From NCBI GenBank assembly GCA_963545485.1, contig CAUUJG010000004.1, positions 23,186 through 87,185 on the forward strand: 64,000 bases of DNA, written 5' to 3'. Shown here one piece after another: positions 1 to 64,000 of the stretch (its first letter is position 1; every line of letters begins with the position of its first letter). The position numbers were made by a program, and so were the translations under genes. The notes under the pieces were generated by a model. The model had not been told where the DNA came from and made no database searches. It worked only from the letters and a program-made list of their open reading frames with translations. The stretch comes from an uncultured Clostridia bacterium (lineage in GTDB: Bacteria > Bacillota > Clostridia > Christensenellales > CAG-917).

Positions 1-75
1 ATTCTCTAATATCACATTCCCTTTTTCGTACTCTTTTGTAATGTTTTCTGCCTTTAGTATTTCGTTGCCTTTCAA
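1..75 (-). CDS. ABC transporter ATP-binding protein, N-terminal fragment running off the window (tentative)
   Basis: Minus-strand reading from TTG at 75, preceded by AAAGGAG, gives KGNEILKAENITKEYEKGNVILEN. This is a typical opening of ABC ATPase subunits. Only 25 codons are visible. Confidence 0.3.
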   Translation of the reverse strand, partial: MKGNEILKAENITKEYEKGNVILEN

Positions 76-182
76 TTTGTCTCCTTTGCTTTTAATTAAC
101 TTTATTAATTAACTAAAATCATTTTAATATCCATCTATTCTCTATACTAACTAGTGCATTCTTTTTTTTCACTTTATATGAT

Positions 183-1298
183 TTATACCTTCCACTCTAC
201 ATCATATAGGACATTCCCTTTTTTATCTTTCAAATTCCACATCTCGTGCCATCCCGCAGGTTTTGTACTTACTTCGCTTTTTATCTTCGTCAACTTATCA
301 CAATGTGCAAATGCCCTTTCTCCTATTTCTGTTACTGTGGATGGAATTGTTAATGACTCTATAGATAATTTTCTAAATGCTTGCTCACCTATTTTCTTTA
401 GTCCTTCATTTAAAGTTAAGGTTTTCAATTTCCCACAACTTTCAAATGCGGATGCTCCAACTTCTTCTACAGTTTTTGGAATTGTTAATGTTTCTATTTT
501 GCTACCATAAAATGCATAATCGTCTATTTTTGCTAAACCTTCGTTTAGAGTCACTTCTTGTAATTTTTCACAGTCTGCAAACGCCTCATACCCTATCTCT
601 TTAATACTGTTAGGAATATTCATTGATTCAATTGCCGTTTCCCTAAATGCTTGTCCACTAATATTTTTTAATCCCTCATTTAATGTAACTGTTTTAAGTT
701 TTTTACAACTATCACACATTCCAAGCCCAATTTCTTCAACACTTTTCGGCATATTTAAACTTGTGATCGAGGTGCGATAAAAAGCATGCTCCCCTATTTT
801 TTTCAACCCTGCATTTAGTGTTATAGATTGTAAGTTTGAACATTCAGCGAATGCATCATCTCCTATTTCTTGGATTGTCTCTGGCATTTCAACGCTTCCA
901 ACTGAAGCGTTGGCTTCAAAGGCATTGTTTGAAACCTTAATTACCTTCTCGCCTTTATATGTTTTCGGTATTTTTACATCATTAAAAAAACCACTGCTGA
1001 ATCCATCTGGTAACTCCCCTCCTGGGAATTCATCTTCTGGATTTGGAAACTCTGGTTGCTGTGCTACTCCTTTATATTTTTTAACTGCATATCCTCCATC
1101 TATTTTTTCCATATCAAATAGTTTTTCTATTTCTTTATCTAATGTTGGTTTCTGCTGTTCAGGCTTTTTCTGCTCAGTTTCTTTTCCTTTTCCATTTTGT
1201 TTTGATTTTTCGGAACTCCTATTCCCACACCCAAATAAACTCATCGCCAATATCAAAATTAATGTTAAAAATATCGCACTCTTTAAAATATTATTCAT
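183..1298 (-). CDS. BspA-type leucine-rich-repeat surface lipoprotein
   Basis: 371-aa ORF with an N-terminal signal peptide and lipobox-like LFGC. It carries at least 8 tandem ~23-aa repeats of the form L..V.L.EGL..IG..AF..C..L..I.IP.SV.EIG, and a K/E/Q-rich linker. Confidence 0.75.
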   Translation of the reverse strand: MNNILKSAIFLTLILILAMSLFGCGNRSSEKSKQNGKGKETEQKKPEQQKPTLDKEIEKLFDMEKIDGGYAVKKYKGVAQQPEFPNPEDEFPGGELPDGFSSGFFNDVKIPKTYKGEKVIKVSNNAFEANASVGSVEMPETIQEIGDDAFAECSNLQSITLNAGLKKIGEHAFYRTSITSLNMPKSVEEIGLGMCDSCKKLKTVTLNEGLKNISGQAFRETAIESMNIPNSIKEIGYEAFADCEKLQEVTLNEGLAKIDDYAFYGSKIETLTIPKTVEEVGASAFESCGKLKTLTLNEGLKKIGEQAFRKLSIESLTIPSTVTEIGERAFAHCDKLTKIKSEVSTKPAGWHEMWNLKDKKGNVLYDVEWKV

Positions 1299-1795
1299 TT
1301 ATATTTCTCCAAATTTTGTTAGTTGCTTTATATTACCATTATTTTGGCATTTCTGTCGCCTGTTTTTATTTTTTACTTCAGACAACTAACAAGCATGAGA
1401 ATTTTTATATATAACTTAAAAAATTAATTTGTTGGATTAGACTGCCCTAATATCGGCAATTATTCGTCATAATCTGTTTTTATTTACTAGAGTTCATTTG
1501 TTTGTTTTATTTACATTTCTTACTACGCTATTTTTTTATTCAAAAATTTTGATCCCGAGTACTATGGCTGGATCGTGCAGAATATTTCATTCAAGTCTAC
1601 TGCATTAATTAAAAATATTTTCCATATATTAACTTCATTCTCAGAATAATATACGCTTTGTAATGATTTCATTTTCCCTCTTTTTAGGGGCTCGGTGTTC
1701 TGCTTTTAGTCGTTGTCATTATTCAAATCTCTTCCATGAAGTTTTTCTATGTCAAATCTAGTATTCTTGCTGGTTCGAGACAGCTGTTTCGTTAT

Positions 1796-2278
1796 TTAAA
1801 GTTCAAGCATAGGGCTAACATCTACATTTTCACTATTTGACATTGATTCAACCGTTAAATGCATTTTACTAAGAGCTCCCTTGACATCTCTAAATCTGAT
1901 TGCTTTATCTAATTTAATTTTGGCAACCTTCCAATTTCTATTTTCGTATAGATAAATATATTCTATCCATGGATATAATCGTTTATTATCTAATTCTATT
2001 AACTTTGCCTTTGTGTCTTCACAATCAGCATCACGACCATAAGCAACACAAACTCCTGGTTCCTGATTGTGTATACTATGTTCTTCCCCTTTAGGATTTA
2101 TCTTTTCTCCCAGACATGACAAATCTCCCAAAGAAATTAATTCATCGACCTTGCTTGGTGAATTATAACATTCAAACAGTATTCGCCCATTGTTACTAAT
2201 ATAGCCATCATGATGACAATAAATTCCTAAAATATTTCCATCTTCCGTTTTTTTACATATATAACTTCTTGTGCTCAT
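1796..2278 (-). CDS. Conserved hypothetical protein of the kind seen on phages and conjugative elements
   Basis: 160-aa ORF opening STRSYI..KTEDG...GIYCHHDGY.S.NGRIL. I recognise this N-terminal pattern only as an uncharacterised MGE-associated family. Confidence 0.55.
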   Translation of the reverse strand: MSTRSYICKKTEDGNILGIYCHHDGYISNNGRILFECYNSPSKVDELISLGDLSCLGEKINPKGEEHSIHNQEPGVCVAYGRDADCEDTKAKLIELDNKRLYPWIEYIYLYENRNWKVAKIKLDKAIRFRDVKGALSKMHLTVESMSNSENVDVSPMLEL

Positions 2279-2300
2279 TATTATCCTCTCAATTCTTTTA

Positions 2301-2687
2301 TTATTCTCTTATCCATTCACTGTATTGTTCTCGACTATTACAAGTATTCATTGTTAAATAATCCCCTAGTTTTTCTATTTGATCTCTTCTCAAACTTGCC
2401 GGATTATTTCTATCGTCTAAAGTAAAAAATATTGCTGTCCCAAAAACACTGTTTCCTTTTTCTGGAATATAAAAATTTGGATCTTTCCCTCTTATTTTTG
2501 CTCTTTTATTTTCATATCCATATACCCCTTTTATTGTTGGTATTTCAAACAACTTGATATATCCATCTACCAACGACTGCATTAAGAAGAGGTCGGGAAC
2601 TACCACTTCTATTTCCATTTGTTCCAATGGGTTTTTTATTACCACTGTTATTGGATCTTTCTTCACTTTACTCCAAAGAAATCTCAT
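2301..2687 (-). CDS. DUF3846-like protein
   Basis: 128-aa ORF. Its start overlaps the end of the upstream small ORF. The pattern of a small beta-rich protein with ...NP.FYIP..G....G.AIF... resembles DUF3846 proteins from conjugative elements (recollection, not searched). Confidence 0.5.
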   Translation of the reverse strand: MRFLWSKVKKDPITVVIKNPLEQMEIEVVVPDLFLMQSLVDGYIKLFEIPTIKGVYGYENKRAKIRGKDPNFYIPEKGNSVFGTAIFFTLDDRNNPASLRRDQIEKLGDYLTMNTCNSREQYSEWIRE

Positions 2688-2802
2688 CCTTTGTTTTTTC
2701 TTCCTCCATTTTTAAAAGTTCTTCTACAAGTAGTTTCCTAATATATTCCTCAATTTTCTTCTTCATTAATTCTCTTTCTTTTTCATCTTCTTTCCTCTTC
2801 AT
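2668..2802 (-). CDS. Small 44-aa K/E-rich coiled-coil ORF (tentative)
   Basis: ATG at 2802 overlaps the upstream stop (ATGAAATGA). Its own stop overlaps the ATG at 2687 of the next gene. This coupling geometry on both sides is the only support. Confidence 0.3.
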   Translation of the reverse strand: MKRKEDEKERELMKKKIEEYIRKLLVEELLKMEEEKTKDEISLE

Positions 2803-3668
2803 TTCATGCTCTCCTTTTCAATTTGTTCTTTCATCTCCACGTCCACTTTTTCTTTTATATTTTTCATATCATTCTTTAATATGTATCTATCAATGCCGTA
2901 AATCATAGTGTTTGCCAGCCTCATGGCATTATTAATGTTTGTTTTAAATTTCATAATTTCACTATCTGAAAGTTCCACGAACTGTCTCATTAATTTTTGA
3001 TTCATTTCATAATCAATTCCCATATAGCTAAGTATCATTTCTACAGCAGAATCTATCTCTAATTTTTTTATATTAGTAATCGACACATGGTCGATTCCCT
3101 GGTCTTCACATATTTCTAATGAATTAGCTATTGTTATCTGCGTAACAAGAACTTCCATATATTTCTTTTTTGGCAATGTTTCATTTATTTTTATTTCTTT
3201 CTTCTCAATGTCAATAACTGCATCATAAACCGCCGATGGTTCCATCTTTGCTATCTTATATTTTGTCGACTGTGCTTTCACCGCATCCGTAAGTTCATCA
3301 AGTGCATGTATATATGCATCCTGTGCTGTAAATATTTCTTTGTTTAACCCCGATGTCTGCGAGATATCAAAGACATAACCTGTTCTATATCTAGGTTTCC
3401 CATCAGGCCCTCTTTGTTTAAGAATTATTTTTATTCCCTTCTCACCCTTGTTTACCCTTCGATCCAAATTATTCCACTCTTCTAAACATCTCACTCTACC
3501 AACATTCTGCTTTTGTAAGTTTATAAGTATTTGATTCTCTATGCTGTACTCTTTTACGGGCGGCATTCTTTTCAGCATATTCGAATATTTTCCACCTTTA
3601 ATAATTCGTATCAACTCTCTATTTGCTTCTGCAAAAAGTTCATCTGCACTCGTTTCCCTAACGTTCAT
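2799..3668 (-). CDS. ArdC-N-like ssDNA-binding / antirestriction-type protein (no metalloprotease motif)
   Basis: The N-terminal 100 aa (YS.ENQILINLQ....RV..LEEWN.LDRRVNKGEKGIKII) match the ArdC N-terminal (DUF1738) pattern. There is no HExxH in the C-terminal half. Confidence 0.6.
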   Translation of the reverse strand: MNVRETSADELFAEANRELIRIIKGGKYSNMLKRMPPVKEYSIENQILINLQKQNVGRVRCLEEWNNLDRRVNKGEKGIKIILKQRGPDGKPRYRTGYVFDISQTSGLNKEIFTAQDAYIHALDELTDAVKAQSTKYKIAKMEPSAVYDAVIDIEKKEIKINETLPKKKYMEVLVTQITIANSLEICEDQGIDHVSITNIKKLEIDSAVEMILSYMGIDYEMNQKLMRQFVELSDSEIMKFKTNINNAMRLANTMIYGIDRYILKNDMKNIKEKVDVEMKEQIEKESMK

Positions 3669-5965
3669 ATTTTAAATATTTCCTCCTTATCACTCTTCTC
3701 AAGCTGTATTAATGAAAACTCATTTCTATCTTCAATAAATATCATTTCACCTCTTTTTAGTGTTGAAATATCGCACAGCCCTTCCCCCTTTACTGTTATA
3801 AAGGTGTTTTCAACATCTTTCCATTCTCCTTGCGGGATTTTAAAAATCATTGCATATTGTGCAGCACTTAATGGAGACATCGTCTTTTTTTCATACTTCC
3901 CCTCTGATTGAAAATCTCTAAGTGATTGTGTTACTAAAATCATCATGCCATCGTATTTCCTAATTCTTTTAGATAAAAGATATATAAATTCCAAAGCCGT
4001 CTTCCTACTTTCATCAAGTAAAATATGACTTTCATCAATTAGCACAATTACCTTTCTGTTTGATTTATGAATCTTGTTATACTCAACATTTTCAAAAATT
4101 GTTTTTTCTATTTCTTTAATTGTCAACATGAGATAAACATTAAATAATCCGCTGTCCTTTTCTTCAAAGACTCTTGCAAAATCAAAACATACACACCTTC
4201 GATTTTCATTAGACTCCACTCTGTCCTCATTACTTATTCTTCTAATGATTGGCTCAACTTTGTTGTATACCCCTTTTGCTTCTATCCTTTTAAGAACTTT
4301 CAAAAAAGACACTTTATCTACCTCTTCATATGCTCTCCTTGTTGCATTGGTCAGCTCTTCTATTTCTTCCAAATTCAAATCCTGAAACAGCTGTTGGTAC
4401 AGTGCTTTTAAAAATTCCATGTGCATTAGAAACTTAAATTCACAAACATCAGAATTGCTTATCTCAAATGGATCAAAAGGAATTGTATGTCTTATTGTTC
4501 TCACCTCACCATGAAGGTGTTCGCAAAGTTTTTTATATTCCCCTTCTATGTCTAGTATCATTATTTTGCTATCCTTTACCGACAAGTTCATTAATAAATC
4601 TTTTGCACAGTATGATTTCCCACTTCCCGGGGTTCCCAGTATCACCAAATTTGAATTCAAATGCCTCGAGTCTCTTTTAAAAAAATTAACAAAGTTTGCC
4701 TCCTCTGAATTTAGGTATATTCCATCCTCATCAGTCACTTCATATTTCTGAAATGGAAACATATACGATAATGTTGTTGCATCCATTGTTGTTGATTTCT
4801 TTTGCATAAACTTATTTCTTGATACAAAATCAAAAATTTGTTTTTGAAGAAAGATTTCATCTTTTACTTTAAATCCCTTTGCACCCAGCTCCTTAATGTT
4901 CGTTTTCTTGTTTCTTTTTTCACCTTTTTTATCAAAACACTGAAAAGCTACTACCACTTCATATATTTTATCGTTGTTTTTAATACTTATTAGGGTTTCT
5001 TCCAAGGCACTTTGAAGGTCTTCTGCATCTATATCATCACTCTTCTTCCTTCTCCTTCTGCTCTGCATTTCAAATATAGCTTTATCCAATTTGCGTATGC
5101 TCACACCTCTATCTGCCTCTTTTATATCCACATACACATTTGCCTGCGTATTAAACAAATCAATTCCATATCCCATGTTTACGAGTTTGGGGAATCTCGA
5201 TATTGTTTGCCAACTACCATCACATCCACAAAATTCATAATTGTTTACCTTATACTTCACATCTTCATTATTCTGCGGAAATGCAATCTTTAAATATTCC
5301 TCTTCTGATATTTCTCTACATTCCATCCCCATACTCTCGAACATTTCTATCGTTTCTACCGAGCTACCTTCAAATGAAATAAAATAACGATAATATAAAT
5401 ATTCTTCCAATTCCCTACTCTGCAATTTTTGAATAACCCCTTCGGCAATTGCAGTTCTTACTTCGCATTCCTCTTGATTCAAAAGTCCTTTTTGAGAATT
5501 TTCTTTTAATTTTTCTATATTGCTGTTATATGCTTCTATTTGCTTCGTATACTTCTTTATATCTAAAATCTTAGAAATACGGCAGTTCTTGATTATGGCT
5601 ATACCCCTCTTAAAGATTTCTGTAAGTTCTTGTCTTCTTTCTTCTGTACAACTAATAAAATTTAATCCACTAAGTTCAATATATTTGCGTGTGCTTTCAC
5701 TAATTGCTTCTTTTACCTTTTTCTTTGACACGACAAATCTCATTATGTCAACCGCATATAGATATAAGCCTCTATCATCTATGCGTACTAATGAGATACA
5801 CACCGCCAAAAAAATCAATATACTTATTACTAATCTTTGCTTTGTATATTTTGTTAAAATACCAGCAATCAACATTAGCATTGCTATAAGCACAAACATT
5901 TCCAAATAACCTAGTCCTTTGTAAAATTTATGTCTTACCTTTGTCGTATATGGTATGTATCTCAT
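3665..5965 (-). CDS. VirB4-family T4SS ATPase with fused N-terminal two-TM PrgI/VirB3-like segment
   Basis: 766 aa with Walker A GTPGSGKSY and Walker B VIVLIDESH. The N-terminal 70 aa contain two hydrophobic helices, as in PrgI/VirB3-like proteins. Confidence 0.85.
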   Translation of the reverse strand: MRYIPYTTKVRHKFYKGLGYLEMFVLIAMLMLIAGILTKYTKQRLVISILIFLAVCISLVRIDDRGLYLYAVDIMRFVVSKKKVKEAISESTRKYIELSGLNFISCTEERRQELTEIFKRGIAIIKNCRISKILDIKKYTKQIEAYNSNIEKLKENSQKGLLNQEECEVRTAIAEGVIQKLQSRELEEYLYYRYFISFEGSSVETIEMFESMGMECREISEEEYLKIAFPQNNEDVKYKVNNYEFCGCDGSWQTISRFPKLVNMGYGIDLFNTQANVYVDIKEADRGVSIRKLDKAIFEMQSRRRRKKSDDIDAEDLQSALEETLISIKNNDKIYEVVVAFQCFDKKGEKRNKKTNIKELGAKGFKVKDEIFLQKQIFDFVSRNKFMQKKSTTMDATTLSYMFPFQKYEVTDEDGIYLNSEEANFVNFFKRDSRHLNSNLVILGTPGSGKSYCAKDLLMNLSVKDSKIMILDIEGEYKKLCEHLHGEVRTIRHTIPFDPFEISNSDVCEFKFLMHMEFLKALYQQLFQDLNLEEIEELTNATRRAYEEVDKVSFLKVLKRIEAKGVYNKVEPIIRRISNEDRVESNENRRCVCFDFARVFEEKDSGLFNVYLMLTIKEIEKTIFENVEYNKIHKSNRKVIVLIDESHILLDESRKTALEFIYLLSKRIRKYDGMMILVTQSLRDFQSEGKYEKKTMSPLSAAQYAMIFKIPQGEWKDVENTFITVKGEGLCDISTLKRGEMIFIEDRNEFSLIQLEKSDKEEIFKI

Positions 5966-7103
5966 TTTTTATTTTCCTCGCCTTTTCTTTTATTGTCGGT
6001 ATCTTTTCTACAACCTTATCTGTTACTTTCTTAACAACCTTTACTGCACCAACCGTATGGGATATAACGCCAACCGTTCCTGCTGTTGTCGCTCTTATCG
6101 AATGAATTATTTCGTTCATTCCTAAATTGCTCTGCCCCTGCGTTATAATCCCGGAAATCATATAATGTGCATGGACCGCAGCGACTGCTCCTCCAATTAA
6201 AAACAACATTTTTATAAATCCGTTTTTGACTGTTGCTGAATAAAAGTCCATCTTTATAATCTCATTCATGAGCATAAAGAAAACATTCAGTGATATTACT
6301 ATCGCATGAGCCGATATAACCTTTGAGATCATTATTTCTTTTAATGCATTCATTCTTGATCCGTCATCAATAACTCTTGTCGCAACAGCAAATGGTGACA
6401 TCATATACAGCAAGATGACATCGAAAATTCTACGGACAAATAATATTGATCCTATAGTTAAGGTGATAAGAATTATCCCTCCACCAAGTATTGATGCAAA
6501 ATAATTCATTTGCAGCGGGCTGTAATATGCATATATGTCTGCAATGTCTGTATATGATAGTTTCCCTCTTAAAAACATTTTTTCTATTTCTTCTCTGGAA
6601 GCAGGATCTCCTATATAAGCTCCTTCGGAACTTACCAAAAACAATTCGCCTCCAAACCTAATTTCTCCGACAGTCTCCGTATTGAGCATAAGCTTATATA
6701 TCGCCCCAACGATTGTGTTGGAAAGAATTACAAAAGCCATGAGCATAAAAGGTATTAAAAGAAATAATATAAATGACATTAATGCATGCTTTACCAATTC
6801 ACCCCGACTTTGCCGACTCAAATCATCTTTTACAGTGTCTTTAATAATCCTTATTATCAGAAATAAAAACAGCAATGTCGTTGCCATTAGTACTATTCCC
6901 CAAAACACCTTGCTTACATTTCGATCAAATATGAAATGTTTAATCAAATCTTGTGGTTGCTTATCTCCAGATACTGGCTCGAGTCCAGCCAATACCCTAA
7001 ATGTAGATGTTATAAAATCTAATATTTTTAATATCCAAATCTGAATTCTTAAAAGTATTTTTGCTATAAACACTTTAAGGAGTGTCGCATTGTCCGTCAG
7101 CAT
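5928..7103 (-). CDS. Polytopic membrane protein, VirB6/TcpH/PrgH-like T4SS channel component
   Basis: 391 aa with at least 6 predicted hydrophobic helices. It sits between the pilin-like gene and virB4 and overlaps virB4. Confidence 0.55.
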   Translation of the reverse strand: MLTDNATLLKVFIAKILLRIQIWILKILDFITSTFRVLAGLEPVSGDKQPQDLIKHFIFDRNVSKVFWGIVLMATTLLFLFLIIRIIKDTVKDDLSRQSRGELVKHALMSFILFLLIPFMLMAFVILSNTIVGAIYKLMLNTETVGEIRFGGELFLVSSEGAYIGDPASREEIEKMFLRGKLSYTDIADIYAYYSPLQMNYFASILGGGIILITLTIGSILFVRRIFDVILLYMMSPFAVATRVIDDGSRMNALKEIMISKVISAHAIVISLNVFFMLMNEIIKMDFYSATVKNGFIKMLFLIGGAVAAVHAHYMISGIITQGQSNLGMNEIIHSIRATTAGTVGVISHTVGAVKVVKKVTDKVVEKIPTIKEKARKIKNEIHTIYDKGKT

Positions 7104-7104
7104 A

Positions 7105-7380
7105 TTATCCTACCTTATTTGTAACCCACTCCTGCAATATTGGCATCGCTATCTTTAAAGAAACTATAAGAACAAAAATCAGCAAAAACCCTATTATTGC
7201 TCCAACCAAATCTTTCTTTGCTTTCTCTCTCGAATTCTGCTCGTCTGCCTTAGCTACCTTTATTCCAAGAAAAATACAATATATCGTTCCTATTGCCCCT
7301 ATCACTGCTATTAAGGGCCATAAAATTGCATTCACAACTTCCAGGACAGGAACTATCACCGGATTAAAATCTACATTCAT
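7105..7380 (-). CDS. Small two-TM pilin-like (VirB2/TrbC-like) conjugal transfer protein
   Basis: 91 aa with two hydrophobic helices separated by a charged loop (KADEQNSREKAKKD). The stop/start is coupled to its neighbours. Confidence 0.5.
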   Translation of the reverse strand: MNVDFNPVIVPVLEVVNAILWPLIAVIGAIGTIYCIFLGIKVAKADEQNSREKAKKDLVGAIIGFLLIFVLIVSLKIAMPILQEWVTNKVG

Positions 7381-8951
7381 TTCTTCTTCTCCTTTTTGTT
7401 TTTGTTTTTCTTTTTAACAACAAAAAATATACCTACTCCGACAGCAACAACTATTGCCACAACAATAGGAATTACTATTCCTGCCTTAGATTTCTTTTTT
7501 ATAATTTCAAATGTCACTGTATTGATATTTCCAAGATTGTCGATAGCCGTAACTTCATACTTACCAACTTTGTCACAAATAACACCGCTAAAATATTTGA
7601 TCTCTTTACCGTTATATTTCAAAACTGTTTTTATCGTTTTATCAGTGTCAATAACCGCTTTATATCCTTTCCCATTTTGTATCCCAACTATCTTTATATT
7701 TGGTTTCTGATTTATAATTTCAAACTCGCATTTGCTGTTGTTGAAAATTATTCGATATTTCCCCGACTTGCCAAAAACTGCTTTACCTATTATTTTGTCA
7801 CCATTAACTGTCGCCTGAATATCTTCAAAATCATGTGTTATTTCTCGAGATACGCTAGGAACAATTTGAAATCTCACCGTCTTAATATTCCCATATTGAT
7901 CCTTCGCAATAATCTTATACTTTCCAGGACGGACCAACTTGCCTTCGCTTGGAACTGTTTTATCTTCAAGCATTAATTTTATTGATAATTTTTCTTTAGA
8001 GGTAATCTCAACTGAATTGTATATGCCTCCATTTTCAACTCCTGATATGTCTACATCTTTATCTATTTCGAATGATATTTCTGAACTGTTGCCGACCTCA
8101 TCTGTTGCTTTAACTATATATTTGCCAGTTTTGTTAAATGTAGTTTCGGTGTGTCTAACCCTTTCATTGTTAACACTAATGACATCTGCGTTTTTTATTT
8201 TGATTGTCACATCTTGATTTCCTATTTTTTTATAATTCCCCGTTATTTCTGGAGGCGTATTATCAATCTCAAATTTAAACTCTCTCAGAAAGCCATCCGA
8301 ATTGTATAGTTTTACCAAATAGCTTCCATCCTTATCTATTTTTGTCCCACTTAAATACTCTGCTGTAATTATTCCCTTTGTTATTGTTGCCTTTGCATCC
8401 CCTTGATAATTCAGAACAAACATCCCTGCAAACTTACTTTTCTCTATGTTCGCTGTATATCTTGGTTCCGGTTTTGTATATTTATATTTATGTTCCCTAG
8501 ATAGCAAATGTGCCCTATCTGAAATTTCAACAATGTACTCTCCTGAGCGGCTAAATGTGTATCGTAACAAATCAATTTTTACATCTCTAGCGTCTGAATC
8601 TTGCCACATTCTTTCTTTTACACCATCAAACACTCTATATATCGCCATGTTTAATATCGGAACTCCTGATTGTTCAACTATTGTCATTTCAAGCCTCTGT
8701 GTTATTTCATTTTCAAAAAATTCTACTCTTGGTTCCTGTCTCGATATGACTATTTCAAACTTTTTGCTTCTTCCATATCTATTTACTGCCTCAACATAGT
8801 GTTTTCCATTATTTGCCAATTTTGCACTTTCAAGACTTGAAAATGTCTTAAGCAAATTAAATTCAGCATCATAAATGTTAAGATGCGAATTTGGCTCCAT
8901 CATAAAATCAACATCGCTATTGAAATACTTTTTTTGTATCAACACTAACAA
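7377..8951 (-). CDS. Ig-like-repeat surface protein segment with C-terminal TM anchor (probably the C-terminal part of one gene with 8917..11484)
   Basis: 524 aa from a TTG start and no signal peptide. It has repeats with GKY.V.A.D..GN......F.ID and a C-terminal hydrophobic helix plus a KKKNKNKKEKKK tail. Confidence 0.7.
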   Translation of the reverse strand: MLVLIQKKYFNSDVDFMMEPNSHLNIYDAEFNLLKTFSSLESAKLANNGKHYVEAVNRYGRSKKFEIVISRQEPRVEFFENEITQRLEMTIVEQSGVPILNMAIYRVFDGVKERMWQDSDARDVKIDLLRYTFSRSGEYIVEISDRAHLLSREHKYKYTKPEPRYTANIEKSKFAGMFVLNYQGDAKATITKGIITAEYLSGTKIDKDGSYLVKLYNSDGFLREFKFEIDNTPPEITGNYKKIGNQDVTIKIKNADVISVNNERVRHTETTFNKTGKYIVKATDEVGNSSEISFEIDKDVDISGVENGGIYNSVEITSKEKLSIKLMLEDKTVPSEGKLVRPGKYKIIAKDQYGNIKTVRFQIVPSVSREITHDFEDIQATVNGDKIIGKAVFGKSGKYRIIFNNSKCEFEIINQKPNIKIVGIQNGKGYKAVIDTDKTIKTVLKYNGKEIKYFSGVICDKVGKYEVTAIDNLGNINTVTFEIIKKKSKAGIVIPIVVAIVVAVGVGIFFVVKKKNKNKKEKKK

Positions 8952-17514: not shown

Positions 17515-18812
17515 TTGCCTACACAAAATCTTTCAAAAATTTTGTTTATTATGTCCTCAGTAACACTCTCTCCTGTTATTTCATCTAGGTGCCTTTTTGC
17601 TGCAATCAAACAAACTAAAACCATATCTATATACATGTTGCTATCTATTTCATTGAGTTCTGCTATTGAATCTTTTATAGCTTCGTAATGTCTCTCTGTT
17701 GTTACCAAATCATAATTCTCTATATTGTTTATCTCTAGCCGAAAAAGTATTGCGTCGAGCAATTCAATAATTCCCTCTTTGTTTTTTGCACTTATATACA
17801 CAACATCTTTTCGTTTTTTTTCAATATGCCTATTAATCTTATCAATTTTATTAATTACATACAGTGTGTTCTTTTTTTCTACATCTATTTTTAAATTTCC
17901 TGTTGCATCCAACACCTCAAGGATAATGTCTGCATTTTCTTTTTCTGAAAGTCCTTTTTCTATTCCTTTGCGTTCAACTATATTTGAACTTTCTCTTATC
18001 CCTGCTGTATCTATGAAAGTAAGCTTTACTCCTTTATATTCTATACTTTCTTTTATTATATCTCTGGTTGTTCCCGGTATATCTGTAACTATTGCTCTTT
18101 CATCATCAAGAATAGCATTTAATATGGATGATTTGCCCACATTGACATCTCCCGTCAAAACACAGTTAATTCCATTTTTTATCACTCTGCCTGTCTTATA
18201 TGTATCCTTTAATTCTTCCAGCTGTTTTTTAATTTCCGGGACTACTGTTTTGTATTCTGTCAAAACTTCATCTTCCATTTCTTCTGGATAATCAAGTGAT
18301 GCACTCATTTCAACAATAAGAGATGAAAGATTCTCTGCTATTTTTTGAACTTTTTTTGCAAACTCTCCCTTCATTAATCTATATGCAGATTTAACAGCTG
18401 CAAGACTTTCTGCATTAATCATATCTATGACGCCTTCGCAGTCAGATAATCTCATTTTCCCATTCAAAAAAGATCTTCGTGTAAATTCGCCTCTTCCTGC
18501 AAGTTTAGCCCCCTGCTTTAGAATTGTCTCAAGAGCTCCTTGCATTATCCTACTTCCTCCATGCAAATAAAACTCGATCGTCTCTTCTCCGGTATATGCC
18601 TTCTCTGGTGGCATATAAACCGCATAACCAATGTCATTAAATCCATTGCCGACAAATGTTCCGAATTTCATAAGCAAAGGAGTCCATTCTTTATCCTTAC
18701 TTATAAAAACTTGTTCTGCTATTTTTTTTGATTTTTCTCCAGAAAGTCTTAATATACCAATGCCGCCAGAACCGCTAGGTGTAGCTATTGCGACTATCGT
18801 ACTGCTTCCCAT
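17511..18812 (-). CDS. mnmE: tRNA modification GTPase MnmE (TrmE)
   Basis: G domain GDVNVGKSS, DTAGIR, and the C-terminal CVGK signature. Confidence 0.95.
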   Translation of the reverse strand: MGSSTIVAIATPSGSGGIGILRLSGEKSKKIAEQVFISKDKEWTPLLMKFGTFVGNGFNDIGYAVYMPPEKAYTGEETIEFYLHGGSRIMQGALETILKQGAKLAGRGEFTRRSFLNGKMRLSDCEGVIDMINAESLAAVKSAYRLMKGEFAKKVQKIAENLSSLIVEMSASLDYPEEMEDEVLTEYKTVVPEIKKQLEELKDTYKTGRVIKNGINCVLTGDVNVGKSSILNAILDDERAIVTDIPGTTRDIIKESIEYKGVKLTFIDTAGIRESSNIVERKGIEKGLSEKENADIILEVLDATGNLKIDVEKKNTLYVINKIDKINRHIEKKRKDVVYISAKNKEGIIELLDAILFRLEINNIENYDLVTTERHYEAIKDSIAELNEIDSNMYIDMVLVCLIAAKRHLDEITGESVTEDIINKIFERFCVGK

Positions 18813-19532
18813 TTATTTTTTGCCGAAACTCTTGCTTCTTATTGTTCTTGTATTAAGCTTTGTAACTCCACCTGTATACATTCCTGCATATACATCTCCG
18901 TCTGCCACTTCGCCGTGTCTATCATATATGTCTGCACCCTGAGGGATTATAACAACTTGTCTTCTTCCCTCTTGTCCTCTGCTCTGTGTGTCTATACCTT
19001 CAACAGATGATAGTGCTGTATGTATGACTTTTCTTTCCCAAGAATGCATTGGCTCCAATACAACAGCTCTCTTTGTTGCCTTGGCTTTTGATGCCATTTT
19101 ATTCGCTAATGTAATTAAGTTTTGTATTCTTTTTTCTTTATATGTATCTGCCTCGACACTAATGCTCTTGCCAAAAGCTTTTGTATATTTTGCGGAAAGT
19201 AAAGATTGTATTGCGTTCAACATCTCTCCTTTCTGTCCTATAACTCTAGATATATCATTCCCACTAAACTTAATTTCTATCTCATGGTCGTTTTCTATTA
19301 ACTCAATAAAAACATCATATCCGAGCATATCTATAAGTACTTTTGCAAATCTTTTAATATCTTCCGTCTCGCATGGTTTTTTTGTAAGACGCACGGATGC
19401 TGTTGCAAAAGCACTTCCCTTGGATAAAACTTCTATCTCTACATCTTCTTTTCTACACTTCAGTTCTTCAAGTCCTTTTTCAATCGCAACTTCAACTGAA
19501 ACACCTGTCATTTCTATTGTTTTATTTTCCAT
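18813..19532 (-). CDS. jag: Jag/KhpB RNA-binding protein (KH and R3H domains)
   Basis: Sits in the conserved position between yidC and mnmE. R3H-type block LEPMHSWERKVIHTAL. Confidence 0.85.
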   Translation of the reverse strand: MENKTIEMTGVSVEVAIEKGLEELKCRKEDVEIEVLSKGSAFATASVRLTKKPCETEDIKRFAKVLIDMLGYDVFIELIENDHEIEIKFSGNDISRVIGQKGEMLNAIQSLLSAKYTKAFGKSISVEADTYKEKRIQNLITLANKMASKAKATKRAVVLEPMHSWERKVIHTALSSVEGIDTQSRGQEGRRQVVIIPQGADIYDRHGEVADGDVYAGMYTGGVTKLNTRTIRSKSFGKK

Positions 19533-19545
19533 ATTTTCCTCTATT

Positions 19546-20775
19546 TTATTTTTTCTCTTCTTTTTTGTCTTGTATCGCTGACACTATCTTAAACGGTCCT
19601 TGAACAAATATTGTAGAAAATAGTGAGCTTGCAAGCATGTATAATGCAAATGCCCCAGAATACATAATTGCAAAAATTCCCATTATCACCGGCATCATGT
19701 ATTTCATCATCTTCATGCTCGCCCCAGAACCAAGACCTTGTCCTGTCGACTTTTGATCTTTCTTTTCTTTTGAATCTTTTTCAGGCTTTAACGTAGGTGG
19801 TTCCTTTTGAGCAAAAAGAATAGATGTCAAAAAGCTTAAAGCTATTGTAAGTAATGGCAAAATTAAAAGCCCATTCCATTTGCCTTTATATTTCCCTCTC
19901 CCATATCCTCCTTTGCCCTGCACTTCTCCCATAACATCGTTATATCTATCTTTTGTAAGCCCTGTAAGCTTTGCAGAATCAAAACCAGATTGTCCTGTTA
20001 TTTCTTCATATGTTGGTACTGGTGTTTTCCATGTGTCTGAGACAAAAATGTTTTGTATCCATAAAAATCCAGTTTTGTTTTTTGAATCTTTTTTATTTTC
20101 TTTATGAGGCCACACAAATTTCTTTTTATTATCATAGCCATAATATTTTAAAACTGCTTTTTGAGCTTCTTTTTTTGCTTCCTGATATTCTTTGAATTTT
20201 TCAGGGGTCTTTTCAAGCTCCTCTTTGTAGTTGTTTCCCAATTTTTTTTGCATTACCTGCTCATATGTTCTATCAGCTCCTTGATATGTTTTTGCAAACT
20301 GATATGAAACTGTCTGTCTGAATCCTCCAAAAACAACAAAGAATATGACCATTGTAATAATTGTAGGCAAACATGACCCCAACATTGAATATTTCTCTCG
20401 TTTATATAAGGCCATTTGTTCTTGTTGATATCTTTGTTTATCATCGGCAAGCTTTTTTTGTAAGGCTTCAAGTTCAGGCTTCATTTTTTTCATCTTCTTG
20501 TTGTTCTTAACCATTATAATTTGTTGCCACACATCAAAAGGAAGAAGTATTAATCTTAGCGAAATTGTAAATATAATAATAGTCAATGAAAAGTTTGGAA
20601 CACTCTTGTTAATTGCCATCATAAACTTTGCCATAAAATGTTGCGGTTGTGGTATTTCCCCTGCTACATTTTGAATATTATCTTTTGCTCCGCAAGCAGA
20701 TAACAATAGAATTGTTAATGACAACATCACAAGTAACAAAAGTACTTTTGTTGATTTTTTTCTTAAATTAGCCAT
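19546..20775 (-). CDS. yidC: YidC/Oxa1-family membrane insertase (long K/E-rich insertion)
   Basis: Lipobox LLSACG and multiple TM helices, in the conserved position after yidD/rnpA. Confidence 0.9.
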   Translation of the reverse strand: MANLRKKSTKVLLLLVMLSLTILLLSACGAKDNIQNVAGEIPQPQHFMAKFMMAINKSVPNFSLTIIIFTISLRLILLPFDVWQQIIMVKNNKKMKKMKPELEALQKKLADDKQRYQQEQMALYKREKYSMLGSCLPTIITMVIFFVVFGGFRQTVSYQFAKTYQGADRTYEQVMQKKLGNNYKEELEKTPEKFKEYQEAKKEAQKAVLKYYGYDNKKKFVWPHKENKKDSKNKTGFLWIQNIFVSDTWKTPVPTYEEITGQSGFDSAKLTGLTKDRYNDVMGEVQGKGGYGRGKYKGKWNGLLILPLLTIALSFLTSILFAQKEPPTLKPEKDSKEKKDQKSTGQGLGSGASMKMMKYMMPVIMGIFAIMYSGAFALYMLASSLFSTIFVQGPFKIVSAIQDKKEEKK

Positions 20776-21005
20776 TTGGCCTTCCCTCTAAAGTTTTCTG
20801 GCACGGGATCAAATCCTCCTTTTGAAAACGGATTACATCTTATAACTCTTGCTATTCCCATTAGTGTTCCCGCAATCAAGCCCCATTTATCTATCGCATC
20901 ATACATATACATTGAACATGTAGGTCTATATTTACATTTCCTTCCTATCGCTTTGGATAATGTGTGCTTATATAATTTTAAAATCCAAAACGCTACTCTT
21001 TTCAT
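20763..21005 (-). CDS. yidD: Membrane protein insertion efficiency factor YidD
   Basis: 80 aa containing CKYRPTCS and NPFSKGGFDPVP signatures. Confidence 0.9.
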   Translation of the reverse strand: MKRVAFWILKLYKHTLSKAIGRKCKYRPTCSMYMYDAIDKWGLIAGTLMGIARVIRCNPFSKGGFDPVPENFRGKAKWLI

Positions 21006-21334
21006 TTATATGCTCCAGCTTTCAAAAAAATGTTATCAACAATTTCACTAATTTCCGAGTAATTTTTATCTGCTATTTTCTCGTTTGGCACGAGCACATA
21101 TAAATAATTTTTATCTATCCTCTCTATTCTCTTTGCCAGAATTTCCCGAATCCTTCTTTTAAGTTTGTTTCTATGGACTGCATTCCCGATTTTTTTTGAT
21201 ATTGATATCCCTATTTTTAGCCCTTCTTTTGATGGTGCTCTATGCAGTCTTATATATTCCGATCCTGTTTTTGTTCCTTTCTTATATACATAAGTAAACG
21301 AACCTCGCTTTTTTAAGCGATTTTCTCTTCTCAT
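21002..21334 (-). CDS. rnpA: Ribonuclease P protein component
   Basis: 110 aa containing the KKIGNAVHRNKLKRRIRE (RNR) motif, downstream of rpmH. Confidence 0.9.
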   Translation of the reverse strand: MRRENRLKKRGSFTYVYKKGTKTGSEYIRLHRAPSKEGLKIGISISKKIGNAVHRNKLKRRIREILAKRIERIDKNYLYVLVPNEKIADKNYSEISEIVDNIFLKAGAYK

Positions 21335-21335
21335 C

Positions 21336-21470
21336 TTATGCTGATAATTTAGCTCTTCCTCTTTGACGACGTCTCTTTATAACCCTTCTTCCACCTGTTG
21401 TTTTCATTCTTTCTCTAAAACCGTGCACCTTGCTTCTTTTTCTTTTTTTCGGTTGAAATGTTCTCTTCAT
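21336..21470 (-). CDS. rpmH: 50S ribosomal protein L34
   Basis: Not in the ORF track (44 aa). My translation is [44 protein letters not shown]. Confidence 0.95.
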
Positions 21471-21567
21471 TGTTGCCTCCGCTAATTTACTATTAATATA
21501 CGCCTATAAAGTTTAATAAATCTATGCTCTCAAAGTCAACTAAACATAAATTCCAAAAAATGATGAC

Positions 21568-23244
21568 CTACATCTCATCAAGGACTGGTATCCCAAGAAT
21601 CTCTAAACCTTCTTTTAAGATGTTCGCAGTTGCATGTACAAGTCCTACTCGTATTTTTTGTGTTTCTTTTTCTTCGCATATTATTTTATTTTCATTATAA
21701 AATCGTGAAAACTTGCTAGCTAATTCCATAAGATACCTACTTATTTCTGATGCTTCTCTTTTTTCAAACGCACTTAACAAGATATCTTTGTACCCTATTA
21801 TCTGTTTCGCAAGGTCTCCCGTGCTTTCATCTATTATAATCTCTGCTATATGTTGTACTTTTTCATATTTTATCTTTCTCTTTATACTTGCACATCGTGC
21901 ATATGTATACTGAAGGTATGGTGCCGTCTCTCCATCAAAGTTGAGGATTTTATCAAAAGAGAATGTTATATCTTTAATTCTCCCATTCCACAATGCAGAA
22001 AATACTACCGCCCCTACTCCAACTTTCTCTGCAATTTCATCTTTATTTTTTGTATTCTCTTTATTTCCTATAATTTCTTTTGCCTTCTCAACAGCTCTAT
22101 CCAAAACCTCCAAAAGCCATATTGCTTTCCCTTCTCTTGTCGACATTGCTCCATCTACAAGTGAGACCATCCCGAATGCAATGTGTTCCAAATCATTTGC
22201 CTTTTCAAACCCCATAAGTTCTAGCACTTTAAAGACTTGCTTAAAATGCAAGTTTTGTTGGTATGCTACCACATAGAATGATTTATAAAAATCGTACTCT
22301 TTCGCTCTATATATTGCTGTTGCCAAATCCCTTGTAGCATACAGTGTTGCCCCGTCTGCCTTTTGTATTAAGCATGGTGACATTCCATATTTTTCAAGAT
22401 CTACAATCTTTGCACCCTCCGAATCTTTCAGAAGATGCTTTTCTTCAAGCTCTTTTATAACCATATCCATTTTATCGTTATAAAAAGCCTCTCCATTATA
22501 ACTGTCAAACCTTATGTTCAGCCTGTCATATATTTTGCTGACAGCTTTCATTGTTATCTCTTTGAATACTCTATAATACTCATTCGCTAATGCTTCCCCA
22601 TCTTCTATGTTTTTAAATTCAGTCCTTGCTTCTTTTTCTAATTCAGAATTTTTCTTTGCTTCTTGATGAAATTTTACATAAAGGTCATTGACAAAAACTT
22701 CATCTTTGCTTTTTATTTCTTCTAAACTTGACCACCTTTTTACTGCAACTATTAGTTTGCCAAATTGCGTTCCCCAATCACCAAGATGATTTATTCCTAT
22801 GGCGTTGAATCCTATTCTTTTACAAAGTCTATATAATGCCGCTCCAATTACCGTAGATGAAAGATGCCCTATATGAAATGGTTTTGCTATATTAACAGAA
22901 CTATAATCCAAACATATTGTCCTGTTTCTCCCAATGTCACACTCTATTTTTGTTCCTTCAGAACTAAGAGCTTCCTCTATCATCTCCCTTCTTGAAAAGA
23001 ACATGTTCACATATGCACCAACTTGTTCGCATTTTTCAATATGCTGATTTTTTTGTATTTGCTTACAAATTTCGGTAGCTATTTCTTGTGGGTTTTTTTT
23101 CAAAATCGCACTGAGTTTAAAACAGGCAATGCTTAGATCTCCCATTCCATTAAGTTTCGGTTTTTCAACCACACTAAAAATATCCTGCTGTGAAAGCCCC
23201 TCTATTTTAATATTCTTAATTACTTCTTCTGCTATTTTAATCAT
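21568..23244 (-). CDS. argS: Arginine--tRNA ligase
   Basis: 558 aa with a HIGH-type motif (PFHIGHL) and the C-terminal anticodon-binding domain ending in M. Confidence 0.9.
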   Translation of the reverse strand: MIKIAEEVIKNIKIEGLSQQDIFSVVEKPKLNGMGDLSIACFKLSAILKKNPQEIATEICKQIQKNQHIEKCEQVGAYVNMFFSRREMIEEALSSEGTKIECDIGRNRTICLDYSSVNIAKPFHIGHLSSTVIGAALYRLCKRIGFNAIGINHLGDWGTQFGKLIVAVKRWSSLEEIKSKDEVFVNDLYVKFHQEAKKNSELEKEARTEFKNIEDGEALANEYYRVFKEITMKAVSKIYDRLNIRFDSYNGEAFYNDKMDMVIKELEEKHLLKDSEGAKIVDLEKYGMSPCLIQKADGATLYATRDLATAIYRAKEYDFYKSFYVVAYQQNLHFKQVFKVLELMGFEKANDLEHIAFGMVSLVDGAMSTREGKAIWLLEVLDRAVEKAKEIIGNKENTKNKDEIAEKVGVGAVVFSALWNGRIKDITFSFDKILNFDGETAPYLQYTYARCASIKRKIKYEKVQHIAEIIIDESTGDLAKQIIGYKDILLSAFEKREASEISRYLMELASKFSRFYNENKIICEEKETQKIRVGLVHATANILKEGLEILGIPVLDEM

Positions 23245-24323
23245 ACATTAAACCTGAATAGCACAACATCGTTGTCTTTCATTACATAATCCTTTCCTTC
23301 ACTTCGAAGCTTCCCTTTTTCTTTCACATTTGTCATTGAGCCTTCACTTATTAATGTTTGATAATCCACTATCTCTGCCCGAATAAATCCTTTTTCAAAA
23401 TCAGTATGTATTTGCCCCGCTGCCTGAGGTGCTTTTGTTCCTCTTTTTATTGTCCAAGCTCTAACTTCTTTTTCACCTGCTGTAAGATAGCTTATCAATC
23501 CAAGCAAGTCATATGATACCTTTACGAGCACTTCAAGTCCGCTTTCATTTAATCCATATTCTGACATAAACATCTGCTTTTCTTCGTCTGTCATTGTTGC
23601 AAGTTCCTCTTCAAGTTTTGCAGAAAGAATAATACACTTCGCATTTTCTTTTTTAGCGAACTCTTCAAGCTTTCTAGAGTATTCATTACCGCTAGTCTCG
23701 TCTTCGCCAACATTGCCAACATAAATGCATGGTTTTGATGTTAAAAGTTGTGACTTTAAAAGATATTCTCTGTCTTCTTCATTCAAAGCTAAACTGTTTA
23801 AGAGTTTCCCTTCTTCTAAATGCTTTTTAAATTTTTGAAGAAGCTCTTTCTCATAAAGGTACTTTTTATCTGCTTTTATAAGTGTTTCTGTTTTTGCTAA
23901 TCTTTTTTCAACCGTTTCCATATCCGCAAAAATCAGCTCATAATTAATTGTTTCGATATCTCTTGTCGGGTCCACTGTACCGTCAACATGCACAATATTG
24001 TCATCTTTAAAACATCTCACAACATGAACTATTGCATCTACTTCACGTATGTGTGATAGAAATTTATTTCCAAGTCCTTCTCCCTTGCTTGCTCCACGAA
24101 CCAGTCCTGCAATATCAACAAATTCCAATGTTGTAGGCGTTATCTTTTTGCTGTTATATAGTGCAGCCAACTTGTATAATCTTTCATCTGGTACTGCAAC
24201 TACACCAACATTTGGTTCTATTGTGCAAAACGGATAATTTGCAACCGCTGCTCCTGCCTTTGTAATTGCATTGAACAATGTGCTTTTACCTACATTCGGT
24301 AATCCTACAACTCCTAGTTTCAT
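23241..24323 (-). CDS. ychF: Redox-regulated ATPase YchF
   Basis: GLPNVGKST P-loop and a C-terminal TGS-like domain. 360 aa. Confidence 0.9.
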   Translation of the reverse strand: MKLGVVGLPNVGKSTLFNAITKAGAAVANYPFCTIEPNVGVVAVPDERLYKLAALYNSKKITPTTLEFVDIAGLVRGASKGEGLGNKFLSHIREVDAIVHVVRCFKDDNIVHVDGTVDPTRDIETINYELIFADMETVEKRLAKTETLIKADKKYLYEKELLQKFKKHLEEGKLLNSLALNEEDREYLLKSQLLTSKPCIYVGNVGEDETSGNEYSRKLEEFAKKENAKCIILSAKLEEELATMTDEEKQMFMSEYGLNESGLEVLVKVSYDLLGLISYLTAGEKEVRAWTIKRGTKAPQAAGQIHTDFEKGFIRAEIVDYQTLISEGSMTNVKEKGKLRSEGKDYVMKDNDVVLFRFNV

Positions 24324-25972
24324 TAAGCCCTCTTCCTATATACTCTTGCCTCATATGGTTTTATAGATCCTTGTGCTAACTCCATATTTTTCAATATTAT
24401 TTCGTATTTCTCTTTTTGTATTTCTTTGTCCAATTTTCTATCCGATAATGTTTTTTTGCTTAAATTAACAATAACAAACAACTCTTCTTTTCCCGCAATC
24501 TTCTTGTAAGCCAAAATATGTTTGTCGTTATTATACATCATTTTAAACTCCCCATATATCGCCGCTTCTTTATTTTCGCTTCTTACTTTAATAACCTTTT
24601 TATAAAAGTTTAAAACACTATTTGGATCTTTCTCTTCCAACTCAACATTTATTTCTTTATAATTTTCGTTTATCAAATACCATGGGTCTACACTGCTGAA
24701 TCCGGCGTGTTTTTCTCCACTCCATTGTACTGGCGTTCTTGCGTTATCCCTTGCTCCATATTTAATGTTTTCAAATATTTTCTTCTTGCTAAATAAATGG
24801 GTTTTTTCCATAAGTGCTTTAATGTTAAATGTTGCAACATCCTTGAAGTCATCCCATGTTTTAAACGGCACATTTGTCATTCCTATTTCCTGCCCTTGAT
24901 ATATAAACATAGTTCCCGTGAGGAAGGCATACATTATTGCAAGTGCCTTCGCACTATCTGTTCTATAATCCTCACTCCCATACCTGCTGACAATTCTTGG
25001 AATATCATGGTTCTCTAAAAAGTTTGTGTTCCATGCTCTGCCGTATAACCCCTTTTGCCATCTATTGTATGCTTTTTTAAGTTTTTTTAATTTAAATCCC
25101 GTCTTCACTACGGCTGCTCCTATACAGTCTGCTTGTACATGTTCAAAACCAAAAACCATATCAAGAACTCTATCGTCTCCGGCAATATACTTCATCGCCT
25201 TCTTGGGTGTCATCATTGGTGCCTCACCAATTTGTATGGCATCTCTCTTTTTTATTTCTTGTCTATATTCAGCTAAATATTTGTGTAAATTTGGACCTTC
25301 CGTATAATGTTCAAACCCTCTCATTACCGGAATTGGACACCCATTTGGCAACCCCTCTTTTTTACTAATGTATACGATTACATCTTCTCTAAACCCATCA
25401 ACCCCTAAATCAAGGTAGAAATTCATTATCTTCTTTACTTCTTCCCTTACTTCCGGATTGTCGTGATTCAGATCTGGTTGCTCAACTGCAAAAAGATGCA
25501 AATAATATTCTCCGGTTTCTTCTCTATATTTCCACGCGTCTCCAGGAAATGATGACATCCAATTGTTTGGTGGTCTTTTCCCTTTGCCTTTTCTCCAAAA
25601 ATAATATTCATGATATTTTTTATCTCCCTCTAGACCTTTTAAAAACCACTCATGCTGATCAGATGTATGATTAATAACCAAATCCATTATTATTCTGATA
25701 TTTCTTTTCTTACATTCAGCAATCAATTTTTTAAAATCATCCATTGTCCCATATTCAGGAGCGATTGAATAATAGTCGGAAATATCATAACCGTAATCTT
25801 TTTGTGGAGACTTGTATAAAGGAGAAAACCAAATACAGTTAATTCCAAGATCTTGCAAATAATCCAGTTTTGAAATTACTCCGTTTATATCGCCAATACC
25901 ATCGCCGTTTGAATCCTTAAAACTTCTAGGCCATATTTGATATACAACCATTTCTTTTGCCCAACTTTGCAT
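24323..25972 (-). CDS. GH13 alpha-glucosidase / oligo-1,6-glucosidase family enzyme
   Basis: GH13 conserved regions DLVINHTS, GFREDV and FLENHD. 549 aa. Confidence 0.85.
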   Translation of the reverse strand: MQSWAKEMVVYQIWPRSFKDSNGDGIGDINGVISKLDYLQDLGINCIWFSPLYKSPQKDYGYDISDYYSIAPEYGTMDDFKKLIAECKKRNIRIIMDLVINHTSDQHEWFLKGLEGDKKYHEYYFWRKGKGKRPPNNWMSSFPGDAWKYREETGEYYLHLFAVEQPDLNHDNPEVREEVKKIMNFYLDLGVDGFREDVIVYISKKEGLPNGCPIPVMRGFEHYTEGPNLHKYLAEYRQEIKKRDAIQIGEAPMMTPKKAMKYIAGDDRVLDMVFGFEHVQADCIGAAVVKTGFKLKKLKKAYNRWQKGLYGRAWNTNFLENHDIPRIVSRYGSEDYRTDSAKALAIMYAFLTGTMFIYQGQEIGMTNVPFKTWDDFKDVATFNIKALMEKTHLFSKKKIFENIKYGARDNARTPVQWSGEKHAGFSSVDPWYLINENYKEINVELEEKDPNSVLNFYKKVIKVRSENKEAAIYGEFKMMYNNDKHILAYKKIAGKEELFVIVNLSKKTLSDRKLDKEIQKEKYEIILKNMELAQGSIKPYEARVYRKRA

Positions 25973-26095
25973 TTTCCCCTCCTTTTATATTGATGCTCAC
26001 CATCCCTTATATGATGCGACATTTTTATTGTTATGTTTCTTTACATCAATCCAAGCAATACTCCCCAACTCACTCGCACCCTAATACAATTATAA

Positions 26096-26908
26096 CTATT
26101 TTAAACTCTCTTGTTTGTTGTTTTCTTCCTCAACTGTAAAGAGATAATCCATACCCTGACATGTTGGTGCCGTCTTGCAGATCGTAACCTTCGTTTTATT
26201 AAACGCTATCATGTAATGAGCTAAAATTATACCAATATCAAGCGTATGTATGTTTAGTCCTCCATGTATCCTTGAATGTTCCTTTTCCGCTATATAGAAA
26301 TGTGCATTCTCATCTTCAATTATAATTCTCCATGGCTGTGCGTTAAGAGCACTTGGTGCCCATCTAAGATATTCTAACTTTTCTCTGATCTTTCCATCTG
26401 TTATACTCTCTTTAGAGCTATTACTGAAAAACATCTCGTCTAGTTCTTTTCTTTTTTTTGATCCGATAAGTGCTTTAATTGTTCTCTCAAATAAAGATGA
26501 TTTCTCTTTACCACGCCCTATTGGAGTGCAAAGCAATATTTTTTGTGAGTCATTAATAGGTTCTGCCAATTTAACTGTATCCCTATTAAACATTCCTATC
26601 TGACATGTGTTCAATCCTAACATTTCTATAAAAAGAATAAATTTTTCAAAAACAAAACCTGCATCTATTAACCCATTGTTATCTATTGGAGTTATAAGTA
26701 CTGCAAACAATGGTGCTTTTTTCACCGGCATTGTTTTTAAGTCTTCAACCAACTCTATTCTAATAGATGAATTGAATGGCCCTTTTAAATTTTCTTTATT
26801 TGCTATATGCTTCTGAATTTTTTCAATCTCTTCTCTTGTGAGACTCTCATCTGTATATTGTCTTACTGACTTTCTTGATAGCATCGCTTTCATTAATTCA
26901 TCACGCAT
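26096..26908 (-). CDS. Nitroreductase-family protein
   Basis: SRKSVRQY opening motif and APSALNAQPWR. The likely start ATG at 26908 is preceded by GGGGGG. The ORF is open to 26941. Confidence 0.75.
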   Translation of the reverse strand: MRDELMKAMLSRKSVRQYTDESLTREEIEKIQKHIANKENLKGPFNSSIRIELVEDLKTMPVKKAPLFAVLITPIDNNGLIDAGFVFEKFILFIEMLGLNTCQIGMFNRDTVKLAEPINDSQKILLCTPIGRGKEKSSLFERTIKALIGSKKRKELDEMFFSNSSKESITDGKIREKLEYLRWAPSALNAQPWRIIIEDENAHFYIAEKEHSRIHGGLNIHTLDIGIILAHYMIAFNKTKVTICKTAPTCQGMDYLFTVEEENNKQESLK

Positions 26909-26958
26909 ATTCTTTTTCCCCCCCATTTGTTCATTTACCACGACTTAAGCTTTCGCAT

Positions 26959-29508
26959 TTAATTTTCGTTATTCTCAAGCTTTTCTTCTTTGTTCTGTTC
27001 TTCCCCTGTCTCATTTGCTACTGATTCAGAAACTTCTTTCTCTAACTCATCCTCATTCGGAGCAATTGCAATAGATGCTATTTTTGCTTCTTCATCCTTC
27101 ATTTTCATTATTCGAACACCTTGTGAAGTTCTTCCAAATCTGCTGATATCGTCTGTGGATACTTTTATCACTATTCCACTATCTGTTATAAGCATGAGGT
27201 CATTCCCTTTTTCAAGTATTTTTAAACTTGCCAAATCTCCAGTCTTCTCATTAAATGTTCCCGCTTTTATTCCTTTTCCTGCTCTTCTCTGCAATCTATA
27301 GTCATCCAATGAGCTTCTCTTGCCATATCCATTTGTCGTTACTGTTATAACTTCTTGCTCTGGATCTTTAATTACTGCTACATCTACCAATGTTTCTCCA
27401 TCATCAAGATCCATCGCCTTAACTCCTCTAGCTGCTCTTCCCATTGGTCGTACATCCTTTTCACTACATCTAATAACATTCCCATTGTTTGCTGCAATTA
27501 TCAATTCATCTTCTCCGTTGGTTAAAACTGCAGATATTAACTCATCATCTTCATTAAATTTGATCGCAATTTTTCCTGTTCTATTAATTTGGTCAAACTC
27601 TTCCAATGGTGTTTTCTTTATCAATCCCTGCTTCGTTGCAAGTACAAGATATTTGCCTGCCGTATCTTCTGGAATTGGTAAGATCGCTTTAATTTTTTCT
27701 TCCTGTCCGATTTCAAGTAGATTTATTATAGCTCTTCCTCTTGCAGTTCTACTTGCTTCTGGAATCTCATATCCTTGTTTTGCGAATGCCTTTCCTGTGC
27801 TTGTAAATATCATATATCTTTGATGTGAATTCCCTATAAAAATATATTCTATGAAATCCTCTTCTTTTGTTTTGTGAGCCGCAACTCCTATTCCACCTCT
27901 TTTTTGGGTCCTATATTCTGAAACAGCCATTCTCTTAATATATCCCTCATGTGACATAGAAATTACAATATCTTCTTCTGGGATCAAGTCTGCTTGATCT
28001 AAATCAAACTCGCCATATGCAAGCTGCGTTTTTCTTGGCACTCCATATTTTTCTTTAATTTCTGTAAGCTCATTACGTACTATCTCTTTTATGTTTTCAT
28101 CTGAAGAAAGAATTCTTTTGTATTCTTTTATTTCTTCTTCCTTTTCATGCTTTTCGTTTTCTATCTTCTCAACCTCAAGTCCCGTCAACCTTTGAAGTCT
28201 CATATCCAGAATTGCTGTTGCCTGTCTTTCAGAAAGGATAAATCTCTCCATCAAATTTGCCATTGCATCTTGTCTATCTTTTGATTTTTTCAACACTTCA
28301 ACAACTTCATCTATATTTGCCAGTGCAATGGATAACCCCTCTAGAATATGTAATCTTTCTTCTGCTCTTTCTAAATCAAATTTTGTTCTTCTAACAATTA
28401 CTTCCATTTGGTGTGATATGTAGTTTGTCAAAATTTCTTTTAGATTTAAAATTTTAGGAACTCCATCAACTAATGCTAGGAAGATTGTCGAATATGTTAT
28501 TTGAAGATTTGTCTTTTTAAATAATTGATTTAATAAAACTTGTGGTGAACAATCTCTCTTCGCAGTTACTGTTATTCTTAATCCTCTTCTATCTGACTCA
28601 TCAAGCAAGTCTGCAATCCCCTCTATTTTTTTCTCTTTATGAAGATCTGAAATTGCAACCACTAATTTTTCTTTATTTATCTGATATGGCAGCTCTGTTA
28701 TTATGATTTTCGCTCTTTCACCTTCCTTCTCCTCAATCTCACATTTTGCTCTTAAAATCACTTTTCCCTTTCCTGTCCTATATGCTTCTCTGAGCCCATT
28801 CCCTCCAAATACGAGCCCTCCTGTTGGGAAGTCCGGAGCTTTTATATATTGCATTAACTCTTCAATACTTAAATCCGCATTATTTAAAAGTGCTATTGTT
28901 GCATCTATTGCTTCTACTAAATTATGAGGTGGAATAGATGTTGCCATACCAACAGCAATACCGTCAGCTCCATTTACGAGGATGTTTGGAAACTTGGATG
29001 GTAAAACTACCGGCTGTTCTCTTGTTTCATCAAAATTTGGATAAAAATCTACTGTCTTCTTATCTATGTCTCTTAACATTTCAAGAGATATTTTGCTCAA
29101 CCTTGCTTCTGTATATCTATTTGCCGCTGCAGGATCTCCATCAATAGATCCAAAATTTCCGTGCCCGTCAATAAGCGGATCATTTATTGAAAAGTCTTGA
29201 ACCAGTCGCACCATAGCATCATAAACGGCTGCGTCTCCATGAGGATGATACTTCCCAAGAACATCCCCTACTGTCGTGGCACATTTCCTATACGGCTTAT
29301 CTGGGGTTAATCCACTTTCATACATTGAATATAAAATTCTTCTATGCACCGGTTTTAATCCATCTCTTACATCTGGTATTGCTCTAGAAATGTTAACCGC
29401 CATAGCATATGATATGAAAGATCTTTTCAACTGATTTTCTATATCTTGATTTACTATCTTTGATTTCTCTAAATGCTCAATAAAATCCATTCCTTTTTCG
29501 TTTGCCAT
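26959..29508 (-). CDS. gyrA: DNA gyrase subunit A
   Basis: [23 protein letters not shown] and the active-site region [10 protein letters not shown]. The likely start at 29508 is preceded by AGGAGG. The ORF is open to 29547. Confidence 0.95.
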
Positions 29509-29524
29509 ACTTTCTCTCTTCCTC

Positions 29525-31438
<1,914 letters not shown>

Positions 31439-31650
31439 TTATGCCTCCCTCTATTTATATATAATAATAAATATAATAATAACAATTTAATATAAATATG
31501 TAAATTGATTGATGTCCAATCTAAAATGCACTGTTCAAACCCCGCTTATTTTGTGTTTGCTTGGCTTCTACGCAATTTTTTTATGTTTCTTGATATATTT
31601 ATCGTTTGTGTGCTTTTTGCTTGTTAAAATGGCATTTTGCATGTCGTTTT

Positions 31651-31666
31651 TGTTTCACATGAAACA
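31651..31666. promoter_or_regulatory. parS-like centromere site TGTTTCACATGAAACA (15 of 16 matches to TGTTNCACGTGAAACA)
   Basis: Read directly in the gyrB-upstream intergenic region. There is a single mismatch at the central dyad. Confidence 0.6.
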
Positions 31667-31847
31667 TTTCCGGTGCTGTTTTTATTTTTATTTTCTATCT
31701 CTTTTAGTTTATCTAGGTATTCTATTCGGCTCGTTTTTTCTTTTGGCAGTATTTTAATTCTCATTTTTGGTGCAATTTTATTGTCTAACTTCATTCTTCT
31801 CGTTTTATATCTTGTCCACTGTTAAATTCTTTTTCGTTTTTACCGTC

Positions 31848-33228
31848 TCATTTGTCAGCCTTTACTTTCCAGTATCCTGTTTTATTAGCCCCTATTCGCT
31901 CTATATATCCATTTTCTTTTAGGAACCTAATATTCTTTTCAACCGCTGTTAACCCCATTCCTACTATTACAGATAGTTGCACTTGAGTCACATTTGGATT
32001 ACTTCTTATTTCTTCTAAAATTTGTCTTCGTCTTGGGCTTAAAAACTTATGACTTTCGTCGCTATATTTTATTTTTTTTTATTTTATTAAACGGAATATT
32101 GACAGCTATCGAATTTTTTCTAAAATCAAATGCTTCTCTTCCATAAATGTCTATAATTTTAGGCACACCTCTTCCTGATTGTTCACTAATGTGCAACTGC
32201 AAAAATATGTCTGATAACTTTTTGTTTATGGGAACCGACTCGCCTCTAAAAAACCCTTCCTTTGTTTGCCTTGGGTCAAGAGTACCTCTTGAAAAAATTT
32301 CTATTCGATTGCTATATACTGTAATCATCGGAGCATTCTCATCCACCCATTTGTTATGAACAAAGGCATTTATAACCGCTTCTCTAAATGCACTCGCATC
32401 AAATAAGGCAATATCCTTTCTCGTTGTAAGTCTTCTTCTTTCGTCTGCTTGTATTATATTTATTACATCTGCATACTCTAATACTTTATCTAAACTCAAC
32501 AGAATGCATGTGTTTCCAAATTCCTTCACAGAGTAAAGAGGGCTTGCTTTTGTTTCCCCACTAAATATAGAAACCCTTACTGGCATATGACTATCATCTG
32601 ACAACAGTTGAGCCATTAGATTATATTTGCCGTTGTTTGTCTGCAGCCCAAGATTTTTCTTAAATGTTTCGTTTTTTAAAGAAATCCCTCTGCCTGCATA
32701 ATAAGTGAAGAGTCTCTCAAATGTTAAATCTTGATATTCTGACTCCATTGTTTCTATTGTTTCTTCTTTGTTTCTTAATATTTCAAAAAGGTTTGCTTCT
32801 CTATCGTGATACTTCGCAATATTAACTTTGCTTGATCCTATTCTAATATATCTTATCCCATTAAATGCGGTTGGGACCTTTTTAGCCATCGGAATTTTTA
32901 ATATAACAAGATTCTTATTGTCAAATTTTACTTCACAAAAAGAGAAAGCAATATCTGGCGTTAACTGCCTTGCAAGATAGTGTTCTAAAGGTTCTCCTTT
33001 AAAATCTGTCCTGTAATCAAAGTTTGTCCCCAAAACTTCATGCGTCTTATCTTTTATTCCCCAAACAAGGTATGCATATTCCTGTCTACAAATTGCAGCT
33101 GCATTTGACAATGCTGATATGTATTCGCCTATCTCATGTGCTTCACACCAGTTTTCCTTAAATTCAAACCATTCTTCCTCTGTTTTATGGTTGATCAAAT
33201 TTTTTATGAGTTCAATATTATTATTCAT
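31848..33228 (-). pseudogene. AlbA_2 (Schlafen-like) + HATPase_c_4 + winged-HTH putative regulator, frame broken at an A9 tract
   Basis: ORF 32062..33228 (388 aa) ends NKIKKNKI*. The adjacent frame continues YSDESHKFLSPRRRQILEEIRSNPNVTQVQLSVIVGMGLTAVEKNIRFLKENGYIERIGANKTGYWKVKADK* (stop at 31848-31850). The switch is at the T9 run 32072-32080. Confidence 0.7.
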
Positions 33229-33231
33229 ACT

Positions 33232-33267
33232 TTTATCCCCTACTTTATCCCCTACTTTATCCCCTAC
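33232..33267. repeat. Perfect 3 x 12-bp tandem repeat (TTTATCCCCTAC; minus strand GTAGGGGATAAA)
   Basis: Read directly. It lies 4-39 nt upstream of the ATG at 33228, and each unit carries an SD-like AGGGGA on the coding strand. Confidence 0.9.
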
Positions 33268-34924
33268 TTTTATTGTAACTCTAATTTGTTGGAATGCAGA
33301 TTTTTTTTATTGCTTTGTTGATATTGTGCCCGTTTTTTGCTTTAAAAAGCCTTACTTTTAGACTTTTTGCTAATCTTTGCTTTTATTTTTTGTCTTAGAC
33401 CATTGTTGTGATCTTTCCATCTATTAAAAAGTGTCCTTCCCTTTGTCTTACAATATTAGTCCTAGTTCTTCTCCAAGCTGTTCTATATGTTTTGGCATTT
33501 TGCAAAAGATCCACCCTGTATTATTTGAACTCCTTGCTTTCCTATAATTATCTATTCTTATCAAAATATTTGATAATCTTGTTTTTTTACTTATAACTAA
33601 TTCTAAACTAGAATTTCGCCGACTCATTACCACTGTTACTGCCGAAATATATATTCTTTGAGGTGTTTTTATAGTGAAAAGTATAAGAAATTGATTAAGT
33701 AATCACTTTGTATTCTTCAATTTTTAAATACGAATTTCTTCTTAAACTTTTTGCATTGTTCGCTTTTCGGTGCTTTATTTGTTTCTCGTCTTCTTGTTTC
33801 TCATTTATTTTTATGTTTTTTATTATATCTAACTCAGTATTTTGTAATTATTTTTTGTTTTTATACCATTTTGTTGTGTTATGGTTTTTTCTTGTTTGTT
33901 TTTTTGGTGCATTTGTTTTTTTTAACTGCCGCCTTTTCTATTTGTTTGTGGCGTCTTGTTGGTGGTTTCTATAATGATTCATTTTGTATCTCACCCAACA
34001 ACTCACTGCTGGAGGTCAACAAAAACATTTCAATAGTTCTTTTTTGGATTGATATGCCAAAATTCACACAGATACACATTCAAAAACCGCCAAATATGGT
34101 TTGTAAATGTCTATATATCGACAATCTCCTTAAGTATCATCTTAATTCTTCAAGGTTTTCCTATTTTTACCAATTCTTGCTGCGGCTTCTTTTTTGGTGC
34201 ACTACACGCCCTGGGGTTTTATGCTTTTTTTTGTTAATTTTGTATTTTTATTACGTCTAACCCTATTATTTAAACTACTTGTTTTAATTTTTGCGATTTC
34301 TGATGTTTTTGCTTTATTTAATATTTATTTTTGGTGCATTTCATAAGTTTTGGAAGCCTCTTTTGCCTTCCATTTTGTATATTTTTTTCTGCTTCTTGTT
34401 GTTTGGGTAAATTTAATCCTTGATCCTTGCACCCGGCGTCATTATTCTTTTTTGATTGTTTTGCTAGAAGCGTTGTTTTTAAGCCATTACTTAAACCCCC
34501 TATCCTATATTTTAGCAGTTTTATGCTTTTGAGTTTTGGCTCTTTTTTTTTATGTAATCTATTCTTGCATTTTTATTCCGCCTTTTCATCCTCAAGCTTT
34601 TTAATTCATTTGTTCTTTATTTTTTATTTGTTTTTGTTTCAACTATAACTAAATCTTTTATTGTTAGTTCTTTTTATTCAACTTAACCAACCCTTTCTTT
34701 TGCAGTCTGTTTCTGTTTTAAAATACCTTACCTTTGTACTCCACAAACACTCTTTCAGTGTGTTTTTCTATTTTTTTGGTGCTTTTTCGTTTTGTTTTAA
34801 AAATTAGAATTCTATCTGTAAAAAGCCCGTTTTTTAGTTTTTTGTTTTAAAATGTCGTTGTTTTTAGACTAATTTTCATTATTCCCTTGATTGATTTGCT
34901 ATTTGTAACGATTTTTTATTTCTT

Positions 34925-35656
34925 TTAGTTTTTAACTTTTGGTGCAAGATGTTTAAAAAATTCCTCGGTTGCTTCTATAATTTTTGAGATGTACTTTTCA
35001 TATTTCGTCATTCCTTTTTGTACGGTTTCTTCAAATGTCTGGTCTGCTGCTTGATCTGCATTATCTGAAACTATTTTTAATGATGCTAGTGGAATATTGT
35101 TCATCTCACATGCCATTGCTATACCTGCTAATTCCATATCACAAATATCTGCGTAAAATGTTTTATTTAAATCTTCCTTTCTTTTTTTGTTTGCTATAAA
35201 TTCATCACCAGAAGCTAAAGTAACTAATTTAAAAGACCCCAGTGTCTTTTCATATATTTTTCCAATCAGATCATTATCTAAATTGAAATATATACCGTTC
35301 CTATTATTATATTGTCCTTTTGGAATATTATTTATTGCCGAAAGATCAAATTGATAATGTGCTACTTTTTCTACAATAACCAAATCATTTAATCCCACTT
35401 TATTGCTTATTGCTCCTACAAATCCAAAATTTAATACTATTTCAACATCAAAATGAGAAATAAGTACTTGCGTCGCTATTGCTGCCCTTATTTCTCCTAT
35501 TCCTGATTTCACTAAATATATTGTGTTATTAATATCTTCTATTTTAATTATTTTTACATTAGAAATTTTACATTCTTCCATTTTCATCTTTTTACCGTAT
35601 TCTTTATATATTGGAAGCATTTCCTCATACATTGCTGTTATTATTCCTATTCTCAT
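34925..35656 (-). CDS. 5-prime-methylthioadenosine/S-adenosylhomocysteine nucleosidase family (PNP_UDP_1)
   Basis: IGIITAMYEE opening, SGIGEIRAAIATQ, and the DMELAGIA....SLKIVSD pattern typical of MtnN/Pfs. Confidence 0.75.
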   Translation of the reverse strand: MRIGIITAMYEEMLPIYKEYGKKMKMEECKISNVKIIKIEDINNTIYLVKSGIGEIRAAIATQVLISHFDVEIVLNFGFVGAISNKVGLNDLVIVEKVAHYQFDLSAINNIPKGQYNNRNGIYFNLDNDLIGKIYEKTLGSFKLVTLASGDEFIANKKRKEDLNKTFYADICDMELAGIAMACEMNNIPLASLKIVSDNADQAADQTFEETVQKGMTKYEKYISKIIEATEEFFKHLAPKVKN

Positions 35657-35747
35657 ATTTTCCTCTCTTTATTTATCTTAACAAAGCAAAACTTCTATTT
35701 ACAATATTCCCTTTATTTATATTTTTATTTTATCTATTATTATAAAG

Positions 35748-36452
35748 ATGGTGCAAGAAGTTGTTTTGTTAAAAAATTATTTAAATAGTATGTCTATACC
35801 GTTAAAAGAAGAACAAATATCTCTCCTTTTATCTTTTATGGATCTTGTTTTAGAAAAAAACAAAACTGTTAATCTCACATCTATTACTTCTCAAGATGAC
35901 TTTATTCAAAAACATCTTGTAGATAGTTTAACAGCGTTAAAATATATATCTGATAACAGTACAGTTCTTGATTTAGGTGTTGGTGGAGGGTTCCCTCTTA
36001 TTCCTTTAGCTTGTATAAAATCTTCCTGTTTCTTTACGGGAGTTGAGAGTATTGGAAAAAAAATTAATTTTTTGCAAGATGCATCAAAACATCTTAATTT
36101 GAATAATACAAAATTTATTAATGCAAGAATTGAAGATCTGAATTGTTTAAAAGAATCTTTTGATTATATAACAGCTCGTGCTGTTGGTCATTTAGGATTA
36201 CTTCTTGAATTAACAATTCCTTTTTTAAAAATTGGTGGAAAATTTATTGCCTACAAAACAAATGAAAGCGAGTTAGAATTTTTACAAAAAGAATTAAATA
36301 TTTTAAATTGTAAACTCCTACGTGTTGATAAATTTAATCTACCAAATGGTGATAATAGGTGTCTTTTGATTTTTGAAAAATTAAACAAAACAGATAAAAT
36401 ATATCCAAGAAATTTTTCTTTAATAAAAAAATATCCTTTATATGAGGTTTAA
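35748..36452 (+). CDS. rsmG: 16S rRNA (guanine527-N7)-methyltransferase RsmG (GidB)
   Basis: SAM-binding motif DLGVGGGFPLIPLA, and TARAV. 234 aa. Confidence 0.9.
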   Translation: MVQEVVLLKNYLNSMSIPLKEEQISLLLSFMDLVLEKNKTVNLTSITSQDDFIQKHLVDSLTALKYISDNSTVLDLGVGGGFPLIPLACIKSSCFFTGVESIGKKINFLQDASKHLNLNNTKFINARIEDLNCLKESFDYITARAVGHLGLLLELTIPFLKIGGKFIAYKTNESELEFLQKELNILNCKLLRVDKFNLPNGDNRCLLIFEKLNKTDKIYPRNFSLIKKYPLYEV

Positions 36453-37274
36453 ATGCAAAGAAAAGAAATTAAATATATTTCTATTGATTTAATTGAAAGA
36501 AATAATAATCAACCAAGAAAAACATTCACTGAAGAAGGTCTCGAAGAATTAACAAATTCTATAAAAGAACATGGTATTATTCAACCAATTGTCGTCACAA
36601 AAAAAGGTGATAAATACATGATAATTGCTGGGGAAAGACGCTTTAGAGCTTCTTTAAGAGCAAATTTAACAGAAATACCATGTATTGTTGAATCACTTGA
36701 AACAGTTGAAATTCAAGAAATTGCATTAATAGAAAATTTACATAGAAGAGATTTAAACCCTATTGAAATTGCTAAAAGTATGAAAGATTTATTAGAGTTT
36801 TATGATTTAACTCAAGAAGAACTATCTATTAAAATTGGTAAATCAAGAGCTTACATAGCAAATATGATAAGACTTTTATCTCTTCCTGAAGAAGTACGAC
36901 AAATGTTAATAGAAAATAAGATAACCGCCGGTCATGCAAGAGCTCTTCTGTCTATTCAAAATAAAGATGAATTAATTAGAATTGCAAAAAAAATAGTTGA
37001 AAAAAATTATAATGTAAGAGATGTTGAAAATGAAGTTAAACTTTTTGAAATTAAATCAAAACCTATTTTAAAACAATCTAAAAAACCTCAACAAAAACAA
37101 ACATTAGAAATGAAAAATTTTATAAATGATTTAAAATATGTTTTAGCAACAAGTGTAAAAATAATTGGTAATGAACATAAAGGTCGTATTTATATCGACT
37201 ACTACAGTACAGATGATCTTACAAGAATTGCAAATTTATTAGATTTATATAAACGAAAAATTGAAAATATTTAA
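36453..37274 (+). CDS. parB: ParB/Spo0J/Noc-family partition protein (no adjacent parA)
   Basis: ParB box motifs QPRK and GERRFRA, and an HTH (ELSIKIGKSRAYIANMIRLL). The start abuts the rsmG stop. Confidence 0.9.
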   Translation: MQRKEIKYISIDLIERNNNQPRKTFTEEGLEELTNSIKEHGIIQPIVVTKKGDKYMIIAGERRFRASLRANLTEIPCIVESLETVEIQEIALIENLHRRDLNPIEIAKSMKDLLEFYDLTQEELSIKIGKSRAYIANMIRLLSLPEEVRQMLIENKITAGHARALLSIQNKDELIRIAKKIVEKNYNVRDVENEVKLFEIKSKPILKQSKKPQQKQTLEMKNFINDLKYVLATSVKIIGNEHKGRIYIDYYSTDDLTRIANLLDLYKRKIENI

Positions 37275-37276
37275 AT

Positions 37277-37473
37277 TGTGTATAACTCCATTAAAATGTT
37301 AATAATTTGTGTATAACATTATATAAGTTATCCACAGCCAAAATAGTATATATTGTGGTTTTATTATATTTTAAATACTTTATATTGTGGTTTGTAAAAG
37401 TTATCCACTTGTAAACATGCCTTATATATGTTAATATAATTAATATTATTAATATAAATATAAGGGAGACGAT
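37277..37473. promoter_or_regulatory. DnaA-box cluster plus AT-rich tract (oriC-like) directly upstream of dnaN
   Basis: TGTGTATAA at 37277-37285 and 37308-37316. Perfect TTATCCACA at 37328-37336. TTATCCACT at 37401-37409. A 13-nt direct repeat TATATTGTGGTTT at 37349 and 37381. A nearly pure A/T stretch at 37420-37465. Confidence 0.65.
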
Positions 37474-38571
37474 ATGAATTTTTTCTGCGAAGTAAAAGAA
37501 TTAAAAAATGCATTAAATAAATTGGTAGGTGTTGTTTCTTTAGATAAAACTCAATCTGTTTTAGATCACATAAAAATAATAACTAATGATAAAGCAGTTA
37601 AATTAATAGCAACAGATACAGAAATACAAATAGAAAAAATAATAAATGCAAAAATAAAAAAAGATGGTGAAGGACTTGTTGTAGGTAAAAAGTTTTGTGA
37701 ATTTGTATCAAAATTAACTTGTGATGAAGTTGAAATAATTCAAGAAGAACCAGGCAGTTTAAAAATAAAATATGTTGATTCTGAAACAATTCTTCCATCT
37801 GCAGATGTAAATGAGTTTCCAAAATTAATAGAAATATCAAGTAATGAAAAATTTGATATTAAAATGAATGATTTAAAAGAATTAATAGAAAAAGTAGATT
37901 TTAGTTTATCTACAGAGAGTAATAGACCTGTTTTAAATGGGTGCTTATTTGAAATTGAAAGTGGAAAAATAAAAGCAGTTGCACTTGATGGATATAGAAT
38001 AGCAATAGCAGAATGTGAAATTAAAAATAAAGAAATAAATAAAAAAATATTAATTCATGGTAGACAATTAAGAGAAATAAAAAAGATTTTAGATAATAAT
38101 AATGAAGAAATTACATTTATAATTTCAAATGATAAGATTTGTATTGATCTATTACATACAAAAATAGTTTCTCAATTAATGAGAGAAGAATTTATAAATT
38201 ATAAAAATGTAATACCAGAAGCAAAGGCAACAGAAATAATAATTCAAAAAAAAGAATTTGAAAATACAATACAAAGAGTTGAAGTAATTAATAGGGATGT
38301 TAGAAATAATGATGTTTGTTTAACAGTAAAAGAACAGCATCTTGGTATAAGTGCTCAAAGTCTTTATGGAACTATAAATGAAAAATTACCAGTTTCTGTA
38401 ACTGGGATAGATCAAAAAGTAAATTTAAGTATTAGGTTTATAATAGATTGTTTAAAAGTTATAAAAGAAGAAGAATTAATAATTGGTATTGCAACGAGTA
38501 CAAAACCAGTGTTAATTAGAAATAAAGAAAATACTTGGAATTATATTATTGTTCCAATTATGAAAAAATAA
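37474..38571 (+). CDS. dnaN: DNA polymerase III beta sliding clamp
   Basis: 365 aa with three-domain clamp-like length and conserved blocks (RPVLNGCLFE, LDGYRIA). Confidence 0.9.
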   Translation: MNFFCEVKELKNALNKLVGVVSLDKTQSVLDHIKIITNDKAVKLIATDTEIQIEKIINAKIKKDGEGLVVGKKFCEFVSKLTCDEVEIIQEEPGSLKIKYVDSETILPSADVNEFPKLIEISSNEKFDIKMNDLKELIEKVDFSLSTESNRPVLNGCLFEIESGKIKAVALDGYRIAIAECEIKNKEINKKILIHGRQLREIKKILDNNNEEITFIISNDKICIDLLHTKIVSQLMREEFINYKNVIPEAKATEIIIQKKEFENTIQRVEVINRDVRNNDVCLTVKEQHLGISAQSLYGTINEKLPVSVTGIDQKVNLSIRFIIDCLKVIKEEELIIGIATSTKPVLIRNKENTWNYIIVPIMKK

Positions 38572-38576
38572 TATTT

Positions 38577-39941
38577 TTATATTTTAGATAATTGATTATT
38601 AATATCTGAAATTTGTAGTTTTAATTTTTTATTAATTTTTAAATCATTTTCTATTTTATTTTTAGCATGCATTATTGTTGTATGATCTCTATTAAAGAAG
38701 TTTCCAATTGCACTAAGTGGAATAGAGAGGTTTTGAGAAATAAGATAAATTGCAATTTGTCTTGCAGAAACAATTTCTTGTTTTCTTGAAGATGAGAAAA
38801 TATCTTTAATAGAAATATTAAAATAAGAAGAAACTGTTTCAAGTATTGCATCCTTATTAATACTTTTACCTGAATTTTTTTCATTTATAATTTCAGAAAG
38901 CACTTCAGAAGCCATTTCTTTTGTTTCTATATTTTTCATTAATAAAGAAGATGAAAAGATGATTTTTGTTAAATAACCTTCCATTTCTCTAATACTCATT
39001 GTTTTTGAAATTTCAGCAATATAAAATGCAACTTCATTTGTAAGATTAAAATTTTCTCTCATTGCTTTATATTTTAATATTGAGACTCTTGTTTCAATTT
39101 TAGGAGTTTGAATATCAACAATTAGACCACAGCCAAATCTTGAAGTTAATCTTTCTTCTAAATTAGAAAGGTCCTTAGGAGCTTTGTCAGAAGTGATAAT
39201 AATTTGTTTTTGGGAATTATATAATTTATTAAATAAATTAAAAAATGCTTCTTGAGTAGCTGTTTTATTTGCTAAAAATTGAATATCATCAATCATAAGA
39301 ACATCACAGTGTTTATATTTTTCTTCAAATAAAGATTTACTGTTTTTTTTATCATTGTTAATTGAATTTAAAAAATCATTAACTAGTTCTTCTGTAGTAG
39401 CATAAGTGATTTTAATTTTTTTATTATGTTTAAAAATATAGTTTCCAATAGCATGAAGAAGGTGCGTTTTCCCGAGTCCAACTCCACTATATATAAACAG
39501 AGGATTATATTTTTTTCCAGGGTCAGTAGCAACTGCTTTAGCAGCATTTAGAGCGAAAGAGTTTGAATCTCCACTTATGAAAGAATCAAAAGTAAATTTA
39601 TCAAGGAACGGATTTTTTTTACTTTCAGTGATTGTTTCTTCTTCTATCTTTTCATTTGTGTCAATATTTTTAAGAGAATTATCATTTCTATCTAGAACGA
39701 TTAAAATATTTTCTACTTCATCATTGAAGAGTCTTACAGTATTTAGAATTTTATTTTCATAATTTTCATTCAATGCCTGTTTTACCATTTTTAATTTGGT
39801 AGACAGAATAAAAGTACCGTTTTTAATTTTTATAGGTTTTAAATTTGGATACCAAATGTCACATGCAAGAGAATTAACATCCTTGTCATTTTTTTTGAAA
39901 TAATTCAGCACCTTTTCCCATAAAATAATTAATTCATTCAT
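38577..39941 (-). CDS. dnaA: Chromosomal replication initiator DnaA
   Basis: Walker A GVGLGKTHLL, the box VII region, and the C-terminal DNA-binding signature NRDHTTIMHA. 454 aa. Confidence 0.95.
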   Translation of the reverse strand: MNELIILWEKVLNYFKKNDKDVNSLACDIWYPNLKPIKIKNGTFILSTKLKMVKQALNENYENKILNTVRLFNDEVENILIVLDRNDNSLKNIDTNEKIEEETITESKKNPFLDKFTFDSFISGDSNSFALNAAKAVATDPGKKYNPLFIYSGVGLGKTHLLHAIGNYIFKHNKKIKITYATTEELVNDFLNSINNDKKNSKSLFEEKYKHCDVLMIDDIQFLANKTATQEAFFNLFNKLYNSQKQIIITSDKAPKDLSNLEERLTSRFGCGLIVDIQTPKIETRVSILKYKAMRENFNLTNEVAFYIAEISKTMSIREMEGYLTKIIFSSSLLMKNIETKEMASEVLSEIINEKNSGKSINKDAILETVSSYFNISIKDIFSSSRKQEIVSARQIAIYLISQNLSIPLSAIGNFFNRDHTTIMHAKNKIENDLKINKKLKLQISDINNQLSKI

Positions 39942-40070
39942 AAGAAAAATAATAACATAAAAAGAAATAAAACATCAAAAATGCATATTAAGAGAATACA
40001 AAATAAGTAAGAAAAAAATATAGATGATATAATAAAAAATATTATTAAAAACAGGTTAAACGATATAAAA

Positions 40071-41165
40071 ATGTATATCAAAAAACTAGAAATTAAAAAT
40101 TTTAGAAGTTATAAGCATCTTCAATTGATTCCAGAAAAGGAGTTAAATTTTTTTCTTGGGGCAAATGCAACTGGGAAAACAAATATTCTTGAAAGTATAT
40201 ATTATGCAGCTTTGTTAAGATCGCCAAAAACAAATCAAGACAAAGAAATAATTCGCTTTGGGGAAGAATTTGCAGTAATAAAAATGGAGATAGCAAGAAA
40301 ACATATAACAAATGAGATTAAGATATATTTAAACAGACAGGGTGAAAAAAAAATATTAATAGATGATAACCCAATTAGAAAGATAAGTGACATTATAGAT
40401 AAATTAGGAGTGGTGTTTTTTTGTCCTGAAGATATGACGGTAGTGCAGGGTTCTGCGATTGCGAGAAGAACATTTTTAAATATAGGGATGAGTATTGTGA
40501 GCTCTGTTTTTTATGAAGAATATAACAATTATAAAAAACTTTTACAGCAGAAGGTGTGTTTATTGAAAAAACCAACCATTACACAGGAAACCCTAAAAGA
40601 ACTCGATGCTTGGGATGATTTATTATCAAAAAGTATATTTTGGATTATCAAACAAAGAGAGACATATATTACAAAACTTAGTGAAATAGCAAAAGAAAAA
40701 TATAGAAGGATTTCAAACAATAAAGAAGAATTAAACATATTTTATGAATCAACAATACAAAAACATGCAACAAGTGCAGAAATTTTTGAAGAAATTAAAA
40801 AAGAAAGAGAAAAAGATATAGAATATGGATGTGCAAGAAAAGGTCCACATAGGGACGATATTATATTTAGTTTAGATGGTGTTGATGCTCGTAAATTTGC
40901 ATCACAAGGGCAGCAGAGAACAGTTGCACTTGCATTAAAATTATCAGAACTTGAGCTATATAGCCAATATAGAGGGGAGTCGGCAATATTATTATTGGAT
41001 GATGTTTTGGGAGAACTAGATAGATATAGACAAGAAGAGCTTATAAAAGCAATATATGGACAGCAAACATTCGTTACTTCTACAGAATATGACAAACAAT
41101 TTAAAGGCACAATTTTTGAGGTTTTTAAAGAAAACAACAATTCATTTATAAAGTGCATAAGATAA
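40071..41165 (+). CDS. recF: DNA replication/repair protein RecF
   Basis: Walker A GANATGKTN, signature SQGQQRT and Walker B LLLDDV. Confidence 0.9.
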   Translation: MYIKKLEIKNFRSYKHLQLIPEKELNFFLGANATGKTNILESIYYAALLRSPKTNQDKEIIRFGEEFAVIKMEIARKHITNEIKIYLNRQGEKKILIDDNPIRKISDIIDKLGVVFFCPEDMTVVQGSAIARRTFLNIGMSIVSSVFYEEYNNYKKLLQQKVCLLKKPTITQETLKELDAWDDLLSKSIFWIIKQRETYITKLSEIAKEKYRRISNNKEELNIFYESTIQKHATSAEIFEEIKKEREKDIEYGCARKGPHRDDIIFSLDGVDARKFASQGQQRTVALALKLSELELYSQYRGESAILLLDDVLGELDRYRQEELIKAIYGQQTFVTSTEYDKQFKGTIFEVFKENNNSFIKCIR

Positions 41166-41221
41166 CAAAAAAACTAATCTTGTAACAAAAAATCAAATAA
41201 CTTATAATGAATTGAGGTTAC

Positions 41222-43117
41222 ATGAAAGAAGCAGTAGATTCATATGCCAAATATCTTTTTCACGAAGGTACAAACTACCATACATACAAATTATTTTCGC
41301 CGAAAAAAGACGAAGTAGATGGCGTGCAGGGGTATCAGTTTACATTATGGGCACCAAATGCTCGCAGTGTTTCTGTAGTTGGAGATTTTAACAATTGGGA
41401 TAGAACAAGAGACCCGATGAAAAAAGTCGATGATGAAATCTGGGTTAAGTTTATCCCCGCAATAAAACAATACGATGCTTATAAATTTTCCGTAGAACAA
41501 TGTGATGGAAAAATAGTAAACAAGATAGATCCATATGCATTTCATTTTGAAACGCCACCAGCAACAGCATCAAAAATATACAATATTGAAGAGTATAGAT
41601 GGAAAGATAATAAATGGATGACAGATAGGGAACATTATAACCCTTACGCTTCTCCGATGAATATATATGAATTACATCTCGGGAGCTGGAAGCTTCAGCC
41701 AAATGGGGATGTATATGGGTATAAAGATATTGCAGATGAATTAATAAAGTATGTAAAGAAAATGGGGTACACTCATGTAGAGCTCATGCCTGTCACTGAG
41801 TATCCGTTTGAAGGGTCATGGGGGTATCAGGTCACAGGAATGTTTGCTCCAACATCTAGGTATGGAACACCGGCAGATTTAATGGAGCTCATAGACAGAT
41901 GTCATAGAGCTGGAATAGGAGTCATTCTTGATTGGGTATTAGCACATTTCCCACGAGATGAACATGGCTTAGCAACATTCGATGGGACAACAATGTATGA
42001 GTATGAAGACCCACGGAAAGGAGAACATAAAGAGTGGGGAACTAAAGTCTATGATTTTGGTAAGAATGAAGTAAAAAGTTTTTTAATTTCTTCAGCGATG
42101 TTTTGGTTTGAAGAATATCACATAGATGGAATAAGATGTGATGCTGTTGCAAGCATGCTTTACTTGGATTATGGACGCAGAGCAGGAGAATGGATAGCAA
42201 ACAAAGACGGCGGTAATTATAACCTAGAAGCAAGGGATTTTCTTAAACAGATGAATACAGCATTATTAACGAAGAATCACGGCGTTATAACAATTGCGGA
42301 AGAATCAACAGCATATCCAATGGTGACGAAGCCGGCGTATGATGGTGGATTAGGGTTTAATTTTAAATGGAATATGGGATGGATGAACGATTCACTTCAT
42401 TACTTATCTCTTGACCCATTCTTTAGAAAGGACAATCATAAAGATTTAACATTCGCAATTACATATGCGTATTCAGAAAACTATATATTGCCATTGTCTC
42501 ATGATGAAGTAGTTCATGGGAAAGCATCCATGCTTTCTAAAGTGCCAGGTGATTATGATGAAAAGTTTGAAGGGTTGAAAGCATTTTTTGGATATCATAT
42601 GGCACACCCAGGGAAAAAATTGACATTTATGGGAGCGGAGTTTGGGCAGTTTATAGAGTGGAATTATAAACAAGAATTAGATTGGTTTTTAATTGAATAT
42701 GACAAACATAGACAATTGCAGAAGTTCGTAAAAGATTTGAATCAATTTTATCTTGAGAACAAAGCAATGTGGGAAATGGATTGTTCTTATGAAGGATTTA
42801 AATGGATTGTCGTGGATGACAACACACAAAATATAATTTCATTTATAAGAAGTGCGGCAAATGACGAGAAGATAATATGTATAATTAATTTTTCTCCGGT
42901 CACAAGAGAAAAATATGTTATGGGTGTTCCAGAATATGGGACATACAAAACGGAGCTGATTTCATCTTTAAACAAATATGGTGGAAATACAGATAGAAGA
43001 GCGACATATAAAGCGACAAAAAAAACAAGCCATGGGTATCCATACTCAATAAAAGTGGATATACAGAAAAACTCATGTATGTTTTTAAAAATAGAAAAAA
43101 CTAAAGGGGAAAAGTGA
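41222..43117 (+). CDS. glgB: 1,4-alpha-glucan branching enzyme
   Basis: GH13 regions DWVLAHF, GIRCDAV and EESTAYP. 631 aa. Confidence 0.9.
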
Positions 43118-43118
43118 T

Positions 43119-44321
43119 ATGGCAAAAGAAAGAAGAAAAGAATGTGTAGCGATGTTGCTAGCAGGCGGACAAGGGACAAGGTTAGGGGTACTAACAAATA
43201 ATTTAGCAAAGCCAGCAGTACCGTTTGGAGCAAAATATAGAATTATTGATTTTCCATTATCAAACTGTATTAATAGTGGGATAGATACTGTTGGGGTGTT
43301 AACACAGTATAGACCGTTTAAATTACATCAATATATCGGGAATGGGCAACCATGGGATTTGGATAGATTGGATGGAGGTATATTTGTACTCCCACCATTT
43401 ATGACAGCAAAATCTGGAGAGTGGTATAAAGGTACAGCGAATGCAATATTTCAAAACATCGATTTTATAGATAATTATAATCCTGAATATGTCCTTATTC
43501 TCAGCGGTGATCATATATACAAAATGGATTATCACGAAATGCTGAAGGAGCACAAAGCAAATAAGGCAGACTGTACAATAGCAGTTCTTGATGTCGCAAA
43601 AGAAGAGGCTTGTCGTTTTGGAATAATGAATTTGAAGGATGGAAATAAAATATATGAATTTGAAGAAAAACCAAAAAAACCGAAGAGCACAAAAGCATCA
43701 ATGGGAATATATATTTTTACATGGGATAAGCTAAAGAAATATTTGATAGAAGATGAAAACGATTCAACATCAGATAATGATTTTGGTAAAAATATAATCC
43801 CAAAAATGCTAAATGATAAGTGTAAAATGTTTGCATATCAGTTTAAAGGATATTGGAAGGATGTTGGGACAATCTCGTCATTATGGGAAGCTAATATGGA
43901 TATATTGAACGGGACTCAAGATGAATCGTTAAAACTGAGTGATTCAACATGGAAAATATATGCGAGAAACGCAGCGGAGCCACCACATTTTGTGACCCCA
44001 GATGGGAAAGTTCAAAACTGTCTTGTTTCTGAGGGAACGATAATTGCTGGGCATGTAAAGGACAGTATAATTTCGCATTCGTGTAAAATAGAAAAAAATG
44101 TGTACATTGAAGGATCAATTCTAATGCCAGGAGTGGTTATTCATGAAGGGGCAGATATAAGATATTCAATAATTGGATGGGATGCAGAGGTAGGGGAAAA
44201 CTGCGTCATAGGAGAAACCCTCTCGGGATGCAAACCGGGAGAATGGAAGATTAGTGTTATAGCTCCTGAATACAAGCTTAAAGCCGACTCAGTAGTGGCG
44301 GCTAATGAAATGATCGGGTAG
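43119..44321 (+). CDS. glgC: Glucose-1-phosphate adenylyltransferase catalytic subunit
   Basis: [10 protein letters not shown] motif and a C-terminal left-handed beta-helix. Confidence 0.9.
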
Positions 44322-44328
44322 GTGAAGT

Positions 44329-45441
44329 ATGAAACGAACAATGGGAATTTTATTTGCAGATAATGACGACAGCCATTTGAAAGAGCTGACACTAAATCGA
44401 ACGAGTGCGTCAGTGCCATTTGGTGGAAGATATCGTCTTATTGACTTTGCGTTATCAAATTTTGCGAATGCAAATGTAACGAAGATAGGGATATTAACAC
44501 GTAACAACTATAACTCACTCATGGATCACATAAGAATGGGTAGAGATTGGGATTTAAACAGAAAGAATAGTGGGTTATCAATATATCCTCCATTCGTGTT
44601 TAATACTTCGCATGATGTGTATAAAGGGAAAGTAGAGGCTTTATATACATTAAAAGGCTTTATATCCAAAAGCGAAGAGGAGTATGTTCTGATATCAGAT
44701 ACAGATATTGCAATAAATATTGATTTTGATGATGTTGAAAAGTTTCACCTTTCTAAAGGAGCGGATATTACGATGCTTACATACAAAACGGACGAATTCA
44801 CATCAAAAAAAATCATTTTAAAAGAAGATAAAAACAAAAGAATAATTGATATGAGATTGCCGGTATCTACAGATACATCAAAGCAACTTTGTAATTTAAA
44901 CATATATTTTGTTAAAAAGTCGCTACTACTTTCAATGATAGATAAAGCATATGCATATGGAGAATATAATTTTGAGAAAGATGTAATTCATAAAAATCTT
45001 GAAGAATTGTATGTCATGAGCTATGAAGTAAAGGATTACGTAGCAGTTATAGACAGTGTGGAATCATATTTTAAACACAGTATGGATCTACTTGATTTAG
45101 ATACAAGAGAGAGTTTATTCTACAAGAACTCTACAATCTATACAAAAGTAAAGGACAGTGTTCCAACTCGATATAAAGCGGGGGCAAATGTTAAAAATTC
45201 TATCATAGCAGATGGTTGTGAAATAGATGGGACTGTAGAGAACTCAATTTTATTTAGAAGTGTAAAGGTAGGCAAAGGTGCGGTTATTAAAAATTCGATC
45301 ATAATGGAAAAATCAATTATAATGGACGACGCCAAACTTAATTACACAATAACAGACAAAAATGTAATAATAGAAAAAGGAAGACAGCTTAGTGGATATG
45401 CAACATATCCGATAGTGATAGCAAAAAGCAAAAGAATATAG
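44329..45441 (+). CDS. glgD: Glucose-1-phosphate adenylyltransferase GlgD subunit
   Basis: A paralogue of glgC lacking the GGxGxRL loop, in the Firmicute glgC-glgD position. Confidence 0.85.
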   Translation: MKRTMGILFADNDDSHLKELTLNRTSASVPFGGRYRLIDFALSNFANANVTKIGILTRNNYNSLMDHIRMGRDWDLNRKNSGLSIYPPFVFNTSHDVYKGKVEALYTLKGFISKSEEEYVLISDTDIAINIDFDDVEKFHLSKGADITMLTYKTDEFTSKKIILKEDKNKRIIDMRLPVSTDTSKQLCNLNIYFVKKSLLLSMIDKAYAYGEYNFEKDVIHKNLEELYVMSYEVKDYVAVIDSVESYFKHSMDLLDLDTRESLFYKNSTIYTKVKDSVPTRYKAGANVKNSIIADGCEIDGTVENSILFRSVKVGKGAVIKNSIIMEKSIIMDDAKLNYTITDKNVIIEKGRQLSGYATYPIVIAKSKRI

Positions 45442-45451
45442 GAGGTAGCAT

Positions 45452-46876
45452 ATGAAGATATTATATGTAGCATCCGAAGCCGCACCGTTTGTCAGATCAG
45501 GAGGTTTGGGAGATGTTGCAGGGGCTTTACCAAAAGCTTTAGCACAACAAAAAAATGATGTAAGAGTAATTATTCCATTTTATAAGGAAGAAATAAGAGA
45601 TGAGTTCCAAAGTACATTTAAGTATGTTGGAGCAACATTTGTGGATTTGAGTTGGAGAAGACAGTACGCAGGAGTATACGAAACACAGCAAGATGGAGTT
45701 AAATATTATTTTATAGATAATGAATATTATTTTAAAAGAAGAGGACCGTATGGTCATTTTGACGATGGTGAAAGATTTGCATATTTTTCAAAAGCAATTT
45801 TAGAGATACTACCTATTATAGATTTTTATCCAGATATCTTACATTGTAATGATTGGCAAACATCATTAGTGCCAGTGTTTCTTGATGTATTCTTTCGATA
45901 TGCTGATGCATATAAAAATATTAAAACAGTTCTCACAATTCACAATATTGAGTTCCAAGGTAAATACGATTCAAGACTTATAACTGATATTTTAGGATTA
46001 CCTGAGTGGGCAAGATCAATAGTTGTCAATAATGAAGATGTTAATTATATGAAAGGTGGAATTGAAGCGGCATCATTGGTTACAACGGTAAGTGAAACAT
46101 ATGCAAACGAGATATTGGATCCATTCTTCGCCTTTGGACTGGAAGGAATTTTAAGGGAAAGACAGTATAAAATTTACGGGGTTACAAACGGAATAGACAT
46201 GAAGTTGTATAACCCTGAAACAGACAAGGCATTATTTAAAAATTATTCACATGAAACTATAAGCAATAAAAGAGAAAACAAGAAAGGATTATGTAACATG
46301 GTTGCATTGCCATATTCTGAAAAGCGTCCAATGATAGCAATGGTAACAAGACTTACAGAACAGAAAGGTATGGATCTCGTAGGATATATTGCAGATGAAC
46401 TGATGAAGGCGGATTTACAAGTTGTAGTTATTGGAACAGGGGACTGGAAATATGAAAATTTAATAAAACATATTGAAAGTAGATATCCAGAAAAATTTAG
46501 AGCAATTCTTGCATTTTCAAGTGATCTTGCTTCAAAGATATATGCGGCATCTGATATGTTTTTGATGCCATCAAAGTTTGAACCATGTGGATTATCGCAA
46601 ATGATAGCGATGAGATATGGGTCGGTTCCAATAGTACGCGAGACGGGTGGGCTAAAGGATACTGTTGAGGCATATAATCCACAAACAAAAAAAGGCAAAG
46701 GATTTACTTTTAAAACATATAATGCATTTGATATGCTTGATGCAATATGGAGAGCATATGGATTCTTTATAGAGGAAGGTCAAAGTAACTGGGCACAGAT
46801 AATTAAGAATGACATGAAAAGTGATTTCGGTTGGGGAATAAGTGCTAAAAAATATTTAGATATTTACAAAAAATAA
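45452..46876 (+). CDS. glgA: Glycogen synthase
   Basis: KILYVASEAAPFVRSGGLGDV (KxGGL). 474 aa. Confidence 0.9.
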   Translation: MKILYVASEAAPFVRSGGLGDVAGALPKALAQQKNDVRVIIPFYKEEIRDEFQSTFKYVGATFVDLSWRRQYAGVYETQQDGVKYYFIDNEYYFKRRGPYGHFDDGERFAYFSKAILEILPIIDFYPDILHCNDWQTSLVPVFLDVFFRYADAYKNIKTVLTIHNIEFQGKYDSRLITDILGLPEWARSIVVNNEDVNYMKGGIEAASLVTTVSETYANEILDPFFAFGLEGILRERQYKIYGVTNGIDMKLYNPETDKALFKNYSHETISNKRENKKGLCNMVALPYSEKRPMIAMVTRLTEQKGMDLVGYIADELMKADLQVVVIGTGDWKYENLIKHIESRYPEKFRAILAFSSDLASKIYAASDMFLMPSKFEPCGLSQMIAMRYGSVPIVRETGGLKDTVEAYNPQTKKGKGFTFKTYNAFDMLDAIWRAYGFFIEEGQSNWAQIIKNDMKSDFGWGISAKKYLDIYKK

Positions 46877-46938
46877 TTTAGGGAATGAGGAAAAAATAAA
46901 AATAGAACTCTTAAGGGGAAATAAGGGTCGGAGAGATA

Positions 46939-49362
46939 ATGGCGAAAGAAAATATTACAGAAAAAGAATTTACTAAACAATTAGAAGAAACAATGCTTAG
47001 ATTCTTGGGAATTGAACCGTCCTTTGCGACTCCTTCGCAAATGTATAAGACACTTGCAATTTGTGTAAGGGAAAAACTAACCGCACAAAGATTGCTTTTT
47101 AAAAAGAAAGTTCATCAAAAGAAAATGAAACAAGTGTATTACATGTCTATGGAGTTTTTGTTGGGAAGATCTTTAAAGAACCATTTGTACAATATGGGTC
47201 TTGAAAAGGTTGCAGAAAAGGCAGTTAAAAATCTTGGGTTTGATTTGAACAATATTTATGAAGTTGAACCGGATGCAGGTTTAGGAAATGGGGGGCTTGG
47301 AAGATTGGCGGCAGCCTATATGGATGCTTTAACATCGCAAGGATATTTAGCTACAGGCTTTTCTATCATGTATGACTGTGGAATTTTTAAGCAAGTAATA
47401 GTCGATGGTTGGCAGCTTGAGAAACCGGATAATTGGCTGAAAGATGGTTGCGTGTGGGCAACAGCAAAGAATGAAGAAACATATCAAGTAAACTTTGGAG
47501 GAAGAGTTGAAGAGACTTGGGAAGATGGGAAATTAAAAGTTTCATATAAAGATCAAACAACAGTACTTGCTGTTCCTTATGATATGAATATATCCGGATA
47601 CCATAAAGATGCTGTAAATAGACTTAGATTATGGGCATCTAGAGCACCACAAGAATTTGATATGGGAATGTTTGCAAAGGGAGAATATGTAAAGGCAATG
47701 GCTGCAAAAGCAATGGCAGAATCAATTTCAAAAATTCTCTATCCAGCAGATGATCACATAGAAGGTAAATCATTAAGACTTAAACAGCAGTATTTTTTTG
47801 TCTCAGCATCAATACAAAGTATTTTGAAAAGACATTTGATGCATCATAAAAATTTGAATAACTTGGGAGAATATGTTGCGATACATATTAATGATACACA
47901 TCCAACATTATGTATTCCGGAGTTGATGAGATTGCTCCTAGATGAATATGGATATACTTGGGAAGACGCATGGAAAATAGTTCAAGAAGTCACATCATAT
48001 ACGAATCATACGGTCATGGCAGAGGCATTAGAAAAATGGCCACAAAACCTTTTTCAAGATTTATTACCAAGAATATATCAGATTATTCAAGAGATAAATC
48101 AGAGATATTGCAATGAATTGTGGGAGTTCTATCCTAACGATTGGAGTGTTGTTAATAAAAATGCGGTATTGGCAGATGGTCAGGTAAAAATGGCTAATCT
48201 TTGTCTTACATCAAGTCATACAATTAATGGGGTATCCTCTTTGCACTCCGACATACTAAAAAGAGATGTTTTTAAAGATTATTATGCAATGCATCCTGAG
48301 AAATTTACCAATGTAACAAACGGGATTACTCATAGAAGATGGACAGAGCAGGCAAATCCAGGATTGGCATCTTTGATAACAGAATTAATTGGTGACGAAT
48401 GGTTGAAAAATCCAACACATCTGGAAAAACTTGTAGAACACCTTGGAGACAAAAACATACACACAAAAATGATTCAGATTAAAAAAGAAAATAAAAAACG
48501 TCTTGCAGCATATGTAAAGGAACACAACAATGTCATTTTAGATACAGATTCTATTTTTGATGTACAGGTAAAAAGGTTGCATGAATATAAACGTCAACTT
48601 TTAAATGCCTTACATATTTTGGATTTATATTTTAGACTTAAAGAAAATCCAGATTTAGATATTAAGCCAAGAACATTTATATTTGCAGCAAAAGCGGCAA
48701 GTGCATATTATATGGCGAAAGAGATAATACGATTTATATGTACACTGGGTGATGTAATAAACAATGATAAAGACATTAAGGATAAGTTAAAAGTTGTATT
48801 TTTGGAGAACTATAGAGTTTCACTTGCAGAGATTATTATTCCTGCAGCAGAGGTTAGTGAACAAATATCCTTGGCAGGCAAAGAGGCAAGCGGAACATCA
48901 AACATGAAATTTATGATCAACGGTGCATTGACATTAGGAACAATGGATGGAGCGAATGTAGAAATACATGAGGCTGTTGGAGAAGGAAACATGTTTATGT
49001 TTGGATTGTTGGCGAATGAAGTTGAAGAGCTGTGGCGTAACGGATACAACCCAACACAATACTACAACGGAAACGAGAGAATAAGAAGATTAATAGATAC
49101 TTTAAGAAATGGGATAGGAGGCAATAGCTTTCCTGATATTGCAGACAGCTTAACATTTGGAAGAGGGTCTACGCCGGATGGATATATGGTGCTAGCCGAT
49201 TTTGAGTCATACGCTAAAGCCCAAGAAAGAGTAAACGACACATATAAGGATAAACATAGATGGAATAGAATGTCTTTGATGAATATTTCAAAAGCAGGTT
49301 TCTTTGCAGCAGATAGAGCCGTTCAAGAGTATGCTGAAAGAATATGGGGTTTGAAGAGATAA
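46939..49362 (+). CDS. glgP: Glycogen/maltodextrin phosphorylase
   Basis: Pyridoxal-phosphate lysine block EASGTSNMKFMINGA. 807 aa. Confidence 0.9.
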   Translation: MAKENITEKEFTKQLEETMLRFLGIEPSFATPSQMYKTLAICVREKLTAQRLLFKKKVHQKKMKQVYYMSMEFLLGRSLKNHLYNMGLEKVAEKAVKNLGFDLNNIYEVEPDAGLGNGGLGRLAAAYMDALTSQGYLATGFSIMYDCGIFKQVIVDGWQLEKPDNWLKDGCVWATAKNEETYQVNFGGRVEETWEDGKLKVSYKDQTTVLAVPYDMNISGYHKDAVNRLRLWASRAPQEFDMGMFAKGEYVKAMAAKAMAESISKILYPADDHIEGKSLRLKQQYFFVSASIQSILKRHLMHHKNLNNLGEYVAIHINDTHPTLCIPELMRLLLDEYGYTWEDAWKIVQEVTSYTNHTVMAEALEKWPQNLFQDLLPRIYQIIQEINQRYCNELWEFYPNDWSVVNKNAVLADGQVKMANLCLTSSHTINGVSSLHSDILKRDVFKDYYAMHPEKFTNVTNGITHRRWTEQANPGLASLITELIGDEWLKNPTHLEKLVEHLGDKNIHTKMIQIKKENKKRLAAYVKEHNNVILDTDSIFDVQVKRLHEYKRQLLNALHILDLYFRLKENPDLDIKPRTFIFAAKAASAYYMAKEIIRFICTLGDVINNDKDIKDKLKVVFLENYRVSLAEIIIPAAEVSEQISLAGKEASGTSNMKFMINGALTLGTMDGANVEIHEAVGEGNMFMFGLLANEVEELWRNGYNPTQYYNGNERIRRLIDTLRNGIGGNSFPDIADSLTFGRGSTPDGYMVLADFESYAKAQERVNDTYKDKHRWNRMSLMNISKAGFFAADRAVQEYAERIWGLKR

Positions 49363-49365
49363 AAA

Positions 49366-51135
49366 ATGTACGATCCGCTAAGAGACAAGAAACCGTATGG
49401 GGCTTGCGTAAAGGGAAAGGATGTATATTTAGAATTCCCGTTAGATATAAAAGATATTGTTAAGAATATTTATTTAGTATTAAGAAAAGATGAAAGAGAA
49501 GAAAGAAAGCTTTTAAAGTTTAAAGAAGTTAGAGATGGAGAAGCCATCTATAGTATAAAATTTAAGGTTCAAGAAAGTGGAATATGGCATTATCGATTTG
49601 AGGGTGAGCTTTTAACTGGCGGAACAGCATATTATGGAAGAGACTATGACGGGAGAGCTGTTCGGAGAGATTGGATGCCAGAATGGCAACTTACAGTATG
49701 TGAAAAAGCATACAAGACACCAGAGTGGGCAAAAATAGGAGTATGTTATCAAATATTTGCCGATAGATTTAACAAAGGAGAAGAACGCAAATTTAACAAG
49801 CAAGGAACGCTTCATAAGAAATTAGATGAGCAAATAGAGATAGCCGAAGAAGGAAAGGATTACAAAGCGAATGACTACTACGGTGGCAACATAAAAGGAA
49901 TAATTGACAAGATTGATTATTTAAAAGAATTAAATGTTTCTTGTATATATTTAACGCCGATATTTGAAGCACACTCAAATCACAGGTATGATACAGCCGA
50001 TTATTTGAAAATAGATAGTCTCTTTGGAACAGAAGAACAACTTCAGGAACTTATAGAAGAAGCACACAAGAAAAATATTAAAATAATGTTAGATGGGGTG
50101 TTTAATCATACGGGTTCTGATAGTATATATTTTAATAAAAATAATAGATATCCAGATAAAGGAGCATATCAGTCAAAAGAGTCAAAATATTATGATTGGT
50201 ATTATTTTTATAAATATCCTGACGAATATCATTCATGGTGGGGATGTACAGTTGTCCCGACAGTTAACAAAGAAGCAAGAGGATATAAAGATCTTATACT
50301 TGGTAAAAATGGAGTAATAGAAAAGTGGACATCAAAAGGAATAGATGCCTGGCGACTGGATGTAGTTGATGAGCTCCCGATTTCATTTACAACAGAATTG
50401 TGTAAAAAAATACATAGTTGTGGGAAAGATAAATTAATTATTGGAGAGGTGTGGGAAGACGCCACCACTAAAGTAAGCTATGACCAATGGAGACCATATT
50501 TTATGGGAGATCAGTTGGATAGTGTAATGAATTATCCTTTCAAAGAAGCAATTATAGAATTTTGTAAAACAAGAAATAAAGAGATATTTATAGAAAAAGT
50601 GACAACAATTCTTGAACATTATCCAAAAGAATCGCTAGATGCAATGTTGAACTTACTTGGTTCTCACGACACAACAAGAGTTTTGACTGAACTGTCAAAT
50701 AGAATTCCTCCGGAAAGCAAATCGGCAAGAAGAGTAGATCGACTTAACCCCTCAGAATATATTCAAGCAAGAGAAAGATTAAAACTTGCAATATTACTAC
50801 AATATACATTGCCAGGAATTCCAATGGTATATTATGGGGACGAAAGAGGGATGGAAGGTTACGAGGATCCTCTAAATAGACTACCAATAATTTGGGATAA
50901 CTTAGATGGAGTTATATTTAGAAGATATAAAAGAATGGGCGAATTAAGACAGAAATATCAAAATGTTTTAAAAGGAGAGACAACATTTATAAAACATGAA
51001 ACATTACTCATATACAAGAGAAACACCACAGACGAAGAGCTCATGATAATCATTAATCCTACAGAAAAAGAATGCTTATTTGAAGATATTGTCGTTTCCC
51101 CACAAGACTACAAAGTTGTTTTTAAGACAGTCTAA
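49366..51135 (+). CDS. GH13 alpha-amylase-family hydrolase (neopullulanase/cyclomaltodextrinase-like)
   Basis: GH13 regions DGVFNHTG, AWRLDVVDE, GEVWED and LLGSHD. It is the last gene of the glg cluster. Confidence 0.8.
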   Translation: MYDPLRDKKPYGACVKGKDVYLEFPLDIKDIVKNIYLVLRKDEREERKLLKFKEVRDGEAIYSIKFKVQESGIWHYRFEGELLTGGTAYYGRDYDGRAVRRDWMPEWQLTVCEKAYKTPEWAKIGVCYQIFADRFNKGEERKFNKQGTLHKKLDEQIEIAEEGKDYKANDYYGGNIKGIIDKIDYLKELNVSCIYLTPIFEAHSNHRYDTADYLKIDSLFGTEEQLQELIEEAHKKNIKIMLDGVFNHTGSDSIYFNKNNRYPDKGAYQSKESKYYDWYYFYKYPDEYHSWWGCTVVPTVNKEARGYKDLILGKNGVIEKWTSKGIDAWRLDVVDELPISFTTELCKKIHSCGKDKLIIGEVWEDATTKVSYDQWRPYFMGDQLDSVMNYPFKEAIIEFCKTRNKEIFIEKVTTILEHYPKESLDAMLNLLGSHDTTRVLTELSNRIPPESKSARRVDRLNPSEYIQARERLKLAILLQYTLPGIPMVYYGDERGMEGYEDPLNRLPIIWDNLDGVIFRRYKRMGELRQKYQNVLKGETTFIKHETLLIYKRNTTDEELMIIINPTEKECLFEDIVVSPQDYKVVFKTV

Positions 51136-51323
51136 TCCTACAGAATTGCAAAGAGGAGAAATAAAATGACTGAAACGGAAGCAAAAACAATATGTTGCGA
51201 GAAATAATTGTTAACACATTATTACATAGAGATTATTCTAGCGGATATGTAGCAAAGCTTGTTATATAAAAAGAGCGAATATTTGTTGAAAATGCTAATA
51301 TTGCACGAGGAAAGGGGATGATT

Positions 51324-52881
51324 TGTTATGTAAGGAATCTTGTGTAAATAGTTTTTTTAGAAGTAAAAAAAGCAAATATATAATCTGTTGATATCAGTCT
51401 ATGTTTAATCTGCTGTATTGGTCAAATGATAATCGTTGAATTTTCGAAAAGTAGCTGATTTTGGGAGTTAGGAAGCAACCCCAAATTTGGGGTTGCTTCC
51501 TAAAACCAGTTGAATAAATTTATTAAAATTATATCTGTGCCAAGTCGGCAACCATTGCCAAGTTTTGATTTCCAGTTAAAGTCTTCATCAATTTGCATTA
51601 ATATTGTCCGATGAGGCGATTTGCTGATTCAACATTTGGGAATATTTTGATTATCTTTTCTCGTTTTCTAATTGAGCAATTAACTCTTTCAAGAGCATTA
51701 TTGGTGAATATACATCTATGAATTTCTGGATTAAATTCCAAATATTTAAAAGAGTATTGATACCAATCATCAAGGGATTTCATTGCCTTATATTGTTTAT
51801 TTGAAACTAGAAAATCCATTAATACATTAGTACATTTATTAACAACTTTATAGTCATTAATTTTCTTAAGTTCTTGCAACATTATGCCTGTTTGTTTTTT
51901 ATATTTATTAGCTACATTATTGAGAGTATTTCGAAATAAATGTGCTGCACAGTATTGCCAACCAGCATTAGGAAACACCTCTTTGATTGCTGTTTTTAAG
52001 CTTTCATTATTATCTGTTATGAAGAGTTTAGGGTTTATTAGACCTTTTTCTTTTAGGCAAGTTAAAAAATTAATATATTCATATTTATTTTCAGAATTAG
52101 CTATTTCATAGCCTAAAATGGTCTTTCTACCATCATTATTATATCCAAGGGCTATATACACACTCTTTTTAACTACCTTATTGCCTTCACGCACATCAAT
52201 ATACATGGCATCTACATGTACATATTTATGTATCCCAACGATTGGTCTTGTCTGAAATTCATCAACATCTGGCTGAATAGTTTTAACAATCTTAGATACT
52301 GTTGAATGAGAAAAACTTGTGCCACAAAGTATTTCTGTTATGTCCTTTATTTTGCGTGTTGAAACCCCATCTAAAACTATTTCAATTAATGTCGCACAAA
52401 ATGCTTTTTCAACCCTATTAAATCTCTCAAAAACAGTTGTTTGAAATTCCCCATTTCTATCTCTTGGAAGTTGCAAATTTAACTTACCAATACTTGTTGC
52501 AAGTGAACGAATATATGAACCATTTCTATATCCTTTACGCTTCTCAGTCCTTTCTGATTTTTTTGCATCTAGAAATGTCTCCATCTCATATTTCATCACC
52601 TCATTCAATATTTTCTGATATAACTCTGATGAGGCAAAAATTGATGAAACACTGGAATTTTTAATATCATCCCTTATTTTTTCAATGTCCACAGAGATAT
52701 TTATTATCCCATCATTATTTTTCTTTTTACTTGTTTCTCCGAAAATGCTATTTTTTTCTTGAGCCATACTCAAACCTCCTATTAATTTTTTCGCAAACTA
52801 AATTATATATTAGGTCTTGAGCTTTTGGCTCTTTTTTTTATTTATCCATTTTTACTTTTACACACAATTATTTACATAATC
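51324..52881 (-). mobile_element. IS256-family insertion sequence (about 1.56 kb)
   Basis: Imperfect terminal inverted repeats: left TGTTATGTAAGGAATCTTGTGTAAA, right (reverse complement) GATTATGTAAATAATTGTGTGTAAA, 19 of 25 identical. Both ends are flanked by the direct repeat GATGATT (51317-51323 and 52882-52888). The target reading frame is restored if the IS and one repeat copy are removed. Confidence 0.8.
51598..52773 (-). CDS. IS256-family (Mutator-like) DDE transposase
   Basis: 391 aa with length and blocks typical of the family (..YVHVDAMYIDVR.., ..FITDNNESLK.., ..QYCAAHLFRN.., TNNALERVN). Confidence 0.85.
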   Translation of the reverse strand: MSMAQEKNSIFGETSKKKNNDGIINISVDIEKIRDDIKNSSVSSIFASSELYQKILNEVMKYEMETFLDAKKSERTEKRKGYRNGSYIRSLATSIGKLNLQLPRDRNGEFQTTVFERFNRVEKAFCATLIEIVLDGVSTRKIKDITEILCGTSFSHSTVSKIVKTIQPDVDEFQTRPIVGIHKYVHVDAMYIDVREGNKVVKKSVYIALGYNNDGRKTILGYEIANSENKYEYINFLTCLKEKGLINPKLFITDNNESLKTAIKEVFPNAGWQYCAAHLFRNTLNNVANKYKKQTGIMLQELKKINDYKVVNKCTNVLMDFLVSNKQYKAMKSLDDWYQYSFKYLEFNPEIHRCIFTNNALERVNCSIRKREKIIKIFPNVESANRLIGQY

Positions 52882-53339
52882 GATGATTAAGATGGAGGAT
52901 TTTAAGCCATACGCAAAAAATCCATCAAATGCGGCAGTATTTAAGGAAATTGGATTCGCCGATTCTTTATGTTCAGGAATTCGAAATTTGTATAAATATA
53001 CACATATCTACTCAGAAGAAGAGCCAAAATTTGAAGAAGGAGATGTTTTTAGAACAATTGTTCCGCTTAAAAAAATAGCGACAGCAAAAGCAGGAGGGCA
53101 AACAGAAGTTTGGCAAAAAGTCTCTCGAAAGTCCCTCAATAAAGTCACAAAGACAAATTGAGAAAATAGAAGATAAAATTAGGCAAATGATAAAAGAACA
53201 ATTTAATAACAAGAAATGAAATTGCAGAAGAATGTGGAATTAGCGAAAAGACAGTTACAAGATATATAAAGAAAATGAAAGAGTTTATATATATGGGGAA
53301 AGGGAAGAATGGATGTTGGATTAAAACTCGATCAAATAG

Positions 53340-54068
53340 TTAAGAAACAGTTTTTAAATTTGCACGAAGCTGTTTAAATAGCAATTTGTCAGTCAGTGAG
53401 GTTTTTCTGCTATCTATAATTTTTGAAATAGCCTTAAGTTTGATGTCCAAACAGATGGTTTGCTCAGCGAGTAAATCAAGGAGCAATTGTTTAAATTCAA
53501 TATAAAGACTTTGCAGTAACCAGGCGATTGCCATTTGTAGATAGTATTCAGAAGTCTTCCCAAAGGAAAGAATAGAAGTTTTTAAGAAAGGTGTATACTC
53601 ATCGCTTAATAAATATTTCATTGCTAAAATAAAAGCAGTTCTTCTATAAAACAACAACTTAGAAGACAAAAGCTTTTGACAAAAAGACAGACAAGAATTT
53701 TTATCAGTGTAAAATAAGGGGCAAGCAATACTGTCTGTAACTATCCATGAATCGACAGAAGACAAGAGGTCACAAATATATTTTTCAAAAGGGAAAGAAC
53801 TTCCAAGAGTTTTAGAATAATTTGAGCAACAAAAAGAAAAAAGCATTTGTTCGTCGAGGCTACTTAAATTTAGAGTTTTAAGAACAAACTCAAAAGGGAA
53901 CAAGGAAAGAGTCTTGCTTAATTTTCTCATAAGAGGAACGGTAACGCCGGCTATATGCAAATCGCTTTTGGAAATATTTTTTATAAACGGTATTTTGGAA
54001 GCAACAGCATTTGCTTTAAAAAAATTATCAATAGTAGATCTTATGCTTTCTACGGTACAATTAGTCAC
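53340..54068 (-). CDS. DNA alkylation repair (AlkD/AlkC-like HEAT-repeat) family protein
   Basis: The family pattern ...IAGVTVPLMRKLSK... and YYLQMAIAWLLQ resembles PF08713-type proteins. The ORF is open to 54185, but the extension is hydrophobic junk. GTG at 54068 gives a 242-aa product. Confidence 0.55.
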   Translation of the reverse strand: MTNCTVESIRSTIDNFFKANAVASKIPFIKNISKSDLHIAGVTVPLMRKLSKTLSLFPFEFVLKTLNLSSLDEQMLFSFCCSNYSKTLGSSFPFEKYICDLLSSVDSWIVTDSIACPLFYTDKNSCLSFCQKLLSSKLLFYRRTAFILAMKYLLSDEYTPFLKTSILSFGKTSEYYLQMAIAWLLQSLYIEFKQLLLDLLAEQTICLDIKLKAISKIIDSRKTSLTDKLLFKQLRANLKTVS

Positions 54069-54254
54069 ATAAGAAGTATCCCACAGCGAGAAAAAACAAG
54101 CAATAGCCCAGAGTGTATTTTTAAACAGGCATAGAAAAAAAGTGTATTCATTACAATTGTTCACAAACTTTATAAAAATAAACACAAGAGGGTGTAATTT
54201 TCAATGGGATACATATTTTAGTAGAGGTGGATTGAAAAATAAAGAGAGGTATAT

Positions 54255-55028
54255 ATGCAGTGGAAAATTTTTGAAGAAGAATGTCTAAAATATTTAAATG
54301 GTAAGTACGGTAATTATTTTAAATTGCAAGGGGAATCAAACTCTACAGTTAGTGATATTTATTTTAATGGTGAAGGGAATAGTTTTTATATTGAAGCTAA
54401 GATGCCAACGGCACAATGCGGACAATTTGTTTTGTTGCCAAGTGTTGAAAATAAAAAACTCACGTACTCAAATAAAAACAAAACACAGCAAAATGAATTT
54501 TTAGATGAAATAATAAAATTTATAAATTTAAATGTAGATAAGTTCCTGAATTGTGGAACAGCAGGTATAGAAATTTTATTAAATAAAGACATATTTTATA
54601 AGTGGATAGTAAATTATTATAAAAATAAAAATGTTAAATATATCATAACAAAACAAGAAAATTTTTTAATTTTTAGTATTGATAAAATTAATAAGTATTT
54701 TGATATTACAGCAAGATATAAACAAAAGAAAAGCGGATCTAGAGCTTTAAATTCAAGTAGAACAGATTTTGAATTTGCGATGAGGGCAGCAGGAATAGCC
54801 TTCACTTTTGTTGGACATAATATTGTTTCCAATGAGGACTTAGATAGTAAAAAGATTAAAGGTCTAAAATATGTATATTTGATAAAAAAGAGTAAAACAG
54901 GATATGTTGCAAGAATACTATCAAATACGAAAAATGCAAGTGTGATATTTTCAATTAAGCTCAAAAAATATAATGCTGAAGAACAGAAAAACGATATTTT
55001 GAATTTTGAAAAGGATATTAGCCGTTAG
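54255..55028 (+). CDS. Type II restriction endonuclease, R.HhaI-like
   Basis: 257 aa with a PD-(D/E)xK-like SDIYF...FYIEAK. The N-terminal region resembles my recollection of R.HhaI (258 aa). It is convergent with an M.HhaI-like gene. Confidence 0.65.
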   Translation: MQWKIFEEECLKYLNGKYGNYFKLQGESNSTVSDIYFNGEGNSFYIEAKMPTAQCGQFVLLPSVENKKLTYSNKNKTQQNEFLDEIIKFINLNVDKFLNCGTAGIEILLNKDIFYKWIVNYYKNKNVKYIITKQENFLIFSIDKINKYFDITARYKQKKSGSRALNSSRTDFEFAMRAAGIAFTFVGHNIVSNEDLDSKKIKGLKYVYLIKKSKTGYVARILSNTKNASVIFSIKLKKYNAEEQKNDILNFEKDISR

Positions 55029-55329
55029 GAAAAAAATTTTTAAAAAGCAAATATTTAGTTAAAGATAATTTATATGTATGAATTGTACCAAAACCAATGG
55101 GAAGCGAAGTTAGTTGATATTTTTTCATAATTTCGTTTTTACCGTTTTTTGAAAAAGCTTTTAGGAGCTGTTCGCAGCAATCATTATTAAACTCGAAATC
55201 AACAGAAGACTTTAGATGAGATGATATTAATGCAAAATCCAATCTTTTTAATCTAGACACAATGTCAGATGCAACTTTGGAAGAGGCACCATTTTTAATT
55301 AACCATATTTTAAATTGAGGAGTGTTCAT
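55018..55329 (-). CDS. Hypothetical 103-aa protein downstream of, and overlapping, the methyltransferase gene
   Basis: ATG at 55329 lies 20 nt inside the end of the methylase frame. The 3-prime end overlaps the endonuclease gene by 11 nt. I can name no recognisable motif. Confidence 0.4.
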   Translation of the reverse strand: MNTPQFKIWLIKNGASSKVASDIVSRLKRLDFALISSHLKSSVDFEFNNDCCEQLLKAFSKNGKNEIMKKYQLTSLPIGFGTIHTYKLSLTKYLLFKNFFPNG

Positions 55330-56294
55330 TCAGGGTTGTACCGATATTTATTGCGATGTATTGAAGAACATCAATTACAACAGAATTACCAAATTGTTTG
55401 TAAGCTTGGTTTGAAGAAGGATGAATTAAATATGAATCGGGGAATCCCATAAGCCTAGCACATTCTCTGGGATGTAGCCTCCTTGTTTTTCCATTAATAA
55501 GGTATCCTCCGGTTTTTGCAAATGCTCCGCCACCATTGGAAGAAAGAGTAATGGCAATACCCTTTGGACTATATATCCGCTCACCCTGTCTACCCTTTCC
55601 AACAGTTCCAATACGAATTGGTTTTGTTATGTCATCGTTAATGTGATTTTTTTTAAAATCAAATCAGAACGATTAATAACAAGGTTGGAAACTTCATCGT
55701 CAGATAACAGTAAATTTTCAAGACAAACAGAAAGTTTAAAAGCCTTGGGGAAGATAAATTTATTAATACCTAAATCCTTTCTAAAACAAACAATATAAAT
55801 TCGTTCTCTATTTTGTGGTATACCAAAATCTTGAGAATTAAGCACATCAGAAAAGAAATTGTAACCAATATCCGAGAGTGTTTCTTTTACAACTTTTAAA
55901 GTATTGCCGTTATCATGAGTGGCGAAGTTTTTAACATTTTCTAAAAAGAGTACTTTTGGTTTTTTTGCTTTAGCGATTCTTGCTACATCAAAAAAAGGGA
56001 TCCACGGCTATCTTTAAAGCCTTTTTGTTTTCCGCTTATAGAGAATGCTTGGCAAGGGAATCCTGCACATAAGATATCATGGTCTGGAATTGTGTTTTCA
56101 TTTACAAGTGTAATATCGTCATCAGGAATTTCTGCAAAGTTTATTTTATAAATTTCTTTTGCAGACTTATCGCACTCACTTGAATAGACACAGCTTGCAC
56201 CACAAGACTCTAAAGCAATGCGAAATCCACCAAGACCAGCAAATAAGTCTATAAATTTTAAACCAAATAAACTACTGTTTTTGTGTTTAAGCAC
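55310..56294 (-). pseudogene. C5-cytosine DNA methyltransferase, M.HhaI-like (predicted GCGC), interrupted by two 1-nt frameshifts
   Basis: All C5-MTase motifs are found across three frames: DLFAGLGG (I), GFPCQAFS (IV), LENVKN (VI), QNRERIY (VIII), TRRLHPRECARLMGFPDSY (IX) and QFGNSVVI (X). Frame switches occur at the A7 run 55990-55996 and the T8 run 55647-55654. The probable GTG start at 56294 is preceded by GAGG. Confidence 0.85.
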
Positions 56295-56445
56295 AAGAAC
56301 CTCAATAGCGCATTGCGCAAGTCCAGTGTAGCAATAATATGTCTCTATTTCAATAAATGATATAAGTAGCTGCAAAACAAGCACGACGCAGCTGGTTTTT
56401 CTTGACAACAAATAACAAAAAAAAGTAACATTAAGAAAGTCATTT

Positions 56446-56521
56446 GCCTGTTTAGCTCAGTCGGTAGAGCATGCGGCTGTTAACCGCAGTGTCGTAGGTT
56501 CGAGTCCTACAACAGGCGCCA
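56446..56521 (+). tRNA. tRNA-Asn (anticodon GTT), CCA encoded
   Basis: A 76-nt cloverleaf folded by hand: acceptor GCCTGTT/AACAGGC, D arm GCTC/GAGC, anticodon stem TGCGG/CCGCA with loop CTGTTAA, and T arm GTAGG-TTCGAGT-CCTAC. Confidence 0.9.
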
Positions 56522-56684
56522 TTCCAAAAAAACAAATCCATAGCAATAAATTAAAAGAAAAGAATATTTTTGATAGATGTATTTCCTTTAAGTATTAAAA
56601 AGCCTATTATAAGGGATAAGTCTGCAATAAAAAGAAACAGAATGTTTGTCATGTTTTAATGAATAAAAAAAGGAGGCGGTAGTC

Positions 56685-57284
56685 TTGAAGAAAATACCAA
56701 CATTATTTGTAAGAAACTTCATAGATAATCATCAATTTGTTTTAACAAGAGAGGTTAAGTCAGGATTGGAGTGGGTTTTGCAAGGTGAGGGAATCGCAAC
56801 GGTTAAAATAGATGGAAGTTGTACTGCAATTATAGATGGAATTTTTTATAAGAGGTATGATGCGAAACATGGGAAAAGACCTCCAGAAGGGGCAATACCA
56901 TGTGGAGATCCAGATAAAAACACTGGACATTGGCCACATTGGATAAAAGTGAACCCAGAAAACAAAGCGGATCAATGGTTATATGCTGCATATAAAAATT
57001 CAAATCCAGAAAAATTAGAAGATGGCACATATGAAGCCATTGGCTTACACTTTCAAAGCAATCCATATGGCATGACAGAAGACAAGTTAGAAAGACATGG
57101 AATAAGAGAAATTCAAGTCGAGCGGAGTTTTGATGGAATTAAAAAATACCTTGAGGATAATAGTATAGAAGGAATTGTTTTCTGGAAAGATGGAGAAGCA
57201 AAGTGCAAAATAAAAAGAAAAGATTTCGGGATCGCTTGGAATAGAAAAAATCCGAGTAATAAAATAGAGCCTTGCAAAGAATAG
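56685..57284 (+). CDS. Minimal ligase-like nucleotidyltransferase (KxDG motif)
   Basis: 199 aa from a TTG start after AGGAGG. TVKIDGS matches the covalent nucleotidyltransferase motif I of ATP-dependent ligases. No OB or other accessory domain can fit in this length. Confidence 0.55.
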   Translation: MKKIPTLFVRNFIDNHQFVLTREVKSGLEWVLQGEGIATVKIDGSCTAIIDGIFYKRYDAKHGKRPPEGAIPCGDPDKNTGHWPHWIKVNPENKADQWLYAAYKNSNPEKLEDGTYEAIGLHFQSNPYGMTEDKLERHGIREIQVERSFDGIKKYLEDNSIEGIVFWKDGEAKCKIKRKDFGIAWNRKNPSNKIEPCKE

Positions 57285-57309
57285 AAGAGACTATTTAATC
57301 TCTTCTATT
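57280..57309. terminator. Bidirectional hairpin between convergent genes
   Basis: An 11-bp perfect stem AATAGAAGAGA / TCTCTTCTATT with an 8-nt loop. It overlaps the stop of the ligase-like gene and lies just beyond the stop of the 1203-aa gene. Confidence 0.6.
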
Positions 57310-57315
57310 CTAATG

Positions 57316-64000: not shown

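Follow-up and report, generated by a model that had tools for sequence, protein, structure and literature searches.

Conserved pairs of 10-base boxes in a variable gene slot beside the replication origin of an uncultured gut Clostridia lineage

The closest described counterparts of the locus analysed here are integron cassette arrays and CALINs, att-core repeats at integration hotspots, and origin-proximal centromere or nucleoid clusters. Integron arrays and CALINs (e.g., the repeats of Vibrio cholerae) are one-directional and built from elements of ~60–150 nt with two short core sites; these elements separate variable, often defence-related or ORF-less segments and follow soon after the stop codon of the preceding gene, and CALINs need no adjacent integrase. 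Our locus shares these traits but departs from integrons in other respects. The ends of attC elements (R''/R') are inverted repeats that form hairpins, whereas the boxes described below are direct repeats and unfolded; the element count stays the same whatever the cargo; and there is neither a GTTRRRY core nor an IntI gene in the scanned ORFs of the window, i.e., the whole stretch of 64,000 nucleotides (64 kb) that was analysed. Integrons are essentially unknown in Clostridia, to which the host belongs.

Att-core repeats at integration hotspots, found at gene 3' ends and tRNA genes, are likewise short direct repeats in a single orientation. As in such hotspots, a conserved gene (mtnN) runs with its 3' end into the first repeat of our locus, the repeats enclose variable defence cargo, and in one case strain-specific DNA gives way to shared DNA within ~14 nt of a box, although an insertion carrying BAAT_C is not at a box. 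Unlike in such hotspots, no integrase or excisionase was seen, the pairs are fixed and the repeat number stays the same when the cargo changes, and some segments between repeats measure just 97–163 nt. Origin-proximal clusters (parS/ParB, Noc sites, plasmid parC) also consist of short conserved sites in gene-poor DNA beside oriC; one of our boxes adjoins a parS-like site, and relatives have parS clusters in the same gap. Unlike parS and NBS, the box is non-palindromic and unrelated in sequence, its copies lie hundreds of bases apart instead of forming contiguous repeats, and protein binding is a candidate function only.

In this clade the interval between the nucleosidase gene mtnN and gyrB, 1–4 kb to the left of oriC, forms a slot of variable gene content. 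The slot of the present genome is nearly empty and consists mostly of non-coding DNA whose rate of evolution equals or exceeds the neutral one; the 1.7-kb gene-free stretch within it is mostly neutral filler plus the retained boxes. These boxes occur in eight oriented copies with the consensus WT-GCACC-R-AAAA (10 nt) on the − strand, which is the strand of the flanking genes:

34937-34945, − strand: box 1, GCACCAAAA, in the last mtnN codons, first box of pair p1
34774-34782, − strand: box 2, GCACCAAAA, second box of p1, 163 nt from box 1
34329-34337, − strand: box 3, start of pair unit p2
34192-34200, − strand: box 4, end of pair unit p2
33902-33910, − strand: box 5, start of pair unit p3
33765-33773, − strand: box 6, GCACCGAAA, end of pair unit p3
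31765-31773, − strand: box 7, GCACCAAAA, first box of pair p4, 78 nt past the AlbA_2 stop codon
31668-31676, − strand: box 8, GCACCGGAA, second box of p4, adjoining the parS-like site

A preliminary description of this DNA had listed a T-tract-GGTGC motif on the + strand at 31667, 31764, 33764, 33901, 34191, 34328, 34773, and 34936; all of these positions carry it, in a single orientation with 0 opposite copies. On the − strand, GCACCRAAA has 9 matches in the 64 kb compared with 0.90 ± 0.97 in dinucleotide shuffles, 0 of 100 of which reach 9, and seven of the nine matches fall within 31.7–34.9 kb. GCACCAAAA was observed five times inside the gaps where an order-2 Markov model predicts 0.08. 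Within the 64-kb window the motif is far above background (9 vs. 0.9); a background frequency would have told against the same description. Two more copies, at 9149-9157 and 9540-9548, are located within an Ig-like gene and could be chance occurrences.

The spacing of the copies, previously thought to be irregular, is that of four pairs, each framing a linker of 97–163 nt; across lineages and the sister species the pair distances range from 73 to 163 nt. Intra-pair spacing is kept and inter-pair spacing is variable. Within pairs, the distances in lineages A/B/C (followed by the sister species where a counterpart exists) are 163/163/153/150, 137/137/138, 137/129/126, and 97/95/95/73 nt, and between pairs (A/B/C) they are 445/286/255 and 290/339/337 nt. 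Two of the pairs form units of their own, and filler lies between the pairs:

34189-34343, − strand: pair unit p2, a ~150-nt element from box 3 to box 4, internal boxes AAGTAGTTTAAATAA and TTAGACGTAATAAAAATA
33760-33914, − strand: pair unit p3, second copy of the ~150-nt element, from box 5 to box 6
34338-34773, no strand: inter-pair filler s2, 436 nt, without ORF, unalignable between lineages A and B (z = 2.1)
33911-34191, no strand: inter-pair filler s4, 281 nt, without conserved ORF, unalignable between A and B (z = 1.7)
33229-33759, no strand: 5' part of slot s6, filler upstream of AlbA_2 that is dissimilar to the lineage-B counterpart of s6

The two ~150-nt units are paralogues and share conserved internal boxes; nhmmer E-values are 3e-23 to 8e-23 for p2 and 3e-17 to 2e-15 for p3. 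Orthologues of p2 are present in lineages B and C and in the sister species, and p3 of lineage A aligns with p3 of lineage B at z = 7.7. All genomes of the species have exactly two p2-like units, as does L163, the only sister-species contig to reach across the mtnN side, and 160 gyrB loci have none. The pair units do not resemble MITE- or IS-derived repeats: they lack terminal inverted repeats, and the only p2-like copies in the 64 kb are these two. The initial reading likewise could not assign the region to a transposon. That the boxes are paired and are conserved in other lineages and a sister species, and that the interval is a slot for cassettes, adds to that reading.

Conservation was assessed in about 40 related contigs, which cover the sister species as well as lineages A, B, and C. 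The array occurs in this species and its sister and is missing from relatives whose GyrB is 71–76% identical. GyrB scans of GTDB representatives and JGI metagenomes reached only up to 71% and 59% identity, respectively, and close relatives came only from a large protein database. Box number, order, and orientation agree among lineages A, B, and C, and the 45-nt flanks are 22–60% identical where ~34% is expected at random. Box 1 is identical in all three lineages, and box 2 keeps the same distance in lineage B with flanks just 44–47% identical. The sister species retains box pairs even though the four-fold sites of its gyrB are saturated (52% identity); its boxes all lie on one strand and in intergenic DNA of the mtnN–gyrB interval. 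Between A and B, the flanking genes are 87–94% identical, the region upstream of gyrB aligns at z = 47, and the pair units at z = 3.3–7.7; the slot contents are non-homologous (z = −1.2 to 2.1).

The boxes are under purifying selection. Their GCACC core is intact in 22 of the 22 copies compared in four lineages, with random flanks and synonymous sites 52–80% identical, and in population polymorphism 8 of 70 core columns vary compared with 30% of non-A background columns (Fisher p = 4.5e-4). Both results speak against a region without present function, made of the remains of old duplications or decayed genes, in which the motif is a relic kept by chance or by low local mutation. Such an origin would fit the evident duplication of p2 and p3, a filler composition equal to that of neutral sites, the decay of AlbA_2 in several strains, and the loss of box 2 from one strain (L174) through a 65-nt deletion. 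However, C and G are the rarest bases on the box strand, which makes chance retention unlikely, and no pseudogene remnant emerged from six-frame Pfam, PADLOC, or tblastx searches. We regard the relic explanation as very doubtful. Whatever the boxes do, they are a clear case of short functional elements outlasting otherwise drifting DNA.

The absence of credible ORFs from the gene-free stretch is borne out by our analysis: the long ORFs are confined to the + strand and rich in Phe and Leu. Six-frame translations gave 0 Pfam matches (E ≤ 0.1), a three-frame PADLOC scan gave no match, and tblastx and blastn against the 160 gyrB loci returned low-complexity noise only; a lone blastn match (L039) was dismissed as A-rich, low-complexity coding sequence. 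Indels between strains have lengths that are not multiples of three, and the small ORFs called in relatives are a different set in each strain. Small ORFs starting from the box (ATG-CAC-CAA-AAA) and hydrophobic + strand peptides were rejected because their frames and start codons are not conserved, varying between paralogues and lineages. These searches leave no pseudogene remnants that would account for the region, and the idea of a decayed gene array finds no positive support, with no domain remnant in any frame and related loci dissimilar at the translated level. As the gene content of the interval varies among relatives, part of the filler could nonetheless be DNA decayed past recognition.

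The T-rich strand asymmetry that had been highlighted does exist but is not peculiar to the stretch, as four-fold codon sites show a similar bias. On the − strand, the gap contains A.50, T.21, G.17, and C.12, and the four-fold sites of neighbouring − strand genes contain A.485, T.27, G.17, and C.08; AT skew is only somewhat stronger in the gap (0.40 vs. 0.29). The + strand T-richness is unremarkable because it matches the ordinary leading-strand A>T bias of the genome, so that this striking feature of the stretch reduces to ordinary strand bias. Nor does the stretch lie at the coding-strand switch, which together with the GC-skew minimum is located at ~35.7 kb.

Cargo in the slot differs among lineages: one is gene-free (1.8–1.9 kb), the second carries AlbA_2, and the third a transposon-borne BAAT_C; the sister species carries restriction-modification (RM) systems and the defence gene PDC-S01. 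The cargo of the present genome is a single gene:

31848-33228, − strand: SLFN_AlbA_2 / HATPase_c_4 / wHTH gene, cargo of slot s6, frameshifted

The frameshift lies in a run of nine A at about 32072-32080 that has eight in relatives. AlbA_2 is intact (459 aa) in most strains of lineage A and missing from lineages B and C, and in several strains it is frameshifted, IS-interrupted, or fragmented. A pair that follows a gene has its first box at most 78 nt beyond the stop codon, and in this species the 3' end of mtnN overlaps the box. In the sister species the first box starts 8 nt past the stop codon of mtnN, 34 nt past that of PDC-S01, and 36 nt past that of hsdR. In two sister-species strains with unlike cargo, common sequence sets in ~14 nt beyond the first box of the pair nearer to gyrB. 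The pair count is constant at four in lineages A, B, and C, and AlbA_2 and BAAT_C add none.

We tentatively favour a reading, possible in our judgement, in which a cassette-exchange hotspot has the boxes as its scaffold or boundary sites, for use by a putative recombinase. They would act on DNA, as fixed sites delimiting the slot, with foreign cargo held between pairs (AlbA_2 here, RM systems and PDC-S01 in the sister species). Slot contents might be swapped by site-specific exchange at the boxes through a recombinase encoded outside the window, and the pairs would stay put while the contents come to differ completely between lineages. Enrichment, single orientation, conservation across lineages and in the sister species, constraint within the population, preserved intra-pair spacing, non-homologous slot contents, variability of cargo, proximity to gene ends, the junction at a box, and the copy number of p2-like units all count in favour of a hotspot.

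Several observations count against the hotspot. As the pair number is unchanged with cargo, the pairs belong to the chromosome and not to the cassettes, in contrast to integron attC sites. Single boxes are dispensable, given the loss of one box in one strain and point changes in a box core in two strains. Recombinases are missing from the scanned larger ORFs of the 64 kb: Pfam scans of 30 of the larger window ORFs gave no integrase, and the remaining large ORFs match genes in related contigs whose precomputed Pfam families include none. The pairs are direct repeats without inverted repeat or hairpin, unlike known simple recombination sites. The BAAT_C insertion (L201), the only one with visible ends, missed the boxes; it has its own 17-bp terminal inverted repeats, seen only in L201 and unrelated to the boxes, and landed in a filler segment. 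Among 10–19 strains sampled per lineage there was no gain or loss of cassettes, and the array therefore looks static on short timescales. Furthermore, fast indel turnover in poly-A-rich DNA, and not replacement, could explain why the filler cannot be aligned.

By analogy, the paired boxes and their ~150-nt linkers might be the resident sites of an undescribed site-specific cassette-exchange system of gut Clostridia, functionally similar to an integron platform; we consider this unlikely. Its sites would be double-stranded, bounded by direct repeats and fixed beside oriC, with the recombinase encoded elsewhere, unlike in an integron, and defence genes would be exchanged in defined slots of the mtnN–gyrB interval. 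Should the boxes be sites of exchange or landing, they would give an uncultured, widespread lineage of gut Clostridia a compact platform, at a fixed address beside the origin, for the uptake of defence genes. Cassette platforms would then exist beyond the integron paradigm, and the 10-nt core and ~150-nt unit could serve as metagenome queries for similar platforms.

Another possible role concerns the origin. A DnaA-box cluster at 37277-37409 places oriC 2.4 kb from the gene-free region, which itself lacks DnaA boxes, as noted before (0 TTATCCACA-like boxes with ≤1 mismatch in 31439-34924). Two features lie on the gyrB side, the first of them overlooked in the preliminary description:

31651-31666, no strand: parS-like palindrome TGTTTCACATGAAACA, one mismatch from the 16-bp consensus TGTTNCACGTGAAACA
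31476-31504, − strand: likely gyrB promoter (TTTACA, 17 nt, TATTAT, with an upstream TG), within the well-conserved ~230 nt upstream of gyrB

The parS-like site is conserved in lineages A and B. One explanation, raised in the preliminary description and somewhat unlikely in our estimation, is that a sequence-specific DNA-binding protein recognises the boxes and so organises or regulates the DNA near the origin, and that foreign genes simply gather in permissive filler; the boxes might form a centromere-like or nucleoid-anchoring array alongside the single parS, or serve a regulator of the gyrBA operon. A pair number and order that are fixed whatever the cargo and the conserved intra-pair spacing agree with protein binding. 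So do the position of box 8, directly beside the only parS-like site, the 3–4 parS sites that more distant relatives have in their corresponding large gene-free gap upstream of gyrB (L001 has DnaA boxes there too), and a ParB/Noc-like gene without parA 1.5 kb away, at 36453-37274. However, the box is asymmetric where ParB and Noc sites are palindromic, and it resembles neither parS nor NBS nor DnaA boxes; the sites are 100–450 nt apart, unlike plasmid direct-repeat centromeres; and A-tracts show no 10–11-bp periodicity, by which a curved-DNA scaffold was rejected. Protein binding also leaves unexplained why genes end so near the first box. If the boxes do organise the chromosome in this way, the lineage would have replaced most of a parS cluster with another type of site.

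The boxes may instead act in RNA. Transcripts of mtnN or the cargo would read through the A-rich spacer, and GCACCRAAAA would signal RNA processing, stability, or 3' ends or be recognised by an RNA-binding protein, an explanation that we find distinctly unlikely. It is consistent with the position of every box on the sense strand of the flanking genes and of each first box 8–78 nt after the preceding stop codon or, here, across the mtnN 3' end. It also accords with the lack of an intrinsic terminator after mtnN; promoter and terminator counts are at chance level, the latter assessed as terminator-like sites across 15–35 kb. In most p2/p3 units, a TATAAT-like box is conserved 44–53 nt upstream of the second box, but it has no good −35 element and is degenerate in p2 of lineage A and in the sister species. 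The GCACC box is missing at all other gene ends in the 64 kb and hence is not a general signal, and no secondary structure, covariation, or Rfam match accompanies it.

That the region encodes one long, structured non-coding RNA, or several small RNAs, is scarcely credible. The region is large, gene-free, and conserved in length, and pair units of 100–165 nt have the size of small RNAs; yet Rfam searches of the window and relatives at gathering and relaxed thresholds (E ≤ 10) yielded no family, the sole match being RAGATH-30 inside AlbA_2, at 20 bits against a gathering threshold of 59.5 (E = 1.3). Fold energies of six units are indistinguishable from shuffles (z-scores −2.3 to +0.7), 50% A leaves almost no pairing potential, and no terminators were found. 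The previously suggested long non-coding transcript is thereby disfavoured as a structured RNA; an unstructured read-through transcript across the spacer is possible. In line with the earlier assessment, tRNA/tmRNA and Rfam searches identified no known RNA.

Other identities were considered and rejected. A CRISPR array has identical repeats of 23–50 nt at a regular period, in contrast to a conserved unit of ~10 nt at spacings of 97 to about 2000 nt. Sigma-54, sigma-B, and ECF promoters, CIRCE, dif/Xer sites, tRNA 3'-end mimicry, Tn7 ends, and IS200/IS605 ends do not fit in spacing, symmetry, or required hairpins. Phages and plasmids gave no blastn match, and unit-specific patterns were absent from IMG/VR; a loose pair pattern returned 7 matches in these checks, about the number estimated from chance. 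Literature searches returned only unrelated papers or primer sequences. Finally, the s6 filler contains a 12-nt tandem repeat, GTAGGGGATAAA, in three copies at 33232-33270, which varies between 3 and 5 copies among strains.

The genome is a low-GC (33%) member of the Clostridia; among GTDB representatives, the nearest one found was a Christensenellales MAG (GyrB identity 71%). All eight motif positions listed in the preliminary description were recovered in the mtnN-gyrB interval, all on the same strand. The motif reads GCACCRAAA on the minus strand, which is sense for the adjacent genes, and has 9 matches in 64 kb (0.90 +/- 0.97 in shuffles); within the gaps, GCACCAAAA was observed five times against 0.08 expected. 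These oriented boxes of ~10 nt form four pairs, p1 to p4, in the following setting.

26959-29547, minus strand: gyrA
29525-31438, minus strand: gyrB
0.4 kb: gap between gyrB and the AlbA_2 gene
31773/31676, minus strand: boxes of p4, the last abutting a parS-like site at 31651
31848-33228, minus strand: SLFN_AlbA_2/HATPase_c_4/wHTH gene (AlbA_2 gene)
1.7 kb: gap between the AlbA_2 gene and mtnN
33910/33773, minus strand: boxes of p3
34337/34200, minus strand: boxes of p2
34945/34782, minus strand: boxes of p1
34925-35656, minus strand: mtnN, MTA/SAH nucleosidase
Beyond mtnN and diverging from it: rsmG, ParB/Noc-like gene, dnaN (plus), dnaA (minus), recF (plus)
37277-37409: DnaA-box cluster, between the ParB-like gene and dnaN

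Given the position of the DnaA boxes, the boxed region lies 2.4-5.7 kb left of oriC and outside it; cumulative GC skew turns at ~35.7 kb. The boxes could be origin-proximal protein-binding sites unconnected with recombination, a weaker possibility than the exchange of slot contents discussed below.

The origin layout itself is unusual (36453-41165: rsmG, ParB/Noc-like gene, DnaA-box cluster, dnaN, dnaA, recF). The ParB/Noc-like protein (273 aa) has no adjacent parA, and its best NCBIfam match is Noc at 235 bits, below cutoff. In a relative with 75% GyrB identity, parA-parB is located elsewhere and the gyrBA block has the reverse orientation with respect to mtnN-rsmG. The parS-like palindrome TGTTTCACATGAAACA (31651-31666, one mismatch), which adjoins the last box, lies upstream of gyrB, ~210 nt from its start codon, and is kept in lineages A and B.

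The T-richness pointed out earlier is real but not special to this stretch, as four-fold degenerate sites of minus-strand genes are alike (A.485, T.27, G.17, C.08; gap, minus strand, A.50, T.21, G.17, C.12). AT skew is somewhat stronger in the gap (0.40 vs 0.29), but gap composition is roughly that of unconstrained DNA on the same replichore, and the base skew is ordinary strand bias. The claim that the stretch holds no credible ORF stands: no ORF survives comparison with related sequences. Six-frame translations gave zero Pfam or PADLOC matches, tblastx against 160 other gyrB loci returned low-complexity noise only, strain-to-strain indels have lengths that are not multiples of three, and the small Lys-rich ORFs from gene callers differ between strains. 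The stretch is non-coding and mostly unconstrained.

Rfam searches of the window and relatives at gathering and relaxed thresholds gave no match, ARAGORN found solely a distant tRNA-Asn, and six units folded no better than shuffled sequence (z -2.3 to +0.7), so that a structured RNA is highly improbable. Promoter-like and terminator-like sites occur at chance-level counts, and A-tracts show no phasing. On these grounds an RNA family, tRNA, terminator array and curved DNA were rejected. The boxes might still act as an RNA-level signal in read-through transcripts, being on the sense strand and at or past gene ends, yet given the folding results we consider this unlikely.

We retrieved and compared ~40 related contigs, including many of the same and a sister species, through GyrB and nucleosidase searches of a large protein database. 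Lineages A, B and C denote types within the window's species. The interval occurs in these states.

Lineage A (L164-L173): 1.78-kb gap, AlbA_2, 0.41-kb gap; the type seen on the mtnN side of the window
Lineage B (L174-L192): one gene-free gap of 1.8-1.9 kb, without AlbA_2
Lineage C (L201): B-like, plus a 1.15-kb insertion carrying a BAAT_C-domain gene, with 17-bp terminal inverted repeats
Sister species (L163/L194; GyrB 92% aa): ~13 kb of defence genes between mtnN and gyrB
Distant relatives (L001, L199/L200; GyrB 71-76%): gap without genes, 2.2-3.8 kb, upstream of gyrB

AlbA_2 is intact (459 aa) in most lineage A strains, IS-split in L168 and fragmented in L169/L170. Sister-species cargo comprises a PDC-S01 AAA_14/DUF4143 gene, a type II restriction enzyme, a methylase and a type I RM system with RhuM. 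The interval is thus a slot for foreign genes both in the sister species and in the window's own. The gap of the distant relatives holds 3-4 parS sites, with DnaA boxes in L001, and lacks GCACC boxes; its presence there indicates that a large non-coding region beside gyrB is old in the clade. The window's mtnN DNA is closer to lineage A (96-98% identity) than to lineage B (87%), and its gyrB closer to B and C (94%) than to A (91%); from this mosaic ancestry, a recombination breakpoint lies within or beside the interval.

Lineages A and B carry the same eight boxes in like order and orientation, although the 45-nt flanks on either side of each box show 22-60% ungapped identity (~34% expected at random). 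Lineage C keeps all eight. The sister species, saturated against the window's species at gyrB four-fold sites (52% identity), has six, on a single strand and all in intergenic DNA of the interval. The consensus of 22 copies is WT-GCACC-R-AAAA, with GCACC invariant. Within populations, 8/70 core columns are polymorphic, five of them due to one 65-nt deletion in L174, against 30% of non-A background columns (Fisher p = 4.5e-4). A functionless relic could also leave boxes behind, but with cores less variable than background this is quite unlikely.

Spacings within a pair resemble each other across lineages (A/B/C, followed by the sister species for pairs with a counterpart: p1 163/163/153/150, p2 137/137/138, p3 137/129/126, p4 97/95/95/73); inter-pair spacing is not conserved (A/B/C: 445/286/255 and 290/339/337). 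Units p2 and p3, each ~150 nt long, are paralogues of one another and contain the internal boxes AAGTAGTTTAAATAA and TTAGAYRTAATAAAAATA, the former showing a 15-nt identity between the window's species and the sister. A profile of these units gave exactly two matches per genome throughout the species, likewise two in contig L163 of the sister species, and no match in the remainder of the window or any other locus. Between A and B, pair units are alignable (z = 3.3 and 7.7), the gyrB upstream region strongly so (z = 47), and segments between pairs are not (z = -1.2 to 2.1); mtnN is 87% and gyrB 94% identical (four-fold sites 64-80%). Box pairs 90-180 nt apart occurred once in 2.2 Mb of other organisms' gyrB neighbourhoods. 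Across the 64 kb and the +/-10-kb neighbourhoods compared, the conserved, oriented, paired 10-nt boxes and two ~150-nt element copies are specific to this interval and a small clade.

When a pair has a gene in front of it, its first box is found at that gene's end or a short way beyond: in the window's species it overlaps the 3' end of mtnN (8 nt past the stop in the sister species), and it starts 34, 36 and 78 nt past the stops of PDC-S01, hsdR and AlbA_2, respectively. Two sister-species strains with different gyrB-adjacent cargo (hsdR vs RhuM) share sequence from ~14 nt past the first box of the pair nearest gyrB.

We classify the region as a structured integration or variation hotspot and tentatively suggest, from sequence comparison, that the boxes may be DNA-level scaffold or boundary sites for cassette exchange. 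Slot contents would be exchanged at the boxes, box pairs would persist as fixed sites, and the recombinase acting on them would be encoded elsewhere. We favour this reading because slot contents are wholly different between lineages with pairs persisting, and because genes stop at a pair or just in front of one, with one variable/shared junction at a box. Two observations count against a simple att model: pair number is constant whatever the cargo, and the BAAT_C insertion relied on inverted repeats of its own at a site in the filler between pairs, not at a box. Closest in working are integron/CALIN arrays and repeated att cores at integration hotspots. Unlike in those families, the sites here lack an inverted-repeat, hairpin-forming structure and their number is independent of cargo; no integrase was found in scanned ORFs or related contigs. 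The region is not a CRISPR array, oriC, described RNA or MITE. A minor but genuine possibility is that the arrangement represents a new type of cassette platform.

In the window, AlbA_2 is split by one additional A in a homopolymer (32072-32080; A9 vs A8 in L164, whose 459-aa ORF is intact), which could be real slippage, a pseudogene state or an assembly error. Directly upstream of its start codon, a perfect 12-nt tandem repeat GTAGGGGATAAA (minus strand, 3 copies, 33232-33270) carries a Shine-Dalgarno-like AGGGGA in every copy; copy number is 3-5 among strains (five in L166, four in L171 and L173), and the repeat may be a contingency locus. The lineage C insertion (L201, 8132-9286, 42% GC and of distinct composition) encodes its hydrolase on the opposite strand, ends in the inverted repeats TAGACCTGTTYGATAAC and replaced 24 nt of lineage-B sequence.

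Two more GCACCAAAA copies (9149-9157 and 9540-9548, 391 nt apart, same strand as the array) fall within an Ig-like protein gene and are probably chance, as ~0.9 matches are expected in the entire window. This gene belongs to a minus-strand conjugative-element block whose far end adjoins mnmG.

183-15383, minus strand: conjugative block, including a BspA-type LRR protein gene (minus)
3665-5965, minus strand: VirB4/TraG-like ATPase
7377-11484, minus strand: Ig-like surface proteins
11501-13684, minus strand: VirD4-type coupling protein
14784-15383, minus strand: LexA-like S24 peptidase

An IS256-family (Mutator-type) transposase gene (51598-52773, minus strand) sits inside an otherwise plus-strand glycogen-metabolism region; the IS splitting AlbA_2 in L168 is a distinct DDE_Tnp_1 element. 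After the tRNA-Asn (56446-56521) come several ORFs without Pfam match (region 56446-61770), one of 1203 aa (57316-60927, minus strand), which may form an island at the tRNA.

Follow-up and report, generated by a model that had tools for sequence, protein, structure and literature searches.

The window, by which we mean the whole 64-kb stretch of DNA analysed here, contains a spacer of 199 bp (37275-37473) between a ParB/Noc-like gene and dnaN. Read from left to right, and with the genes assigned by means of Pfam and NCBIfam, rsmG and the ParB/Noc-like gene, both pointing rightwards, precede the spacer, which is followed by dnaN pointing rightwards, by dnaA pointing leftwards and by recF, which diverges from dnaA. 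The features of this neighbourhood are the following (genes from Pfam/NCBIfam unless another basis is given; "origin" designates the candidate studied here, namely the spacer):

15.6-21.5 kb, - strand: mnmG, mnmE, jag, yidC, yidD, rnpA, rpmH
26959-29547, - strand: gyrA
29525-31438, - strand: gyrB
31651-31666: parS-like palindrome TGTTTCACATGAAACA, differing at one position from the parS consensus of B. subtilis, 5.7 kb to the left of the origin
32062-33228, - strand: Schlafen/AlbA_2-like ORF
33229-34924: non-coding stretch of 1.7 kb
34925-35656, - strand: nucleoside phosphorylase (PNP)
35748-36452, + strand: rsmG
36453-37274, + strand: ParB/Noc-like gene, directly after rsmG, left flank of the origin (Pfam ParB_N and HTH_ParB)
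37474-38571, + strand: dnaN (beta clamp), right flank of the origin (Pfam; TIGR00663)
38577-39941, - strand: dnaA, full length, convergent with dnaN
39942-40070: divergent dnaA-recF spacer (dnaA promoter region)
40071-41165, + strand: recF
from 41222, + strand: glycogen operon

The spacer is thus surrounded by genes which are indicators of an origin (rsmG, the ParB-like gene, dnaN, dnaA and recF), with gyrB and gyrA 6 kb to the left. The DnaA encoded here has the motif DHTT, with which boxes are read, and among solved structures that of the B. subtilis protein is the closest. The first-pass annotation had placed an origin-like region between parB and dnaN, "not next to dnaA". The latter statement is literally true but overstated, as only dnaN separates the spacer from dnaA, which is convergent with dnaN and lies 1.1 kb from the box cluster described below; the candidate origin is still within the dnaA/dnaN neighbourhood. 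The left neighbour, called parB, has ParB-type domains and its score with the NCBIfam model parB_part exceeds the cut-off of that model, but its best NCBIfam match is nucleoid_noc (235 bits, under the cut-off of 315 bits) and no parA gene was found beside it. In addition to the parS-like palindrome listed above, a second and weaker parS-like match (3 mismatches) is found within the ParB-like gene itself, at 36689-36704.

We scanned both strands of the whole 64-kb window for the DnaA box TTATCCACA with at most one mismatch. This gives 28 boxes where 21.6 are expected, which is overall not above chance. The spacer has the following ones, to which one box with two mismatches has been added:

37277-37285, - strand: DnaA box TTATACACA, 1 mismatch, fitting TTWTNCACA, within the copy of a 15-mer repeat at 37272-37286
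37297-37305, - strand: weak DnaA box TTATTAACA, 2 mismatches, 11 bp start-to-start from the box at 37308
37308-37316, - strand: DnaA box TTATACACA, 1 mismatch, within the second copy of the 15-mer repeat at 37303-37317
37328-37336, + strand: DnaA box TTATCCACA, perfect match
37401-37409, + strand: DnaA box TTATCCACT, 1 mismatch, nearest to the candidate unwinding element and pointing at the AT tract

The four boxes in about 130 bp which had been reported at first, one perfect and three with one mismatch, in both orientations, are all in place and lie inside 133 bp. The box at 37328 is the sole perfect TTATCCACA in the window. Everywhere else, a stretch of 150-300 bp has at most two boxes with no more than one mismatch. 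Four boxes in 150 bp were not reached once in 1000 first-order Markov simulations of the window, nor in 20000 simulations run with the composition of the spacer itself. The claim that this is the only convincing cluster in the window is therefore borne out by the scan, and no other cluster is seen within the 64 kb around the skew switch described below; a second one may lie elsewhere on the chromosome, of which the scan covers these 64 kb. In particular, no other spacer within 6 kb of the cluster has boxes. We rejected as alternative origin sites the PNP-rsmG spacer (91 bp here, 50 bp in the relative L001), which has no box even at 2 mismatches, the dnaA-recF spacer, the AT tract upstream of gyrB at 31452, the 1.7-kb non-coding region and the region upstream of rpmH, all of which are without boxes. 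We likewise rejected as a DnaA-box array the three tandem copies of TTATCCCCT at 33232, as both of their mismatches fall in the CACA core and they belong to a variable island.

Two kinds of repeats are found among the boxes. The 15-mer TAAWTTGTGTATAAC occurs twice in the spacer, with one left-facing box per copy, and a direct repeat of 21 nt, AAATAsTwTATATTGTGGTTT, occupies 37341-37361 and 37373-37393 on the + strand, 32 bp apart. The duplicated 13-mer TATATTGTGGTTT noticed in the first-pass annotation at 37349 and 37381 lies within this 21-mer and has no further exact copy in the window. Each 21-mer holds TGTGGTTTn, a DnaA box with 3 mismatches. The repeats between the boxes, whose core is ATATTGTrG, may be either weak DnaA boxes or sites for another factor.

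To the right of the last box comes a stretch with the following features:

37410-37421, + strand: 12-nt gap TGTAAACATGCC between the box at 37401 and the AT tract, ending in the GC cluster GCC
37422-37463, + strand: AT-rich candidate DNA unwinding element of 42 nt (composition, duplex stability)
37462-37468, + strand: dnaN ribosome-binding site AAGGGAG (sequence)

The gap possibly contains a degenerate tandem box TTGTAAACA (37409-37417), which has 3 mismatches here and 2 in L001 and L078. Where about 45 nt of almost pure A/T up to the dnaN ribosome-binding site had been announced, we find 42 nt with a single G; no pure A/T run in the window is longer than that at 37431-37463, and no 40-mer duplex is less stable, according to nearest-neighbour energies, than the one starting at 37423. 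Within the tract, the 9-mer TTAATATAA is repeated three times in tandem (37431-37457). The inverted 8-mers CCTTATAT/ATATAAGG which were said to bound the tract are present in the window, the right arm overlapping the ribosome-binding site, but they are not kept in L005 or L001 and we dropped them as a structural element. A promoter scan finds a -35-like TAAACA (37412-37417) and a -10-like TATAAT (37435-37440), which are likely to be a dnaN promoter of the sigma-70 type.

To the left the GC skew is about -0.3, to the right about +0.25, and nearly all genes follow the same polarity, so that the skew switch is an origin and not a terminus. The minimum of the cumulative skew is at 35916, at the coding-strand switch and 1.4 kb from the box cluster. 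This switch, formerly given as 35.7 kb, about 1.6 kb left of the cluster, is found between 35657 and 35747, and the offset was correct. With an origin at 37.4 kb, the leftward fork would meet the transcription of rsmG and the ParB-like gene (1.5 kb) head-on. Their whole-gene skews (+0.09 and +0.11, against +0.21 to +0.36 in the co-oriented genes to the right) would fit head-on genes of the left replichore. Per-gene and third-codon-position skews of these two genes in the window, in L005 and in L001 are intermediate and inconsistent between species. The skew therefore resolves about 2 kb at best and does not separate 35.7 kb from 37.4 kb.

Close homologues of this DnaN are very few: they have 95%, 94%, 88% and 62% identity, after which the identity drops to 37%. 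Our genome collection contains two species of the lineage, L005 (the 95% relative) and L001 (DnaN 62%), labelled "uncultured Clostridia bacterium". A protein-pattern scan of the JGI metagenomes found no further relatives, and a DNA-pattern scan of the same metagenomes gave 62 matches, none of them from the lineage. Both L005 and L001 keep the order of the window, with leftward PNP, rightward rsmG and ParB-like gene, the spacer, rightward dnaN and the divergent dnaA-recF pair. In L001, all five box positions are kept with their orientations while the sequence between the boxes has diverged, and three of the five boxes are nearer to the consensus than those of the window. In L001, TTATCAACA is found at the position of the 37277 box, the weak box at 37297 is the one-mismatch TTATTCACA (and a strong box in the outgroups), and the box at 37308 is a perfect TTATCCACA. 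Both L005 and L001 conserve the box at 37328, of which the outgroups have a variant. Among the members of the lineage, the dnaA-recF spacer shows little conservation.

As outgroups we took four contigs, L011, L076, L077 and L078, the DnaN of which is about 37% identical. All four have dnaA, a spacer of 199-212 bp, dnaN, rpmH (not called in L011), rnpA, yidC and so on, in this order and on one strand; upstream of dnaA one finds recF on the opposite strand in L011 and L077, and yabP in L078. Their dnaA-dnaN spacer aligns with the spacer of the window along its length, best over the right-hand 90 nt, where the common order is a box AAAAGTTATnnAC, a 12-nt gap, TTAT with an A/T array of 3-nt periodicity, an AT-rich tract, the ribosome-binding site and ATG. 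In the alignment of the seven lineages, GTTATnnAC of the box at 37401 is invariant, as are T..ACA in the 12-nt gap and the TTAT which opens the trio tract. The gap ends in CAGCCC, CACACC, CAGTCT or CATGCC (CATTAG in L001), GCC or CCC standing before TTAT in five of the seven lineages, and a purine-rich block is aligned before ATG in all relatives. Further to the left, the ATATTGTrG core of the 21-mers recurs at two homologous positions in L011, L077 and L078.

This conserved block also fits a dnaN promoter of the sigma-70 type: all seven aligned sequences have a -35 TnnACA followed, after 17-18 bp, by a -10 TATTAT or TATAAT. Hence, part of the conservation across lineages may reflect transcription and not unwinding. 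The invariant TTAT right after the GC cluster falls in the spacer between -35 and -10, and it would be explained by the trio proximal to the box, not by the promoter. Most likely the promoter and unwinding functions overlap, and DnaA at the box at 37401 would also influence the expression of dnaN.

The published DnaA-trio motif is 3'-[G/A]A[T/A]-5' (PMC7561715, PMC8287927), and in the basal unwinding system the modal distance between box and trio found in a survey is 10-13 bp (PMC8287927). In the window, TTATCCACT faces the trio-like repeats and is followed by the 12 nt of TGTAAACATGCC ending in GCC, then by TTA and its continuation, which is the arrangement of this basal system. The outgroup arrays, (TTA)6TTT in L077 and TTA TTA TTA TGA TTA TTA TTT in L011 and L076, read 3'-AAT-5' on the opposite strand, inside the published motif. 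The triplets of the window are of the same AAT type and in the same frame as the (TTA)n arrays of the relatives but are interrupted (TTA TAT ATG TTA ATA TAA ...). As for the GAT-repeat trios which the first-pass annotation had suggested looking for beside the boxes, no clean array of the GAT type is present in the window. We also applied the formal rule of PMC8287927, which asks for three or more NAN triplets, beginning 0-16 bp past a box with at most two mismatches and read on the opposite strand to 5'-TTATCCACA-3'. The first run of three NAN triplets in the window starts 18 bp after the box at 37401, 2 bp over the limit. L001 passes, and the rule is clearly satisfied by L011, L076 and L077. 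Of shuffled sequences, about 50% pass as well; the rule discriminates little in DNA as rich in A/T as this, and we set the test aside as uninformative alone. On the + strand of the window there are 11 in-frame NAN triplets in a row (p ~0.001), a run which stems from the 9-mer tandem repeat and which L001 does not have.

We consider it very likely that the spacer 37275-37473 is the chromosomal oriC, or at least the part of it which unwinds. Several traits by which an oriC is recognised are found together in it: at least three DnaA boxes with a mean spacing below 100 bp, in a cluster which is unique in the window and not due to chance; an AT-rich, easily melted element adjoining the boxes, in which both the longest A/T run and the weakest 40-mer duplex of the window are found; the minimum of the GC skew and the switch of the leading-strand genes within 1.4-1.6 kb, at a coarse resolution; and boxes conserved in related genomes, all five in L001 (where the gene order is kept too and the sequence between the boxes diverges) and the core of the module in the four outgroups, whose dnaA-dnaN spacers align with it. 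Moreover, the orientation of the box at 37401 and the gap behind it match those of E. coli R1 and the peak at 10-13 bp (PMC8287927), DnaA is intact with a canonical DNA-reading motif, and no other spacer within 6 kb has boxes. The first-pass reading of the parB-dnaN spacer as an oriC-like unwinding region is thus reinforced by the significance of the boxes, by the position of the weakest DNA, by the skew switch, by the conservation in L001 and by the alignment with the outgroups.

The binding of DnaA, the site of unwinding and the use of the promoter are inferred from anatomy and homology, in the following way. DnaA, encoded 1.1 kb away, would fill the five 9-mer boxes, left-facing at 37277, 37297 and 37308 and right-facing at 37328 and 37401, and possibly also the two weaker sites inside the 21-mer repeats. 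An oligomer of ATP-DnaA would nucleate at the box at 37401 and grow rightward over the 12-nt gap and its GC cluster until it reaches the lower strand of the trio-like repeats of the TTA type. The 42-nt AT tract (37422-37463) would then melt and the helicase would be loaded there. As the tract carries the likely dnaN promoter, the occupancy of the boxes by DnaA would probably also set the transcription of the beta clamp.

The basal unwinding system of B. subtilis consists of boxes 6/7, a GC cluster, DnaA-trios and an AT-rich 27-mer. The spacer of the window is similarly built, with a right-facing box, a short gap with a GC cluster, A/T repeats of 3-nt periodicity and an AT-rich tract; like incC, the dnaA-dnaN part of the B. 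subtilis origin, it stands immediately upstream of dnaN; the DnaA of B. subtilis is the closest to that of the window; and where the window has its repeats, the homologues in the outgroups have clean (TTA)n trios. It differs from the B. subtilis origin in having neither dnaA on its left flank nor clusters of the incA/incB type upstream of dnaA, and in its trios, which are interrupted and of the AAT and not the GAT type. In E. coli, too, a box (R1) points to the AT-rich element with its 13-mers, with a gap of 13 nt for 12 nt here, as we checked on the MG1655 oriC sequence; the window has neither GATC sites nor 13-mers, IHF and Fis sites were not identified in it, and its flanking genes are others.

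Since the outgroup dnaA-dnaN spacers align with it, the spacer of the window would be the unwinding module usually found next to dnaN ("oriC2" or incC type of Firmicutes), still attached to that gene. It appears to have been left there after a local rearrangement, its only oddity being that dnaA was flipped and now lies beyond dnaN. If the window is read on the reverse strand, one finds recF and dnaA diverging, then dnaN facing dnaA, then the origin; in comparison with the outgroups, the origin-dnaN unit and the recF-dnaA pair thus appear inverted relative to each other. In the lineage of the window, dnaN is followed by the divergent recF-dnaA pair in inverted position and preceded by rsmG and the Noc-like gene. 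The cluster rpmH-rnpA-yidD-yidC-jag-mnmE-mnmG (15652-21470, - strand) is classical and intact, yet a distance of 16 kb separates it from the origin; rsmG and the Noc-like gene, no longer attached to it, are now found beside the origin in inverted position. In the outgroups, a cluster of the rpmH-rnpA type is on the + strand after dnaN. In two other lineages with 37% identity (L012, L013), dnaN stands alone with no dnaA nearby, and is preceded by a very AT-rich spacer of 380-410 bp (2695-3104 and 2835-3211, respectively) almost without consensus boxes. The gene order of the origin region is highly fluid in these uncultured Clostridia-like groups.

The spacer might be one component of an origin in two parts, as in B. 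subtilis, C. difficile or H. pylori, with a second DnaA-box region required for opening. The characterised origins of Firmicutes are indeed two-part, and in vitro the dnaN-side region of C. difficile was not opened on its own but only together with the region upstream of dnaA (PMC7561715). C. difficile is moreover in a similar taxonomic neighbourhood (the relatives' MAGs are labelled Clostridia), and its oriC2, between dnaA and dnaN, resembles the spacer as a dnaN-side region with 5-9 boxes, a trio (trio-like repeats in the spacer) and an unwinding element (PMC7561715). The window has no counterpart of oriC1, which lies between rpmH and dnaA in C. difficile: here dnaA is inverted behind dnaN, and rpmH is 16 kb away in the other replichore, without boxes upstream of it at 21.5 kb. 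There is no second box cluster beyond dnaA, the dnaA-recF spacer (39942-40070) being without a box at up to 2 mismatches, and dnaA does not stand between two sub-regions but beyond dnaN, on the opposite strand. The spacers upstream of dnaA in the four outgroups (L011 4262-4444, L076 318-519, L077 2255-2443, L078 846-985) have no box at up to 1 mismatch either. Boxes with 3-4 mismatches would escape the scans used. Compact one-part origins with five boxes are known: that of T. maritima has about 150 bp (PMC10316083). Its minimal oriC (149 bp) resembles the spacer in being a one-part element of 150-200 bp, with about five boxes of mixed orientation and trinucleotide repeats in the unwinding element; it differs by a different 12-mer box, by essential TAG repeats and by its genomic context (PMC10316083). 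We consider a second required region improbable. The origin looks one-part and, as the window and the four outgroups are all without boxes upstream of dnaA, a one-part origin seems to be clade-wide.

It is somewhat harder still to believe that the boxes are mainly a DnaA-controlled operator of dnaN, or a titration site, while replication starts elsewhere, for instance at 35.7 kb or outside the window. The -35/-10-like pair does stand exactly downstream of the box at 37401, its hexamers are conserved columns of the seven-way alignment, no other dnaN promoter is obvious save read-through from rsmG and the ParB-like gene, and the skew minimum at 35916 is closer to the strand switch than to the cluster. 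At least five boxes in both orientations, however, surpass the needs of an operator; the PNP-rsmG spacer at the strand switch is short and box-free at 2 mismatches; there is no second cluster in the 64 kb centred on the skew switch; and the homologous spacer of the outgroups is at the canonical dnaA-dnaN position of an origin. As promoter and origin functions commonly overlap, an operator would mostly add a function to the origin without replacing it. Finally, a pile-up of box-like words by chance in AT-rich intergenic DNA, to which only the unremarkable count of boxes over the whole window could lend colour, is hardly conceivable and may be regarded as already refuted as far as statistics and conservation can do so, given the outcome of the simulations and the box positions which are conserved across species despite diverged flanks.

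One may go further and, tentatively, take the origin as a self-contained one-part module of about 200 bp which is tied to dnaN and not to dnaA, with all the consequences which follow; taken together, these are doubtful. If this were true, the unwinding element would double as the dnaN promoter and DnaA would gate the supply of clamps. Box-mediated autoregulation of dnaA is widespread and dnaA promoters without boxes are unusual; here the dnaA promoter would have lost all its boxes, and with them the classical autoregulation. The two conserved ATATTGTrG elements would be sites for a second origin factor other than DnaA. A rearrangement would have uncoupled the module from dnaA, leaving dnaA, rsmG and the ParB-like gene head-on to the forks.

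In cyanobacteria, origins flanked by dnaN and free of dnaA are the rule, which has been explained by dnaA leaving its ancestral position beside dnaN (PMC4009838). The candidate origin of the window is similarly linked to dnaN and not flanked by dnaA, and the same explanation fits it; the differences are that the cyanobacterial boxes are TTTTCCACA and that dnaA is usually far away there, while the boxes of the window are of the E. coli type and dnaA is at 1.1 kb. The window would thus be an example from the side of the Firmicutes of the point made for cyanobacteria, namely that an origin remains beside dnaN when the latter is parted from dnaA. Together with the outgroups, it suggests that a one-part origin of 200 bp and a box-free region upstream of dnaA may be usual in the clade, in contrast with the two-part origins of model Firmicutes. 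For a lineage known only from metagenome bins, an origin call aids the closure of genomes, the orientation of the replichores and the estimation of growth rates from coverage; the understanding of origins in general is unchanged by it.

Some other features of the window deserve mention. The non-coding stretch 33229-34924 (1.7 kb) is without credible ORFs on either strand, and its + strand is very T-rich, with an AT skew of about -0.4. It contains 4 of the 8 copies of TTTTGGTGC found in the window, where 0.8 are expected. It is about 90% identical in L005 and absent from L001, which has AAA_14/DUF4143 and RhuM genes there; the island between gyrB and the origin differs between the two species. 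Rfam gave nothing on the non-coding DNA near the origin, nor on this stretch even at E <= 1, and a search of the stretch with the neighbouring proteins of the relatives gave only a 54-aa ORF of L005 and no gene remnants. It could be made of decayed genes or correspond to a long non-coding transcript of the - strand. At 33232-33270, immediately upstream of the start of the Schlafen/AlbA_2-like ORF (33228, - strand), the 12-bp unit TTTATCCCCTAC is repeated three times in a perfect tandem. Every unit includes TTATCCCCT, which departs from the DnaA box at two positions; as both are in the CACA core, the tandem is probably unrelated to DnaA. The Schlafen/AlbA_2 and HATPase_c_4 gene itself (31851-33228, - strand) is split in comparison with the 459-aa version of L005: residues 1-401 and 384-459 match in two frames, which points to a frameshift, a pseudogene or an assembly error.

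Further away, an apparent conjugative or integrative element occupies 183-14405 (- strand), with a coupling protein of the VirD4/TraG type (11501-13684), a VirB4/TraG-like ATPase (3665-5965), DUF3846 and surface proteins with Ig-like and BspA-type LRR domains; a LexA-like S24 peptidase at 14784-15383 may be listed with it. A transposase of the IS256/Mutator family is found at 51598-52773 (- strand), where the GC skew dips. Lastly, a truncated C-5 cytosine methylase fragment of 142 aa (55983-56521) abuts a tRNA-Asn (56446-56521), which suggests an integration scar.
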